Part shown: piece by piece, positions 1 through 64,000 of the stretch
Position numbering within the stretch: the first letter of the stretch is position 1
How the letters are laid out: each line of letters begins with the position of its first letter
Assembly (NCBI GenBank): GCA_016206155.1
Contig: JACQSC010000004.1
Location: 75,699-139,698 of the forward strand
Origin: Candidatus Uhrbacteria bacterium
Lineage (GTDB): Bacteria > Patescibacteriota > Patescibacteriia > JACQRZ01
Direction: 5' to 3'
DNA length: 64,000 nucleotides
Translations under genes and position numbers: made by a program
Notes under the pieces: generated by a model
Told to the model about the DNA's origin: nothing
Databases searched by the model: none
Seen by the model: only the letters and a program-made list of their open reading frames with translations

Positions 1-962
1 CCAAGAATTTTTGTCGCAACGGCTTGCACTGGCGCAAGTACTTCTCCGCCCGGTTGTGGCGTGACAGCTTCCATTCCTGCAGGTCCTTCCGGGGCTTTAG
101 TTTGCTCTCCTGTGCCTGTCACTGTTTCTTTGCCTGTTGGAGAAACGGTTCCTTGAGCGGGTTGGGCCGTCTGTTCAGTCGTTGGAGGAGGAGAAGTCTG
201 TTTCTGGGGAGGAGGAGATGTCTGTTTCTGGGGAGGAGGTGCCTGCTCAGTCGCTGGAGGGGTCGCAATTTCAGCAGTAGACGGCGCCGTTTCCACTTCT
301 GCAGTTGTTCCGCTCGGGGTAGTAGAAGAAGATGTACTCGTCGAAGTCTGCGCTGGCGCCGCTGTAATACCCGATGGAACGGTTGCGCTTGCCGGTTCCG
401 GCATAGTGATGTTTGGATTTGCCAAAATTGCTATTGCAAACACCCGCGAATCGTTCGGCGTTCGAATTGAAGCCATGTGACTCCCTGCTGAGGCATTCGT
501 CATTTGTGCATCGCCCCCGCTTGCATTGGTACCAATGAGAATGCTAACCGTTGCTCCCGCAGAAATCGCTGCGCATGGAGATGTGCACGATGTTGGATAG
601 GTGAGAGTAAGAACACCGCCTGTAATTGTCGCCCCCCACGTGTTAGCAGCTGCGCTTGCTGCAAGCGTCTGGTCAACACCGCCATTAGAAAGGTCAACAT
701 CAGAAAAATTTACTGAACCGACATCTGAAACGACGTTACTCAAATTGACAACCATTGTTCCGGAACTCATGCCGCTTGTTGCGATGAAGGTAATGGCGTG
801 ATTCGATGCGGTACTTGCCTTCGGCGCGCTAAGCACATCGCGCACCTGATTGAGGGAGGCGCCACGCGCGGAATAAAATGAGGCAAAAAGAAAAGAAAGG
901 GCAAAAAAGATGAGGAGTGGCCCGAATGCTCTTACTGTTGACTGAATGCTATATGAATTCAT
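1..962 (-). CDS. secreted/cell-surface protein, incomplete (C-terminus beyond window start); hydrophobic signal/TM-like N-terminus and Pro/Thr-rich linker with tandem TSPPPQKQ repeats
   Basis: Minus-strand ATG at 962 overlaps the stop of the upstream gene (ATGA). The frame stays open to position 1. The N-terminus reads MNSYSIQSTVRAFGPLLIFFALSFLFASF. The ORF is missing from the track because it runs off the window; the plus-strand Arg-rich ORF 24..470 is its antisense. Confidence 0.5.
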   Translation of the reverse strand, partial: MNSYSIQSTVRAFGPLLIFFALSFLFASFYSARGASLNQVRDVLSAPKASTASNHAITFIATSGMSSGTMVVNLSNVVSDVGSVNFSDVDLSNGGVDQTLAASAAANTWGATITGGVLTLTYPTSCTSPCAAISAGATVSILIGTNASGGDAQMTNASAGSHMASIRTPNDSRVFAIAILANPNITMPEPASATVPSGITAAPAQTSTSTSSSTTPSGTTAEVETAPSTAEIATPPATEQAPPPQKQTSPPPQKQTSPPPTTEQTAQPAQGTVSPTGKETVTGTGEQTKAPEGPAGMEAVTPQPGGEVLAPVQAVATKIL

Positions 963-1870
963 TTTTTTAAAACGCGGATAAGAATCATGATACATGTAAG
1001 GACAGCGCTCAATGCGATAAACAAGGCGGTTATGACGGCTGTCCGCGAATATTCCGAGAATGCCGTTTCTGCCTTGAGAATCCCAGCTCCTTGGGCATCC
1101 ATGGTTAGCAGTGCACGATAGGTCCCAAATGCCCACGCACCTTCCCAACGTGCGAATAATGTGCGTGACGTTCCCGGAAGAATCCGTGTCTCAACACTGG
1201 CTCTACCGTCGACTCGTGATCGGAGAGGGAGTGTGGCAACCCTTTTGTTGAAGATATTGCGAATCTCAACTTTTCCCTCGGGCACGAAGTGATGCCCCCC
1301 TACGTTCTGAATGCTGACCTCAAAGAGCGTCGACTCAACCTTACGCGCCAACTCCTCGCTCTTGGCGCTAAATGAGACAATACGTGCTCCTTCCGAAACA
1401 TCCCCGCGGACAGTAATTGCGAGATTCACTCCGGGCTGTCCAGAAAGAGGAGCGGCGCTCAAAACAGACGAGCTTCCCCATGAGACAACACCATAATATC
1501 CTCCTGCAGAAATATCCGGTGGCGCGGAAACGCGAAGGGCAAGCTTTTTCTTCTCTCCGGGCGCCAGACTTTGCTCTGCGCCGTCAGGAAACGAAATCAT
1601 ACGGCTAAGCGGGGCATCGCGAGAAACGCTTTGAATCTGTGGAAATCCGCTCTCATCCGTTCCGGCAACCTGAAATAGCGTTGGTAAAACATTCACCCGG
1701 ATCCCTCCCTCATTGATAATCGTAATCTCCTTTTCCTGAACAGATCCCGGCGAAAGATCAAAGTCTATTACGACCGGCGAAACCGTAAGGGCATTAACAG
1801 AAGAGACGCCACCCAGCAGAAACGCAAAAACCAAAAAAATGAAAAAGAACTTTTTCATCGGCGTAACCAA
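959..1870 (-). CDS. hypothetical secreted protein with N-terminal signal peptide and C-terminal TM anchor
   Basis: 303 aa. N-terminal MKKFFFIFLVFAFLLGGVSSVNA signal-like segment; C-terminal hydrophobic helix followed by KK. Translationally coupled to the downstream gene. Confidence 0.6.
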   Translation of the reverse strand: MVTPMKKFFFIFLVFAFLLGGVSSVNALTVSPVVIDFDLSPGSVQEKEITIINEGGIRVNVLPTLFQVAGTDESGFPQIQSVSRDAPLSRMISFPDGAEQSLAPGEKKKLALRVSAPPDISAGGYYGVVSWGSSSVLSAAPLSGQPGVNLAITVRGDVSEGARIVSFSAKSEELARKVESTLFEVSIQNVGGHHFVPEGKVEIRNIFNKRVATLPLRSRVDGRASVETRILPGTSRTLFARWEGAWAFGTYRALLTMDAQGAGILKAETAFSEYSRTAVITALFIALSAVLTCIMILIRVLKK

Positions 1871-1982
1871 ATTGAGATCCCTCGGGGTACTCGGGATGAT
1901 TCTGTGGCCATTCCAACAGAGTCAGTTATCCACTTACACTTCTGAGTATATCATCTTTTAAAAAACTCGTGAACGTATTGTT

Positions 1983-2034
1983 GAAAATGGTGTCAGGAAT
2001 AGTTTTTGCAGAAACTATTCCTGACACCATTTTC
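1983..2034. terminator. intergenic perfect palindrome of the AAAATGGTGTCA family, positioned as the terminator of yraN
   Basis: GAAAATGGTGTCAGGAATAGTTTT...AAACTATTCCTGACACCATTTTC lies immediately 3' of the yraN stop on the minus strand. Confidence 0.55.
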
Positions 2035-2036
2035 AC

Positions 2037-2417
2037 TCAGTAAAGTGGCAATTCGACGTTTCTGATATGTCGAACAGAGCACCTGTCATCGCTCATGTCC
2101 AAATCGCAGGCTATAATATCAGCCCGAATATAGGTACGTTCAGAAACATGAGAGCGACGGACATATTCCTTTATGGCGCGGGCAAAAAAACGTGCCTTAA
2201 AAAAATCCACCCTCTCCTCGGGGTAGGCGCCTGCACTGTATGCTCGCGTTTTGACCTCTATGAATACCAACTCATCGCCGTGCCTTGCGATGATGTCAAT
2301 TTCTCCTCCGCGAACTCTGCAATTCCTCTCCAGAATAGTATAGCCGCCTGAAGCGAGATAGCGCACTGCCTCATCCTCCCCTCGCTTGCCAATCTCCAAA
2401 GCCGTTCGTCCGCTCAT
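2037..2417 (-). CDS. yraN: YraN/UPF0102 family endonuclease
   Basis: 126 aa with the GEDEAVRYL...GEIDIIA...LVFIEVKTR pattern typical of UPF0102. Confidence 0.75.
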   Translation of the reverse strand: MSGRTALEIGKRGEDEAVRYLASGGYTILERNCRVRGGEIDIIARHGDELVFIEVKTRAYSAGAYPEERVDFFKARFFARAIKEYVRRSHVSERTYIRADIIACDLDMSDDRCSVRHIRNVELPLY

Positions 2418-2839
2418 CTCTTTGTTTTTCGCGTAAAATACTTCTGCCGATGATCACGCTCCCTATCAGCATGCACAATATCCTGAACCCGATAACGCGC
2501 GTAATGAAAGATGCCATACGCCCAAATGACAAGGACAAGAAACCAAGCGGCAAGCCAAAACCGTGCCGAAAAGAAGGGAACGAGCTCGTAGCGCAGAAAA
2601 ACCCACACAAGCCCGAGCACACCAAGAGTGAGGCAGAGTGTCTCGACACGATGAAGCACCTTCTGCTGTGCCTTGTGCAGCCCGTGCACATATTGGCGCC
2701 CCATATACCGAAAAAGGATTTTAAAAATGATAAACGCTCCAAAGAAGACAATAAAAAAATAGAGGTAGGCGTCGCTCAGCTCGCCGGGTCCCGGATTAAG
2801 CCAATAGGAAATATCGACAAGTTTTAAAAAATCAACCAT
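2414..2839 (-). CDS. hypothetical integral membrane protein
   Basis: 141 aa with several hydrophobic helices; 4-nt ATGA overlap with yraN. Confidence 0.5.
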   Translation of the reverse strand: MVDFLKLVDISYWLNPGPGELSDAYLYFFIVFFGAFIIFKILFRYMGRQYVHGLHKAQQKVLHRVETLCLTLGVLGLVWVFLRYELVPFFSARFWLAAWFLVLVIWAYGIFHYARYRVQDIVHADRERDHRQKYFTRKTKR

Positions 2840-2903
2840 ACAGAACTGCGATCATCATGAATGATTATGAATCATAGCAAACCGCTCCGCTCCTCGTCAA
2901 CTG

Positions 2904-3461
2904 CTATTTTTTCAAGATAAGCGCGTAATGGTAATCGCCCACATCAAAAACACGCTCTTCCTTGAGCCCAAGCCGCTGAGCGATTTTCCCTGCCTGATCT
3001 GCGGAGATTCTCAGCTCATCAGGTGGCCCAAATGGCGCTTTGAAGTGCTTCCAGTCAACAACAACAAGCTCGCCGCCCTCTTTCAGCATGCGTGCAGCCT
3101 CGCTGAGTATTGCCTCATGATTTTTATTCTGAAATAGGACGTTGGCAAGAATAGCAATATCGCACGATCCATCAGGAACCTCCGCAGCGCCAATATCCTC
3201 CAGGTTGCTCCATACAATCTTAACATTCGTAATATGCTGAAGCTTCAGCGACGAATCAAGCGAACTGAGTACTTTTTTCTGGATATCGACTGCGTAAACC
3301 ATGCCACTCGATCCGACAAGGGCAGCAGTTGGGGCAACAAAGTGACCACTTCCACCACACCCAAGGTCAGCGACGACATTTCCCGGACCAATACCAATTT
3401 TCTTAATGAGATCTGGCACGTCAATAAGCGCTGTTCCACCTTTTAATAATGGGATTACCAT
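2904..3461 (-). CDS. class I SAM-dependent methyltransferase
   Basis: VADLGCGGSGHF motif I and an acidic motif II (VYAVDI). Confidence 0.75.
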   Translation of the reverse strand: MVIPLLKGGTALIDVPDLIKKIGIGPGNVVADLGCGGSGHFVAPTAALVGSSGMVYAVDIQKKVLSSLDSSLKLQHITNVKIVWSNLEDIGAAEVPDGSCDIAILANVLFQNKNHEAILSEAARMLKEGGELVVVDWKHFKAPFGPPDELRISADQAGKIAQRLGLKEERVFDVGDYHYALILKK

Positions 3462-3691
3462 AGATTATCAGTAAAAATTTGTTATATTTCGACAAACACT
3501 AACTTGCCGACTTACATTTTAAACTCGGCTAGCTAGTTTTTTTGTACCCTTTTTCGCCTATTTAACGGTGTATCTCTTCTTTTTGAGCTATTTTATCTCA
3601 TTTTTTATTTTCGCTCATGAAATTCTCCATGGTGGTATATTTTTGTTAATCCAATTATATCACACCGACTTTGGTCCTCCTGTGTATAACT

Positions 3692-4057
3692 TTATACCCC
3701 TATTCCGTCAATCTTCAGACAATATCGTTCTTGATACTGCTCACCCGTACAGCAATCTCTGACCATGATCAGCCTCTTGATCCTCTTTGCGATAACCTTG
3801 AGTCCACGTATCGCTGCCCTTTGTATGCCTATTTTATCGATAGTTTCCCAAGAAACGAACGAAAAGCAAAAAGTTGAGTTTTTTCTCAAAAATGCAGCTG
3901 AACGCTCTCTCTGGGGCCTGCTAAGCACCTTAGAATCGCGTATAGGAACAGATAGAGGAATCGTGACCCCCTCCGCCAGCAAGAGAGCACAAAAAACCAA
4001 TGGTCCGGCCCAAGACCCTCTCCCAACCTCGTCACTGCCAACATCTACTATGCGCAT
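3692..4057 (-). pseudogene. rnhB: ribonuclease HII N-terminal fragment (about 120 aa; apparently truncated)
   Basis: MRIVDVGSDEVGRGSWAGPLV and RDSKVLS motifs match RNase HII (GxDE(A/V)GRG...AGP and DSKKLS). The frame ends after ...KIDGIGV and no C-terminal half is found in any frame downstream. The ORF-track N-terminal extension up to 4234 is spurious. Confidence 0.45.
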
Positions 4058-4404
4058 ATAGGCTCTTATTATAGTCTTCTTCCTCCAGCCGCCCTGACCA
4101 AGATGCTGGCGGTTTGCGTGCACGGGTAATGGCTGGCGCCTAGCCACCCAGCCCTTCTCCGAAGGCCTATGGAGAAGTGAGCTAAAAAGATGTGTTACGC
4201 ATTGGGCTTTTGGCGCCCTGAATATTCGCCACATTTGCGGACAAAGAAGTCAGAGGTTCTGCCAGACAGACGGAAAGCCCTGCTTTCGGTTTCCGTTGTT
4301 ACGGAAGATTGACATGGTTGTCGTCCTGCGTTTATTTGCAACCAACAACCTTTATGCGGTTGCTCATTGATCGGTGACCGCTTTTACTTTTATTTAAATC
4401 ACAA

Positions 4405-4478
4405 TGGGCCAGGTGGGACTCGAACCCACGACCGCGTCGTTATAAGCGACGTGCTCTAACCAGCTGAGCTACTGGCCC
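4405..4478 (-). tRNA. tRNA-Ile, anticodon UAU, no encoded CCA
   Basis: Cloverleaf folds as gggccag/ctggccc acceptor, gctc/gagc D stem, anticodon loop CUUAUAA and GGTTCGAGTCC T arm. Confidence 0.7.
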
Positions 4479-4850
4479 AATAAATGCCTCATTGGCACTT
4501 AATATAGTGAAGTGCCAATTCTTATCAACTTGCTATAATTTAAAAAAATAGATTGGCTATTACTGTAGGTATGATGATGGACAATATCATCTGTCCTAGC
4601 GCCATCCCTGTGTGAATGCGACGGCTTATGGGAATGTGGCGGCTTAATTTTCCTTGCAGCAAAGTCCATACTGTGCTATAATTATACCATAAGATGTGTC
4701 TGCTGTACAGCGCAGTCACTATGTTTGTGTTATACCTTCCTATAACCGATAGCCTTGAGGATATGCTTGCTAGAGAACGGCCGCACAGAGCGGTCTTGAA
4801 AGGCGAAGGGGGCATTCGTACGTTGAGAAAGCTTAGCTCGGCAGTTTGGT

Positions 4851-7523
4851 ATGAATGAATTGGCGAAGACATACGAAGCATCGCAACACGAGGATGCGAT
4901 CTATCACGCATGGGAGGCGTCGGGATTTTTTAATCCCGATAATCTGTCGCGCGCAAAGGAGCCGTTTAGCATTGCCATTCCGCCGCCCAATGCGACAGGT
5001 ACGCTCCACATGGGGCATACGATGTTTCTCACGTTACAGGATCTCATGACGCGGTTTGCCCGCATGCGCGGAAAAAAAGCGCTCTGGCTTCCGGGCACTG
5101 ACCACGCATCAATCGCTACACAAAACAAAGTTGAAAAACTGCTCGCGAAGGAGGGAAAAACGCGCCACGACATGAGCCGCGATGAGTTTGTCGGGCGCAT
5201 CGATGATTATGTCGCGCAATCGCGCTCAACCATTCGCAATCAGATTCGAAAAATGGGCTCGAGCTGTGATTGGAGCCGAGAGCGCTACACGCTCGACGTC
5301 GGACTTTCTCACGCTGTGACAGAGATGTTTGTCCGCATGTATGGCGATGGGCTAATCTATCGCGGAAATCGCATCGTCAACTGGTGTCCCCGATGCAAAT
5401 CAACGCTAGCCGATGATGAGGTGAAGTACAGACCGGAGAAGACCCCTTTCTATTATTTCAAATACGGCCCTGTTGTCATCGGAACCGCCCGTCCTGAGAC
5501 AAAATTTTTAGACAAAACGATTGTCGTCCATCCCGACGATGGCCGTTATAAGGAACTCGTTGGGAAGGAGTTTGACGTAGAATGGATTGAGGGACCCATC
5601 CGCGCCCATGTGATTGCTGATGCAATTGCGGACAAAGAGTTTGGTACCGGCGCCATGACGATTACCCCCGGCCATAGCTTTGAAGACTTTGAGCTCGCAG
5701 GGAAGTATCATCTCCCGGTCGAAAAAATTATTGACGAGAATGGTAACCTCACAGAACACGCGGGATCATTTGCGCTGCGAAATGCGCGCGATAGCCGCGC
5801 CGCCATTGTGAAAAAGCTCCAAGAAAAAAATCTTGTTGACCATGTCGACGAGAACTACGAGCATAATCTTTCTGTCTGCTATCGCTGCGACACGCCCGTG
5901 GAACCACTCCCGTCGCTCCAATGGTTCATTGCGGTCAATAAAAAAATCGAAAAACGGGGAAAGTCACTCAAGGAGCTTGCGAGCGAGGCAGTGAGTTCGG
6001 GACGCATTACCATTCTGCCAAAACGCTTCGACAAGATCTATTTCTCGTGGATGAACGGTTTGCGCGATTGGTGCATCTCTCGCCAAATTGTCTTTGGCCA
6101 CCGCATGCCGGTATATTATTGCGAAAAAGAGCAAGGGGGGTGCGGGGAGGTGATCGTTTCTGGAGAACCGCCGACAGAGTGCGCCAAGTGCAAACACACA
6201 AATGTGCGCCACGATGAGGATACGCTCGACACCTGGTTCTCCGCAGCGCTCTGGACATTTTCAACCCTTGGTTGGCCGGAGAATGTTGAAGATAAAAACG
6301 GAAAAATTAAAAAGAAGGGAGACCTCGCAACATTCCATCCGACAACGGTAATGGAGACAGGGTATGACATTATCTTCTTCTGGGTTGCGCGCATGATCAT
6401 CATGTCTGAGTACGCGCTTCATGAGGAGCCCTTCAAAACCGTGTATCTCCACGGCCTTGTTCTTGACGAGAACAGAAAAAAGATGAGCAAATCGCGCGAA
6501 GAGACGCAGATAGATCCGCTCGACATGATCCCGCAGTATGGCGCCGACGCCCTGCGTATGAGCATGCTTGTCGGCGTTACTCCCGGCAACGACTTATTCA
6601 TAAGCAAGGAAAAAATTGCCGGCTATCGCAACTTCGTCAACAAACTCTGGAATGTCAGCCGTTTCATTCTCCAGTTTTCACATGATGAAAGTGAAAAAAA
6701 ACATCCGCTCACGCTTGCCGACCGATGGATCTTTTCGCGGCTTGCTTCAACCATTTCCCGCATTACCAACCACATTGAGGCGTTTCAATTCTCCCGCGCG
6801 GCAGAGGAACTGCGTCGGTTCACCTGGGACGAAGTTGCCGATTGGTATCTCGAGGTGGCGAAGATAGAAAAGAACAAGCGACAACATCTCTTGCGGATGC
6901 TCGAACATCTTCTTGCGTTATGGCATCCCTTTACGCCATTTGTCACCGAGGTTGTCTACCAACACATGCGCAAAACGACCCATCCTCATTTTATCTCTCT
7001 GATGATTCACTCGTGGCCCTCGGCTGACAAAAAAATGATTGACGAGAAGAGCGAACGCGCGTTCTCGATCGTTCAGGAAATGATCCGCCAGATACGAAAT
7101 GCGCGGCAAGAACACGCGATTCCGCCGTCCCAAAAAATCCAATGTTGGTTTCAGACAAAAAATTCTGAGACGCTCATTGCGGACAATGCGGAGATTGTCA
7201 TGCGCCTCGGCAGGATCGATATGCTCAAAAAGCTGGAGTCCGACGAGAAGCCGCACAACGCTGTTTTTCTAAAAATCTCAGATGACCTTGACGTCTATCT
7301 GCCACTGGGCATGAAGCCACGCGAGGAAGAGCGAGGCTTTATCGAAAAGGAGATTGCAATGCTTGGAGGCCTCATTCAAGACATCAATCAGCGCCTCACA
7401 AACAATGAGTTCTTGACGGGCGCGCCAAAACATATCCTTGAGGCTGAGACAAAAAAACGAAACGATTATCTCGGCAAAATAGAAAAACTCGAAGAGCAGC
7501 TCAAAAAAATATCTAACTCTTAA
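4851..7523 (+). CDS. valS: valyl-tRNA synthetase
   Basis: PPPNATGTLHMGH (HIGH motif) and KMSKS; 890 aa with editing and anticodon-binding architecture. Confidence 0.95.
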   Translation: MNELAKTYEASQHEDAIYHAWEASGFFNPDNLSRAKEPFSIAIPPPNATGTLHMGHTMFLTLQDLMTRFARMRGKKALWLPGTDHASIATQNKVEKLLAKEGKTRHDMSRDEFVGRIDDYVAQSRSTIRNQIRKMGSSCDWSRERYTLDVGLSHAVTEMFVRMYGDGLIYRGNRIVNWCPRCKSTLADDEVKYRPEKTPFYYFKYGPVVIGTARPETKFLDKTIVVHPDDGRYKELVGKEFDVEWIEGPIRAHVIADAIADKEFGTGAMTITPGHSFEDFELAGKYHLPVEKIIDENGNLTEHAGSFALRNARDSRAAIVKKLQEKNLVDHVDENYEHNLSVCYRCDTPVEPLPSLQWFIAVNKKIEKRGKSLKELASEAVSSGRITILPKRFDKIYFSWMNGLRDWCISRQIVFGHRMPVYYCEKEQGGCGEVIVSGEPPTECAKCKHTNVRHDEDTLDTWFSAALWTFSTLGWPENVEDKNGKIKKKGDLATFHPTTVMETGYDIIFFWVARMIIMSEYALHEEPFKTVYLHGLVLDENRKKMSKSREETQIDPLDMIPQYGADALRMSMLVGVTPGNDLFISKEKIAGYRNFVNKLWNVSRFILQFSHDESEKKHPLTLADRWIFSRLASTISRITNHIEAFQFSRAAEELRRFTWDEVADWYLEVAKIEKNKRQHLLRMLEHLLALWHPFTPFVTEVVYQHMRKTTHPHFISLMIHSWPSADKKMIDEKSERAFSIVQEMIRQIRNARQEHAIPPSQKIQCWFQTKNSETLIADNAEIVMRLGRIDMLKKLESDEKPHNAVFLKISDDLDVYLPLGMKPREEERGFIEKEIAMLGGLIQDINQRLTNNEFLTGAPKHILEAETKKRNDYLGKIEKLEEQLKKISNS

Positions 7524-7729
7524 ATGAATCTGCCGGTACTCCTCCCAAGCCTTGCCGTCACCGAACGGCGTTTGCACGACACCGGACGCAAAGGTGGATA
7601 ACAAATACGGCCCCAATCCCAAGGGCGATTCTGCGCCAAGCGCCACGCCCAAAACCCCGACACCTGCCCCCGTGCAGTAAGCGTTATTAAAAAAGCAGAG
7701 CGCCGAGTGGGAGTGCCATCCGACGCTTA

Positions 7730-8014
7730 TTAATTCTCCTTTCTCCTGGCGCGAGGCATGTAGCCACGCGCCTCGAGCTCTTGGATATCAAGGGGCCCAA
7801 GAAATTGGGTCCCCTTGACGCAGAGTCGGTCCGTCTCCCGGCGGCGGAGTTCCGCCGTGGAGAAGGACCGCTCCGGCGGTCCTATGTGTCTCGGCCGCTC
7901 GTAGAGCAGCGACACGCGCTCCGCCCCCTCGCCGGAGGGGGGCGGAAATTCTTCTCGCGCGTCCTTCCGTGGTCGCGCGAAAAACTTTTTGATCTGCCCG
8001 AGCAGATCTAGCAT
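7730..8014 (-). CDS. hypothetical small Arg/Glu-rich protein (94 aa) with a strong Shine-Dalgarno sequence
   Basis: AGGAAGGAGGGG lies 3 nt upstream of ATG(8014). The track ORF reaches 8086 through the palindromic element, so the inner start is preferred. Confidence 0.4.
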   Translation of the reverse strand: MLDLLGQIKKFFARPRKDAREEFPPPSGEGAERVSLLYERPRHIGPPERSFSTAELRRRETDRLCVKGTQFLGPLDIQELEARGYMPRARRKEN

Positions 8015-8064
8015 GCGCCCCTCCTTCCTTTGTAGCCGCGCTGATGGAGCAATGATATACTTTC

Positions 8065-8131
8065 GAAAAATGGTGTCAACTCTCATTTAACGTAAATGAG
8101 AATTGACACCATTTTTTGTGACACCATTTTC
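8065..8131. repeat. AAAATGGTGTCA-family nested palindrome in a divergent intergenic region
   Basis: GAAAAATGGTGTCAA...TTGACACCATTTTT with an inner palindrome TCTCATTTAACGTAAATGAGA and an extra half-copy TGTGACACCATTTTC. Confidence 0.55.
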
Positions 8132-8279
8132 TGACATTGATCGCAGATTCACAAGTCAAACCGGGAGCAAAGCGCATAAAAGGGGTCTGACTCCTTTTAT
8201 CCGGGACTGGTCATATATATGTTATTGCCAGTCGTGTATCTGCCTGTTACAATACACATACTATTCATAACGTGCAAAT

Positions 8280-9662
8280 GTGGTGCGCGGCGAAACTCAT
8301 TTCCTTGAACAAAAAGTGGAACCAGCGAGACTAGATTCGTTATTTGATCGTATCAAAAAACTTGGTATGCCGTTAGCATTTCTTGTAACCACAGGGTGTC
8401 ATCCGTCGCCGGTTTCGCCAAAAGTTGAAACGCCGACCTCACTAGAACAGCAAGAAAAAATGATTGAAATTCCGGTTCGTCAGAATATATATGAAGAACC
8501 GGCGCTTGATATATTTTCTTCAGCACCGGAAACAGAGGAGGCGCGCGCATATCAAAGCGCTGTATTTAAATATCTTACTACTCACACAGATTATCAAAAA
8601 ATGAAAGACGGGAATATCATATTCAAAAAAGATATTACTGACCCGGATAAAGAGAACGTATCGCATCTTAATCCTCAAGCTCTTTCTCTGTCTATCACGT
8701 GCATAGCCCACACACTTCGACAAAATATGAGTGTTCCGCCGTGGGAGTTGCCCGACATGCTTCCGAAAATCCAGAAGGAATTTGGCATACCGGATTCTGG
8801 GGGAGTATTAAATGAACAGACGCTCCATGCGCTGGATGCCGCATGGAAACCGCTTGAAGATAGGTATCGCGAGTCAAATCAGAGATGGAAAGAGCTATGT
8901 AAAAATGTAAACATTGAATCTCGCGTTAAAGGCACTACCGGCGTTCCGTTTCTTGACGCATTAGTTGTCTTGAGAAATAGATCGTATCAAGAAAAACTTA
9001 TGCAAAAAATTCCGGATCATTTGAGAAAATATTCCGCCGGCGAAGGTAATACATTTTTATATCAAAAGAATGAATCTCCTTTTTGGCTTACTGTTTTTTC
9101 CGACGAAAAAAGTACGCATAATTTTTTTATCCATGAGCTTGGTCATAATATATTCGGCTTTGGTCTGCAGGGAGGAAAAAATAAAACAATAAATAAAAGA
9201 TTTCCCGGTGGCGCGTACGGCGACTCTGCCGAGAGGAGCGCAGATCTCGCGCCATTTTTTGCGGCAGTATTTGGCGGAAGAAAAATTCCCGCATCGTATG
9301 TGGATAACGATCTCTCGAGCGGCGTTATTCTTCGATATGAAGATAGCCCCATGAATGAGTTTGATGAGATCTCGTGGAATTTTCTTGTGACGCCAAAACA
9401 GACAGGGCTGAAAGGAAAGTATTTCGTGGGTGATGGTATTGAAAAGACCGCGCGAGATGGGTTTGCGTCCGGCTATGCGACATCAAACTCCATGGAGGAT
9501 GAGGCGGAAACATTTACTACGGTTTTTCTCTATCCGGATCGTGTTGCAAAAGCCATGGGGCTTGCAGGCGCCGACTCCGACATTGCAAAAAAGTTTGCGT
9601 TTATGAAAAAAGTTTTGGATAAAGATATCTTTGCCGCGTGGCAGGAGAAATATAATTTTTAA
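8280..9662 (+). CDS. putative lipoprotein zinc metallopeptidase (HEXXH)
   Basis: LAFLVTTGC lipobox-like segment and a FIHELGHNIFG zinc-binding motif. The true start may be the internal Met near 8367. Confidence 0.55.
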   Translation: MVRGETHFLEQKVEPARLDSLFDRIKKLGMPLAFLVTTGCHPSPVSPKVETPTSLEQQEKMIEIPVRQNIYEEPALDIFSSAPETEEARAYQSAVFKYLTTHTDYQKMKDGNIIFKKDITDPDKENVSHLNPQALSLSITCIAHTLRQNMSVPPWELPDMLPKIQKEFGIPDSGGVLNEQTLHALDAAWKPLEDRYRESNQRWKELCKNVNIESRVKGTTGVPFLDALVVLRNRSYQEKLMQKIPDHLRKYSAGEGNTFLYQKNESPFWLTVFSDEKSTHNFFIHELGHNIFGFGLQGGKNKTINKRFPGGAYGDSAERSADLAPFFAAVFGGRKIPASYVDNDLSSGVILRYEDSPMNEFDEISWNFLVTPKQTGLKGKYFVGDGIEKTARDGFASGYATSNSMEDEAETFTTVFLYPDRVAKAMGLAGADSDIAKKFAFMKKVLDKDIFAAWQEKYNF

Positions 9663-9712
9663 AAACAATTTCCACCACTGCAAAAGATGAGATACATCGG
9701 GGGAAAAATGTG

Positions 9713-9766
9713 GAAAAATGGTGTCAAGTCCGAATTTTGTAAAATTCGGACTTGACACCATTTTTC
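9713..9766. terminator. AAAATGGTGTCA-family palindrome, positioned as the terminator of the 8280 gene
   Basis: GAAAAATGGTGTCAAGTCCGAATTTTGTAAAATTCGGACTTGACACCATTTTTC, followed by a partial extra arm. Confidence 0.55.
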
Positions 9767-9952
9767 AAATTCGGACTTGACATCATTTTCCCACAATATC
9801 AGAAACCATTGCGGTTTACAACAAAAGTCGGTATGATACGGGGAAAGCGGTATATGAGAGAATATACGTCAGCGGGAATTCGTGCATTAATAAAACGGGG
9901 TAGGATTTCACCACAATTGCGAAAAAGCGTCGACAACTTTTTAAAACATCCT

Positions 9953-11173
9953 ATGAAAAAACCAGACCGGATTACAGAGCTTCTGACACGCGGAGTGGCG
10001 GAGGTTATTGTGAAAGATGACCTAGAGGAAAAACTACGAAGCGGTAAAAAGCTCCGTGTAAAATTTGGGATTGATCCAACCTGGAATCTGCTTCATCTCG
10101 GTCACTCTGTCGCCCTTCTTAAGCTAAAAGAATTCCAAAATCTTGGACATACGGTTATATTCCTTATCGGTGACCATACTGCAGAAATCGGTGACCCGAG
10201 CGGACGCAGCAAAGAACGCACTCCGCTTTCACAAGATCAAATTAAAGAAAATATGGCGTCGTATCGTGAGCAGGCCGGGCACGTTATTGATTTTAAAAAA
10301 GTCGAGGTGCGCTACAACAGTGAATGGTACGACAGACTCGGGATCAGAGAATTTGCCGATCTCACATCGAAGATCACCATTCCTCAAATCCTCCAACGGG
10401 CGGATTTTAAAAAACGTCTCAAGGAGGGGGGTGACGTTTCAGCGCGCGAGGCATTCTATCCTCTTCTTCAGGGATATGATTCGGTCATGCTTAAAGCGGA
10501 CGTCGAGCTTGGGGGCACTGATCAAAAATTTAATCTCCTTATGGGGCGGCAAATTCAAAAACGTTACGGACAGAAGGAGCAAGATATTATCACCGTTGAA
10601 CTTCTTGAGGGAACCGACGGATCTGCGAAAATGAGCAAAACGGCTGATAATTTTATCGCCATAACCGAGAGCGCAGAAATAATGTATGGAAAGGTTATGT
10701 CTATTCCCGATTCACTCATTGGTAAATATTTTGTACTGACGACACGAGTACCCATGAATGAGGTGGGGGAAATAGAAGAGCAGATGAAAAAAAATACACT
10801 CAATCCGCGTGACGCGAAGATGCACCTTGCCCGCGAGATCGTCACGCTTTATCACGGTGCAAAAAAAGCAGGGCAGGCGGAAGAAAACTTTATTGCCCTG
10901 TTTCAAAAAAAGGAATTGCCCGATGACATGCCGACTATTAAACTCAAAAAGAAGGAATGGCCTATCGTTGATCTTATGGTGGAGACCAATCTTGCATCGA
11001 GTAAAAGCGAAGCGCGCCGTCTTATCGCACAGAAAGGGGTTGTGATGAGACGGCCCGGCGCACAGAGCGATACCGCCATGAATGATCCGGCACTGGTAAT
11101 TTTGCCCGAGGATATAGCGAAGGGATTTGTCATTAAGCGCGGTAAGCGTCACTTTGTTGCCATTACCTCATGA
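9953..11173 (+). CDS. tyrS: tyrosyl-tRNA synthetase
   Basis: GIDPT...HLGH, KMSKT and a C-terminal S4 domain. The track ORF begins inside the palindrome at 9752, so the start was moved to the Met giving the canonical N-terminus (MKKPDRITELLTRG). Confidence 0.88.
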   Translation: MKKPDRITELLTRGVAEVIVKDDLEEKLRSGKKLRVKFGIDPTWNLLHLGHSVALLKLKEFQNLGHTVIFLIGDHTAEIGDPSGRSKERTPLSQDQIKENMASYREQAGHVIDFKKVEVRYNSEWYDRLGIREFADLTSKITIPQILQRADFKKRLKEGGDVSAREAFYPLLQGYDSVMLKADVELGGTDQKFNLLMGRQIQKRYGQKEQDIITVELLEGTDGSAKMSKTADNFIAITESAEIMYGKVMSIPDSLIGKYFVLTTRVPMNEVGEIEEQMKKNTLNPRDAKMHLAREIVTLYHGAKKAGQAEENFIALFQKKELPDDMPTIKLKKKEWPIVDLMVETNLASSKSEARRLIAQKGVVMRRPGAQSDTAMNDPALVILPEDIAKGFVIKRGKRHFVAITS

Positions 11174-11246
11174 TCTGTGTCGCCAGAAAGTAACACCCTT
11201 GCTCATAAAAAAAATTGCTGATACGCTAACCGCAGATATCATCCAT

Positions 11247-11462
11247 ATGACATCATTGTTATTTTATGCCTATCTTATTCTTGTCGGTATCTGGCTGCTC
11301 ATGAGCCTGGTCGTATTTATCTTTACAGTTCGCCATCACCCGCTTTCGGTCACGAGCTGGGCGGTTGTCCTCCTCTATATTCTTATATCCTCCCAAATAG
11401 TTACCATCACGTTCACAGCACTGGGACGATACATCCCGTTACGCACCCTTCTTCAATTTTAA
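11247..11462 (+). CDS. small hydrophobic membrane protein (71 aa)
   Basis: Two predicted TM helices; start chosen to avoid overlap with tyrS. Confidence 0.3.
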   Translation: MTSLLFYAYLILVGIWLLMSLVVFIFTVRHHPLSVTSWAVVLLYILISSQIVTITFTALGRYIPLRTLLQF

Positions 11463-11465
11463 TCT

Positions 11466-11984
11466 ATGTCGCTCCTTGCTCCAAAAGAAGTAACCATCCT
11501 GCGCCTTCGAAGACATCCGCTTGTGTTCCTGAAAGAAATATCGATCTTTCTTTTTCTCATGATCGTCCCGCTTCTGGTTGTTTTTTTGCTAAACACAACC
11601 CACGTCCGCCTTCCCAACAATGGCGTTGTTCCTGTCCTCGTTATTCTCGGTGGCAGCATCTATTATCTCTACCTCGCGCTCTTTATCTTCTACAACTTTT
11701 TTGTTTTTTTTCTCGATCGCTGGGTTGTGACCAACAAGCACATCATTAACATCGAACAGCATACGATGTTTCACCGCACGATCTCAAAGCAAGAGCTGGA
11801 GCGCGTGCAAGATGTCACCGCAGAGATGAACGGACTCATGCAGACGCTCTTTAACTATGGCAACGTATCGATCCAGACTGCTGGTGAGCAAGAGCGCTTT
11901 CTTTTTCACGATGTCCCTGCGCCAAATTTTGTTGCCAATACGATCTTGCGCCTTGTCGATCAAACACGGAAAAAAGAAGTCTAG
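11466..11984 (+). CDS. membrane protein with bacterial PH-like (YdbT/DUF304-type) domain
   Basis: Two N-terminal TM helices followed by a soluble beta-rich domain, 172 aa. Confidence 0.55.
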   Translation: MSLLAPKEVTILRLRRHPLVFLKEISIFLFLMIVPLLVVFLLNTTHVRLPNNGVVPVLVILGGSIYYLYLALFIFYNFFVFFLDRWVVTNKHIINIEQHTMFHRTISKQELERVQDVTAEMNGLMQTLFNYGNVSIQTAGEQERFLFHDVPAPNFVANTILRLVDQTRKKEV

Positions 11985-12700
11985 ATCCAGCCCTTGGCTT
12001 GGAGTCCTTTCTGGGCCGCTGATACTTGAGCTTCTTGCTTGCTCGTTCCCTCACCTTTTGCAATCAATTCTTTCTCTAAAAATATGCCGACCGTAAAGCG
12101 CTTTGCATGGTCGGGTCCTGTTTCTTGCAGCACTTCGTAGCGAGGAGTAATTTTCATCTTTTCTTGCGCAAGCTCCTGAAATCGGCTCTTAGGATCAATG
12201 TCAAGCCCTTTTTCCAAGATCGTGGGCAGCTCTGGAAGGACAAAACGATGGATGAATTTCTCTGCGGTCTTGTATCCACGATCAAGATAGATCGCGCCAA
12301 TAAGCGCTTCAAATGCGTTTGTAACAATGTATTTCCGTGCCTTACTGCCCGCATCCTTGCCCTCACCGCGCGAAAGATAGAGCATTGGATCGAGGCCGAT
12401 TGATGACCCGATTTTACTCAGCATATCGCTGTTTACAAGGCTTGCGCGCCAGCTCGTCATCGATCCTTCCGGCGCATCAGGAAATGTGTGATAGAGATAA
12501 TCGGTTACAACCAACTCCAGCACCGCATCGCCCAAAAACTCCAGTCGTTCATTGTGGCCAAGGCGGAACGACGGATTCTCGTTGAGATACGAACGGTGTA
12601 CCACGGCCTGCCGAAGAAGGTCTTTATTCTTGAACCTAACTTTTATTTTCTTCTCAAGCGTTTCGAATTCTTTATCTTCCATAGTAAAACGAAGAATCAC
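11981..12700 (-). CDS. rnc: ribonuclease III
   Basis: ERLEFLGDAVLEL signature and a C-terminal dsRBD. Confidence 0.92.
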   Translation of the reverse strand: MILRFTMEDKEFETLEKKIKVRFKNKDLLRQAVVHRSYLNENPSFRLGHNERLEFLGDAVLELVVTDYLYHTFPDAPEGSMTSWRASLVNSDMLSKIGSSIGLDPMLYLSRGEGKDAGSKARKYIVTNAFEALIGAIYLDRGYKTAEKFIHRFVLPELPTILEKGLDIDPKSRFQELAQEKMKITPRYEVLQETGPDHAKRFTVGIFLEKELIAKGEGTSKQEAQVSAAQKGLQAKGWI

Positions 12701-12769
12701 GAATCATTAATTAAGAATCAGGGATTCTTTTTCTTAATTCTTGCTTCTTAATTCTTAATTCTTTTATGA

Positions 12770-13264
12770 TTAAGCTTTGTCATTTTGATTTTTTAATCTC
12801 CCCTTCTCCTCCTGCACTTTCTGCAATCGTTCTTCCTTCTCCGTGATCTGGGGGAGGATCTCTTTGTATAACGACCCAAGAACGCCGTTCACAAACTTTG
12901 AAGAAGCGGGACCACCATAGGCCTTTGCAAGCTCTATTGCCTCATTGATCGCAACGCGTGCCGGAATGTTTTCGTGAAAGAGAATTTCAAAAATGCCGAG
13001 GCGCAAAATATTACGATCAACGATCGTAATATTTTCAAGCGGCCATTCTGTTGCATACGTGGTAATATGGGCGTCGATTTCACTTTTTCGCGCTAGCACG
13101 CCACGGACAAGCTCCTCGGCAAATCCGTCATCATGGAAGTCTGGCGCAAACTCTTCAAAGTTGTAGCGAAGGACATCCGGCAATTTGTCTGTGCCATATT
13201 GGCGGAAGTCCAACTCAAAGAGCGTTTGAACCGCGATGGTTCTCGATAAGTACCGATGTGACAT
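12770..13264 (-). CDS. nusB: transcription antitermination factor NusB
   Basis: [13 protein letters not shown] and FVNGVLG motifs, 164 aa. Confidence 0.85.
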
Positions 13265-13269
13265 TGCTA

Positions 13270-13470
13270 TTATTTCTTCTCCGCTTTTGTTCTTGCTTTT
13301 GGCGCAACAATTTCTCGCATTTTATAAGTGCCGCATGACACGCATACACGATGGGGCGCCATTGCCTTTTTACACTGCGGACACGCAACCAATACGCGCT
13401 TTTTCATCGCAAAGTGAGAGGCGCGACGACGCTTGGAGGAAGAAGAAAGTCGTTTTCCGGGAAGACCCAT
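13270..13470 (-). CDS. rpmF: 50S ribosomal protein L32 (zinc-ribbon type)
   Basis: 66 aa, basic N-terminus and CPQC...C..CG zinc ribbon. Confidence 0.85.
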
Positions 13471-13474
13471 AAGA

Positions 13475-13506
13475 ATAGGGTTTAGGGTTTAGTGTATAGG
13501 GAGTAG
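13475..13506. repeat. telomere-like TAGGGTTTAGGGTTTAG tract immediately upstream of the rpmF start
   Basis: AATAGGGTTTAGGGTTTAGTGTATAGGGAG; on the mRNA strand this reads CCCTAAACCCTAAACCCTATTCTTAT-ATG. Confidence 0.6.
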
Positions 13507-13595
13507 TCTAGCAAATTAGTGAATAAAGGCAAGCCCCGCCAGAAGTCTTATCGACCATTTACAGAGTTGATTGTTTATGCCACACTACTTTTAAC

Positions 13596-14132
13596 GTGGC
13601 AAGGGGTATGGTATCCTCAACCTATATGTCGACAATCAAAGATAAACGCGTTATCCAAAACATCATTCAACACACGGGGATCGCAAAGAACCCTTTGCGC
13701 ATTCGCGACCACATCCGCCGATTTGCCAAGGATGAATCGGAAAAAACGCGTCTTCTTAAAGATTATAATCGGCTTCTTCAGGAAAAGCCAACGACAAAGC
13801 ACGAACTGAGGGTGTTTCTTAAAGAGCTGGGCAACAAGGGAAAATTTCATATCACCGGCACCTATCTGCACACCATCGCACACAATCCCGATGACGTAAT
13901 GAAACATGCCGAGCGAACGGTGAGGGCAGAACGGCACAAAGAGGCGGCAGAACAAAGAATCCATGGGCGCGAACAAGAAAAACTTGAAAAGGAACAAGAA
14001 AAAGAGGAAATAGAGAAGGCAAAAAAGGCTGCCGAAATTAACGAAGTTACTCCCGCCCACCACGGACACGAACCCCAAACAAAAGAGGGCCGCGAACCTG
14101 TTGCGGCACACTACACAGACAAGGACGCTTAG
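13596..14132 (+). CDS. hypothetical Lys/Glu-rich protein
   Basis: 178 aa with a plausible charged coiled-coil C-terminus. The antisense ORF is Phe/Leu-rich low complexity. Start codon is uncertain (GTG 13596, ATG 13608 or 13626). Confidence 0.45.
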   Translation: MARGMVSSTYMSTIKDKRVIQNIIQHTGIAKNPLRIRDHIRRFAKDESEKTRLLKDYNRLLQEKPTTKHELRVFLKELGNKGKFHITGTYLHTIAHNPDDVMKHAERTVRAERHKEAAEQRIHGREQEKLEKEQEKEEIEKAKKAAEINEVTPAHHGHEPQTKEGREPVAAHYTDKDA

Positions 14133-14136
14133 GGTA

Positions 14137-16590
14137 TCACAACAGCGTCACCGTTGCAACAGTGTCTTTTTCTTCTTTGAAACGCATCACGCGTACACCT
14201 TGTGTCTGGCGCCCGAGAACTGGAACGTTCTTTAGCGCAATGCGAATCACCTGCCCGTTTGCAGACATAATCAACAGGTCTCCTGTTGCACCATCTGATA
14301 ACGCTGATGCATCTACCGCTCGAGCCATCACAATCGGTCCGGTCTTGTCTGTAATTTTTGCGGTTTTAATTCCAGAACCGCCCCTTCCTTGAGCTTTATA
14401 GCCCTTGAGAGGAGAGCGCTTGCCAAATCCGTTTTCCATGACGGTCAGAAGATCGGCGTTTTTCATCTCTGCGCCGACAATATCCATGCCGACAACGCTA
14501 TCGCCCCTCTTAAGACGAATGCCGCGCACGCCGGCAGCCGCGCGACCCATCGGACGAATATCTTTTTCTTTGAATCGAATCGCTTGCCCGCGAGCGCTCA
14601 CGAGCAACACCTCGTCCTTACCGGTCGTGGGCTTAACCCACTCGAGGAGATCGTCGCCCTTCAGCTTCACCGCTATAAGACCTGATCGCCGCACGTTTAC
14701 AAAATCCGCAATCTCGGTTTTTTTGATCAGTCCATGCGTCGTCACTGTCATGAGATATGAATACTTTGAGAGATCGGCAAGCGAAAGAACTGCGGATACT
14801 TTCTCGTTTGGGGACAGTGAGAGAAAGTTTACAATCGCCTGTCCCTTGGCTGTACGCGACGCAAGCGGCACATCGTATGCCTTCAACTGAAAGACGCGGC
14901 CCTTTGTGGTGAAGAAAAGGATGTCGTTATGCGTCATGCAGCTCATGATCTGATCAACGACATCTTCTTCCTTTGTCGTCAAGCCAATGATACCCTTACC
15001 GCCACGCGATTGCACCTTAAAGGTGTCAGGGGGGAGCCGCTTAATATATCCATCGCGCGTAATGACAACAAGAGCGGCTTCATTGGGAATAAGGTCTTCT
15101 TGTTTAAATGCATCGACACCGGTCTTGACGATATGTGTTCTTCGCTCATCGCCATACATTTCCCTGAGGTCTTCAATCTCCTTCCTTACCACGCCCATAA
15201 GTTTCTTTGGCGATGCAAGGATTGACTCAAGCTCCTTGATGAGTGCGCGCTTTTCGCGAAGCTCCTGCTCGATGCGCATGCGCTCAAGATTGGCGAGCTG
15301 AGAGAGCTTCATCTCGAGAATCGCAAGCGCCTGCCGCTCTGAGAGCTTAAATTTTTTCATCAAATTAACCTTTGCCTCATCCTTGTCTTTTGATTGCTTG
15401 ATTGTTTTAATAATGGCGTCAATTGATGCGAGCGCAATATGCAAGCCCTCCAAAATATGCGCGCGGTCCCTGGCGCGGCCAAGCTCATATTCGGTGCGTT
15501 TCACAACAACCTCTCTGCGGAATTTAATGAACTCCTCCAAAATGAGCTTCAGGGTCAATGTGCGCGGCTGGATACCGTCGACAAGCGCGAGGAGGTTCAC
15601 ATGAAAGGTGTCTTGGAGTTGCGTGTGCTTAAACAGTTGATTGAGAATCTTCTTGGGATAGGCATCTTTTTTTAATTCGATCACCGCGCGAATGCCCTCT
15701 TTACTGGACTCGTCGCGCAGATCTTTGATGCCCTCAATCTTTTTTTCGCGCACAAGATCCGCTATCTTCTCAAGCACATTTGCCTTGTTCACTTGGAAGG
15801 GGACTTCCGTAACGATGATAGCGTAGGATCCCTGCTTATTTTCAACGATCTCAGTTTTCGCGCGCATTACAATACCGCCTCGGCCCGTCGCGTATGCTTC
15901 TTTAATCGCTTTGGTGTCGTAGATGATGCCGCCGGTTGGGAAATCGGGTCCTTTGACGTGTTCCATGAGGTGATCAATAGAACAGTCAGTGCACTCGATC
16001 CGGTGAATAATCGCGTCGGACAACTCGGTGAGATTGTGCGGCGGAATGCTTGTCGCCATACCAACCGCGATACCGACGGTGCCATTCAGCAAGAGGTTTG
16101 GAAGAAGCGACGGAAAAACTGCCGGCTCCTTGTATACGCCATCGTAGTTTGGAACAAATGGTACGGTCTCCTTGTCAATATCGGCCAACAGTTCATCGGA
16201 AATTTTGTATAATTTTGCTTCAGTATAACGCATCGCGGCCGGAGAATCTCCGTCAATGGAACCCCAGTTGCCTTGACCGTGAACAAGCGGATAGCGCAAT
16301 GAAAAATCCTGCGCCATGCGTGCCATCGCGTCATACACCGCCGAGTCGCCGTGCGGATGGAATTTGCCCAATGTGTCGCCAACGACCGCCGCTGACTTGC
16401 GATATTTCGCGCCGGAGCGCAGGCCCATCTCCCACATCGCGTAAAGAATGCGGCGGTGCACGGGCTTGAGGCCGTCACGCACGTCGGGAAGCGCACGGCT
16501 AATAATGACTGACATCGCATAGTCGAGATACGACTCGCTCATCTCGTCGACAATGTTGCGCGGAATGATTGTTCCTTCATTTTTTTCCAT
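14137..16590 (-). CDS. gyrA: DNA gyrase subunit A
   Basis: [28 protein letters not shown], a catalytic Tyr region and a GyrA box QSRGGKG. Confidence 0.95.
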
Positions 16591-17107
16591 AGGATGTTTT
16601 CATGAGATCTTCTGAAACTTGCGTCTGACCCTCTTTGCAGGCGCCCGATTGGAACATTGTTTGCTCGCACTCGCTTCCGTCAGAAAAAATACAGACGTCA
16701 TAACCCCCATACTGCTGACTTGAGCGCGATTGGTGGAAACCCTTGCGCCCTTCGCAAAACGCGCGAGTTGTTATAGAAGAAGGTGGCGTTTCGATTGGCG
16801 CGACAACAGCAGGCGCGCTGTCTTCAGATTCAGAACCGTTGGACGCTCCATCGGCGTTTTGAGAGGACGGCTGTACGTTCGCCGGAAGCTGCTTCATGAG
16901 CGTTTCGAATGTTTTCTTGAGCTCATCAATTTGCGGCGTGACATTTTTTTCGAACTCTTGTGCGGATTCGCTAGACCTCGATCCGATTGAGTCTGCGAGC
17001 GTTCTCACGCTTTCGATAAAGCCGGGGAGCCAAAAAAGAAACACAACAAGAAAAATGCCAACGACAAGCGCCCAGAAAAGAATTGGTTTTTTATCCGTTT
17101 GTTGCAT
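16577..17107 (-). CDS. membrane-anchored DUF333-domain protein
   Basis: N-terminal TM helix and a C-terminal Cys-rich motif (AFCEGRKG...[24 protein letters not shown]) of DUF333 type. 14-nt overlap with gyrA. Confidence 0.55.
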
Positions 17108-17109
17108 CG

Positions 17110-17787
17110 CTATATTGGATTGAGCATAATCACCTTTGTTTCTTGGGCCGGAAGATCTTTTTTGAGCACCTTTATCTTGTCCTCACGCTGAACATCCTTT
17201 ACTCCGTATTCCTTTAAAAAATCATCGGCCCCACGCAGGTCAGTTTTCACTCCAGCCAGCTTGTACATCATGGGAACAACAATGCGCGGCTCGACCTGGG
17301 TAATGACATCGATCGCCGTGCGTGGATCAAGCGATGCGCCCCCGCCAACAGGGAGAAGCAACACGTCAACTCTTCCCAATGCGTCAAGCTCATGCTCTGT
17401 CAGCGATCGGTCGAGCGTACCAAGGTGTCCGACATAAACATCGTCAATGCCAACAACATAAATCACGCATCCGGCATCGGAGCCTCTTTTCCCGCCCGCC
17501 TTCTTGGGGGCGTTGATGCCATACGCAAATACACCCTTTACCTCATATTCGCCTGGAGAGGTGATAAAGAACGGCGCGCTTCCTTCCTGCCTGCCGGCAG
17601 GCATGGCTCGAGACTTTACACTGAGCGCCGATGTTTTCACGGTTGGATCTGAGGAAAGCACGATGTCCGCCGATGGTCGAGGAAGGCGCCAGCCAGAATT
17701 CTGATCAAAAGGATCAAAAACAACAGAAACGTCCGACTGATTCCCCTGCGCTCGAAAGAAGGAGAGACCGTAGTATTGGAGGATCAT
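17110..17787 (-). CDS. MBL-fold metal-dependent hydrolase (UPF0173-like)
   Basis: 225 aa with a metallo-beta-lactamase-like pattern (DVLLLPVGG). Confidence 0.6.
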   Translation of the reverse strand: MILQYYGLSFFRAQGNQSDVSVVFDPFDQNSGWRLPRPSADIVLSSDPTVKTSALSVKSRAMPAGRQEGSAPFFITSPGEYEVKGVFAYGINAPKKAGGKRGSDAGCVIYVVGIDDVYVGHLGTLDRSLTEHELDALGRVDVLLLPVGGGASLDPRTAIDVITQVEPRIVVPMMYKLAGVKTDLRGADDFLKEYGVKDVQREDKIKVLKKDLPAQETKVIMLNPI

Positions 17788-17952
17788 GGAACTTTAAACT
17801 TTATGATTTCAACTTTCAACTTTGAGCTTAAGGACAGTATATCACTCAAACCGAAGATTTCAAGAGGGGGTTGTTGGGAAATTGACGCGCCGACTGGCTG
17901 CTGTTATTATTTGAAGAACGTTCAATGTATAAACCGGTATATCCATTGAAAT

Positions 17953-17978
17953 CCCTAAACCATGTACCCTAAAACCCT
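17953..17978. repeat. CCCTAAA-type tract immediately upstream of the 17979 start codon
   Basis: CCCTAAACCATGTACCCTAAAACCCT-ATG. Confidence 0.55.
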
Positions 17979-19283
17979 ATGAACATTACAATAATTGGAA
18001 CCGGTTATGTTGGTCTCGTCACTGGTGTTTGTTTTGCTGAATTGGGACATGCCGTCACCTGCCTTGACATCAACCAGGAAAAAATCGACGCGCTCAAAGA
18101 GGGTGAATGCGTCATATTTGAAGAAAATCTCGAGGGTTTGTTGAAAAACAATATCGCGAATGGCCGTCTTTCTTTTACAGCCGAGTACGAAAGCGCCATC
18201 CCAAAGGCCGATCTCGTCTTCATTTGTGTCCAAACGCCCTCCGGTGAATATGGCAAGGCAAACCTCTCGTATCTTTATGCAGCGGTCAGAGCGTGCGCAC
18301 AGCACCTGAACGGATATACGGTACTCATCAACAAATCAACAGCACCCGTCGGCACGGTCACCGCAATCAAGGAGCTCCTGAGAGAAATTGCTCCAGAAAA
18401 AAATTGCGACGTGGCCTCGAATCCGGAATTTCTTGCAGAGGGGGTTGCAATAAATGATTTTCTTGAGCCGGATCGTGTCATTGTCGGCGTTGACACCCCG
18501 CGAGCGGAGAGCGCTCTTCGCGAGGCCTACGCACCATTGATTTCCAAAGGGTATCCCTTTTTGGTTACGATTCCACAAAGTGCGGAGCTCATGAAGTATG
18601 CATCCAATTCGTTTCTTGCAATGAAACTTTCATTTATCAACGAAATTGCCGACTTCTGCGAACTGGTTGGCGCCGATGTTGAGGAGGTCGCGTACGGTAT
18701 GGGCCTTGATAAAAGAATCGGCACACGCTATTTGAAGGCAAGCATCGGATTTGGCGGAAGCTGTTTTGGCAAAGATGTGCGCGCGCTCGTCCATCGCGGA
18801 GAAGAGGAGGGATATGAATTCAAGATGGTAAAGGCTTTGATTGCCGTGAATACTGTCCGCTATCTCGTCGTCATGAACAAACTTGAAAAGCATCTTGGTC
18901 GCCTCAAAGGGAAGACGATCGCGGTCTTGGGCTTGGCATATAAAGCGGGAACCGACGATGTGCGCGACGCCCAGAGTTTGCGCATTATCTTTGAGCTGCT
19001 TGACCACTGTGCGCGAGTACGGGCAACCGATCCGGAGGCGACCGAGCAGTTCAAAAAAGACTTTGCGCGGGCAGATGAGGTTGCCTATTTTGACACAGCG
19101 CTTGAAGCTGCGCAAGGCGCCGATGCGACGCTCATTCTCACCGAATGGGACGAATACAGACAGTTGGATCTTGTAAAATTAAAAAGCGCCATGACAGGCG
19201 CCCTTATTGTCGACGGACGAAACATTCTCAACAGAAAAACCAGCGAGGCTGCGGGCTTTACGTACGAGGGGATTGGGAGGTAG
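17979..19283 (+). CDS. UDP-glucose/GDP-mannose dehydrogenase family enzyme (UDP-glucose 6-dehydrogenase-like)
   Basis: N-terminal GTGYVGL Rossmann motif and a catalytic GFGGSCFGKD cysteine region. Confidence 0.85.
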   Translation: MNITIIGTGYVGLVTGVCFAELGHAVTCLDINQEKIDALKEGECVIFEENLEGLLKNNIANGRLSFTAEYESAIPKADLVFICVQTPSGEYGKANLSYLYAAVRACAQHLNGYTVLINKSTAPVGTVTAIKELLREIAPEKNCDVASNPEFLAEGVAINDFLEPDRVIVGVDTPRAESALREAYAPLISKGYPFLVTIPQSAELMKYASNSFLAMKLSFINEIADFCELVGADVEEVAYGMGLDKRIGTRYLKASIGFGGSCFGKDVRALVHRGEEEGYEFKMVKALIAVNTVRYLVVMNKLEKHLGRLKGKTIAVLGLAYKAGTDDVRDAQSLRIIFELLDHCARVRATDPEATEQFKKDFARADEVAYFDTALEAAQGADATLILTEWDEYRQLDLVKLKSAMTGALIVDGRNILNRKTSEAAGFTYEGIGR

Positions 19284-19782
19284 ACTGCCGCTTCATTTCC
19301 CGCTCCTCTTCTTTTAATTTTTCAATCCATGCTGCTTCTTTTTCGGACCCTCCGAACTGCTCACGTATACGGTCTAGCGGATGGTCAGGATATAATGAAT
19401 CGAGACAGAGAAGAATGAAATTTTTTGATTTTTCAACACGCTGCTTCCATGTAAATTTTTGATTCCCAACATCTCTAAGAAGTTGTTCTGCATATTGATC
19501 AAGTTGAATATTTTTTTCTGGGCCCACAAATTTTTCCATGCGACCACTCATAACTGGCATGGTCGGAGCCATGATCCAGTTTGCAATTCCGTGCCGCAAC
19601 ACCGCCCGCCGCTCTTTTTCATCATCAGAAATATCATCAAAATCCTCTGCATCTTGCCCGCTCATGATCTTGTCAATGTCGGCAAGCACTTCGTCAAAGA
19701 GAAAGTAAAATTTATAATATTCACGTCCAAGTTTTTCTCGCTCTGCTTCTATTTTTAGATCTGGAATTTTCGGTTCCTGCAT
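19258..19782 (-). CDS. hypothetical acidic protein
   Basis: 174 aa ORF, tail-to-tail with the dehydrogenase. Confidence 0.45.
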   Translation of the reverse strand: MQEPKIPDLKIEAEREKLGREYYKFYFLFDEVLADIDKIMSGQDAEDFDDISDDEKERRAVLRHGIANWIMAPTMPVMSGRMEKFVGPEKNIQLDQYAEQLLRDVGNQKFTWKQRVEKSKNFILLCLDSLYPDHPLDRIREQFGGSEKEAAWIEKLKEEEREMKRQSTSQSPRT

Positions 19783-19784
19783 AG

Positions 19785-20855
19785 TTATTCTTTTTTTATT
19801 CCTAAAATCTCTTTGAGTTTCTCAACGTCGGTTCCGCCAGTTTGTTCATTTTTAATGTCGGGGTACAGCGCCAAAAATATTCTATCCACGAGGAGGTCGG
19901 CTCTATCAATGTATATCTTTGCCTGTGCCACAAGCCCGTCAATTTCGCGCTGGCTGTCGACGCCACCCTTCGCGGCATACTCTTCAATCATTGTTCTGAT
20001 CTTGCTCAAATATGCATCGATCGATTGGGCCTCCTTATAAAATTTGACGAATTCACCACCAAGCGCCTCGAGAATCTCTGTGCGACCTAAGATTCCGGCA
20101 AACCAGGTCCCCGTGAGTTTATTGCGAGATATTTGATATAACAGTATCTCCTCATCGCTTGCTTCCCTGCGTTCAATTTTTTTAAAAATGCGGTCAAGGT
20201 TTGTGTCGTTATCCTGACTGTCAAAATGCTTTTTCCAAAGCTCTTTTCGCAGGGCGCGGCGATCATCATGAGTCATTCCTTTTGCCGCGTCGGGAAAATA
20301 CCCCCACGCATATCGGTGACTATAAAGGGATTGAGCGTGCGGCAAAATGAGCTCCATTCGCTCCTCTTCTTCTGATGCGCCATGTAATCCACCTTCATCG
20401 GCGCCTTCCGTAAAATCCTGTTCGTGAGCGAGTTCATCCTCAACTTGAACGATTGATGTCGTACCGGGATGGAGCCGATAAAGAAACTCCTCGATAAACT
20501 TAACCACTCGCTTCACATCCGCTTGTTTTACGGCCTTCCCAGAACCAAGAACCTTCTCGATTTGATTAAGCTGATCGCTCGCCCAATCATAAAGACCATC
20601 CGGAAGAGACTCCCTCGTCATTCTCTCCCGAACGCCGGAGAAGAATGGTGCAATCATTTCCTCCACATTGATAGCTTCCTCTTCTGCCTGGGTCAACTTA
20701 TGTTCTTTTTCGGTAACTTGGAGCTCGTACTCCCACTGCCAATACGTCTCAAGAAGCTTGATTGCCAAAATTTTCTTCTCGCTGACGAGGTTTCTTTCGG
20801 GTGGTAAGTCAACTGATTGTGCAAAACCTCCTATCATGTGTTGTATTTCGTCCAT
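19785..20855 (-). CDS. hypothetical protein
   Basis: 356 aa ORF of coherent composition. Confidence 0.5.
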   Translation of the reverse strand: MDEIQHMIGGFAQSVDLPPERNLVSEKKILAIKLLETYWQWEYELQVTEKEHKLTQAEEEAINVEEMIAPFFSGVRERMTRESLPDGLYDWASDQLNQIEKVLGSGKAVKQADVKRVVKFIEEFLYRLHPGTTSIVQVEDELAHEQDFTEGADEGGLHGASEEEERMELILPHAQSLYSHRYAWGYFPDAAKGMTHDDRRALRKELWKKHFDSQDNDTNLDRIFKKIERREASDEEILLYQISRNKLTGTWFAGILGRTEILEALGGEFVKFYKEAQSIDAYLSKIRTMIEEYAAKGGVDSQREIDGLVAQAKIYIDRADLLVDRIFLALYPDIKNEQTGGTDVEKLKEILGIKKE

Positions 20856-20860
20856 AAGTT

Positions 20861-20935
20861 TGGTGGACCTGAGGGGAATCGAACCCCTAACTTGACTATG
20901 CCATAGTCATGTATTAACCATTATACTACAGGCCC
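20861..20935 (-). tRNA. tRNA-Ala, anticodon GGC, CCA encoded
   Basis: G3:U70 wobble pair (the Ala identity element), anticodon loop AUGGCAU, T arm AGGGGTTCGATTCCCCT and a 3' ACCA. Confidence 0.85.
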
Positions 20936-30370: not shown

Positions 30371-31360
30371 TCAAGCGACACGAAGTTCGGCAAGATTTTT
30401 TTCAAAATCCTCGCCCGGCAAAACGGTATATTCACGCGCTTCCCCAGAAAGATCGCGGAACGCAAGATGCTCGGCGTGCAACATGAGCCGTCCACCTTCG
30501 CGAAACGGCTTCGGCGCGATTTTGCCTCCTTTTTTTCGTGGCGTATAAATCATATCGCCAACAATCGGATTTCCTTTAGAAAAAAAATGCACGCGTATCT
30601 GATGGGTGCGTCCGGTCTCAGGCATGACGCGTACAAGCGAATATTTTTTAAGATACTCCTCTACGTGGTATCGAGTCAGCGCAGAGCGCGTACCGTGTGA
30701 ACCCGCCGCCTGTTTTGTATAGTTCGTTTTTGAGCGGCTGATAGGGACATCAATAGTGCCCTCTTTTGGTATCACGCGCCCAAATGTGACGATGCGATAG
30801 CGCTTTACGACCTGCCGAAGCTTGAACTGGCGGACAAGCGAATCAAAACTCTCGTTCGTGCGAGCGACAACCATGATCCCTGATGCATCCTTATCCAATC
30901 GGTGCACAATGCCTGGACGAAGCGGATCGTCACCGACTTTTCGTATCTCGGGATATTTTTCTAAAATCCAATCAGCAAGCGTGGGGGGCTCGCCTTCACC
31001 ATGGCTTCGGCGCAGCATCGCTTCGCTCTGATGCACAACCATGCCCGCTGGTTTGTCAAGAATAATATAGTCGGGAGTTTCTGTGATAATGCGCGGCGAG
31101 AAAATGGGGTCTGGTCCCGTTACCACTGCTTGATTCTTAATTCGTAATTCTTGATTATGTCCTGTGCCTGACCTCATTTCAATGCTGTCGCCCTCTTTGA
31201 GAAAATGATGAGGTGCAACCTTCCGTTCGTTTACCGTAATCACCCCCTCCTTCACCATCTTCTGAATCTGGCTGCGCGAATATTCCTGAAGTTTCTTGGT
31301 TAAAAATAGATCAAGACGTTTGCCGATCTCTTCATTTCTAATTCTTAATTCCTGATTCAT
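30371..31360 (-). CDS. RluA-family 23S rRNA pseudouridine synthase (RluD-like) with S4 domain
   Basis: S4 domain and an HRLDKDASGIMVVAR catalytic motif. The start was set at Met18 of the track ORF. Contains low-complexity NQELRI(R/K)N repeats encoded by AATTAAGAA-type DNA repeats. Confidence 0.8.
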   Translation of the reverse strand: MNQELRIRNEEIGKRLDLFLTKKLQEYSRSQIQKMVKEGVITVNERKVAPHHFLKEGDSIEMRSGTGHNQELRIKNQAVVTGPDPIFSPRIITETPDYIILDKPAGMVVHQSEAMLRRSHGEGEPPTLADWILEKYPEIRKVGDDPLRPGIVHRLDKDASGIMVVARTNESFDSLVRQFKLRQVVKRYRIVTFGRVIPKEGTIDVPISRSKTNYTKQAAGSHGTRSALTRYHVEEYLKKYSLVRVMPETGRTHQIRVHFFSKGNPIVGDMIYTPRKKGGKIAPKPFREGGRLMLHAEHLAFRDLSGEAREYTVLPGEDFEKNLAELRVA

Positions 31361-31376
31361 AATTCTTCGTGGAGAT

Positions 31377-33047
31377 TTATGATTGCGCACCGTTACAGCG
31401 CAACCAGGCACCTGCTTGACGCCTTGTCTTTATTCTCCCCGATAGCTGTTCTTCGCGCAACAGTTCTCGCAGTTCGCCGACGCGCGGACCCGGTTTAATG
31501 GCGCATATTCGCATAATCGCATCCCCGTCAAGCAGTGGCGGAGGAAGCGCGTGCTTGCGCAGGGTAAGGTTGTGCTGTTTTTCAAACGCGTGGCGCCGCT
31601 TCTTAAAAGCATAATATCCTTGAATGCCGACCCTCCCGCTTTCCTGAATCGAGGCAGACGAATCGCAAAAAACAAGACGCTGAAGCAGAGCTCCGCGGCG
31701 AGGATCATCATAAAAATACTTTTCAATCGTCCGGCTCCGCAGTTTATCAACGGTCGTCGTGAGAACAAGGAGGTGATTGCGCACGAGCCATGCAAGATCA
31801 TCGGCTGTTCCGTCAAACTCCGCGGCAGATGCCAAACGCAAACGATCTGCAACATGCCGCGCAATCTCCGCGCCTGCGCGATCGTGGCCATGCGTGCGGA
31901 TCCTGTCCGTCCCGTGCGTTTCTGGCGTTTGGAGCGTGGAGGGCTTGCCCGCATCATGAAACAACACCGCGAATGTAAGGAGCGCTGAATTGTTTTTCTC
32001 GCCAAACTCATTGGCGAATTTCTTACCCGCCAATACTGAGAGGGCCAGCCGCGTGTGCGTCCACACATCGCCCTCGCTGTGCCACCGCTTCTCCTGCGGG
32101 CATCCCTTCATTGTCAGCAATTCGGGAATGAGCAATTTGATAATGCCAAGATCGTCATACATATCTAACGCGCGGACAGGATCGGCAACAAACGTCTTTA
32201 CTATTTCCCTTGCGATGATCTCATAGGCAACAACACGCATGGTATTGCGATCTATTTTTTTTGTCAGCCGTTTTTCCGGAGCCATTTCTTTGTTGAGAAA
32301 TTTCGCCTTCTTCCTGATTACCTCAAGCGTCTCCTGCTCAATTTGAAATCCCAGTTGGCACGCAAAGCGCACTGCCCGGAGTATGCGCGAATAATCCTCG
32401 GCAAAGCGCGCCTGTGGTTTTCCAACCGTACGAATAATTTTTTTCTTTATGTCGGCAACCCCGCCGAACGGATCGATAACTTCCCTCGTTTTCAGATTTA
32501 GCGCAAGGGCATTGATGGTAAAGTCGCGCCGCGAAAGATCTTCTTCAATTGGAAGGCGGTGATCGGTCTTGATTTGAAAATCGCGATAGTGGCCGGTGCC
32601 GGCATCGGTGTGCTCGGTACGCGGAAGCGCAATATCGAAAACGGGGTCTGGCTCTGGTGGGGTCTGGCTCAATTTCGCGAAGCGAATTTGTGCCTGACCC
32701 CGTTCTGTGCCAGACCCCATTTTTGACATTTTTGGCAGAAACTTGAGAATGCCGAACTTTTTGCCGACCAAGCGCACGGTTCCATGTTTTTTGAAAAATC
32801 GCAAAAGCGCAGTAATCGGCACATTGCGTACGACAAAATCATAATCCTTTGTTGGCCGCGAGAGCAGCATATCGCGTACCGCACCGCCAACGAGAAATAC
32901 CTCTGCCAAAGGAAATTCCCTGCAAAGCGCTCTTACGAATCCAAACTGTGGATTACGTAATAGGGGCATTGTTTTTTTCTTTTGTGAAAAGGTTTTTTTC
33001 ATGCCATTGATGCCTTGACAAAAAGTTGCGTGATTAGGTTCATTCAT
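31377..33047 (-). CDS. cca: tRNA nucleotidyltransferase (CCA-adding enzyme) / poly(A) polymerase family with HD domain
   Basis: GGAVRD...DxD polymerase-beta head, RRDFTINAL and an HD motif LFHDAGK. Carries an in-frame insertion of a palindromic element (32643-32718). Confidence 0.75.
   Translation of the reverse strand: MNEPNHATFCQGINGMKKTFSQKKKTMPLLRNPQFGFVRALCREFPLAEVFLVGGAVRDMLLSRPTKDYDFVVRNVPITALLRFFKKHGTVRLVGKKFGILKFLPKMSKMGSGTERGQAQIRFAKLSQTPPEPDPVFDIALPRTEHTDAGTGHYRDFQIKTDHRLPIEEDLSRRDFTINALALNLKTREVIDPFGGVADIKKKIIRTVGKPQARFAEDYSRILRAVRFACQLGFQIEQETLEVIRKKAKFLNKEMAPEKRLTKKIDRNTMRVVAYEIIAREIVKTFVADPVRALDMYDDLGIIKLLIPELLTMKGCPQEKRWHSEGDVWTHTRLALSVLAGKKFANEFGEKNNSALLTFAVLFHDAGKPSTLQTPETHGTDRIRTHGHDRAGAEIARHVADRLRLASAAEFDGTADDLAWLVRNHLLVLTTTVDKLRSRTIEKYFYDDPRRGALLQRLVFCDSSASIQESGRVGIQGYYAFKKRRHAFEKQHNLTLRKHALPPPLLDGDAIMRICAIKPGPRVGELRELLREEQLSGRIKTRRQAGAWLRCNGAQS
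32643..32718. repeat. GGGGTCTGGCTCA...TGTGCCTGACCCC palindromic element inserted in-frame in the cca coding sequence
   Basis: Two left arms, a core palindrome AATTTCGCGAAGCGAATT, a right arm and an inverted left arm. Encodes KMGSGTERGQAQIRFAKLSQTPPEPDP. Confidence 0.65.
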
Positions 33048-34019
33048 TCTATACTGTTATAAGAACCTTTACAACGATTAACATCCTGGGCCGAGCGGCG
33101 CAGAGCGTCTTACGAGAGTAGGATGTTCACGCCGCTTGACCCCAGCCCCTCTCGGCTGAAGAGCGAGCCGCCCCCCGCGGCTCGCTCTCAAAAGCTTAAC
33201 GACGACATGGAGACCGGTCGTGGCTCACCCACGGCTCGAGAGAGACCTTAGAAGGTTCCTCGCCCTTCCGCTATGGAAGGTGGGTAGAAATGTCTCGGGA
33301 GAGAAGAGGGGGAGTGACCGCGCGAACACAGCGCCGCGGTCCCGAAAGGTGCTTCAGAGAAACAAGTTTTTTTGAAGCCTCCCTCCTCTTCCCGCCGAAA
33401 GTCGGGGTCCTCGGCTTGAGGTTCGATGAATATCGGACTTCGCTCTGAGTTGATCTCGCACCCCCCTAAACGGCCCTCTTGTTTTGTAAAACAAGCTGGG
33501 CTGTTTTTCATTTTTATATTTTTTTACACAGCTTATACACAAGCAACGCACAGCCCATCACCAGCTTTTCACCATACTTATCATCAGAACTGTGAACAAA
33601 CACCTCCTTGAAATAAAATAAAAAACAGGTAACATTGATGCCACTGCTCCGGGGGAAAAATGCCTCCCGTTCCTCTCTTGGTGGGAGGGAACGCCACGCA
33701 TTCACATTAAGGAGCTCCACGGAGCTTCAGCAGATGCGTGGATAAAGGAGACACCCCCACAGGGCACGCCCTCCAATGGAGGGGTGGGGCAGGGCGCGCC
33801 GACAACGGCGACAATTATCCAAGCGACGCTTGTTCGCGCGCCCGCCCCTCGATTTCGAGGGCGCTTGAACGTACTCCGTTCGCGCCCTCAACTCTTTTCA
33901 AAATAGGATATTTGTGCTATCATAATATATAGGTATGCTGAAGTGCATGCTATGGTTTTTGTTATGTTTGCACGCATGGCTCAGTTCGTTATCAACCTTA
34001 AATTGATTCTCCTTTCTAT

Positions 34020-34096
34020 GGGCGGCTAGCTCAGTTGGTTAGAGCGTCACATTGACATTGTGAAGGTCACAGGTTCGAGTCCTGTGTCGCCCACCA
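34020..34096 (+). tRNA. tRNA-Val, anticodon GAC, CCA encoded
   Basis: Acceptor GGGCGGC/GTCGCCC, anticodon loop UUGACAU, T arm ACAGGTTCGAGTCCTGT. Confidence 0.85.
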
Positions 34097-34103
34097 TTTT
34101 CCA

Positions 34104-34176
34104 GGGCCGGTAGTTCACCTGGTAGAACGCCTCGTTTGCAACGAGGAGGTAAGCGGTTCGAGTCCGCTCCGGTCCA
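34104..34176 (+). tRNA. tRNA-Ala, anticodon UGC, no encoded CCA
   Basis: G3:U70 pair, anticodon loop UUUGCAA, T arm AGCGGTTCGAGTCCGCT. Confidence 0.85.
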
Positions 34177-34398
34177 AAATGAATGAAATGAATTTTTGAA
34201 CGGAAGAAGTATCCAGTGGATACTTCGGCGGACGAGAAGGGTTGCGACAACGGGAAGCAACCCCGGTGCCCGAGTCGGAGCGAGGGAGAGTCCCCGCACG
34301 AGGCGGGCAGGCGCTCCGGTCCAAAAAAATTTTTAATAAAAACATTGTGAAAACATTCTCGCGATGTTTTTTTTGTGCTATACTAAAAGAAGTTTAAA

Positions 34399-34440
34399 TT
34401 GCCGCGTTCCTGCCTACCGCAGGCAGGCACGGGAATGACA
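34399..34440. repeat. degenerate copy of the TGTCAT...GGGAATGACA hairpin family
   Basis: TTCCTGCCTACCGCAGGCAGGCACGGGAATGACA. Confidence 0.4.
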
Positions 34441-34465
34441 CATAACAAGGAAGGAGGTGAACGAC

Positions 34466-34570
34466 ATGCCAGCAAAAAAGAAAAAGGCGCCAGCAAAGAA
34501 AGCAGCGCCAAAGCGCAAAGCAGCAAAAAAAGCAGCGCCAAAGCGCAAAGCAGCAAAGAAAAGGAAATAA
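34466..34570 (+). CDS. 34-aa Lys/Ala/Pro-rich basic peptide (histone H1-tail-like)
   Basis: MPAKKKKAPAKKAAPKRKAAKKAAPKRKAAKKRK. Strong SD (AAGGAAGGAGGTG) 7 nt upstream, a tandem AAPKRKAAKK repeat, and an intrinsic terminator immediately after. Confidence 0.45.
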   Translation: MPAKKKKAPAKKAAPKRKAAKKAAPKRKAAKKRK

Positions 34571-34595
34571 GATCGTTCTTTCTGCACGCAGAAAA

Positions 34596-34639
34596 ACACA
34601 TAATCCCGTATTCACATGAAGCGGGATTATGTGTTTTTT
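34596..34639 (+). terminator. rho-independent terminator after the Lys-rich peptide gene
   Basis: ACACATAATCCCG...CGGGATTATGTGT stem followed by a T6 run. Confidence 0.65.
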
Positions 34640-34714
34640 GTTATGTTCAAAGGTTTTCTAGTCTCATCTTCAATGTGGTCGATGAGATGCTCGCTATAAA
34701 AAATTTATACTTTT

Positions 34715-36022
34715 TCACTCAAATAATTCTTTCTGCGCCTTCTTCTTTGCGTGTGTAACAGCGATGCGTCCATATTCACCATCATATCCAGGAATGATGT
34801 CCACGTTACCGGCACGCATGTTCTCTATCGCATGAGCAATATCTTCTCCAACGTTCATAGAAATTTCTTCGATCGCACAATTCAACAAAACATCAAATTC
34901 TGTACCACACCTGTTGATAACTTTTTTATACATCTCTTTCACTTTTTTTGATTGTATACCAACACCAAGCGTATGCGAGATGAGTTCTTGCAATGGAATG
35001 ATGTTGGTGAATGGTGTGCGAGAAATTTTTTTTATCTGTTGCTCGTCTTGATCGGCAAGATTCATAACGCGATTCAGTACGCCAACCGTTAATGGTTTTT
35101 TGCAGTGCGGGCAAATGCCATGGAGTTTTCTCGTTTGCGCAGGTTCGCAGGAAAATCCGCACAAACGATGTCCGTCCAGATGATACTTCCCCTCCTCTGG
35201 AAAAAATTCGATAGTAGAATCAAGCGACAATTCTGGCGTTTGGCGCACGCCTTCGCTTATTGAGCGAACAAGAGAGGCGTACGTCAGTGTATCGCCTGTA
35301 AACACCGTTGCCTCGCGGCCGAGTTTTTCAAGTGAGTGTGCGTCGGAGTTGGACACAAGCGCAATATCATTGAGCCCAGACAAACGCCAGTTCATGGCCG
35401 GATCTGATGAAAGCCCTGTTTCAATAGCGCGTATACGCGGAGTCAATTCGTCAAAACATTCCTCCAAAGAATCAAATCCGGAAAACGAACCGAATACCGA
35501 GAACCACGGCGTCCACGCGTGGGCGGGAATAAAAAAACAATCATCGGAAATATCAAGAATCATTCTCATGAGTTTTGTCACGTCGATTCCCAAGATGGGA
35601 CGGCCGTCTGATGCGATGTTGCCGATTTTGGAAAGTGCGCTGTTAATTTTTTCAACAACAGCAATGGTTGGCGCAAAGACAATGATATGAATGCGCCGAC
35701 CCTTTCCATTTTTTGAATAGATGCATGAGAGCTCGGTCGTGAGAATAAATTGCTGAGGCGCACGTACAAGAGCAGGAGAAAATTCCCCGGTAATATCATC
35801 GGCGATTTTTCGATATTCTTTTTTTAGTTCATACAAACCGTCTGATGTTTCTTCAAGTTTTTCTTTGAGTTCGCAAAACCACTGCGGATGCGTAAAATCC
35901 GCGCATGACACGACATTGATTCCCTTGATGCGCGACCACGCGGATATATGCTCAAGATCGAGACTCTTGCTGCACGCGCGCGAATACTTTGAGTGGATAT
36001 GAAAGTCGGCGATGTATTTCAT
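34715..36022 (-). CDS. PHP-domain protein with zinc-finger, endonuclease Q-like
   Basis: MKYIADFHIHSKYSRACS PHP N-terminus, a CPHCKKP zinc finger, 435 aa. Confidence 0.6.
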   Translation of the reverse strand: MKYIADFHIHSKYSRACSKSLDLEHISAWSRIKGINVVSCADFTHPQWFCELKEKLEETSDGLYELKKEYRKIADDITGEFSPALVRAPQQFILTTELSCIYSKNGKGRRIHIIVFAPTIAVVEKINSALSKIGNIASDGRPILGIDVTKLMRMILDISDDCFFIPAHAWTPWFSVFGSFSGFDSLEECFDELTPRIRAIETGLSSDPAMNWRLSGLNDIALVSNSDAHSLEKLGREATVFTGDTLTYASLVRSISEGVRQTPELSLDSTIEFFPEEGKYHLDGHRLCGFSCEPAQTRKLHGICPHCKKPLTVGVLNRVMNLADQDEQQIKKISRTPFTNIIPLQELISHTLGVGIQSKKVKEMYKKVINRCGTEFDVLLNCAIEEISMNVGEDIAHAIENMRAGNVDIIPGYDGEYGRIAVTHAKKKAQKELFE

Positions 36023-36029
36023 GTGGGAA

Positions 36030-36058
36030 GGGTATAGGGTTTATGGTATAGGGTTTAG
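36030..36058. repeat. TAGGGTTTA-type tract immediately upstream of the 36022 start codon
   Basis: GGGTATAGGGTTTATGGTATAGGGTTTAG. Confidence 0.55.
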
Positions 36059-36084
36059 TAAGGATGCGCAATACCAAAAAAACA

Positions 36085-36111
36085 AAAAATCACCCGCGAG
36101 GGTGATTTTTT
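36085..36111. terminator. hairpin plus T/A run downstream of 5S rRNA
   Basis: AAAAATCACCCGCGAGGGTGATTTTT. Confidence 0.6.
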
Positions 36112-36117
36112 GATAAA

Positions 36118-36222
36118 CTGGCACTGACCTACTTTCCCGCAGAGCAGTATCATCGGCGCTGAAGTGCTTAACGACCGAGTTCGGGATGGGATCGGGTGTT
36201 TCCACTTCGCTAAAAGCACCAG
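36118..36222 (-). rRNA. rrf: 5S ribosomal RNA (ends +/-5 nt)
   Basis: CUGGUGCUUUUAGCGAAGUGGAAACACCCGAUCCCAUCCCGAACUCGGUCGUUAAGCACUUCAGCGCCGAUGAUACUGCUCUGCGGGAAAGUAGGUCAGUGCCAG matches the bacterial 5S consensus. Confidence 0.85.
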
Positions 36223-36603
36223 AGAGATAGACCCCATTATCATGGGGCGCATGTCTCTGGAGGGCTTCAGATTTTATCTGAAGCCCTGCATATACAAAAG
36301 TCCTTATTATGGTCGAGATATATCGATCTATTAGTACGGCTCGGCTCAAAATCTTGCGATCCTTACACCTGCCGCCTATCAACCTCGTAATCTCCGAGGA
36401 ATCTTATAACGAAACCTAATCTTGAAGACGGCTTCACGCTTAGATGCTTTCAGCGTTTATCCGTGCCGAACGTAGCTACCCAGCGGTGCTCTTGGTAGAA
36501 CAACTGGTACACTAGAGGTTCGTTCATTGAGGTCCTCTCGTACTATCAATGAGCCTTCTCAAGTTTCAACGCCCACGGTGGATAGGAGACCGAACTGTCT
36601 CAC

Positions 36604-36812
36604 GCATGTTAATCCTTCTGTTTCCAGATGGCATGGACTATATCTTCACCCTTCAAAAAAATTCGAAGGGGCCAACGTGTAGTCTCTACGGACCCCCCGA
36701 TGGATATCGGGGTTGCCTCGGTATTCCCTTTGCCTAATGCTTTAGGGTTCACCGATATAGTTGGTGCTAGAACGATATTACTATCGCCAAACGCCGTATC
36801 GCAGATTGCGAT
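36604..36812 (-). mobile_element. group I intron, ORF-less, at the 23S site equivalent to E. coli 2593 (GAACGUC^GUGAGACAG)
   Basis: Exon sequence resumes exactly across the gap. The intron carries GAGACUACACG and AAGAUAUAGUCC group I core elements. Confidence 0.65.
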
Positions 36813-36846
<34 letters not shown>

Positions 36847-36873
36847 TGGCGAACAGCCAAACCCTTGGGAGCT

Positions 36874-37620
36874 CATTTCTGTTTTCCCGCATTACTGCGG
36901 ATATCAGACTATACCTTCACCATGGCATACCATGTTACCATGGTTGCTATAGGTGCGAACCGTATGATAAAAATTAATTTTATCGCATGATAATCTCCAA
37001 AAAAACTATCAATTAGTCGTTACGGGAGCTTCATTCTTTGATCATTATCGCATAGTTCCTCCGTCGACTTTTGGATCGAACGTTGAACGACGATAATGTA
37101 TCCGCCAACCGCGCAATATCGTACAGATTTTTTTTAGAACGAATATCTCTCTGCAAAATTGATTGTGCGATCACAATCTGTTTTTTCTTGCAGCGAGAAT
37201 ATGGTGCAATCTGTTGAAGGAACATGATTATTTCTTTTTGATCTCTCGCGACCCATTCATAGGTAGTGCGATTTGATCTGATATAACCAATTCCTGTCAC
37301 TGGAACTAACCACTCAACATCGTGCTTATGATATTGGGTTATCTTTACCGTAATGCGCACTCGAAAACCAAAACGCTTTTCGGCGTGTTTTTCAAGTGTC
37401 GCCATGATGGCACCGTCGCCATCTAAAAAACCTGCGATATATGCTCGGTCGACTTGGGAAAGAAGCTTTCCCACGGTATTAACCTTCATATACTCTCATT
37501 ATACCTGGGACCTGCGAAGTTGCAAGCCACCCGTTATAATGGAACCATCGAAGGCCTTCACCGTTTTGGGCTCGTTTATTACTCCGACGTTTCCGTCGGA
37601 GAGAGAAGGTAAATGGTTTT
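36874..37620 (-). mobile_element. group I intron at about E. coli 2535 region (CCUGGGGGUGGAG^AGCUCCCAAGG) carrying a LAGLIDADG ORF
   Basis: Exon identity is interrupted for about 750 nt, and the interruption contains ORF 37031..37489. Confidence 0.55.
37031..37489 (-). CDS. LAGLIDADG homing endonuclease (intron-encoded)
   Basis: IAGFLDGDGA motif, 152 aa. Confidence 0.85.
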   Translation of the reverse strand: MKVNTVGKLLSQVDRAYIAGFLDGDGAIMATLEKHAEKRFGFRVRITVKITQYHKHDVEWLVPVTGIGYIRSNRTTYEWVARDQKEIIMFLQQIAPYSRCKKKQIVIAQSILQRDIRSKKNLYDIARLADTLSSFNVRSKSRRRNYAIMIKE

Positions 37621-37652
37621 CTCCACCCCCAGGATGCGATGAGCCGACATCG

Positions 37653-38447
37653 TACATTCTTCTATTATTACTAATAGTGTGGACTATATCTTCTTCCTGC
37701 TTTAATCCGTGCAGGAGATGGCGTATTAGCCCTTCTTACATATAAGGGCTCTGATCGTTTCCGATCAAGTCTCTACGGGGTCATTACTCAATTTTATACT
37801 TCATGGAAGGAATCACGAATTTCGCGACTATCCCCTTCAGCGTGCGCACGCTTTCTTTCATAAACCTCACTCGATAGTAGGTCTTATCTTTATTCAAGCG
37901 CGCGTTCAGTCCCATATCCTTCAAGAATGCCAGCAGGGAGCTCTGGTCTGTCGGGGTAAATTGTTGAGTGTTCAAATAGAAGTCTGAATCTCTACATTTA
38001 CTTCCGTCATCCATAAACCATACCGCCAAACTTAATGGATTGAGTGTAATTGTGGGTACAACTTTCTTCCCCTCTTTATAAAAGAGGTTATAGAACTTGG
38101 TAATCTCTGGATGCTGCCGTGTGGTGAAGCGATATGCGATTCTTGAATTATTTCCTCTCCTTATTTTAGGACCGCTGGTAGAAATATTTTTCAGTATACT
38201 GTATTTCCAGTCAACGTATTCCTTCTGTATATACGAGTGATTAATTTCAAGAAGTACGTTTCGCCTTCCTTTCACAATGCGAGCGTATCCATCGCCAAGC
38301 AATGTACCTACTATTACGGATTTCTGAACTTGAGTAAGACTTCCCACGATATTGTCCATATGAGTATAGTATACCATATGGAGTTCATCGTTATAAGCCA
38401 TATTTTTGGTATGACATTACTGTCATAGCACCCCGATTTCGTCGTTA
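37653..38447 (-). mobile_element. group I intron at about E. coli 2500 (GGCACCU^CGAUGUCGG) carrying a LAGLIDADG ORF
   Basis: Exon breaks bracket ORF 37784..38401. Confidence 0.6.
37784..38401 (-). CDS. LAGLIDADG homing endonuclease, double-motif
   Basis: VGTLLGDGY and LAVWFMDDGS motifs, 205 aa. Confidence 0.85.
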   Translation of the reverse strand: MAYNDELHMVYYTHMDNIVGSLTQVQKSVIVGTLLGDGYARIVKGRRNVLLEINHSYIQKEYVDWKYSILKNISTSGPKIRRGNNSRIAYRFTTRQHPEITKFYNLFYKEGKKVVPTITLNPLSLAVWFMDDGSKCRDSDFYLNTQQFTPTDQSSLLAFLKDMGLNARLNKDKTYYRVRFMKESVRTLKGIVAKFVIPSMKYKIE

Positions 38448-38496
38448 AGGTGCCGAACCTTGCCGTCGCTGTGGACGCTTGGGCAAGACTAGCCTG

Positions 38497-39351
38497 TTCG
38501 TATTTTTTCTCTTATTCCTAAGAGTACTGACTATATCTTCATCCTCACATCACTCATGTGAGGAGTACGGCGTATTGGCCCGATATACTTCGGGCCCTCG
38601 TCCATAATGGACTTCAGTCGATACGGGGTTCTTCATCGATTTTATATCGCATACTTTGTATCATATGCGGAGCGATAATAGTACTAAGTTTTTTTGTTTC
38701 TGCTACAGAAAATTTGAGATTCATTGATCCATTTTTCTTCTTTTCGAGTTTCGGATGAAGGTCAAAATTTTCTTGAATCGCCCGTAAGAGTCGCCGCGTA
38801 TCGCGATCAGTATGTTTTGAGAGATAGATATACGCGGTCTTGTCGCGTTTATAATAATATCCATCATCCATATACCATACCGCCAATACAAGCGAATCTT
38901 TTAACAATCGACTTATACTTTCTGGAATCTGCTTTGCATGATCCTGATAAAAGATCATCCGCAGCTTTCCAAATTCTGACGATGAGTGTGATTGGCATCG
39001 AATAGAATAATAGAATTTTTTCCATGTTGGATGAAAGCGCGTGAGGATGCTCGGCTTTTGCATAAACCGACGCAACTCAGAAACCTTCCAAAGAAGGTAA
39101 TCCTTTTGCTGAAGCGAATGCTCCAGTCGAAGGCGCGCACTCTTTGTGCCAACACGTTGAATAAATCCATCACCCAGTACACATCCAATCACTATGTTTC
39201 GTTCACGTTGTGTCATAGTAGTTCTTGACAACGATGAAGAACTTCCCTCGGTATTACCCGTCCGATTGTCATCGGGTTTGGGCTTCACCGATATCAGCCG
39301 TTTTCGTGATCGAGCGTTGCCGCTCGATCGGGACAACAACCCTTTAAGGGT
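38497..39351 (-). mobile_element. group I intron at the E. coli 2449-equivalent site (GGGGAUA^CAGGCU, the I-SceI/omega site) carrying a LAGLIDADG ORF
   Basis: Exon breaks bracket ORF 38614..39216. Confidence 0.6.
38614..39216 (-). CDS. LAGLIDADG homing endonuclease, double-motif
   Basis: IGCVLGDGF and LAVWYMDDGY motifs. The start was set at the Met preceding the first motif; the track N-terminal extension lies in intron RNA. Confidence 0.8.
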   Translation of the reverse strand: MTQRERNIVIGCVLGDGFIQRVGTKSARLRLEHSLQQKDYLLWKVSELRRFMQKPSILTRFHPTWKKFYYSIRCQSHSSSEFGKLRMIFYQDHAKQIPESISRLLKDSLVLAVWYMDDGYYYKRDKTAYIYLSKHTDRDTRRLLRAIQENFDLHPKLEKKKNGSMNLKFSVAETKKLSTIIAPHMIQSMRYKIDEEPRID

Positions 39352-39540
39352 CTATCCCCGGAGTAGCTTTTATCCGTTGAGCTTCGACCATCCTATAATG
39401 GATCGTCGGATCACTAACTTCCGCTTTCGCGACTGCGCGACTTGTAGGTCTTGCAGTAAAGCTGGCTTTTGCGTTTGCACGTCTGCTTCCGTTTCCATCG
39501 GAAGTAAGCCAACCTTTGTAAACGCCTCCGTTACCTTTTA

Positions 39541-40499
39541 GGCATTGTGTTAATCTAACCCTTTAAGTTTATACAGCATGGCTTGATGTATGTATGGTCG
39601 CACGATTCGAGCAAAATCGTCAGCCGATTCGGCAAGAATCATGATCTGTAATCCATCTGTTTGCTTCCTCGCATGCGAGGAAAGCGCATAGCGCGATTTC
39701 AATGCATTCATCAATCGTTCGATGTCCTTTGCGTGAAAGGACTGTGTATTCAGGATTCGCGCTCTGTGATGTTTTGACTTTACCGATCCGTCATCCATAT
39801 ACCATACTGCGAGAGCAAGCGGAGTCAGCCATCGATGAATCAGTTTTGGCACTTTCTTCACTCCGTTTTTCTCATAGTACTGATGCGCATAGAAACGCAA
39901 TGCGCCATGACTGACGGTAGAGAACCCGTAGTTTACACTTCGGATTCCTTCACGTTTTTTTATTTTTTCTCTTGGGAGTGTCAGGATCCATTTTCGAAAT
40001 TCATCATAGAGCCAATCGACATATTCCTTTTGTTTGATCGAGTGTTCGATCTTCAAACGATATGTTCGACCGTTATTTTGCGTCTCGAGATGACCATCCC
40101 CCAACAGGAGCCCAAATAAAATTTCTTTTTGCCGTTTTGTCAGTGCCAATTGTTTCTTCGCGTCTTCAATAGTTCGTGAATACATACATCATGTATTTAG
40201 TTAGATCCTCAATCTGCGTCATAGGCGGTTGGTATGACACGTTTCTCCATGTTCATCGGAGTGATTGAAGTCTCAAGGTTTCCCTTGAGATCAGACTCTA
40301 TCATTCCGGTATATGCTACCGGACCGACGTAGAGTCGTTGAGGAGTCCCATTCTTCTTAGAAAACGGGTTCCCTGCTGATTGTCTGCCGACGTATGTCTT
40401 CTTCAAAACATTTTTACTAAGCAGTAGTTTTGAATTTTTGCAGATGTTCCAGCATATAGTCGGTTTTCCTTCGATTACTCGAAGGGCCCCATTGCGTTA
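39541..40499 (-). mobile_element. group I intron at about E. coli 2263 (GGUCGCCU^UAAAAGGUAACGGAGG) carrying a LAGLIDADG ORF
   Basis: Exon breaks bracket ORF 39550..40185. Shares CUAUAUGCUGGAA and CAAUCAGCAGGGAA core segments with the 1917-site intron. Confidence 0.55.
39550..40185 (-). CDS. LAGLIDADG homing endonuclease, double-motif
   Basis: FGLLLGDGH and LAVWYMDDGS motifs, 211 aa. Confidence 0.85.
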   Translation of the reverse strand: MYSRTIEDAKKQLALTKRQKEILFGLLLGDGHLETQNNGRTYRLKIEHSIKQKEYVDWLYDEFRKWILTLPREKIKKREGIRSVNYGFSTVSHGALRFYAHQYYEKNGVKKVPKLIHRWLTPLALAVWYMDDGSVKSKHHRARILNTQSFHAKDIERLMNALKSRYALSSHARKQTDGLQIMILAESADDFARIVRPYIHQAMLYKLKGLD

Positions 40500-40786
40500 A
40501 GGCGACCGCCCCAGTCAAACTACCCACCAGATACTGTCTCCCTTGCGGATAACGCAAGTAGATCAAGAATTACAAATGCACAAGGGTGGTGTCTCATTGT
40601 TCCCTTGCGGGTCCCACCTACACTGAACAGGTGCATCCATAATCCAATATCAAGTTGTAGTAAAGCTTCACGGGGTCTTTTCGTCCAGCCGTGGGAAAAG
40701 AGCATCTTCACTCCTCTTGCAATTTCGCCGGGTCCCTTGTTAAGACAGTTATTTAGTTGTTATGCCATTCGTGCAGGTCGGAACTC

Positions 40787-41518
40787 CACAGTTCATCATG
40801 TTGCCATAATGGCAGACTATACATTCATCTTCCTGTCATCCGTAGGAGACTCTCCATTGTATATCGCCTCGCTCCAAGACCATTCATCTGATAGGCGCGT
40901 GTGATGATTATTTTTAAACCATCGCTCGTTCTGTGTTGCCGCTTCAATACATTGGCACAGATTGATCGCCATGTCTCAAAGTCATGATACTTTGATGAGC
41001 GAAGGGGATACTGTTCGAAGTGTGGAATAATCTTTTCACAAAGATCGTTAATGTTTCGAACTTCATATTTGTATGTTCCGTCGTGGATATTGAATCGGAT
41101 TGTCCCGCATCCAAAGAAGTCTTTGAGGTCATCAAGAACCACTTTACTTCTTTGGTGCTGACTAATCGTGAAGCTTGGACGCGTTTCGACGCCAAGAAGA
41201 AATTTTTTCCGTATCGAAAATGATACGAGAAAACTTCCTTCACCATCAACAAACCCTGAAACATACCATGGATTGAGCTCCATAGATTGACTTATTTACT
41301 TAGGAAGAGTCGGCGTGTTACCTCTGCTCATTGCAGAAGTCTTCTCTTTCGAGGCAGTCGTTACGGGGTCAAGTCCGATTGACATCGGACCGACTTCCCA
41401 CGGTATTATCCATATATTATATCATAGTATGGACTTCACCGTTATGAGCCGATTTACATGTATCGCGTCACCACGATACTCGGGCAAGTTCTCTCCGACC
41501 AAGGAGGAACATGTGTTC
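40787..41518 (-). mobile_element. group I intron at the E. coli 1931-equivalent site (GUCGGGU^AGUUCCGACC) carrying a LAGLIDADG ORF
   Basis: The exon stops after GUCGGGU and resumes at GUUCCGACCUGCACGAAUGG. 235 nt of intron separate the exon end from the ORF ATG. Confidence 0.65.
40825..41283 (-). CDS. LAGLIDADG homing endonuclease, single-motif I-CreI-like
   Basis: YVSGFVDGEGSF motif, 152 aa. Confidence 0.85.
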   Translation of the reverse strand: MELNPWYVSGFVDGEGSFLVSFSIRKKFLLGVETRPSFTISQHQRSKVVLDDLKDFFGCGTIRFNIHDGTYKYEVRNINDLCEKIIPHFEQYPLRSSKYHDFETWRSICANVLKRQHRTSDGLKIIITRAYQMNGLGARRYTMESLLRMTGR

Positions 41519-41539
41519 ACCCGACAAGGAATTTCGCTA

Positions 41540-41797
41540 GCCGCTTCCTTTGTGCGACGAACTCTCTCTTCACCCATTTATACTATCATTATAGCATAAA
41601 TGGGGCACGGCGTAGAGTTTCTGGAGGGTCCGATTGACGTCGGACTTCCCTGCTGATTGCCCAAGGCATTTGGGTTTCCAGCATATAGCCATGTTTTGAC
41701 CATTTCCATATTACTATGGAATGAGGCAGCTTTTTCTATTTACCCATTCACTATAACGGTCCCAGTCCTTCTCGATTCCACCATTGTGAAATCGAGA
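41540..41797 (-). mobile_element. group I intron, ORF-less, at the E. coli 1917-equivalent site (GGUCCUAAGGU^AGCGAAAUUCC)
   Basis: About 255 nt separate perfectly conserved exon flanks; no ORF inside. Confidence 0.6.
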
Positions 41798-43570
41798 ACC
41801 TTAGGACCCTTATAGTTAGGGCCGGCGTTCATCAGCGCTTCAGTTCAAAGCATTCCAGATAAATCCAGTCAACTTCTCCCTTTAACGTTCTGACACTGGC
41901 CAGGCATCAGCCCCTATACATAGCCTTTCGGCTTAGCAGAGACCTATGTTTTTGGTAAACAGTCACTAAATAAACGTTAGCTGCGCCCGGCCTAAAGGCC
42001 GGGGAGGCATATCCCGAAGTTACGCCTAGCTTTTTTGCCGAGTTCCTAAACAAGGGTTCTCCCGTACACCTGAGTATACTCAACCCGTCCACCTGTGTCG
42101 GTTTGCGGTACGAGTGCTCACCAGTTAACTCGTGGGGTGCAGGAACTAATCCAGTATCGTTTGAGCGATATTGTTCTGTGTCCATATTCAAGGCGCGAGG
42201 AGCGACACGATGTAAATGCATCGTTAGCGATCTCGCAACACAGAATATGGCACAGAACAAATCGCCCGAAGGGAGACTAAAAAATGGCCGATTTTTTTGT
42301 TGCTCCTCCTCGAAGTACTACTCAGTACTCCTTTGTCGTCGCGCCTCGAAATCGTCTCATTTTTTAGCCTCTCAAGACAATGCTGGATTAGTTCCTGCAC
42401 CCCTGGGCTTTTCTAGGCTTCTCCGTCTCCCGGCTTGCAGAATATCGCTATTCCGCTCGATCCCATACCTTACGATATGGTCTGCGCGTATAACCAAAAC
42501 ACGCCCGGAACGTGGAAAAGCGTCCCCCATCGAAACTGATGAGCAGTTCAGGAATATTAACCTGATATCCATCGGCTACCCCTCATTAATCAAGGACTCA
42601 CCTTAGGATCGACTAACCCTGGGTCGATTTGCGTTGCCCAGGAATCCTTGGACTTTCGGTGTTGAAGGTTTTCACTTCAATTTTTGCTACTTATGCCAAC
42701 ATTCGCACTTCTGTACGCTCCACCATTTTTCACAAAACAGCTTCATCGCCTACAGAACGTTCCTCTACCGCCCAGGCCTAAAGGCCTGGGCCCATATCTT
42801 CGGTACCACGTTTGAGCCCCGATATATTTTCGGCGCGCGGCAACTGGACCAGTGAGCTATTACGCTTTCTTTAAATGATGGCTGCCTCTAAGCCAACATC
42901 CTGGTTGTATAAGTCGCGACACCACCTTTTACACTTAACGTGGATTTAGGGACCTTAGATGATGATCTGGGCTGTTCCCCTTTAGACGGACGGACCTTAG
43001 CGCCCATCGTCTGACTCCCGCTGTATAGCATTTCCAGTATTCGGAGTTTGGTTGGGGGCGGCAGGATTTCTCCACCCGACCCCATTCAGTGCTCTACCCC
43101 TGGATGCCACAACGAGGCTAGTCCAAAAACTATTTCGAGGAAAACAAGCTATTACCGAGTTCGATTGGAATTTCTCCCCTAACCTCAGCTCATCCCCATG
43201 CGTTGCACGACATGTGGGTTCGGGCCTCCTCCGACCTTTCGGACGGACTCACCCTGGCCAAGGCTAGCTCACCCGGTTTCGTGTCTTGTGCATGCTGCTT
43301 CTTGAGGGTGTAGGGTTCAGGGGTCAGGGTTTAGATTGCGGTGACCGCAACCCTCTACCCTTTACCCTAAACCCTTTACCCTCAAATGCGCCCCATTCAG
43401 ACTCGGTTTCCCTTCGCTTCCTCCGCTTCATGCGGATTAAACTTGCAACATACAGCAAACTCGTTGGCTCATTCTTCAATAGGAACGCCGTCACCCCCGG
43501 ATTACTCCGAAAGCTCCGACTCCTTGTAAGCACACGGTTTCAGATACTATTTCATCGGCCTCCCGGCCTG

Positions 43571-43610
<40 letters not shown>

Positions 43611-44637
43611 GTCAAAAGTGTTTAGCCTTACCAGATAGTCCTGGCGGATTCCCGCTCGCTTTCACGAGGCGCGCGGTACTTGGGAACACATACGACAGAT
43701 TGGAAGATTGTTTTTGCATACGGGGCTTTCACCCTCTTTGGCAGGCCTTCCCAGACCTTTCTCCTAACAATCCGCCGCTCTGCATGGTTGGATCAGCAAC
43801 CACATATATGCGTCCCGCTACCCCAAAAAAACCTATAGCCCGATCGCCTTCCCTCACAACTTGAAATCTTCCTTGCGGAAAAAACCTTATCATGAGTTAG
43901 AGTTTTCTTGGTTTTGGCTCTTCCCTTTTCGCTCGCCACTACTCGGGGAATAAACTCTTGTTCTCTTTTCCTCCGGCTACTGAGATGTTTCACTTCACCG
44001 GGTTGTCCCCCCGACGTACGTCGGGGTACCACGATCTTCCATCGTGGTGGGTTTCCCCATTCGGAAATCCTCGGATCACAGGTTGCTTGCCACCTTCCCG
44101 AGGCTTATCGCAGGCTGCTACGTCCTTCATCGTCTTTTGACGCCAAGGCATCCTCCGTGTGCCCTTAACTATATCTCGACCATAATCAAGACTTTTGCTC
44201 ATATCCGCCGCGCAAATACGGCAGTATGAACGTGTATACGTTTGAACTATGCTCTTTTCGTTTACTTTCTATTCAATTCAATTGTCAATGTGCGCTCTCT
44301 TTTTTAAGGAGAGTGGCGGGGGATTGAGCCTTTCTATCTCCCGTCACCATCCTCAAGCGTCAATTTTTTCTAAAGACAACAAAAAAACCGCCGGTAAGCG
44401 GTCTCATGAGGCGATTAGTCGTCTCGTTCAAGGCCCCTTACGTGTGCTTCTTTTTACTTTGTAGCAATCGAAACATTCGTTTTTAAGAGAAAATCGTTGA
44501 ACGAGACTGATGCGTCTCTCCTTGTTATTAAAACAAGTATTGCCATTATAGATGATAATAAAGGGATGTCAAGCCCCTATTTATAGGAAAAAATTTCCTC
44601 TGCTGTGCATGAAATGGGGATATTTTGGGGAAAAATA

Positions 44638-44721
44638 TGCTCCTGAGAGGACTCGAACCTCTAATCCCTTGCGAGAACAGCGTTCTAAGCGCTGCGCGTA
44701 TGCCAATTCCGCCACAGGAGC
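44638..44721 (-). tRNA. tRNA-Leu, anticodon UAG, long variable arm, no encoded CCA; located in the 23S leader region
   Basis: Acceptor GCTCCTG/CAGGAGC, anticodon loop CUUAGAA, T arm AGAGGTTCGAGTCCTCT. Confidence 0.8.
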
Positions 44722-44806
44722 AAATATCTTTGTATGTTTTGTTATATCACAAATACGAAAAATATGGTATACTATGTGTGGTGTATTTAATGCCTGTGGA
44801 AAACTC

Positions 44807-44834
44807 GAAATCATAAAGATAATTTTATGATTTC
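44807..44834. promoter_or_regulatory. perfect 11-bp-arm palindrome with a GATAAT centre, upstream of the surface-protein gene
   Basis: GAAATCATAAA-GATAAT-TTTATGATTTC lies 36 nt before the 44870 start. Confidence 0.3.
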
Positions 44835-44869
44835 ACCCTGAGCATAGCCGAGGGGTTTCTTTTGAATTT

Positions 44870-47578
44870 ATGATTGCAGATATCTCCTTTCTTGAGCGCC
44901 GCATAGAAGTGAAACAAAAACTGGCGCAAAAAAAATTCCGAGGGCAAAAACGCACCCCGGTTTATTCTCTGCTTGCCTTAATCGTTATGATTACCGGCAC
45001 GCTGGGAAGTTATTTGACACTTTCTTATGCCGCAACATCAATACGCCGCAGCCCGCTTGTGTTTCAGGGAAGGATTACTGACGCGAACTATGTTCCGATT
45101 GCTGATTCAACAACGCGGAGAATGGTCTTTCGCATCTATAACGCTGCAACTGCGGGAAATTGCCAATGGTCAACAGGAAACGCTGCTGACACGGCAGAAG
45201 CAACAAACTGCGCCATTGATATCACGCTCGCCGGAGACAACGCCGCGGAAGACAATGCTTCGGTTGCGACGACAATCACACGTGGCGTGTTTTCAGTGCC
45301 GATTGGAGACACTGGCTATCATGCGAATATGCGCGCGCTTCGCCTTGACTTTAACAACGCGGCAAACGAAGTATATTATATTGAGATAAGCGTCAAAAAT
45401 TCGAGCGGGGAGTATGAAACCCTTTCCCCGCGCATACGCATCGGATCGAGCGCGTATGCGTACAATGCGGATGAACTGGACGGAATCACGTCAGCGTCAT
45501 TCGCACAATTGGTCGGACAGGCAGGAGGACAAATACTTATCGGCGGAACAGCGACAACTGACGATTTGACATTGAGAACCACATCTGGAGCGGGCGAAAG
45601 CGGCGCTGACATGATTTTTCAGGTTGGAAACAATGGCGCGACAGAGGCGATGAGGATACTAAATGGCGGGAACATAGGCATAGGCGATACGTCGCCTGAT
45701 TCACTTCTGAATATTCAGTCTAGCGCGGCCGAGAATAATGGCATCATCGTTTCCCAAACAAATGCCGGGGATTATGATCCGTTCATACAATTTGAGCTTA
45801 CGGACGGCACTGCGTCGTATACCATGGGCATTGATGACAGCGTTGCTGGCGACCCATTCAAAATTTCAACAACCGCACTCGGGTCTGGAGATCTTCTTAC
45901 AATTGATTCAAGAATAAACACTTCCGGAGTTAGCGCATTTTCGTTTACCACTCCATTTCATACAGCAGGCATTACAAGCGTTTCAACGGCAGAATATACA
46001 ACGCTTACTGTCACGCCGCCCGTTATTCTGCTCTCAGGACAAACACAAGTAACATCGCAAATGGATTCAATCGTATTCAGCCAGCCAACCGTTTCAGACG
46101 CGCAAGCAATCACTGTAGATGATGCGGCGCTTCTCACGCTCCAAGGAGCGCCACTGGGCCAAACAGGAGTTACGATCAGTGATTCATACGCTCTAAAAAT
46201 AAACACCGCGACTGCCGGGGGAACCACTCGAACATATGGTCTGTATGTGGATGCGATGACAGGAGGCGTGGGTACGCATTATGCGGCCGCGTTTGCAAGC
46301 GGCAATGTCGGAATCGGCACGGCAACGCCAGGGCAAAAATTATCCGTTGCTGGAACTTTTGGTATTTTAGAAGGTGGGGCGTCACCAACTTATTATACCA
46401 TCTTCCAGGGTGGAGATCAGGCCGCGAACTTAACCTATACGCTCCCTTCAGCCGATGGAACGAACGGACAAGTCCTCGCTACAAATGGCGGCGGCACATT
46501 AAGTTGGACCACATCATCAGCTGGTTCTTCTTGGTCGCTTTTGGGCAATGCGTTTTCCGGAACAGAAAAATTGGGTTCAACGAACGATTACTCCGTTGTA
46601 ATGATCAACAACAATACCGATAGATTCCGCTTCACTACCAAAGGACAAATCGAGATATTAAGTTCAGCGGAATCTGTATTGATTGGCGAGGAAGCCGGGA
46701 AAAATCAAGACAACTCGGCAGGTAGGTATAATGTTTTCGTTGGACGCCAGGCCGGTCTTTCCAACACCACCGGCTCTGAGAATGTAGCAAGCGGATATCA
46801 AGCCCTTTATTCAAACACAACAGGCACTTATAACACGGCAATCGGACCTTACGCCCTTTTGTTAACCACTACTGGAACTAGAAACACGGCAAGCGGATTC
46901 GAGGCCCTTCGTGGTAACACCACAGGCTATGATAACACAGCAAACGGGTATGTAGCGCTTCGTTCCAACACCACAGGCTATCATAATGTCGCAAGCGGAC
47001 GCGGAGCGCTTTATTTAAACACCACGGGTTATCAGAATGTAGCAAACGGATTTGAAGCGCTTTATTCAAACACCACAGGCACTTATAACACAGCAAACGG
47101 ATATCAGGCGCTTTATTCAAACACCACAGGCACTTATAACACAGCAAACGGGATTAGCGCCCTTAGTGGCAACACCACTGGCAGCAATAACATCGCGATT
47201 GGCGTTGGCGCAGGCGATAACATTACCTCTGGTTCAAATAATATAATAATTGGTTTTAGTGTTGATGCGCCGGTTGCCACAAACAGCAACCAACTTTCCA
47301 TTGGCAACCTTATCTTTGCCACGGGCGGCTTTGGCACAGGAACTACTATTGGAAGCGGCAATGTCGGTATTGGCACGGCAACACCGCAAAGCACCCTCCA
47401 GGTAGATGGGGGATATATTCAGTTTGATTTTGTTACAGTCGCGCCCAATGCCGCAGATTGTGATGACGCAGCTGAAGCGGGACGTGTCATTGTTTTTGCA
47501 AATGGCGCAGGCGCCGCGCAACTCTATGTCTGTGATTCTGATGATGGCGATGGCAGCCCAGGCTGGGTCACGAAGTAA
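44870..47578 (+). CDS. large cell-surface protein with N-terminal membrane anchor and tandem NTTGxxNTAxG beta-helix repeats (tail-fibre/adhesin-like) and a GNVGIGTATP motif
   Basis: 902 aa with repeated (A)L(Y/R)SNTTG(T)YNTA(N)G units and a C-terminal GIGTATPQSTLQVDG segment typical of tail-fibre/adhesin stalks. Confidence 0.65.
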   Translation: MIADISFLERRIEVKQKLAQKKFRGQKRTPVYSLLALIVMITGTLGSYLTLSYAATSIRRSPLVFQGRITDANYVPIADSTTRRMVFRIYNAATAGNCQWSTGNAADTAEATNCAIDITLAGDNAAEDNASVATTITRGVFSVPIGDTGYHANMRALRLDFNNAANEVYYIEISVKNSSGEYETLSPRIRIGSSAYAYNADELDGITSASFAQLVGQAGGQILIGGTATTDDLTLRTTSGAGESGADMIFQVGNNGATEAMRILNGGNIGIGDTSPDSLLNIQSSAAENNGIIVSQTNAGDYDPFIQFELTDGTASYTMGIDDSVAGDPFKISTTALGSGDLLTIDSRINTSGVSAFSFTTPFHTAGITSVSTAEYTTLTVTPPVILLSGQTQVTSQMDSIVFSQPTVSDAQAITVDDAALLTLQGAPLGQTGVTISDSYALKINTATAGGTTRTYGLYVDAMTGGVGTHYAAAFASGNVGIGTATPGQKLSVAGTFGILEGGASPTYYTIFQGGDQAANLTYTLPSADGTNGQVLATNGGGTLSWTTSSAGSSWSLLGNAFSGTEKLGSTNDYSVVMINNNTDRFRFTTKGQIEILSSAESVLIGEEAGKNQDNSAGRYNVFVGRQAGLSNTTGSENVASGYQALYSNTTGTYNTAIGPYALLLTTTGTRNTASGFEALRGNTTGYDNTANGYVALRSNTTGYHNVASGRGALYLNTTGYQNVANGFEALYSNTTGTYNTANGYQALYSNTTGTYNTANGISALSGNTTGSNNIAIGVGAGDNITSGSNNIIIGFSVDAPVATNSNQLSIGNLIFATGGFGTGTTIGSGNVGIGTATPQSTLQVDGGYIQFDFVTVAPNAADCDDAAEAGRVIVFANGAGAAQLYVCDSDDGDGSPGWVTK

Positions 47579-47616
47579 TAGCTATGTTCGACATCGGATG
47601 TCGAACATAATGTAAC

Positions 47617-48342
47617 ATGCGTTTCCTCACTCAAAAGAAACTTTTTGTTATTAGTATCGTCATAATACTTGCGTTGCCAGAATTTGGGAATGCGCAATTG
47701 TCGTCCGATAGTTTCCGCGTGACATCTGATTCGGTCAACTGCGGCGGGGGGGGCAGTACATCAAACAGCTTTGCGATCTCCTCAACCATTTGCGAGCCCT
47801 CTGATGCGCGGACGCTTACCTCGACGAGCTTTGTTGCTGAATCGGGTTTCCAATATATGGAGGACACACCGTTCATCACCGTTTCCCTCCTTAACGCTGC
47901 GGGAAGCGCGGCAAAAAATTCGATCGCTTACGGTTCGATGACCCCGACGAGCGGAACAAAAAGTGACAGTATCCTTGTCAGGGTCACGACCAATGCCGCC
48001 AATGGATATGTTGGCTCAATACTCTCCGACGGTCTCCTTCGTACTGGGTCAAGCTCCATCGATTTTTCAATCCAAAACGTTGCGGATGGGTCGGTCGACG
48101 GGTCGGCAAACGGTTCTCCATCAGGGGAATCGGGCTTTTCGGTCTCAAGCTCTGATACCACAAATTGCACCCGCCCTTCCGGCGACCAGGGAATTGTGAC
48201 AAGCGGGACGCCATTCGCCACCTGCACCACATGGAAAACCCAATCCGACAACACACTCACTTTCAAAGCCGCTGTTTCGTCCAATAACTTGTCCGGGTCG
48301 TATTCTCAAAACCTTACAATTGTCGTTACAGGATCCTTTTGA
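47617..48342 (+). CDS. secreted Ser/Thr-rich hypothetical protein
   Basis: Signal peptide (ILALPEFGNA), 241 aa. Confidence 0.55.
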   Translation: MRFLTQKKLFVISIVIILALPEFGNAQLSSDSFRVTSDSVNCGGGGSTSNSFAISSTICEPSDARTLTSTSFVAESGFQYMEDTPFITVSLLNAAGSAAKNSIAYGSMTPTSGTKSDSILVRVTTNAANGYVGSILSDGLLRTGSSSIDFSIQNVADGSVDGSANGSPSGESGFSVSSSDTTNCTRPSGDQGIVTSGTPFATCTTWKTQSDNTLTFKAAVSSNNLSGSYSQNLTIVVTGSF

Positions 48343-48444
48343 TGGACATATTTCGTCCACAGGCACCTCTTTACAGAAAAAAACAGATGGCTATAATACC
48401 GATACGCTAAAAATGCGTATTTTTATTCTTTTCTGCACACCCCT

Positions 48445-50898
48445 ATGGCGTATGCAAAGGTAGGCACTGAGGAGGAGTCCAATATAAAGGATCAATGGTC
48501 TGTAATGCTCGATCGTGTCCTCGAGTGGTCGTTTGTCGGTCTTGTTTTTTTAATGCCCCTGTTTTTCTTGCCCCTCACAACGGAAGCGCTTGAATTAAAC
48601 AAGCAAATGCTTCTTTTTGTCGGCGCGTTGTGGCTCGGCCTTTTGTTTACAACCCGCATTGTCGTTACCGGCCATATCGAAGTAAGGCGCTCGCCCCTCT
48701 ATTGGGGATTCCTTGGCATGCTGGTCGCATGGATTCTGGCAACTGTTTTTTCTTCATATCCCTATAACAGCGTTATCGGCCTTGAGCGCCAGGAGTTTGT
48801 AAGCCTTGCCTCAATCGTCGCGCTTCTTGTTATCACCTTTATCGTTGGCAACACCGGCACGCCGCGTATTGCCAATAAGACGGTATGCGCTCTTCTCTGC
48901 TCGACAACGCTTGTTACAATCATCGGCGGATTTCACATGTTTGGCGTTTCGCTCTTCCCTTGGGATTTCACAAAAGTTTCCGCCTTTAACCCTGTCGGCC
49001 TCTATGTTCTATGGGGTGTTCTTGCAACTATAACGCTCGTCATGGCGGTAACGGAAATAATTCGCGTCTCCCTTGTCGAATCAAAGAACAAAGCGCTCAC
49101 CACCATTCTTCTTGCGCTCTATTCCGTACTGCACCTCGTACTTCTTATCATGTTTGACAACACGGTCCTCTGGCTTGCACTCGCCGTTGGCCTTGTCATT
49201 TCGTTGGTTGTCCTCTATCTCAAGCTCCCGCAGAACCAAAAGGTTAGCTGGTTGATGCTTCCATGCTTTCTGGTTGTCTTTGCTATCACCATGACAATTG
49301 TGAATCCTCCGCGCTTTGTCACTCTGCCGATTGTTGCCATGCCATCTCTGCAAGCGAGCGCAGACATCACCCTCGGCGCCCTCAAGGAATCTCCGGCTTT
49401 GGGAATCGGGCCAGGCAACTTTTTGAGCGCCTTCACGAAAAATCGCCCCGCAGAACTCAACAGGGTAAGCCTCATGGATCTCTGGACATCACGCTTTGAC
49501 CAATCAAGCTCATACTTCCTTACCAAGGTGGCGGAAACCGGCGCTGCTGGACTCATCGCAATGCTTGCGCTTATCCTGTTGGTCATCTGGCAGGTTCTTG
49601 CCTACCTTAAACGCGAGGATCTCAACGAAACAACGCTCTCATTTGTGGGAGCCATATCAGCCCTTGGCGCCATGGGGGTTGCCGTTGTCCTTCTCCCCTC
49701 AAACATGACCGTTACATTCGTCTGGTGGCTGCTCATTGCGCTCGTCCTTCTCTTTACAGCACAGCCGGGGAAAGTACTGTCAGGAAGCCAATCAAACAAA
49801 TTCGTTATTCTTTCTTCCGTTGTACTGTATACGCTTGTCATGCTTGGCTTTGTCGGCATCCTCTTTGCCGGCAATCGCTACCGAGCGGACATGGCGTTTG
49901 CCAATGCCATGATTGTCGACCGCAAACTTGCCGTCGATGTATCCAAGCGCGGCGAGGCCGCAAAACCCGAAGAGATCGATTCGCTTATTCGAGGAATCGG
50001 GGACGCAATTGCTATCGACCAGAACAATCACCTCTATCCGCGGGCACTTTCTCAGGCGATCAACTATAAACTATCGCGCGTAATTGCGAGCGCAAAATCA
50101 GAAGATGAAGCGCGTGCGGCGCTCCAAACGCTCCCTCAGCAGGCGATTGCCGCGGCAAATCGCTCGGTTGCGCTCAACTCAAAGGATGTGCGCAATCATG
50201 GCAACGTTGCGCGGGTATACCAATCCATCTTGCCGTTTGCCAATGACGCGGAAAAGCTCGCGCTTGAATCATACAAAAAAGCCGCAGAGCTTGACCCAAC
50301 CAATCCTGTCGCGCGCTTTGACCTCGCGCGCCTGTATTTGGATAGCGCAGTGCTCCATAAACGCCGAGCAAACGTAAAAGACGTAAAGGAGGAGGTCAAG
50401 AAAAAGGAAACAGATGCAATGAATGCCGCTCTTGGCGAGGCGGAAAAATACCTCAATGAAACGCTTGAGTTAAAACAAGACTTTGCGCCGGCCTACTTCC
50501 ACAAGGCAACAATAGAATCAGAGCGCGGACGCAAAGAAGAGGCGCTGAAACTGCTTGATACCGCTCTTGTGGTCAATGCCCGCCTCGCAAAGTTGCGCAG
50601 CGCGGATGAGGGACTTTTCTATCTCACCGGCCTTGCCTATGCGAGTCTGAACGAAAAGGATCGCGCGTCAAACGCATTCCGCGCCGCATTCACGCTACGC
50701 CCAAACTACCAGCTGGCACTCTGGAACTACTCGATATTACAGCTTGACAAGGGTAACAAGGACGAAGCAATTGCCGCATTGGATCGCATCCTGCAATATG
50801 ACCCGGAGAACAAGACCGTGAAGGAACAGCTTGAGAAGATCAAGTCCGGGAAAACCGATGCGAAAGAAGCGCCAAAGGAAGGTGAAAAGAAAAAATAA
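48445..50898 (+). CDS. polytopic membrane protein of the O-antigen ligase/Wzy_C family fused to C-terminal TPR repeats
   Basis: About 12 TM helices followed by a TPR-rich soluble domain and a Lys/Glu tail, 817 aa. Confidence 0.65.
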   Translation: MAYAKVGTEEESNIKDQWSVMLDRVLEWSFVGLVFLMPLFFLPLTTEALELNKQMLLFVGALWLGLLFTTRIVVTGHIEVRRSPLYWGFLGMLVAWILATVFSSYPYNSVIGLERQEFVSLASIVALLVITFIVGNTGTPRIANKTVCALLCSTTLVTIIGGFHMFGVSLFPWDFTKVSAFNPVGLYVLWGVLATITLVMAVTEIIRVSLVESKNKALTTILLALYSVLHLVLLIMFDNTVLWLALAVGLVISLVVLYLKLPQNQKVSWLMLPCFLVVFAITMTIVNPPRFVTLPIVAMPSLQASADITLGALKESPALGIGPGNFLSAFTKNRPAELNRVSLMDLWTSRFDQSSSYFLTKVAETGAAGLIAMLALILLVIWQVLAYLKREDLNETTLSFVGAISALGAMGVAVVLLPSNMTVTFVWWLLIALVLLFTAQPGKVLSGSQSNKFVILSSVVLYTLVMLGFVGILFAGNRYRADMAFANAMIVDRKLAVDVSKRGEAAKPEEIDSLIRGIGDAIAIDQNNHLYPRALSQAINYKLSRVIASAKSEDEARAALQTLPQQAIAAANRSVALNSKDVRNHGNVARVYQSILPFANDAEKLALESYKKAAELDPTNPVARFDLARLYLDSAVLHKRRANVKDVKEEVKKKETDAMNAALGEAEKYLNETLELKQDFAPAYFHKATIESERGRKEEALKLLDTALVVNARLAKLRSADEGLFYLTGLAYASLNEKDRASNAFRAAFTLRPNYQLALWNYSILQLDKGNKDEAIAALDRILQYDPENKTVKEQLEKIKSGKTDAKEAPKEGEKKK

Positions 50899-50954
50899 TA
50901 GCGCGCAAAAAAGAACCCCGTGTGATTCGGGGTTCTTTTTTTGTTCTATCTTCC

Positions 50955-51030
50955 TGGCGGGGGGTAGAGGAATCGAACCTCTCTCTTCGATTTTGGAGAT
51001 CGAAATTCTGAACCGATGAACTAACCCCCC
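50955..51030 (-). tRNA. tRNA-Trp, anticodon CCA, CCA 3' end encoded
   Basis: Acceptor GGGGGGT/ACCCCCC, anticodon loop CUCCAAA, T arm AGAGGTTCGATTCCTCT, discriminator G, 3' CCA. Confidence 0.85.
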
Positions 51031-51041
51031 ATAATAAACAA

Positions 51042-51055
51042 TAGGGTATAGGGTT
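51042..51055. repeat. TAGGGTATAGGGTT tract 11 nt upstream of the tRNA-Trp 5' end
   Basis: ATAGGGTATAGGGTTGAG between the folD stop and tRNA-Trp. Confidence 0.45.
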
Positions 51056-51059
51056 GAGA

Positions 51060-51890
51060 TTATTTCGTCAAATTTTTTGCCGCCCTCAATACATTCTCCA
51101 TCAATACGGCGACCGTAAGCGGCCCAACGCCGCCGGGGACTGGTGTGATAGCCCGTGCCTTCCTTGACACCGACGCAAAGTCAACGTCTCCAACAACTTT
51201 TTTCCCATTCTTAGTAATCCCAACGTCAACGACTACCGCACCTTTTTTAACCATTGTGCCGGCTAAATATCCCGCTCGTCCCACTGCCGTGATTACAACA
51301 TCTGCCTCACGCGAAAGCTGCATGAGCCGTGCCGCGCGGCTATGCACGAGCGTCACAACCGCACCCTGATTAAGGCAGTGCGCGCTAATCTGCCGAGCAA
51401 AAAACCCGTCGCCAATGACGACGACATCTGATGTCTCAAGCGACTGACCTGTTGAGCGAATAAGCCTCAAGACCGCTTCTGGTGTCGGAGGGGGAAATGG
51501 CAGCGGCTTATTCAAAAAAAGTTTTGCAAGGTTGTCGGGATGAAAACAATCAATATCCTTTTCCGGTGCGATGTGATGAGCGACCTCATCAAGAGCAATA
51601 TGCGGCGGAAGAGGCACCTGAAGAATAATGCCGTGAATGTTCTTGTCCTTGGAAAGCGCATCGAGCGCGGCAATAACTTTTTTTTGTGATGCGTTTTTTG
51701 GAAGCTGCACTTTTTTAAAATAAAAACCAAGCTCATTCGCCATCTGCCCTTTTCGTCCAACATACAGCACCGAAGCGGGATCCTCACCGACCAGGACCGC
51801 GGCAAAACCCGGCCGTGCTTTTATTTTTTTTGCTCGCCGTTTAATATCATATTTTAATGTGTCGGCAATTTTTTTTCCGTCGATGACCAT
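51060..51890 (-). CDS. folD: bifunctional methylenetetrahydrofolate dehydrogenase/cyclohydrolase
   Basis: 276 aa with the FolD pattern (GIILQVPLP, VGVGPLTVAVLMENV). Confidence 0.88.
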   Translation of the reverse strand: MVIDGKKIADTLKYDIKRRAKKIKARPGFAAVLVGEDPASVLYVGRKGQMANELGFYFKKVQLPKNASQKKVIAALDALSKDKNIHGIILQVPLPPHIALDEVAHHIAPEKDIDCFHPDNLAKLFLNKPLPFPPPTPEAVLRLIRSTGQSLETSDVVVIGDGFFARQISAHCLNQGAVVTLVHSRAARLMQLSREADVVITAVGRAGYLAGTMVKKGAVVVDVGITKNGKKVVGDVDFASVSRKARAITPVPGGVGPLTVAVLMENVLRAAKNLTK

Positions 51891-51966
51891 TTTAAGTAAA
51901 TGAAGGTTGAATACTTGGTCCGTGTAAGTAGCATGGAGGAATTTGACATGATAGTCAACACCTTAG

Positions 51967-53034
51967 TCAAAAACGTCCGCCGCTTTGCATTTCTTTAATA
52001 TGCCGCTTAAGACTGCACGCATTGCAATGATTGAGCGTGCTAAGATAGGATTGAATCGCGCTGCGCACATACGGCTCCTTCACAACTCCGGCTTTTTGTC
52101 CTTCGACCATGTGGGCGATCTTTTTCAGCACTCTCTTCTTCGTTCGTACACGAAGCACAACGTGGCATGGAAAAAGAACATAGCCAAGAAAGTCGATTCC
52201 ATGAGAAAACTTTCTCACATGTACCTTGCTTGGGTGTAACTCGAGACGAAGACGATCATCTATAAACGTGTTGATGGATGATATGAATCCAACAAGCTGC
52301 TTTTTATCATGACTTACTACCACAAAATCATCGCAATAACGAACATAGTTTGGTGCCTTAAGACTATGCTTCATGAACACGTCAAGCTCATTGAGATAGA
52401 TGTTGGCAAACAATTGGCTTGTCACATTACCGAGTGGTATGCCTTTTCCTCTTTGTCCTGCAAAACTACCGATGATTGCTTGGAGCAAGGAAAGAGTTCG
52501 CTCGTCTTTAATATGCCGCTTCAAGAGCTTCAAAAGTATTGAATGATCAACCGAATCAAAAAACCTTCGTATATCACATTTCAAAACATAGGGTATCCGC
52601 GTATTATTTTTTCCTTCCTTTCTTAAAAATACTTGCAGTCGCCGTATCGCTCGATGCGCGCCCTTACCCACGCGGCAAGAATAGGAATCAAAGATAAACG
52701 ATCGGTCAAACATTGGATACAGCGTCCGAAAAACAGCGTGATGCACAACCCTATCGCGAACAGACGCTTTATGGATATGGCGCACCTTTGGATCAACAAC
52801 GAAAAATGACGTATACTGTCCATGACGATAAGCACCTCGAACAAGCTCTTGATGGAGCGAGAAAATAGTATCCTCCAGATGGAGATCGCGGACATGTATT
52901 TCGCCTCTACTCCATTTCCCTCGCACAAATTCACGCCACGCGATAAAAAGATTTTCAAGACTTACTATCTCATCAAATAACCTATGAGTATTACCCCCCC
53001 CCCCAACGATTTCGGAACTGTTCCGGTTATTCAT
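51967..53034 (-). CDS. diversity-generating retroelement reverse transcriptase
   Basis: RT motifs YVLKCDIRRFFDSVDH, IPLGNVTSQLFANIYLNELD (the DGR-type SQ motif, in place of the group II QG...SP) and YVRYCDDFVVV (YxDD). Size 355 aa is typical of DGR RTs. Confidence 0.85.
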   Translation of the reverse strand: MNNRNSSEIVGGGGNTHRLFDEIVSLENLFIAWREFVRGKWSRGEIHVRDLHLEDTIFSLHQELVRGAYRHGQYTSFFVVDPKVRHIHKASVRDRVVHHAVFRTLYPMFDRSFIFDSYSCRVGKGAHRAIRRLQVFLRKEGKNNTRIPYVLKCDIRRFFDSVDHSILLKLLKRHIKDERTLSLLQAIIGSFAGQRGKGIPLGNVTSQLFANIYLNELDVFMKHSLKAPNYVRYCDDFVVVSHDKKQLVGFISSINTFIDDRLRLELHPSKVHVRKFSHGIDFLGYVLFPCHVVLRVRTKKRVLKKIAHMVEGQKAGVVKEPYVRSAIQSYLSTLNHCNACSLKRHIKEMQSGGRF

Positions 53035-53349
53035 AAAGCATCGGAATGGTATAAAGCCATTTATACATTCTCCTCAAAAATATCGAAAAAAGATCGCTTT
53101 GGTATTTATCTGAAAATTGAACACGGGGCGCTCGAACTGATCGACCTTCTTCTTGTCGCCGCGTTAGAAGACAAAGATAAAAAATATCTTCCCCTCCGTA
53201 ACGCGCGCCTCAAAACAGAATCATTAAAGCGGCTTATAAGAATCTGTTATGAAATAGGAGTCGTAGACCTCAAACACTATATCAACTTTGAATACCCACT
53301 TCAAGAAATATCGAAAATGATCAATGGTTGGATAAAATATCTCCGATAG
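52984..53349 (+). CDS. DGR accessory variability determinant (Avd; four-helix-bundle family)
   Basis: 121 aa with the KDRFG...L..A......KM.NGWIK pattern of Avd/TIGR02436. Encoded divergently, with 51 nt of its start region overlapping the RT start region. Confidence 0.7.
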   Translation: MSITPPPNDFGTVPVIHKASEWYKAIYTFSSKISKKDRFGIYLKIEHGALELIDLLLVAALEDKDKKYLPLRNARLKTESLKRLIRICYEIGVVDLKHYINFEYPLQEISKMINGWIKYLR

Positions 53350-53380
53350 CAAAAGAGCTCCGCGCGGAGCTCTTTCATAT

Positions 53381-53512
53381 CAAGGAGATTGCCTGGCGAG
53401 CGCGCAGATTCTCGTTCGCATTACCGGGGTTGTTCCAGTTGACGTTGAGCTTGCCGTCACTGTTCGTGTTCACGTTCGGAACATTACCGTCGCTATTGCG
53501 CGACCCAGCACA
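53381..53512 (-). repeat. DGR template repeat (TR)
   Basis: 132 nt matching the VR except at 21 positions. On the minus strand every differing TR base is an adenine. In the VR frame it is rich in AAC/AAT codons. Confidence 0.85.
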
Positions 53513-53741
53513 TGATGCATGATTCCATCCGCTATCACCGGCTGTTCTTTTTCAAAAACACCTGTGTTCTCCAAACATCTGTCTGGATTTTTTTACAAAG
53601 CATCGCGAGTTTTGTGCTCGCAAACCTTCCGTAAAATCATGCACGCAGTTTCCTTGATAACCGTAGGGCAAATCGCTATCCTGGATTGGACCGATTGTAT
53701 AAGCCATAGTGTAATGGTATACAAGCAAGAATAAAAAGCAA

Positions 53742-53769
53742 GAGACCCGAGCGTAAAACGTCGGGTCTC
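53742..53769 (-). other. GC-rich hairpin 3' of the VR (DGR hairpin/cruciform candidate), followed by a second hairpin at about 53777-53808
   Basis: GAGACCCGACGTTTTACGCTCGGGTCTC, about 55 nt beyond the target stop. Confidence 0.5.
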
Positions 53770-53821
53770 GATAGAAGTTCTTGCGCTCGCCTCCACGAAC
53801 GCAAGAAAAAAGGGGAAAGGG

Positions 53822-54592
53822 TTACAAGGAAACTGCCTGGCGAGCGCGCAGATGCACGAGCGCATCACCGGGGCGGATCCAGTGGACGCGGAGCTTGCCG
53901 TCACTGCGCGTGTCCACGCTCGGAACATTACCGTCGCTAAGGCGCGACCCAGCACACAACGTAACGTTCACCACGTCGAGGCGCTTCCCGGTTTCCCGAA
54001 AAAACGCCAAGTTGTGGATCAGGCACTCGAGTAGAGTTTCGGTCGTGATGCCGCGTTCGGCAATTTGATCCGCCGACGTGTTCTTGAGCTCCTCGTCGGC
54101 TTCAGCCCCATCACGCACCCAGATCGCGTAGGACCCATTTGAGGTGTCCCGTTCGTTCTGAATGATGACCTCGTCAAGAGATGTCTCCGTGTACTTCCAC
54201 GACCCGAACGCGGTCTTGCACTGCTGGTACGCCCCTTCAATCGTGACACCACTGGCGATCACGAGGAGCCGCCATTTGCCCTGATCGGGCTGTGGCGGGA
54301 TATTCTTCTCAGCCAGATTCACTGCGAGTCCGAATTCCTTTTCGTAAAACTCGCCCCACGGATCAAGAAGAGTTGGACTCCTCAGAAACCGCGCCATCAT
54401 GGCACGGGTGATCCTTCCGGCATCGCTCTGAGCGATTAGCTCAGCGATTTGTCCGGTCGTGATCTTCGCCATTTTTTCATCTCCTTCACCAATCCGGTAA
54501 TAAGGAAAGACATCGCGCGCTAACGCAACATCCGCTTCCGTAAACCGAAAAGGCAAACACGGCCAGAATCCCTGCTCCAGCCTTGTAACCAA
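53822..54592 (-). CDS. DGR target protein; variable C-terminal approx. 40 aa encoded by the VR
   Basis: 256 aa. The C-terminus ...CAGSRLSDGNVPSVDTRSDGKLRVHWIRPGDALVHLRARQAVSL is encoded by the VR up to the stop codon. The N-terminus may begin at an internal Met. Confidence 0.7.
   Translation of the reverse strand: MVTRLEQGFWPCLPFRFTEADVALARDVFPYYRIGEGDEKMAKITTGQIAELIAQSDAGRITRAMMARFLRSPTLLDPWGEFYEKEFGLAVNLAEKNIPPQPDQGKWRLLVIASGVTIEGAYQQCKTAFGSWKYTETSLDEVIIQNERDTSNGSYAIWVRDGAEADEELKNTSADQIAERGITTETLLECLIHNLAFFRETGKRLDVVNVTLCAGSRLSDGNVPSVDTRSDGKLRVHWIRPGDALVHLRARQAVSL
53825..53956 (-). repeat. DGR variable repeat (VR), ends at the target stop codon
   Basis: See TR. Substitutions occur only at TR adenine positions, except in the last 10 nt (IMH-like region). 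Confidence 0.85.
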
Positions 54593-54615
54593 TACGAAAA
54601 GAAAAATATCAAATA

Positions 54616-57399
54616 CTATTCAAAAGTCAAGGCATGCATATCGCCCCAGTTCGCGCCTACTTTCACATCCGCCACGAGTGGCGCAGCCAACGCAACAACA
54701 CTCTCCATCTCCTTCTTGATGAGGGACGCGAGCTCTTGTTCCATACCTTTTGGAATCTCAAACACCAACTCATCATGAACCTGTAAAATCATTCCTCCTT
54801 TTGTCATCCCGGCGGGAGGCCAGCTTGCCCGGCTCTGCCGGGGGATCCAGTTCGTAAAATGTTTCTCTATTTCAATCATCGCGAGCTTGATGATATCTGC
54901 GCCTGTCCCCTGAATAGGCATATTGATGGCGGCGCGCTCTGCGGCGGCACGAACCTGAAACATCCCAGAGGAAAGCTCTGGAATATACCTGCGCCGCCCA
55001 AACATCGTTTCGACATATCCGGCTTTTCTCGCCTCGACAAGCGTCCTATCCATATACTCCGCAATCCCGGGATACACGCTAAAGTACCGATCAATAAAAT
55101 CACGCGCCTCATCCTGCGAAATCCCCGTACTTCGAGCAAGGCCATGCGGCCCCATACCATAGATAATGCCAAAATTAACCTCCTTCGCCGCTCTTCGCAT
55201 CTGAGGGGTTACATCCTTGATATCAACGCCCTGCACCGCTGAGGCAGTCATGGCATGAATGTCTTTCCCTTCGCGAAACGCGGAAAGCATTGCTTCGTCT
55301 TTTGCAAATGATGCCACAATACGCAGTTCAAGCTGGGAATAGTCAGCGGCAAGCAATATATATCCTTCTTGTGCAACAATGCTTTTTCGAATTTCGCGAC
55401 CCATTTCCGTACGAATCGGAATGTTTTGAAAGTTCGGATCAGATGAAGATAACCTACCCGTCGCTGCAATCGTCTGATTAAATGACGTATGCACACGTCC
55501 CGTCGTCACATCAATCAACTTTGGTAGTGCGTCGACATACGTATTTGCGAGCTTGGCGCGCTCGCGGTATTCAAGAATTTCATCGATAATCGGGTGAAGC
55601 CCACGCATCTTCTCAAGCTCCGACGCCGCGGTTGATATGCCTGTCTTGCCCTTCTTTAATTTCGGTGCATTGATCGCAAGTGTTTCAAACAATACTTTCT
55701 TGAGTTGAATGGGGGAGTTGATGTTAAACTCCTCGCCGGCGAGCGCATGAATATTTTTTACCAATCCCGAGAGTTCTTTGTGGAGCTTGGCAGACAGCGT
55801 GTTCAAAAAATCAACATCGATCTTCACACCCCGCCGCTCCATGCGCGCCAAAATGGGAATAAGGGGAATTTCAAACTTCTCACACACAGAAAGAAGGTTC
55901 TCTGTTTTGAGTTTTTCCATCACACGACTGCGCAATCGCCATGTATAGTCAGCATCCTCGCACGCATATTCGGACAACTGCTCAAGTGGAACGTCGGCCA
56001 TGGAAATCTGCTGCTTCCCTTTTCCGATCAATAATTCAATCGAAATCTTTTGATGGCCAAACTCTTGAAAGCTCATGGCGTCCAAGCTGTATGCCCTCCC
56101 GCCGGGATTTTCGACATAGGCGCCCACCATGGTGTCCATCTCAATGCCGGATAGTTCAATGCCGACATTGTGTAACACGTGCAGGTCGTATTTAATGTTA
56201 TGCCCTGTTTTCTTAACGCCGAAATCATCAAGAATCGCTTTCAGTGCGCCTCTGTGAGTCTTGGAGGCGAGCTTCCAGGGAAGGAAAAAAGCAGTACCAT
56301 CCTCAAATGAGAAACTAACACCAACCAACTCCGCGCGCAGAGCGTTAAGGCTTGTTGTCTCTGTGTCAACGGCAAAGTGCCGCACGCCGGAAAGTGTCTT
56401 CAGGAATGCATCGATCTTCTCGGTGGTGTCCAGCAGCTGATAATGAGAAAATGGGGTCTGGCTCAATTTCCGCAAGGAATTTGTGCCTGACCCCATTTTC
56501 TCGAAGCCTTGCGCGAAGGCTGACTGGAGGCGGGGAATGAGTGTTCGAAATTCTAGCTCCTGAAAAAGCGGTATGAGCACGTCGCCGTGAGGCGCTTTCA
56601 GCGCCGAGGCCTCAATGTCAAAATCAATCGGTACATCATATCGAAGCTGAACCAATGCATAGCTCATTGCAAAATCCTCGGCATGAACTTTAAGAAGCGA
56701 ATGCACCTTTGCTTTGATTGTCGGATCCCCTTGCTGCACAGCATCTTCAAGAGCCTCGCGGGAAGGAAATTGCTTCACAAGCTCTATTGCGGTCTTCTCG
56801 CCAATGCCCTTCACGCCCGGAATATTGTCAGAAGGGTCTCCACGCAGCGCTTTATAGAGAGTAAGATCGCGGGGCATAAGCCCGTCGTACCGTTCGCGTA
56901 CCGCCGCTTCGTCAAATATCGTTGTTTCAACGATGCTCTTTTTTAACGTATACACTTTTGTGTGATCGTCAACGAGCTGGAGGGTGTCCATATCACCGGT
57001 AACGATAACCGTCTCTGTGTCCGGATGGTCATGCGCCATTCGCCGCGCGAGTGTCGCAATGATATCATCGGCCTCAAACCCATCTTTTTCAAATATGGGG
57101 ATACCGAATCCGTGAAGAATTTGCTTGATGCGATCAATTTGATCGTAAAGCTCTTGGGGCTGTTTTACGCGCGTTGCTTTGTATGCTTTGTATTGTTCGT
57201 GTCGAAACGTCGGACCCTTTTTGTCAAATGCAACAACGCAATATGCCGGTTCGAGCTCCTTGAGCGCCTTCATCAGAATCTGAGTAAAGCCGTATACGGC
57301 GTTAACAACCTCTCCCTTTTGTGTTGTCAGCGGCGGTAATGCGTGCCATGCGCGATGCAACAACGCATTGCCGTCGATGATCATGAATCGTTTGTTCAT
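54616..57399 (-). CDS. polA: DNA polymerase I
   Basis: 5' nuclease (FMIIDGNALLHRAWHA), 3'-5' exo and a family A polymerase with motif A. The start was set at Met23 of the track ORF because upstream codons overlap tRNA-Cys. Contains two in-frame palindromic-element insertions. Confidence 0.9.
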   Translation of the reverse strand: MNKRFMIIDGNALLHRAWHALPPLTTQKGEVVNAVYGFTQILMKALKELEPAYCVVAFDKKGPTFRHEQYKAYKATRVKQPQELYDQIDRIKQILHGFGIPIFEKDGFEADDIIATLARRMAHDHPDTETVIVTGDMDTLQLVDDHTKVYTLKKSIVETTIFDEAAVRERYDGLMPRDLTLYKALRGDPSDNIPGVKGIGEKTAIELVKQFPSREALEDAVQQGDPTIKAKVHSLLKVHAEDFAMSYALVQLRYDVPIDFDIEASALKAPHGDVLIPLFQELEFRTLIPRLQSAFAQGFEKMGSGTNSLRKLSQTPFSHYQLLDTTEKIDAFLKTLSGVRHFAVDTETTSLNALRAELVGVSFSFEDGTAFFLPWKLASKTHRGALKAILDDFGVKKTGHNIKYDLHVLHNVGIELSGIEMDTMVGAYVENPGGRAYSLDAMSFQEFGHQKISIELLIGKGKQQISMADVPLEQLSEYACEDADYTWRLRSRVMEKLKTENLLSVCEKFEIPLIPILARMERRGVKIDVDFLNTLSAKLHKELSGLVKNIHALAGEEFNINSPIQLKKVLFETLAINAPKLKKGKTGISTAASELEKMRGLHPIIDEILEYRERAKLANTYVDALPKLIDVTTGRVHTSFNQTIAATGRLSSSDPNFQNIPIRTEMGREIRKSIVAQEGYILLAADYSQLELRIVASFAKDEAMLSAFREGKDIHAMTASAVQGVDIKDVTPQMRRAAKEVNFGIIYGMGPHGLARSTGISQDEARDFIDRYFSVYPGIAEYMDRTLVEARKAGYVETMFGRRRYIPELSSGMFQVRAAAERAAINMPIQGTGADIIKLAMIEIEKHFTNWIPRQSRASWPPAGMTKGGMILQVHDELVFEIPKGMEQELASLIKKEMESVVALAAPLVADVKVGANWGDMHALTFE
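54802..54850. repeat. TGTCATCCCGGCG...CCGGGGGATCCAG element inserted in-frame near the polA C-terminus
   Basis: Encodes WIPRQSRASWPPAGMTK between conserved IIK.AM and MILQVHDELVFE segments. The same termini occur in the intergenic composite element at 24743-24886. Confidence 0.65.
56453..56494. repeat. GGGGTCTGGCTCA-N17-TGTGCCTGACCCC palindromic element inserted in-frame in polA
   Basis: Encodes KMGSGTNSLRKLSQTP in the linker between the 5' nuclease and 3'-5' exo regions. It is the same family as the cca insert and the 57525 array. Confidence 0.7.
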
Positions 57400-57403
57400 A
57401 AAT

Positions 57404-57479
57404 TGGAGGCCACGACCGGAATCGAACCGGTGCGATAGCTGTTTTGCAGACAGCCGTGTTACCACTTCACCACGTGGCC
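57404..57479 (-). tRNA. tRNA-Cys, anticodon GCA, discriminator U73, CCA encoded
   Basis: Acceptor GGCCACG/CGTGGCC, anticodon loop CUGCAAA, T arm ACCGGTTCGATTCCGGT, 3' UCCA. Confidence 0.8.
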
Positions 57480-57524
57480 AGAATATTTCAAAAGTATATC
57501 ACCGCATGCAAAAAAAGAGAAACG

Positions 57525-57656
57525 TGGTCTGGCTCGCGTATGGGGTCTGGCTCAGTTTTTGTTACTGCGTATGGGGTCTGGCTCAGTTTTTGCTACTGCA
57601 AAATCTGTGCCTGACCCCGTTCCACCGTTCCCCGTTCCACATGCGTGCCTGACCCC
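57525..57656. repeat. intergenic array of GGTCTGGCTC / GCCTGACCCC element halves plus a CCGTTCC triplet
   Basis: Three left arms (two followed by AGTTTTTG(T/C)TACTGC), two right arms TGCCTGACCCC, and CCGTTCCACCGTTCCCCGTTCCAC. Confidence 0.65.
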
Positions 57657-57669
57657 TATTTTCTTTGTG

Positions 57670-58290
57670 TTAGAAATTAACGGCAACCTGAGTCTCTGAA
57701 GGCTGCGTTATTGTTTTCTGCTGGTTGTGGAGAACAACAATGTGAGCTCGCTTTACGCCGAATTGCTTTGCGCGCGTGCGAGAGGTCATCCAAACATCAA
57801 CACGATTTGAATACCGTGTGTTCATCCTATCCTGTACAACGAATTCTTTGTCACCAAAAAGCTCCGGAATTGTTACCCGCGTGCCAAAGGGGAGAAAGTT
57901 TGCGGCGATAACGTTTTCGGTGTTGTGCGCACAAACGTTAAAACCGTTAGCGGTAATACAGGGGGTAGCGTCGGTTTGGTCTCGGGTGCTCGAATATGCG
58001 GTAATAACCGTTTTCGTTGTGCGTGGCGAATTGCTTTTTGCAACGGGGCTCTGTTTTTTGTTCAGACCCAAGAGACGCGCCCTTCGCGCCCCTTCACGTA
58101 CCGCAAAGACGTCGTCCCGATAGGGAACGGTGCGATTCTGGTCTATTCTAACGGCAAAAACCATGGGGCCCGCTGCAGTGCTCCCTGCTGCCGAGACGGC
58201 CAAAAGCGAGGCTTGGGGCAGATGAAACTGCACCAAAATGCTTATAATGATAGGAAAAACGTGCTTTTTTGAGATACGCGCAAAACGCAC
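57670..58290 (-). CDS. 3D (Asp-Asp-Asp) domain cell-wall-binding protein
   Basis: N-terminal membrane anchor and a C-terminal 3D-like segment (TANGFNV...GTRVTIPELFGDKEFVVQDRMN...DVWM). Confidence 0.55.
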   Translation of the reverse strand: MRFARISKKHVFPIIISILVQFHLPQASLLAVSAAGSTAAGPMVFAVRIDQNRTVPYRDDVFAVREGARRARLLGLNKKQSPVAKSNSPRTTKTVITAYSSTRDQTDATPCITANGFNVCAHNTENVIAANFLPFGTRVTIPELFGDKEFVVQDRMNTRYSNRVDVWMTSRTRAKQFGVKRAHIVVLHNQQKTITQPSETQVAVNF

Positions 58291-58366
58291 AAAATTCGCC
58301 TCAAAAATAAAACCCTCTTTTGGAGGGTTTCACAAGAATAGCAAGTTTTTAAAAAATGTCAATCGT

Positions 58367-58441
58367 TGGAGCGGGTAGCGGGAATCGAACCCGCATTTTC
58401 AGGATGGAAACCTGACATAATAACCATTATACTATACCCGC
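58367..58441 (-). tRNA. tRNA-Gly, anticodon UCC, CCA encoded
   Basis: Acceptor GCGGGTA/TACCCGC, anticodon loop UUUCCAU, T arm GCGGGTTCGATTCCCGC, 3' UCCA. Confidence 0.85.
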
Positions 58442-58446
58442 GCAAC

Positions 58447-59700
58447 TTAATCCCAAAACACAACCAAAAATCCGATGGAAAGGACCATGGCGGTAAGCGT
58501 CAGCCCATTCAGAACATTGGAGAGCCGTCCGTTCCGCCACTTTCCCATAATTTTCTTATTATTACCAATGATCATGATGCTCGTCAAGATCACCGGTGCC
58601 ACCAGTCCGTTAATAAATGCCGTCCAGAGCAACAGCTGGATGGGGTTAACGCCTATTGCATTGATCATAAGCCCGACGAGTGTGGCGATGGTAATGACAC
58701 CATAAAATCCATGCGCCTCGCGAAGCTTGCGATAGAGTCCGGACTTCCAGCCGAACACCTCTGAAACAGCGTATGACGCGGAGCCGGCAAGAACGGGAAT
58801 ACTTAACAGGCCGGTGCCGATAATGCCAACAGTAAAAAGGAGCGATGCGAATGGGCCGGCAACCGGCGCGAGCGCCATAGCGGCATCCTCGGCGGTCTCC
58901 ACGATAATTCCGCCTGGGAATAACACGACCGCCGCCGTAAGCATCACAAAAAATGCAACGACATTTGAAAATAACATCCCGCTGATGACATCGATGCGCA
59001 TATCGTGAATCTCTTCTTTCGATGCTCCCCTGCGCTGAAGAAGCGTTACCCTGCCAAGTGCAATCTCCTCTTCAACTTCTGACGATGCTTGCCAGAAGAA
59101 AAGATACGGGCTTATTGTTGTTCCAAGAATAGCAACAAGTATAAAAAAGAAATCTCGCGACGGCGAAAACGTCGGCATGATAATGGCACTAACAACCGAC
59201 ATCCAATCAGTCGTGACAATCAGCGCGACAACAACATAAGAAAGAAGACAAAGGGTTAAAAATTTTAAATACCGCGCATAGAGTTTATACGAAACAAAAA
59301 TTTCAAGCACAAGCGTCAGAACCGTGAAAAAAATCGCCAAGAAGAAGAACGGAAGCGGGGCTAACAGTTGAGTTGCGGCCGCCATCGCGCCAATATTCGC
59401 GGCGATATTTACGGTATTTGCAAAAACGAGGAGCAGGACGATACTTGCCAGAACCGATCGAGGCATGTGCTTCTTCATGTTTGCCGCAAGGCCCCGTCCC
59501 GACACTTGCGCGATGCGCGCACACATCTCCTGCACCGCCGACATGAACGGCAACGTGAAGAGCAACGTCCACAACGGCGCGAGTCCAAATCGCGAACCCG
59601 CATACGTATAGGTCCCGATACCCGACGGGTCATCATCCGCCGCGCCAGTAATCCAGCCGGGGCCCAATTTCTTTAGATAGGCAACTACACGCTTGGTCAC
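58447..59700 (-). CDS. mntH: NRAMP-family divalent metal (Mn2+/Fe2+) transporter
   Basis: GPGWITGAADDDPSGIGTYT NRAMP signature, 11-12 TM helices. Confidence 0.85.
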   Translation of the reverse strand: MTKRVVAYLKKLGPGWITGAADDDPSGIGTYTYAGSRFGLAPLWTLLFTLPFMSAVQEMCARIAQVSGRGLAANMKKHMPRSVLASIVLLLVFANTVNIAANIGAMAAATQLLAPLPFFFLAIFFTVLTLVLEIFVSYKLYARYLKFLTLCLLSYVVVALIVTTDWMSVVSAIIMPTFSPSRDFFFILVAILGTTISPYLFFWQASSEVEEEIALGRVTLLQRRGASKEEIHDMRIDVISGMLFSNVVAFFVMLTAAVVLFPGGIIVETAEDAAMALAPVAGPFASLLFTVGIIGTGLLSIPVLAGSASYAVSEVFGWKSGLYRKLREAHGFYGVITIATLVGLMINAIGVNPIQLLLWTAFINGLVAPVILTSIMIIGNNKKIMGKWRNGRLSNVLNGLTLTAMVLSIGFLVVFWD

Positions 59701-59703
59701 ATG

Positions 59704-60255
59704 TTACTCATTTTTGCTGTGATGATCGACACCGCGATACTTTTTAATAAAGGTATCGATGCGCTCCTCATCAAATTGCTCAAGTTTCAAAAGCTGCGTC
59801 CACGCAGTCAACACAATTGGCGAGGGAAGCGCTGGCTGAGTATACGGCTCAAGGATAAGCTGTGATACGTATTTGCCTGCCATGGTGCGTAGCTTTTCAA
59901 TCGTGTCGCCATCAACGCGCACCGGATCATAGTGAATAATAACACCACCGTCTTCCAAATTGTGAACCTGCAATTCGTCGGGAATTTGTTCATCGTGCAC
60001 ACCCCATGGAGCAACAGACGATCCGATATGGGGGCCGCTTGTTGGTGGCACAGAATTATATGACGCGTGCTCATCCTCCTTGCTATCAATATGCTGATTG
60101 CCAAGGTCGGCAAATCGCTCGTCCCGGGAAACGGAAGGGGTCACGCTGACAGATTCTTTATTCTCGCGGACAAACGATGCGGCGAGCGCCAAAACGCCGG
60201 CCGCGACCAAAAGAAGTGAAAAAAACAAAGGGGGGCGTTGTTTTTCCGAACGCAT
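59704..60255 (-). CDS. membrane-anchored DUF3105-domain protein
   Basis: N-terminal TM helix and a PPTSGPH...W motif. Confidence 0.55.
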   Translation of the reverse strand: MRSEKQRPPLFFSLLLVAAGVLALAASFVRENKESVSVTPSVSRDERFADLGNQHIDSKEDEHASYNSVPPTSGPHIGSSVAPWGVHDEQIPDELQVHNLEDGGVIIHYDPVRVDGDTIEKLRTMAGKYVSQLILEPYTQPALPSPIVLTAWTQLLKLEQFDEERIDTFIKKYRGVDHHSKNE

Positions 60256-60260
60256 AGCAT

Positions 60261-60626
60261 TTATGTTAGGAGTTCTTTAATTTTTTTAAGAATATCCTGC
60301 GGCGTGTGATGGGCCTTAATGCAATACTCATGCGCACCGAGATGGCGCGCGCGCGCCACATCTTCCTCGTGCCCCAATTCGGTAAAAAGCACGACCGGAA
60401 TATCTTTTGTCTCTTCTTTTTCATTCATTCGGCGCAAAACCTCAAACCCATCAATTTTAGGTAACAAAATTTCAAGCAGAACACAGTCTGGCTGCTCGCG
60501 CCAAATGAGATCAAGCCCCGCCTTACCGTCAACGGCGGTATGCACCTCGAACCCCTCGGCTCCCAACAGCTCCCGATACTCCTCTCTCACCGCACTATCG
60601 GGTTCTATAATGATAATCTTTTTCAT
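60261..60626 (-). CDS. single-domain response regulator (CheY-like receiver)
   Basis: 121 aa with receiver-domain acidic pocket, phospho-acceptor Asp context and conserved Lys. Confidence 0.8.
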   Translation of the reverse strand: MKKIIIIEPDSAVREEYRELLGAEGFEVHTAVDGKAGLDLIWREQPDCVLLEILLPKIDGFEVLRRMNEKEETKDIPVVLFTELGHEEDVARARHLGAHEYCIKAHHTPQDILKKIKELLT

Positions 60627-60638
60627 GCAACTTCAATC

Positions 60639-63600
60639 TCACATTTTAGAATGAAACGCTTTCCATAGAGTATAGCACACCTGAACGATTCCATATATGA
60701 TCAAAAGAAACAAGAGTGCCGCTGCTGGGAACACGTATTTTGGTATTGAAGCTCCGCCCGAATCATCGCGCACCTCCTGGATTGTTTGCGCTGGTTGTGG
60801 AATTGGTTTGCTGACGAAAAATCGATCCGACGACGACACGGTCTCACTACGATATACAGCCTCGACCGTAACGGTATAATATCCTCCGGGGATATCGTTG
60901 CTAAGTTCGATATTTTTTGTAAACACGCTTCGTTCAGCGAGAACAAATTCTCCTTTCTGATCAAGAATGCGAACACCGCTCTGGTCGGAGATAAGAAAGC
61001 GCAGCAACACGGGCTCTCGCTTTGCGGTGCTTTTGATAATCTCTCCATTAATAATCAACGTGCCGGAATCGGTGAGCGTTCGTGACGCGTCGTCAACGGA
61101 AATCGACAGCTCAAAAACCTCAGCGGCTATGAAGGGCTTACTATCACTCACTGCTTCTTTCGCCACCTTCGGTATCGCGAGAGGCGAGGGAAAACGTTTT
61201 ATTCGCTTCTTGGTTTGTCGGACGGTGGTCGATACGTTTTGCTCTTGCGTTGGTGTTATCGGCTGAACCGAATCCTCGGTTGTGGTAGATTCGACTGTTG
61301 GCGACACGGAAACGACCAGTGGCCCTTCTACATCCTCTATTTTTCGAGCTTCTTCATTTTCCGCGAATTTTTGTTCAGTTTGTGATGATTGCGACGCACT
61401 CAGAGGCGATGATTGTTGCACGGGCACAATTCCTGATATGAGAGGAGCTGTGATACTGTTACCGCTCTCTTGTGCGGATGTCGATATCGGAAGAAGGGCT
61501 GTGGGCGTTGGAGGTGCCTTTGGCACGATAGGGGCAAACACCGAGAAGTGGGGTGGCACGCCGGACAACACGGCATTTACCGAGTCAACAGTTGTCGCAA
61601 ATGGCATCCACTGTTGTTTGCTGTCTGACCACACGGCAAGCATCAATTTTTTTTCATCAACACTGAGCGCTGCCGTTTCGTTTTTTGAATAGGGAATGGA
61701 AATTTTCACATCGCTGCCCACGGCTGCCAACGATGAAATCGACTTTCCTGATGCATCCCTTGGTGTAATTTCAATACCCTTTCCACCGACAACCTCTGCG
61801 GTCGGCGTTTTTGCAACGACTGCGGTAGTAACCTTGGTACTCACCGATCCACTGTCTGATGAATTGCCAAGAGCGCCTGCGGGCAATATGATAGCAAACT
61901 TTTCACCCGCATCCGTGTTCTTGACGACCCCACCCTTTGAGGGAGAAATCGGAGTCGTCATACGTTCTGTATGTACGTATCCCGGAATGTTTGCCAAACT
62001 CAAGTTCAATGTTTTTCCACCAGTAACGGCAATCATGTGTCTTGATGATTCATACCCATCGGCACGGGCAAAAACCGTCCATGTACCTGTCGTTAAATTA
62101 AGGGTATAATTGTTTCCTGTTTTGACCGCCGTGTCGACGGACGCGGATTGTACCGTACCTGTCACACTTTCAGCAATAATCTTGGTTTCGAACGATACGT
62201 GCTTCCCGCCAACCTGAACCGAGCCCGATACCAAAGAAGATGCTGGCACCAGCCGACGGTCATCGACAACAATCGCACCACCCTTGATCACGAAAAAAAG
62301 CGGGGCATCGCCATCAACGCATCCTTTTTTTGAAGCAGTCATGGCGTAAATGCCCGGTGAAAGCGTCAACACATACGCACCACCTATATCGGTCGTTGCT
62401 TCAATAAGACGTCCATTCTCTGTGTCGACGACCGACACGGCGACGTTTTCCTTGCACGCGTTTTCGTCAGACACAATCATTCCTTGCGCGACGAATGACG
62501 TCGGCAGCGTAAACGATACGGTTGCGATCGTCCCTGACGATATGGTGACCCCAGACTTTTTCCCGATCACGCCATAGCGCGGATGCTGCGCGGTCACTGT
62601 ATATGTGCCAGGTGGCACGGACACTCGGTATTGTCCGGGAACAGAATTGAGCGACGTTCCATCGCCATTAAAATGAGCATCGCGCACATCAACAAAGGCA
62701 TCGGTCACTCCGGCGACCGTCACAACAACCGTTCCGGGGGTGTTGATTGCAAAATTCTTTTCGCTAATCGTTTGTCCGGCAGTCACGATCACGTTCTCGA
62801 TGGGAGCGAGGCGTCCTGCGCCCTTCACCATCGCCTCGACACTATATCCACTTCCCGCCTTCACGCGTATTGAATAATTTCCATCGGTATCTGTCGTGAC
62901 TGCTCCGGTTCCTGCAGATCCCGCTATACTCACGAATGCTCCGGAAACGCCCCTCCCTCCCCTCGTAACTCTTCCCTTTACTGTTCCATACTGAGCAAGC
63001 GAAACGCGCATGTCCTGTCCTGACACATTTTTTCCCGAGAGAACGACGGTCTTACCGGGAATTTCTCCGGCCGTCGGCGCAATCGCACGCAACCTAAATC
63101 TTCCGTCAGTAACAAAAAGGGTAAACTGCCCTGTCGCATCTGTTGGTCTTTCAACGCGTGCCCCAATCACACGACCGTCCTCATCAACTTCCTCTGCATT
63201 CACAACTGCAAACGCGATAGGACCGCCATTGTCATCGAGCACGCGCCCCGAGATTGAACGTTCGCCCCGAGGAACACGGAAAATCAGGTCGCTTGCGCCG
63301 CCACTTCCACTGTTCGTGACAAGTATGGCATCGCGATACACGTCTGCACTCGCATTGCTGTCAACGATGCTGTTTCCGCTGTCCTCGCGAACGTGAATAT
63401 CGATCGCGCTGACCGGTGGCATGCCAGGCGCTGAAACCTCAAGGCGATATAATCTGGCAGCGAGCGTCAATTCAAACGAACCGTCAATGAGTGATTGTGT
63501 TACCAGCTCCTTTGTTGTACCGTCCGTACGATCACGAGGAACCGCAAAAACGGTCGCGTTTGGAATGCCGATATTGTGTGCATCAACAACGCGCCCAACA

Positions 63601-63989
63601 ACACGCAGTTTTGCGGGATAGAGATACAGTGTCTCCTCGTAGGTATCATCGCCAGAGATACGAACTTGCCTTGGAGTGGGAATGATAAAGAGCGGTGCGC
63701 GTTCGCCCATGGGTTCGACCCCGACGCCCCACGTCCCATCAACAACCGGAAGTGCTATCGAACGCATCGTCTGTCCGTTCCATAGTACGTCGCGAGCAAT
63801 ATGTCCCGAGCCGTCATCGCCGCCTGAGGCAAAAACACGCACATCGGTTTGGTCGGGAATGTGAATAACGCGCACTGTTATGGTGCGGCTGGCTGGCGCG
63901 AACGCAAAATTAAGTCCCGTTCTGTTCTGCCCTCCAGAAAGTTCAACATCTACGTAAAAGGGTCCGCCCACCACATTGCCACTTGTCAT
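60639..63989 (-). CDS. very large cell-surface protein with repeated carboxypeptidase-regulatory-like/Ig-like beta domains and a C-terminal TM anchor; N-terminus probably beyond the window
   Basis: At least 1116 aa with several PGxYxVT-type beta-sandwich repeats and a C-terminal hydrophobic helix. The frame stays open upstream of Met at 63989 to the window end. Confidence 0.6.
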   Translation of the reverse strand: MTSGNVVGGPFYVDVELSGGQNRTGLNFAFAPASRTITVRVIHIPDQTDVRVFASGGDDGSGHIARDVLWNGQTMRSIALPVVDGTWGVGVEPMGERAPLFIIPTPRQVRISGDDTYEETLYLYPAKLRVVGRVVDAHNIGIPNATVFAVPRDRTDGTTKELVTQSLIDGSFELTLAARLYRLEVSAPGMPPVSAIDIHVREDSGNSIVDSNASADVYRDAILVTNSGSGGASDLIFRVPRGERSISGRVLDDNGGPIAFAVVNAEEVDEDGRVIGARVERPTDATGQFTLFVTDGRFRLRAIAPTAGEIPGKTVVLSGKNVSGQDMRVSLAQYGTVKGRVTRGGRGVSGAFVSIAGSAGTGAVTTDTDGNYSIRVKAGSGYSVEAMVKGAGRLAPIENVIVTAGQTISEKNFAINTPGTVVVTVAGVTDAFVDVRDAHFNGDGTSLNSVPGQYRVSVPPGTYTVTAQHPRYGVIGKKSGVTISSGTIATVSFTLPTSFVAQGMIVSDENACKENVAVSVVDTENGRLIEATTDIGGAYVLTLSPGIYAMTASKKGCVDGDAPLFFVIKGGAIVVDDRRLVPASSLVSGSVQVGGKHVSFETKIIAESVTGTVQSASVDTAVKTGNNYTLNLTTGTWTVFARADGYESSRHMIAVTGGKTLNLSLANIPGYVHTERMTTPISPSKGGVVKNTDAGEKFAIILPAGALGNSSDSGSVSTKVTTAVVAKTPTAEVVGGKGIEITPRDASGKSISSLAAVGSDVKISIPYSKNETAALSVDEKKLMLAVWSDSKQQWMPFATTVDSVNAVLSGVPPHFSVFAPIVPKAPPTPTALLPISTSAQESGNSITAPLISGIVPVQQSSPLSASQSSQTEQKFAENEEARKIEDVEGPLVVSVSPTVESTTTEDSVQPITPTQEQNVSTTVRQTKKRIKRFPSPLAIPKVAKEAVSDSKPFIAAEVFELSISVDDASRTLTDSGTLIINGEIIKSTAKREPVLLRFLISDQSGVRILDQKGEFVLAERSVFTKNIELSNDIPGGYYTVTVEAVYRSETVSSSDRFFVSKPIPQPAQTIQEVRDDSGGASIPKYVFPAAALLFLLIIYGIVQVCYTLWKAFHSKM

Positions 63990-64000
63990 AGACGGGACAA

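What the first reader, a model, noticed from the sequence alone, without database searches (positions are those of the whole stretch)
54802..54850. Second, unrelated palindromic element (family 1: TGTCATCCCGGCG...CCGGGATCCAG) also inserted in-frame in polA
A 49-nt GC-rich hairpin adds WIPRQSRASWPPAGMTK between two conserved polymerase-domain segments near the C-terminus. Its termini match the hairpin units of the intergenic composite element at 24743-24886 and a degenerate copy at 34399-34440. polA therefore hosts insertions from two distinct repeat families.
Basis: seen in the sequence. Interest (0 to 1): 0.7.

Follow-up and report, generated by a model that had tools for sequence, protein, structure and literature searches.

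The report
Known hairpin repeat inside polA gene
A 49-base hairpin repeat sits in frame inside the DNA polymerase I gene of a Candidatus Uhrbacteria bacterium; it belongs to the widespread NTS/SRM repeat family described in 2025, and adds a floppy surface loop that the enzyme very probably tolerates.

Summary
Window 54802-54850 is a 73% G+C imperfect hairpin inside polA (54616-57399, minus strand). It encodes WIPRQSRASWPPAGMT just before catalytic motif C (QVHDE). Its ends match the 28-nt hairpins at 24757-24784 and 24826-24853.

The family is already described. These are NTS/SRM ("Ssn-related motif") hairpins, bound and cut as single-stranded DNA by small GIY-YIG nucleases (Chenal et al. 2025, PMC11893778).

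The polA copy is a long-loop variant: a 28-nt unit plus 21 nt that duplicate the 5' arm CCCGGC. About a quarter of public copies with this stem are similarly long.

It is not a private insertion. Two other Uhrbacteria PolA proteins (67-68% identical) carry the short form at the same codon. The carriers are not a clade on the whole gene, but their last ~110 codons group together. This indicates a mosaic, recombined 3' block.

AlphaFold2 gives pLDDT below 50 only at the two palindrome-derived peptides.

In-frame SRMs also occur in other CPR genes, including atpG, a methyltransferase and a glycosyltransferase-like protein.

No Ssn gene lies in the window, and the rest of the genome could not be searched.

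Verdict: a new member of a known kind, of moderate interest.

The parts
54802..54850 (+). Long-loop NTS/SRM-type hairpin repeat. The motif-sense strand is +, i.e. antisense to polA. On the - strand it encodes W851-T867 of PolA.
   Evidence: The termini TGTCATCCCGGCG and GCCGGG(GG)ATCCAG match the copy at 24757-24784.
54802..54805 (+). Non-palindromic 5' flank TGTC. The GTC just upstream of the palindrome is the cleavage determinant in Neisseria SsnA assays.
   Evidence: Sequence; paper PMC11893778.
54806..54813 (+). Outer stem, 5' arm ATCCCGGC.
54814..54836 (+). Expanded loop GGGAGGCCAGCTTGCCCGGCTCT. It holds a second copy of the arm CCCGGC (54828-54833), which can pair with GCCGGG instead of the first one. 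About 21 nt are extra compared with the 28-nt unit.
   Evidence: Sequence. Not repeated elsewhere in the window. Long-loop forms are common in the family.
54837..54846 (+). Outer stem, 3' arm GCCGGG-GG-AT (2-nt bulge).
54847..54850 (+). 3' flank CCAG. The first C, immediately after the palindrome, is the key binding determinant in SsnA assays.
   Evidence: Sequence; paper.
54616..57399 (-). polA (DNA polymerase I, 927 aa from MNKRF; identical to P0001, Candidatus Uhrbacteria). All domains and motifs A, B and C are intact.
54616..54951 (-). Mosaic 3' block of polA (from about residue 817 to the stop) that carries the hairpin. It groups with the same block of P0004 and P0003 against the whole-gene phylogeny.
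   Evidence: folD shows a hint of the same pattern.
24757..24784 (+). Canonical 28-nt SRM hairpin TGTCATCCCGGCGAAGGCCGGGATCCAG.
   Evidence: Matches the published SRM search motif. Covariance model score 50.2 bits.
24826..24853 (-). Canonical 28-nt SRM hairpin TGTCATTCCCGCGGAGGCGGGAATCCAG. It is the inverted partner of the copy above and differs from the Neisseria NTS consensus at 2 positions.
   Evidence: 42.5 bits.
24735..24891 (.). Intergenic composite: two inverted SRM hairpins, an A+T-rich spacer and 24-nt outer inverted repeats (24738-24761 / 24868-24891). Same architecture as Rfam WsnRNA46 of Wolbachia.
   Evidence: I25. RF02625, 45.6 bits, below the gathering score of 65.3.
34399..34440 (-). 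Doubtful degenerate relative: TGTCATTCCCG followed by a different hairpin, with no ATCCAG end.
   Evidence: Not detected.

Best explanation
**What it is.** The element is a copy of the NTS/SRM (Ssn-related motif) hairpin repeat family. These are short directional hairpins of the form (C/T)GTCAT-stem-loop-stem-ATCCAG, dispersed in many bacterial phyla. In Neisseria and Wolbachia they are bound and cut, as single-stranded DNA only, by small GIY-YIG nucleases (Ssn).

**Where it sits.** A 28-nt unit became fixed in frame in the variable surface loop of Pol I, between the last palm helix and the beta-strand that carries motif C. Five of the six reading frames of the unit are open. The loop tolerates length changes. 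The polymerase therefore simply carries an extra disordered peptide (WIP...GMT).

**How it changed in this genome.** The hairpin loop later grew by 21 nt, which keeps the frame. The added stretch includes a duplicate of the 5' arm CCCGGC. I infer that this arose by slippage or template switching on the hairpin.

**How it is inherited.** The hairpin-bearing allele is inherited as part of a mosaic 3' polA block, possibly extending into folD. That block is shared by homologous recombination among otherwise divergent Uhrbacteria lineages.

**Shown:** family identity by sequence, in-frame position, absence from most relatives, the mosaic block, and predicted disorder of the peptide.

**Inferred:** the insertion mechanism (unknown for SRMs in general), neutrality for the enzyme, and any present-day action of an Ssn nuclease on this copy.
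For: **Family identity**
- The published NTS consensus is CGTCATTCCCGCGMAVGCGGGAATCYRG, and a degenerate SRM motif is given.
- Window 24757-24784 matches the SRM motif, against 0.19 matches expected per shuffled window.
- Window 24826-24853 differs from the NTS consensus at 2 positions.
- The polA copy shares 13 + 12 terminal nt with the first of these.
- The GTC before the palindrome and the C after it, the positions that matter for SsnA cleavage and binding, are kept in all three polA alleles.

**Family breadth**
- The exact stem variant occurs in more than 120 genome stretches from many phyla, including six CPR lineages, and in 13 viral contigs.
- Of 149 copies, 26% are at least 38 nt long and many of them have nested inner stems.
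- The paper reports that loop identity is dispensable and that loop extensions are tolerated in vitro.
- Among the 120 genome loci, 5 encode canonical Ssn-like GIY-YIG proteins, plus an atypical one at a tRNA in L092. L073 has the SRM-ssn-SRM arrangement. None of the loci gives a RAYT or IS200-like hit.

**Insertion in polA**
- Searches show the extra length.
- Orthologous short forms are at L001 12559-12586 and L003 2963-2990.

**Mosaic block**
- Whole-gene tree: P1+P2, P3+P5 and P4+(P7-P10) each have 100% bootstrap.
- Last 93 ungapped columns: P1+P4 91.5%, P1+P3+P4 81.5%.
- Maximum chi-square breakpoint about 33 codons upstream of the hairpin: P4 resembles its sister P8 at 168/200 informative sites to the left and at 2/24 to the right (p <= 0.0005).

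**Tolerance by the protein**
- AlphaFold2 mean pLDDT is 88.7. The only segments below 50 are residues 299-314 (the other palindrome) and 853-866 (this one).
- The sister lineage P0002 carries a different 79-nt palindrome in the same loop.

**Recurrence in other genes**
- In-frame SRMs occur in atpG (L134), an O-methyltransferase (L049) and a glycosyltransferase-like/NPCBM protein, which has two copies (L079).
Against: - No Ssn/GIY-YIG gene was found in the 64-kb window or in about 50 kb of related Uhrbacteria loci. The rest of the 288-kb contig and genome could not be read. A cognate nuclease in this organism is therefore unproven.
- The polA copy fails the published SRM regular expression, which allows a loop of at most 5 nt. 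It is also missed by a 28-nt covariance model. Its folding energy is no better than that of shuffles.
- There is no clean empty site, because the loop varies from 22 to 34 aa among relatives. The net gain of the short form is about 6 aa, not 9.
- Synonymous sites are saturated in all comparisons. The age and direction of the recombination therefore cannot be resolved.
- The 21-nt expansion rests on a single assembly.
Confidence: 0.8

Rival explanations
1. Three independent, site-specific insertions. The hairpin entered the same codon position of polA separately in the P0001, P0003 and P0004 lineages, because the element or its enzyme prefers that target.
For: On the whole-gene tree the carriers are not a clade, and each has a closer relative without the hairpin. 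The hairpin arm codons (ATC, GGG ATG ACA) are identical in all three although synonymous sites are saturated elsewhere. This would fit recent arrivals.
Against: The 93 columns flanking the insert, with the insert itself excluded, group the three carriers (81.5-91.5% bootstrap). The maximum chi-square test places a sharp breakpoint 33 codons upstream. The flanks therefore share ancestry, not just the hairpin. No target-site duplication or conserved target motif is visible.
Confidence: 0.12
2. A REP/RAYT-type or MITE-type transposable element, mobilised by an IS200/IS605-like Y1 transposase or a DDE transposase, rather than an Ssn-linked hairpin.
For: The inverted doublet at 24757-24853 resembles a REPIN or BIME. 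In-frame MITE insertions are known.
Against: There is no GTAG-type REP head, no terminal inverted repeats and no target-site duplication around the polA copy. The sequence matches NTS/SRM nearly base for base.
Confidence: 0.05
3. The 49-nt form, or the whole insert, is an assembly artefact caused by a dispersed repeat in a metagenome-assembled genome.
For: The 21-nt expansion is seen in one assembly only. A metagenome scan for further polA alleles with the hairpin found none.
Against: The reading frame and both conserved flanks are continuous. The short form is present at the same site in three other assemblies: NCBI GCA_016209345.1 and Logan SRR12113401, which carry the same P0004 allele, and SRR22387935, which carries P0003. 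A 21-nt gain that keeps the frame is not what a collapse or chimera usually gives.
Confidence: 0.05
4. A native, lineage-specific Pol I loop under protein-level selection that only resembles the repeat.
For: The peptide is kept in three lineages.
Against: There is a 25-nt terminal match to dispersed intergenic copies in the same window and to hundreds of copies in other phyla. The peptide is predicted to be disordered. It is absent from 114 of 117 CPR PolA proteins.
Confidence: 0.02

Closest known systems
NTS / SRM (Ssn-related motif) hairpin repeats with GIY-YIG Ssn nucleases (Chenal et al. 2025, Nat Commun 16:2388, PMC11893778); includes Neisseria dRS3
   Same: Near-identical sequence plan: (C/T)GTCAT, an 8-bp G+C-rich stem, a 4-nt loop, then ATCCAG. 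The flanks are directional and non-palindromic. Copies are dispersed and often form inverted doublets. Distribution across phyla is wide, and Ssn-like genes lie next to copies in some fetched loci.
   Different: This copy is in Candidatus Uhrbacteria, a CPR lineage; neither 'Patescibacteria' nor 'Candidatus' occurs in the paper's main text. It lies inside an essential gene, whereas only 2% of NTS copies are intragenic in N. meningitidis. It has a 23-nt loop, outside the published search motif. No ssn gene was seen in the 64 kb available.
Rickettsia palindromic elements (RPE; Ogata et al. 2000; reviewed in PMC10969869)
   Same: Palindromic repeats inserted in frame into unrelated housekeeping genes. 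They add peptides that are compatible with the fold.
   Different: RPEs are about 100-150 bp, belong to other sequence families and are described for Rickettsia. This element is 28-49 nt. The Ssn paper lists Rickettsia among SRM-rich genomes, but I did not test whether any RPE family is an SRM.
REP / REPIN / BIME elements with RAYT transposases
   Same: Short dispersed hairpins, inverted doublets, and recognition as single-stranded DNA. The Ssn authors draw this analogy themselves.
   Different: Different head sequence (no GTAG) and a different associated enzyme class. No RAYT was detected.
Rfam RF02625 WsnRNA46 (Wolbachia sRNA 46)
   Same: The composite at 24735-24868 aligns over the full 151-position model: GUCAU...GGGAUCCAG, an A+U-rich spacer, then CUGGAUUCC...AUGAC.
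   Different: The score is 45.6 bits, below the gathering score of 65.3. The polA copy gives no Rfam match. There is no evidence here that it is expressed as an sRNA.

Membership tests
NTS/SRM hairpin repeats (Ssn-related motif) | Sequence fits the NTS consensus or the degenerate SRM motif HGTCWYN(0-2)YYVSBRHN(0-5)WNVSBRGN(0-2)RNCYNB. | tested here: inconclusive
   24757-24784 fits the motif. 24826-24853 differs from the NTS consensus at 2 positions. The polA copy has both termini (13 + 12 nt), but its 23-nt loop exceeds N(0-5), so the motif and a 28-nt covariance model miss it. Long-loop copies with identical termini make up 26% of 149 public copies.
NTS/SRM hairpin repeats (Ssn-related motif) | Directional flanks: GTC just upstream of the palindrome and C just after it. 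| tested here: met
   TGTC-ATCCCGGC...GCCGGGGGAT-CCAG. The same holds in the L001 and L003 alleles. These determinants are as reported.
NTS/SRM hairpin repeats (Ssn-related motif) | Hairpin-forming semi-palindrome with compensatory variation among copies. | tested here: met
   The polA copy has an 8-bp stem with a 2-nt bulge. Across 51 distinct 28-nt copies, 98% of cells are paired and 3 pairs change on both sides (43 cells). No shuffle out of 500 reaches the observed covariation score. The copies were pre-selected by motif and by pairing, so this leans towards the structure.
NTS/SRM hairpin repeats (Ssn-related motif) | Many copies per genome, above shuffled expectation. | tested here: inconclusive
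   There are three good copies and one doubtful copy in 64 kb. One motif match is seen against 0.19 expected per shuffled window. The whole genome was not available.
NTS/SRM hairpin repeats (Ssn-related motif) | A single-domain GIY-YIG (cd10448) ssn gene in the same genome, often flanked by the motif. | not testable with these tools
   None was found in the window or in the Uhrbacteria loci L001-L004 and L138-L140. It is present in 5-6 of 120 SRM-bearing loci of other taxa. The remaining ~224 kb of the contig and the other contigs could not be fetched.
NTS/SRM hairpin repeats (Ssn-related motif) | Strand-specific binding and cleavage as ssDNA by Ssn. | not testable with these tools
   This needs biochemistry.
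Rickettsia palindromic elements (RPE) | Palindromic element of about 100-150 bp, from one of the RPE sequence families, in Rickettsia. | tested here: not met
   The element is 28-49 nt, the host is a CPR bacterium, and the consensus is different. It behaves like an RPE (in frame, tolerated) but is not a member.
REP/RAYT | REP hairpin with a conserved GT(A/G)G head and a RAYT (Y1 transposase) gene. | tested here: not met
   The head is TGTCAT.
MITE | Terminal inverted repeats plus a target-site duplication. | tested here: not met
   No direct repeat flanks the polA copy in any of the three alleles.
Rfam RF02625 WsnRNA46 | Score at or above the gathering threshold of 65.3 bits. | tested here: not met
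   The composite at 24735-24868 scores 45.6 bits. The polA region gives no match.

The most novel reading that the evidence does not exclude
In CPR bacteria, SRM hairpins may be kept inside essential genes by selection on the DNA itself. They would serve as recognition sites for an Ssn-type ssDNA nuclease that shapes where incoming DNA recombines. On this reading the polA 3' end (with folD) behaves as a recombination cassette whose boundary lies near the hairpin. More broadly, SRM hairpins would be a general source of new surface loops in CPR proteins such as PolA, AtpG, methyltransferases and glycosyltransferases.

The evidence is suggestive only. The hairpin arms are identical in three alleles whose synonymous sites are otherwise saturated. 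A recombination breakpoint lies about 100 nt from the hairpin.
Probability: 0.12. Interest if true: 0.6.

Novelty: new member of a known kind. Interest (0 to 1): 0.35.

Why it matters
The element links a curiosity seen in raw sequence to an experimentally characterised system, the NTS/SRM hairpins and Ssn single-strand nucleases. It extends that family to Candidatus Uhrbacteria, a CPR lineage; neither 'Patescibacteria' nor 'Candidatus' occurs in the original paper's main text.

It also shows that in CPR genomes these hairpins are repeatedly tolerated in frame inside real genes, some of them housekeeping genes. In Neisseria only 2% of copies are intragenic.

The mosaic polA 3' block shows homologous exchange between divergent Uhrbacteria.

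None of this changes the understanding of Pol I. In-frame palindromic insertions have been known from Rickettsia since 2000.

Tried and rejected
- **GIY-YIG search in the window.** A regular expression, tblastn and an HMM built from five Ssn-like ORFs of fetched loci found nothing in the window.
- **GIY-YIG ORF in Doudnabacteria locus L092.** It lies among duplicated tRNA pieces and is not flanked by SRMs. I did not use it as a CPR Ssn.
- **Metagenome scan for more hairpin-bearing polA alleles.** It gave two hits, both intergenic SRM doublets and not polA.
- **Fetching the source contig through P0001.** The protein is not on record.
- **Counting intragenic SRMs in high-G+C loci.** I abandoned this because long spurious ORFs make it unreliable. 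Only loci with at most 55% G+C were used, and the best cases were checked against Pfam.
- **Covariance-model search of the window.** It added only chance-level hits, for example 27474-27499 inside a coding region with no real stem.
- **Synonymous-site dating of the recombination.** Codon identity is about 50% in all pairs, i.e. saturated.
- **Inner 16-mer of the expanded loop.** It has no other copy in the window.
- **Supplementary tables of the Ssn paper.** They are not held.
- **Literature search for palindromic in-frame insertions in CPR.** Nothing relevant was found.
Full report
**1. The observation**

Window 54802-54850 (+) reads TGTCATCCCGGCGGGAGGCCAGCTTGCCCGGCTCTGCCGGGGGATCCAG: 49 nt, 73% G+C.

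It lies inside the only long ORF of the region, polA. The ORF listing gives 54616-57465 on the minus strand. The database protein P0001, which is 100% identical, starts at MNKRF, so the gene is 54616-57399 and 927 aa long. P0001 is named DNA polymerase I of Candidatus Uhrbacteria, a member of the Candidate Phyla Radiation (CPR), and comes from a 288-kb contig.

On the coding strand the element is in frame. It encodes W851-IPRQSRASWPPAGM-T867, directly before GGMILQVHDE, which is catalytic motif C.

The match to other copies is beyond chance:
- The first 13 nt are identical to 24757-24769. An exact 13-mer is expected 0.002 times in the window.
- The last 14 nt, GCCGGGGGATCCAG, equal GCCGGGATCCAG of 24773-24784 plus two G.
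- A second short unit, TGTCATTCCCGCGGAGGCGGGAATCCAG, lies inverted at 24826-24853.

The outer stem pairs ATCCCGGC (54806-13) with GCCGGG-GG-AT (54837-46). The folding energy of the polA copy is no better than that of G+C-matched shuffles (z -0.2 to -0.8). The short copies do fold better than shuffles (z -4.1 and -2.9). The case for the polA copy therefore rests on the family match.

The proposed degenerate copy at 34399-34440 shares only TGTCATTCCCG and is doubtful.

**2. It is an insertion relative to other Pol I, but not a private one**

Among 117 CPR PolA proteins the segment between QGTxAD and QVHDE is 24 aa in 59 and ranges from 22 to 34 aa in all but two. It is 37 aa here. It is also 13 aa longer than in Klenow fragment, where it is the loop AVDAWLQAEQPRVRM before D882.

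Two relatives carry a short form at exactly the same codon:
- P0004 (67% identical): WIPTSAGMT, DNA CTGGATCCCGACCTCCGCCGGGATGACA, L001 12559-12586.
- P0003 (68% identical): WIPAFVGMT, DNA CTGGATCCCGGCTTTCGTCGGGATGACA, L003 2963-2990.

The window copy is therefore that 28-nt unit plus 21 nt in the hairpin loop. The extra stretch contains a second CCCGGC (54828-33), which can pair with GCCGGG instead of the first one. This suggests an arm duplication by slippage on the hairpin; that step is inference.

The closest relative, P0002 (74-76% identical), has a different element in the same loop. It is a 79-nt palindrome with 28-nt perfect arms (L004 4996-5074). Its ends, GAGAAAAGGGGTC...GACCCCTTTTCTC, resemble those of the other palindrome family in the window's polA at 56445-56502.

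**3. What the family is**

A text search for the Neisseria dRS3 motif led to Chenal et al. 2025 (PMC11893778). That paper defines:
- the 28-nt NTS, CGTCATTCCCGCGMAVGCGGGAATCYRG;
- a degenerate Ssn-related motif (SRM).

It shows that small single-domain GIY-YIG proteins (SsnA, cd10448) bind these hairpins and cut just upstream of them. They act on single-stranded DNA only and on one strand only. The paper also reports that:
- the three bases upstream of the palindrome matter for cleavage, and the C just after it matters for binding;
- loop identity is dispensable and loop extensions are tolerated;
- ssn genes are often flanked by the motif;
- NTS copies are rarely intragenic (2% in N. meningitidis).

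Tests on the window and on public collections:
- Window 24757-24784 fits the SRM motif, against 0.19 matches expected per shuffled window.
- Window 24826-24853 differs from the NTS consensus at two positions.
- The polA copy keeps TGTC before and C after the palindrome, as do the L001 and L003 alleles.
- The exact stem variant occurs in 13 viral contigs.
These span Proteobacteria, Thermodesulfobacteriota, Dehalococcoidia, Nitrospirae, Omnitrophota, Cloacimonadota and six CPR lineages.
- Of 149 copies, 73% are 28-31 nt and 26% are at least 38 nt, many of these with a nested inner stem. The 49-nt form is thus an ordinary long-loop variant, although the published motif and a 28-nt covariance model miss it.
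- Across 51 distinct 28-nt copies the stem is 98% paired, with compensatory changes at three pairs. These copies were pre-selected, so the count leans towards the structure.
- Five of the 120 genome loci encode canonical Ssn-like GIY-YIG proteins, and L092 holds an atypical GIY-YIG ORF at a tRNA. L073 shows the SRM-ssn-SRM arrangement.
- None of the loci shows a RAYT or IS200-type transposase.
- The composite at 24735-24868 aligns end to end with Rfam WsnRNA46 of Wolbachia, below threshold (45.6 against 65.3 bits). This shows the same inverted-doublet architecture.
- The polA region matches no Rfam family.

**4. How the allele is inherited**

On 883 ungapped columns of PolA the three carriers are not a clade. 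P1+P2, P3+P5 and P4+(P7-P10) each have 100% bootstrap, so every carrier has a closer relative without the hairpin.

On the last 93 ungapped columns, from AAAERAAIN to the end and with the insert excluded, the carriers group together: P1+P4 91.5% and P1+P3+P4 81.5%.

A maximum chi-square test places a breakpoint about 33 codons upstream of the hairpin:
- P4 resembles its sister P8 at 168/200 informative sites to the left and at 2/24 to the right (p <= 0.0005).
- The same breakpoint appears for P1 against P2 and P4.
- The signal is weaker for P3.

FolD, which follows polA directly in the six fetched relatives, is also most similar between the window and L001 (0.83, against 0.75 for L001 and its polA sister). 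The block may therefore extend downstream.

The simplest reading is one insertion followed by homologous exchange of a hairpin-bearing 3' block among Uhrbacteria.

Synonymous sites are saturated in every comparison, at about 50% identical codons, so timing and direction are open. Within that background the arm codons ATC and GGG-ATG-ACA are identical in all three alleles, while the neighbouring Gly and Lys/Thr codons differ. This is suggestive of constraint or homogenisation at the DNA level. It rests on very few sites (roughly p = 0.01, not independent).

**5. Effect on the protein**

An AlphaFold2 model built with 56 aligned homologues has mean pLDDT 88.7. Only two segments fall below 50:
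- residues 299-314, the peptide from the other palindrome, in the linker between the nuclease domains;
- residues 853-866, this element.

The motifs around the catalytic aspartates are intact. The loop is naturally variable and has accepted a third, different palindrome in the sister lineage. I infer that the insert is a tolerated, disordered surface loop. This was not tested.

**6. How general it is**

Among 54 copies in loci with at most 55% G+C, several lie well inside real genes:
- ATP synthase gamma of a Doudnabacteria genome (L134, PF00231 spanning the insert);
- an O-methyltransferase of an Andersenbacteria genome (L049, Pfam match split in two);
- a glycosyltransferase-like/NPCBM membrane protein of a Gottesmanbacteria genome, with two copies (L079);
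- a 2011-aa protein of a Nitrospirae genome (L075).

Five of the six reading frames of the 28-nt unit are open; this follows directly from the sequence. The polA case is thus one instance of a recurrent pattern. It works like the Rickettsia palindromic elements, but with a much shorter, unrelated repeat.

I found no paper describing this for CPR in the held library.

**7. What remains open**

- No ssn gene lies in the window or in the related Uhrbacteria loci, and the rest of the genome was out of reach. Whether the hairpin is still a nuclease target here is unknown.
- How SRMs spread is unknown even in the original paper.
- The 21-nt expansion rests on one assembly.

**Verdict**

The element belongs to a known family, and the phenomenon has a known precedent. 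It is a new member of a known kind. Its moderate interest comes from the CPR host, the location inside an essential gene, and the mosaic allele.

Noticed in passing
window 51967-54592: A diversity-generating retroelement lies between polA and folD. It consists of a reverse transcriptase (51967-53034, -; PF00078), a bAvd-like accessory ORF (52984-53349, +; PF22296, 37.2 bits, just below the 40-bit cut-off), a template repeat (~53381-53512) and a variable repeat (~53825-53956) at the 3' end of the target ORF 53822-54592. Within the repeat, every template/variable mismatch falls on a template adenine. The cassette is absent from six related loci, where folD follows polA directly.
   Followed up: partly
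window 56445-56502; also 32658-32676, 57536-57597: This is the other palindrome family, GAGAAAATGGGGTCTGGCTCAATTTCC / GGAATTTGTGCCTGACCCCATTTTCTC. It is in frame in the polA interdomain linker (residues ~299-314, pLDDT below 50). The stretch is absent or much shorter in relatives. Related units stand in tandem just upstream of polA.
   Followed up: partly
L004 4996-5074: The closest PolA relative (P0002) carries a 79-nt palindrome with 28-nt perfect arms in the same loop as the SRM. It encodes GEKGSSPFFARGEKSVLQKRGMTPFLQ. Its termini resemble those of the window's other palindrome family, so the loop has been occupied by two different repeat families in sister lineages.
   Followed up: partly
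L079 2985-3014 and 3618-3647; L134 1793-1831; L049 7683-7712; L075 2193-2222; L078 1-3039: Other in-frame SRM hairpins lie inside real genes: two in a glycosyltransferase-like/NPCBM protein (Gottesmanbacteria), and one each in ATP synthase gamma (Doudnabacteria), an O-methyltransferase (Andersenbacteria) and a 2011-aa protein (Nitrospirae). An Omnitrophota 1013-aa ORF with about six SRM-like peptides has no Pfam match.
   Followed up: partly
window 24735-24868: The intergenic SRM doublet gives a full-length but sub-threshold match to Rfam WsnRNA46 of Wolbachia, on both strands (45.6 and 40.5 bits; gathering score 65.3). That 'sRNA' family therefore looks like the same inverted-doublet repeat.
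   Followed up: partly
window 13476-13507, 22743-22788, 36028-36059, 43304-43335, 51042-51073: Short dispersed runs of TAGGGTT-like heptamers (TAGGGTTTAGGGTTTAG...) occur at several sites (family D2).
   Followed up: no
window 46742-47243: A tandem array of at least seven 51-nt units at 60-74% identity, probably a repeat-containing coding region (family D1).
   Followed up: no
window 27758-29807: 187-nt inverted repeats (27787-27973 / 29573-29759, 83% complementary) and 49-nt terminator-like palindromes flank a 1.6-kb stretch. The surrounding 2-kb bin has the lowest G+C of the window, 0.376.
   Followed up: no
L092 6700-7290: In a Doudnabacteria locus an 87-aa GIY-YIG ORF (PF01541) sits between duplicated tRNA fragments. 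It looks like a homing-type insertion at a tRNA gene rather than an SRM-flanked ssn gene.
   Followed up: partly
L001 856-1078: The related Uhrbacteria contig has a cluster of three SRM hairpins within 220 nt. One is a 52-nt long-loop form with a nested GTCCCCGA...TCGGGGAC stem. Another copy lies at 16431-16459.
   Followed up: partly
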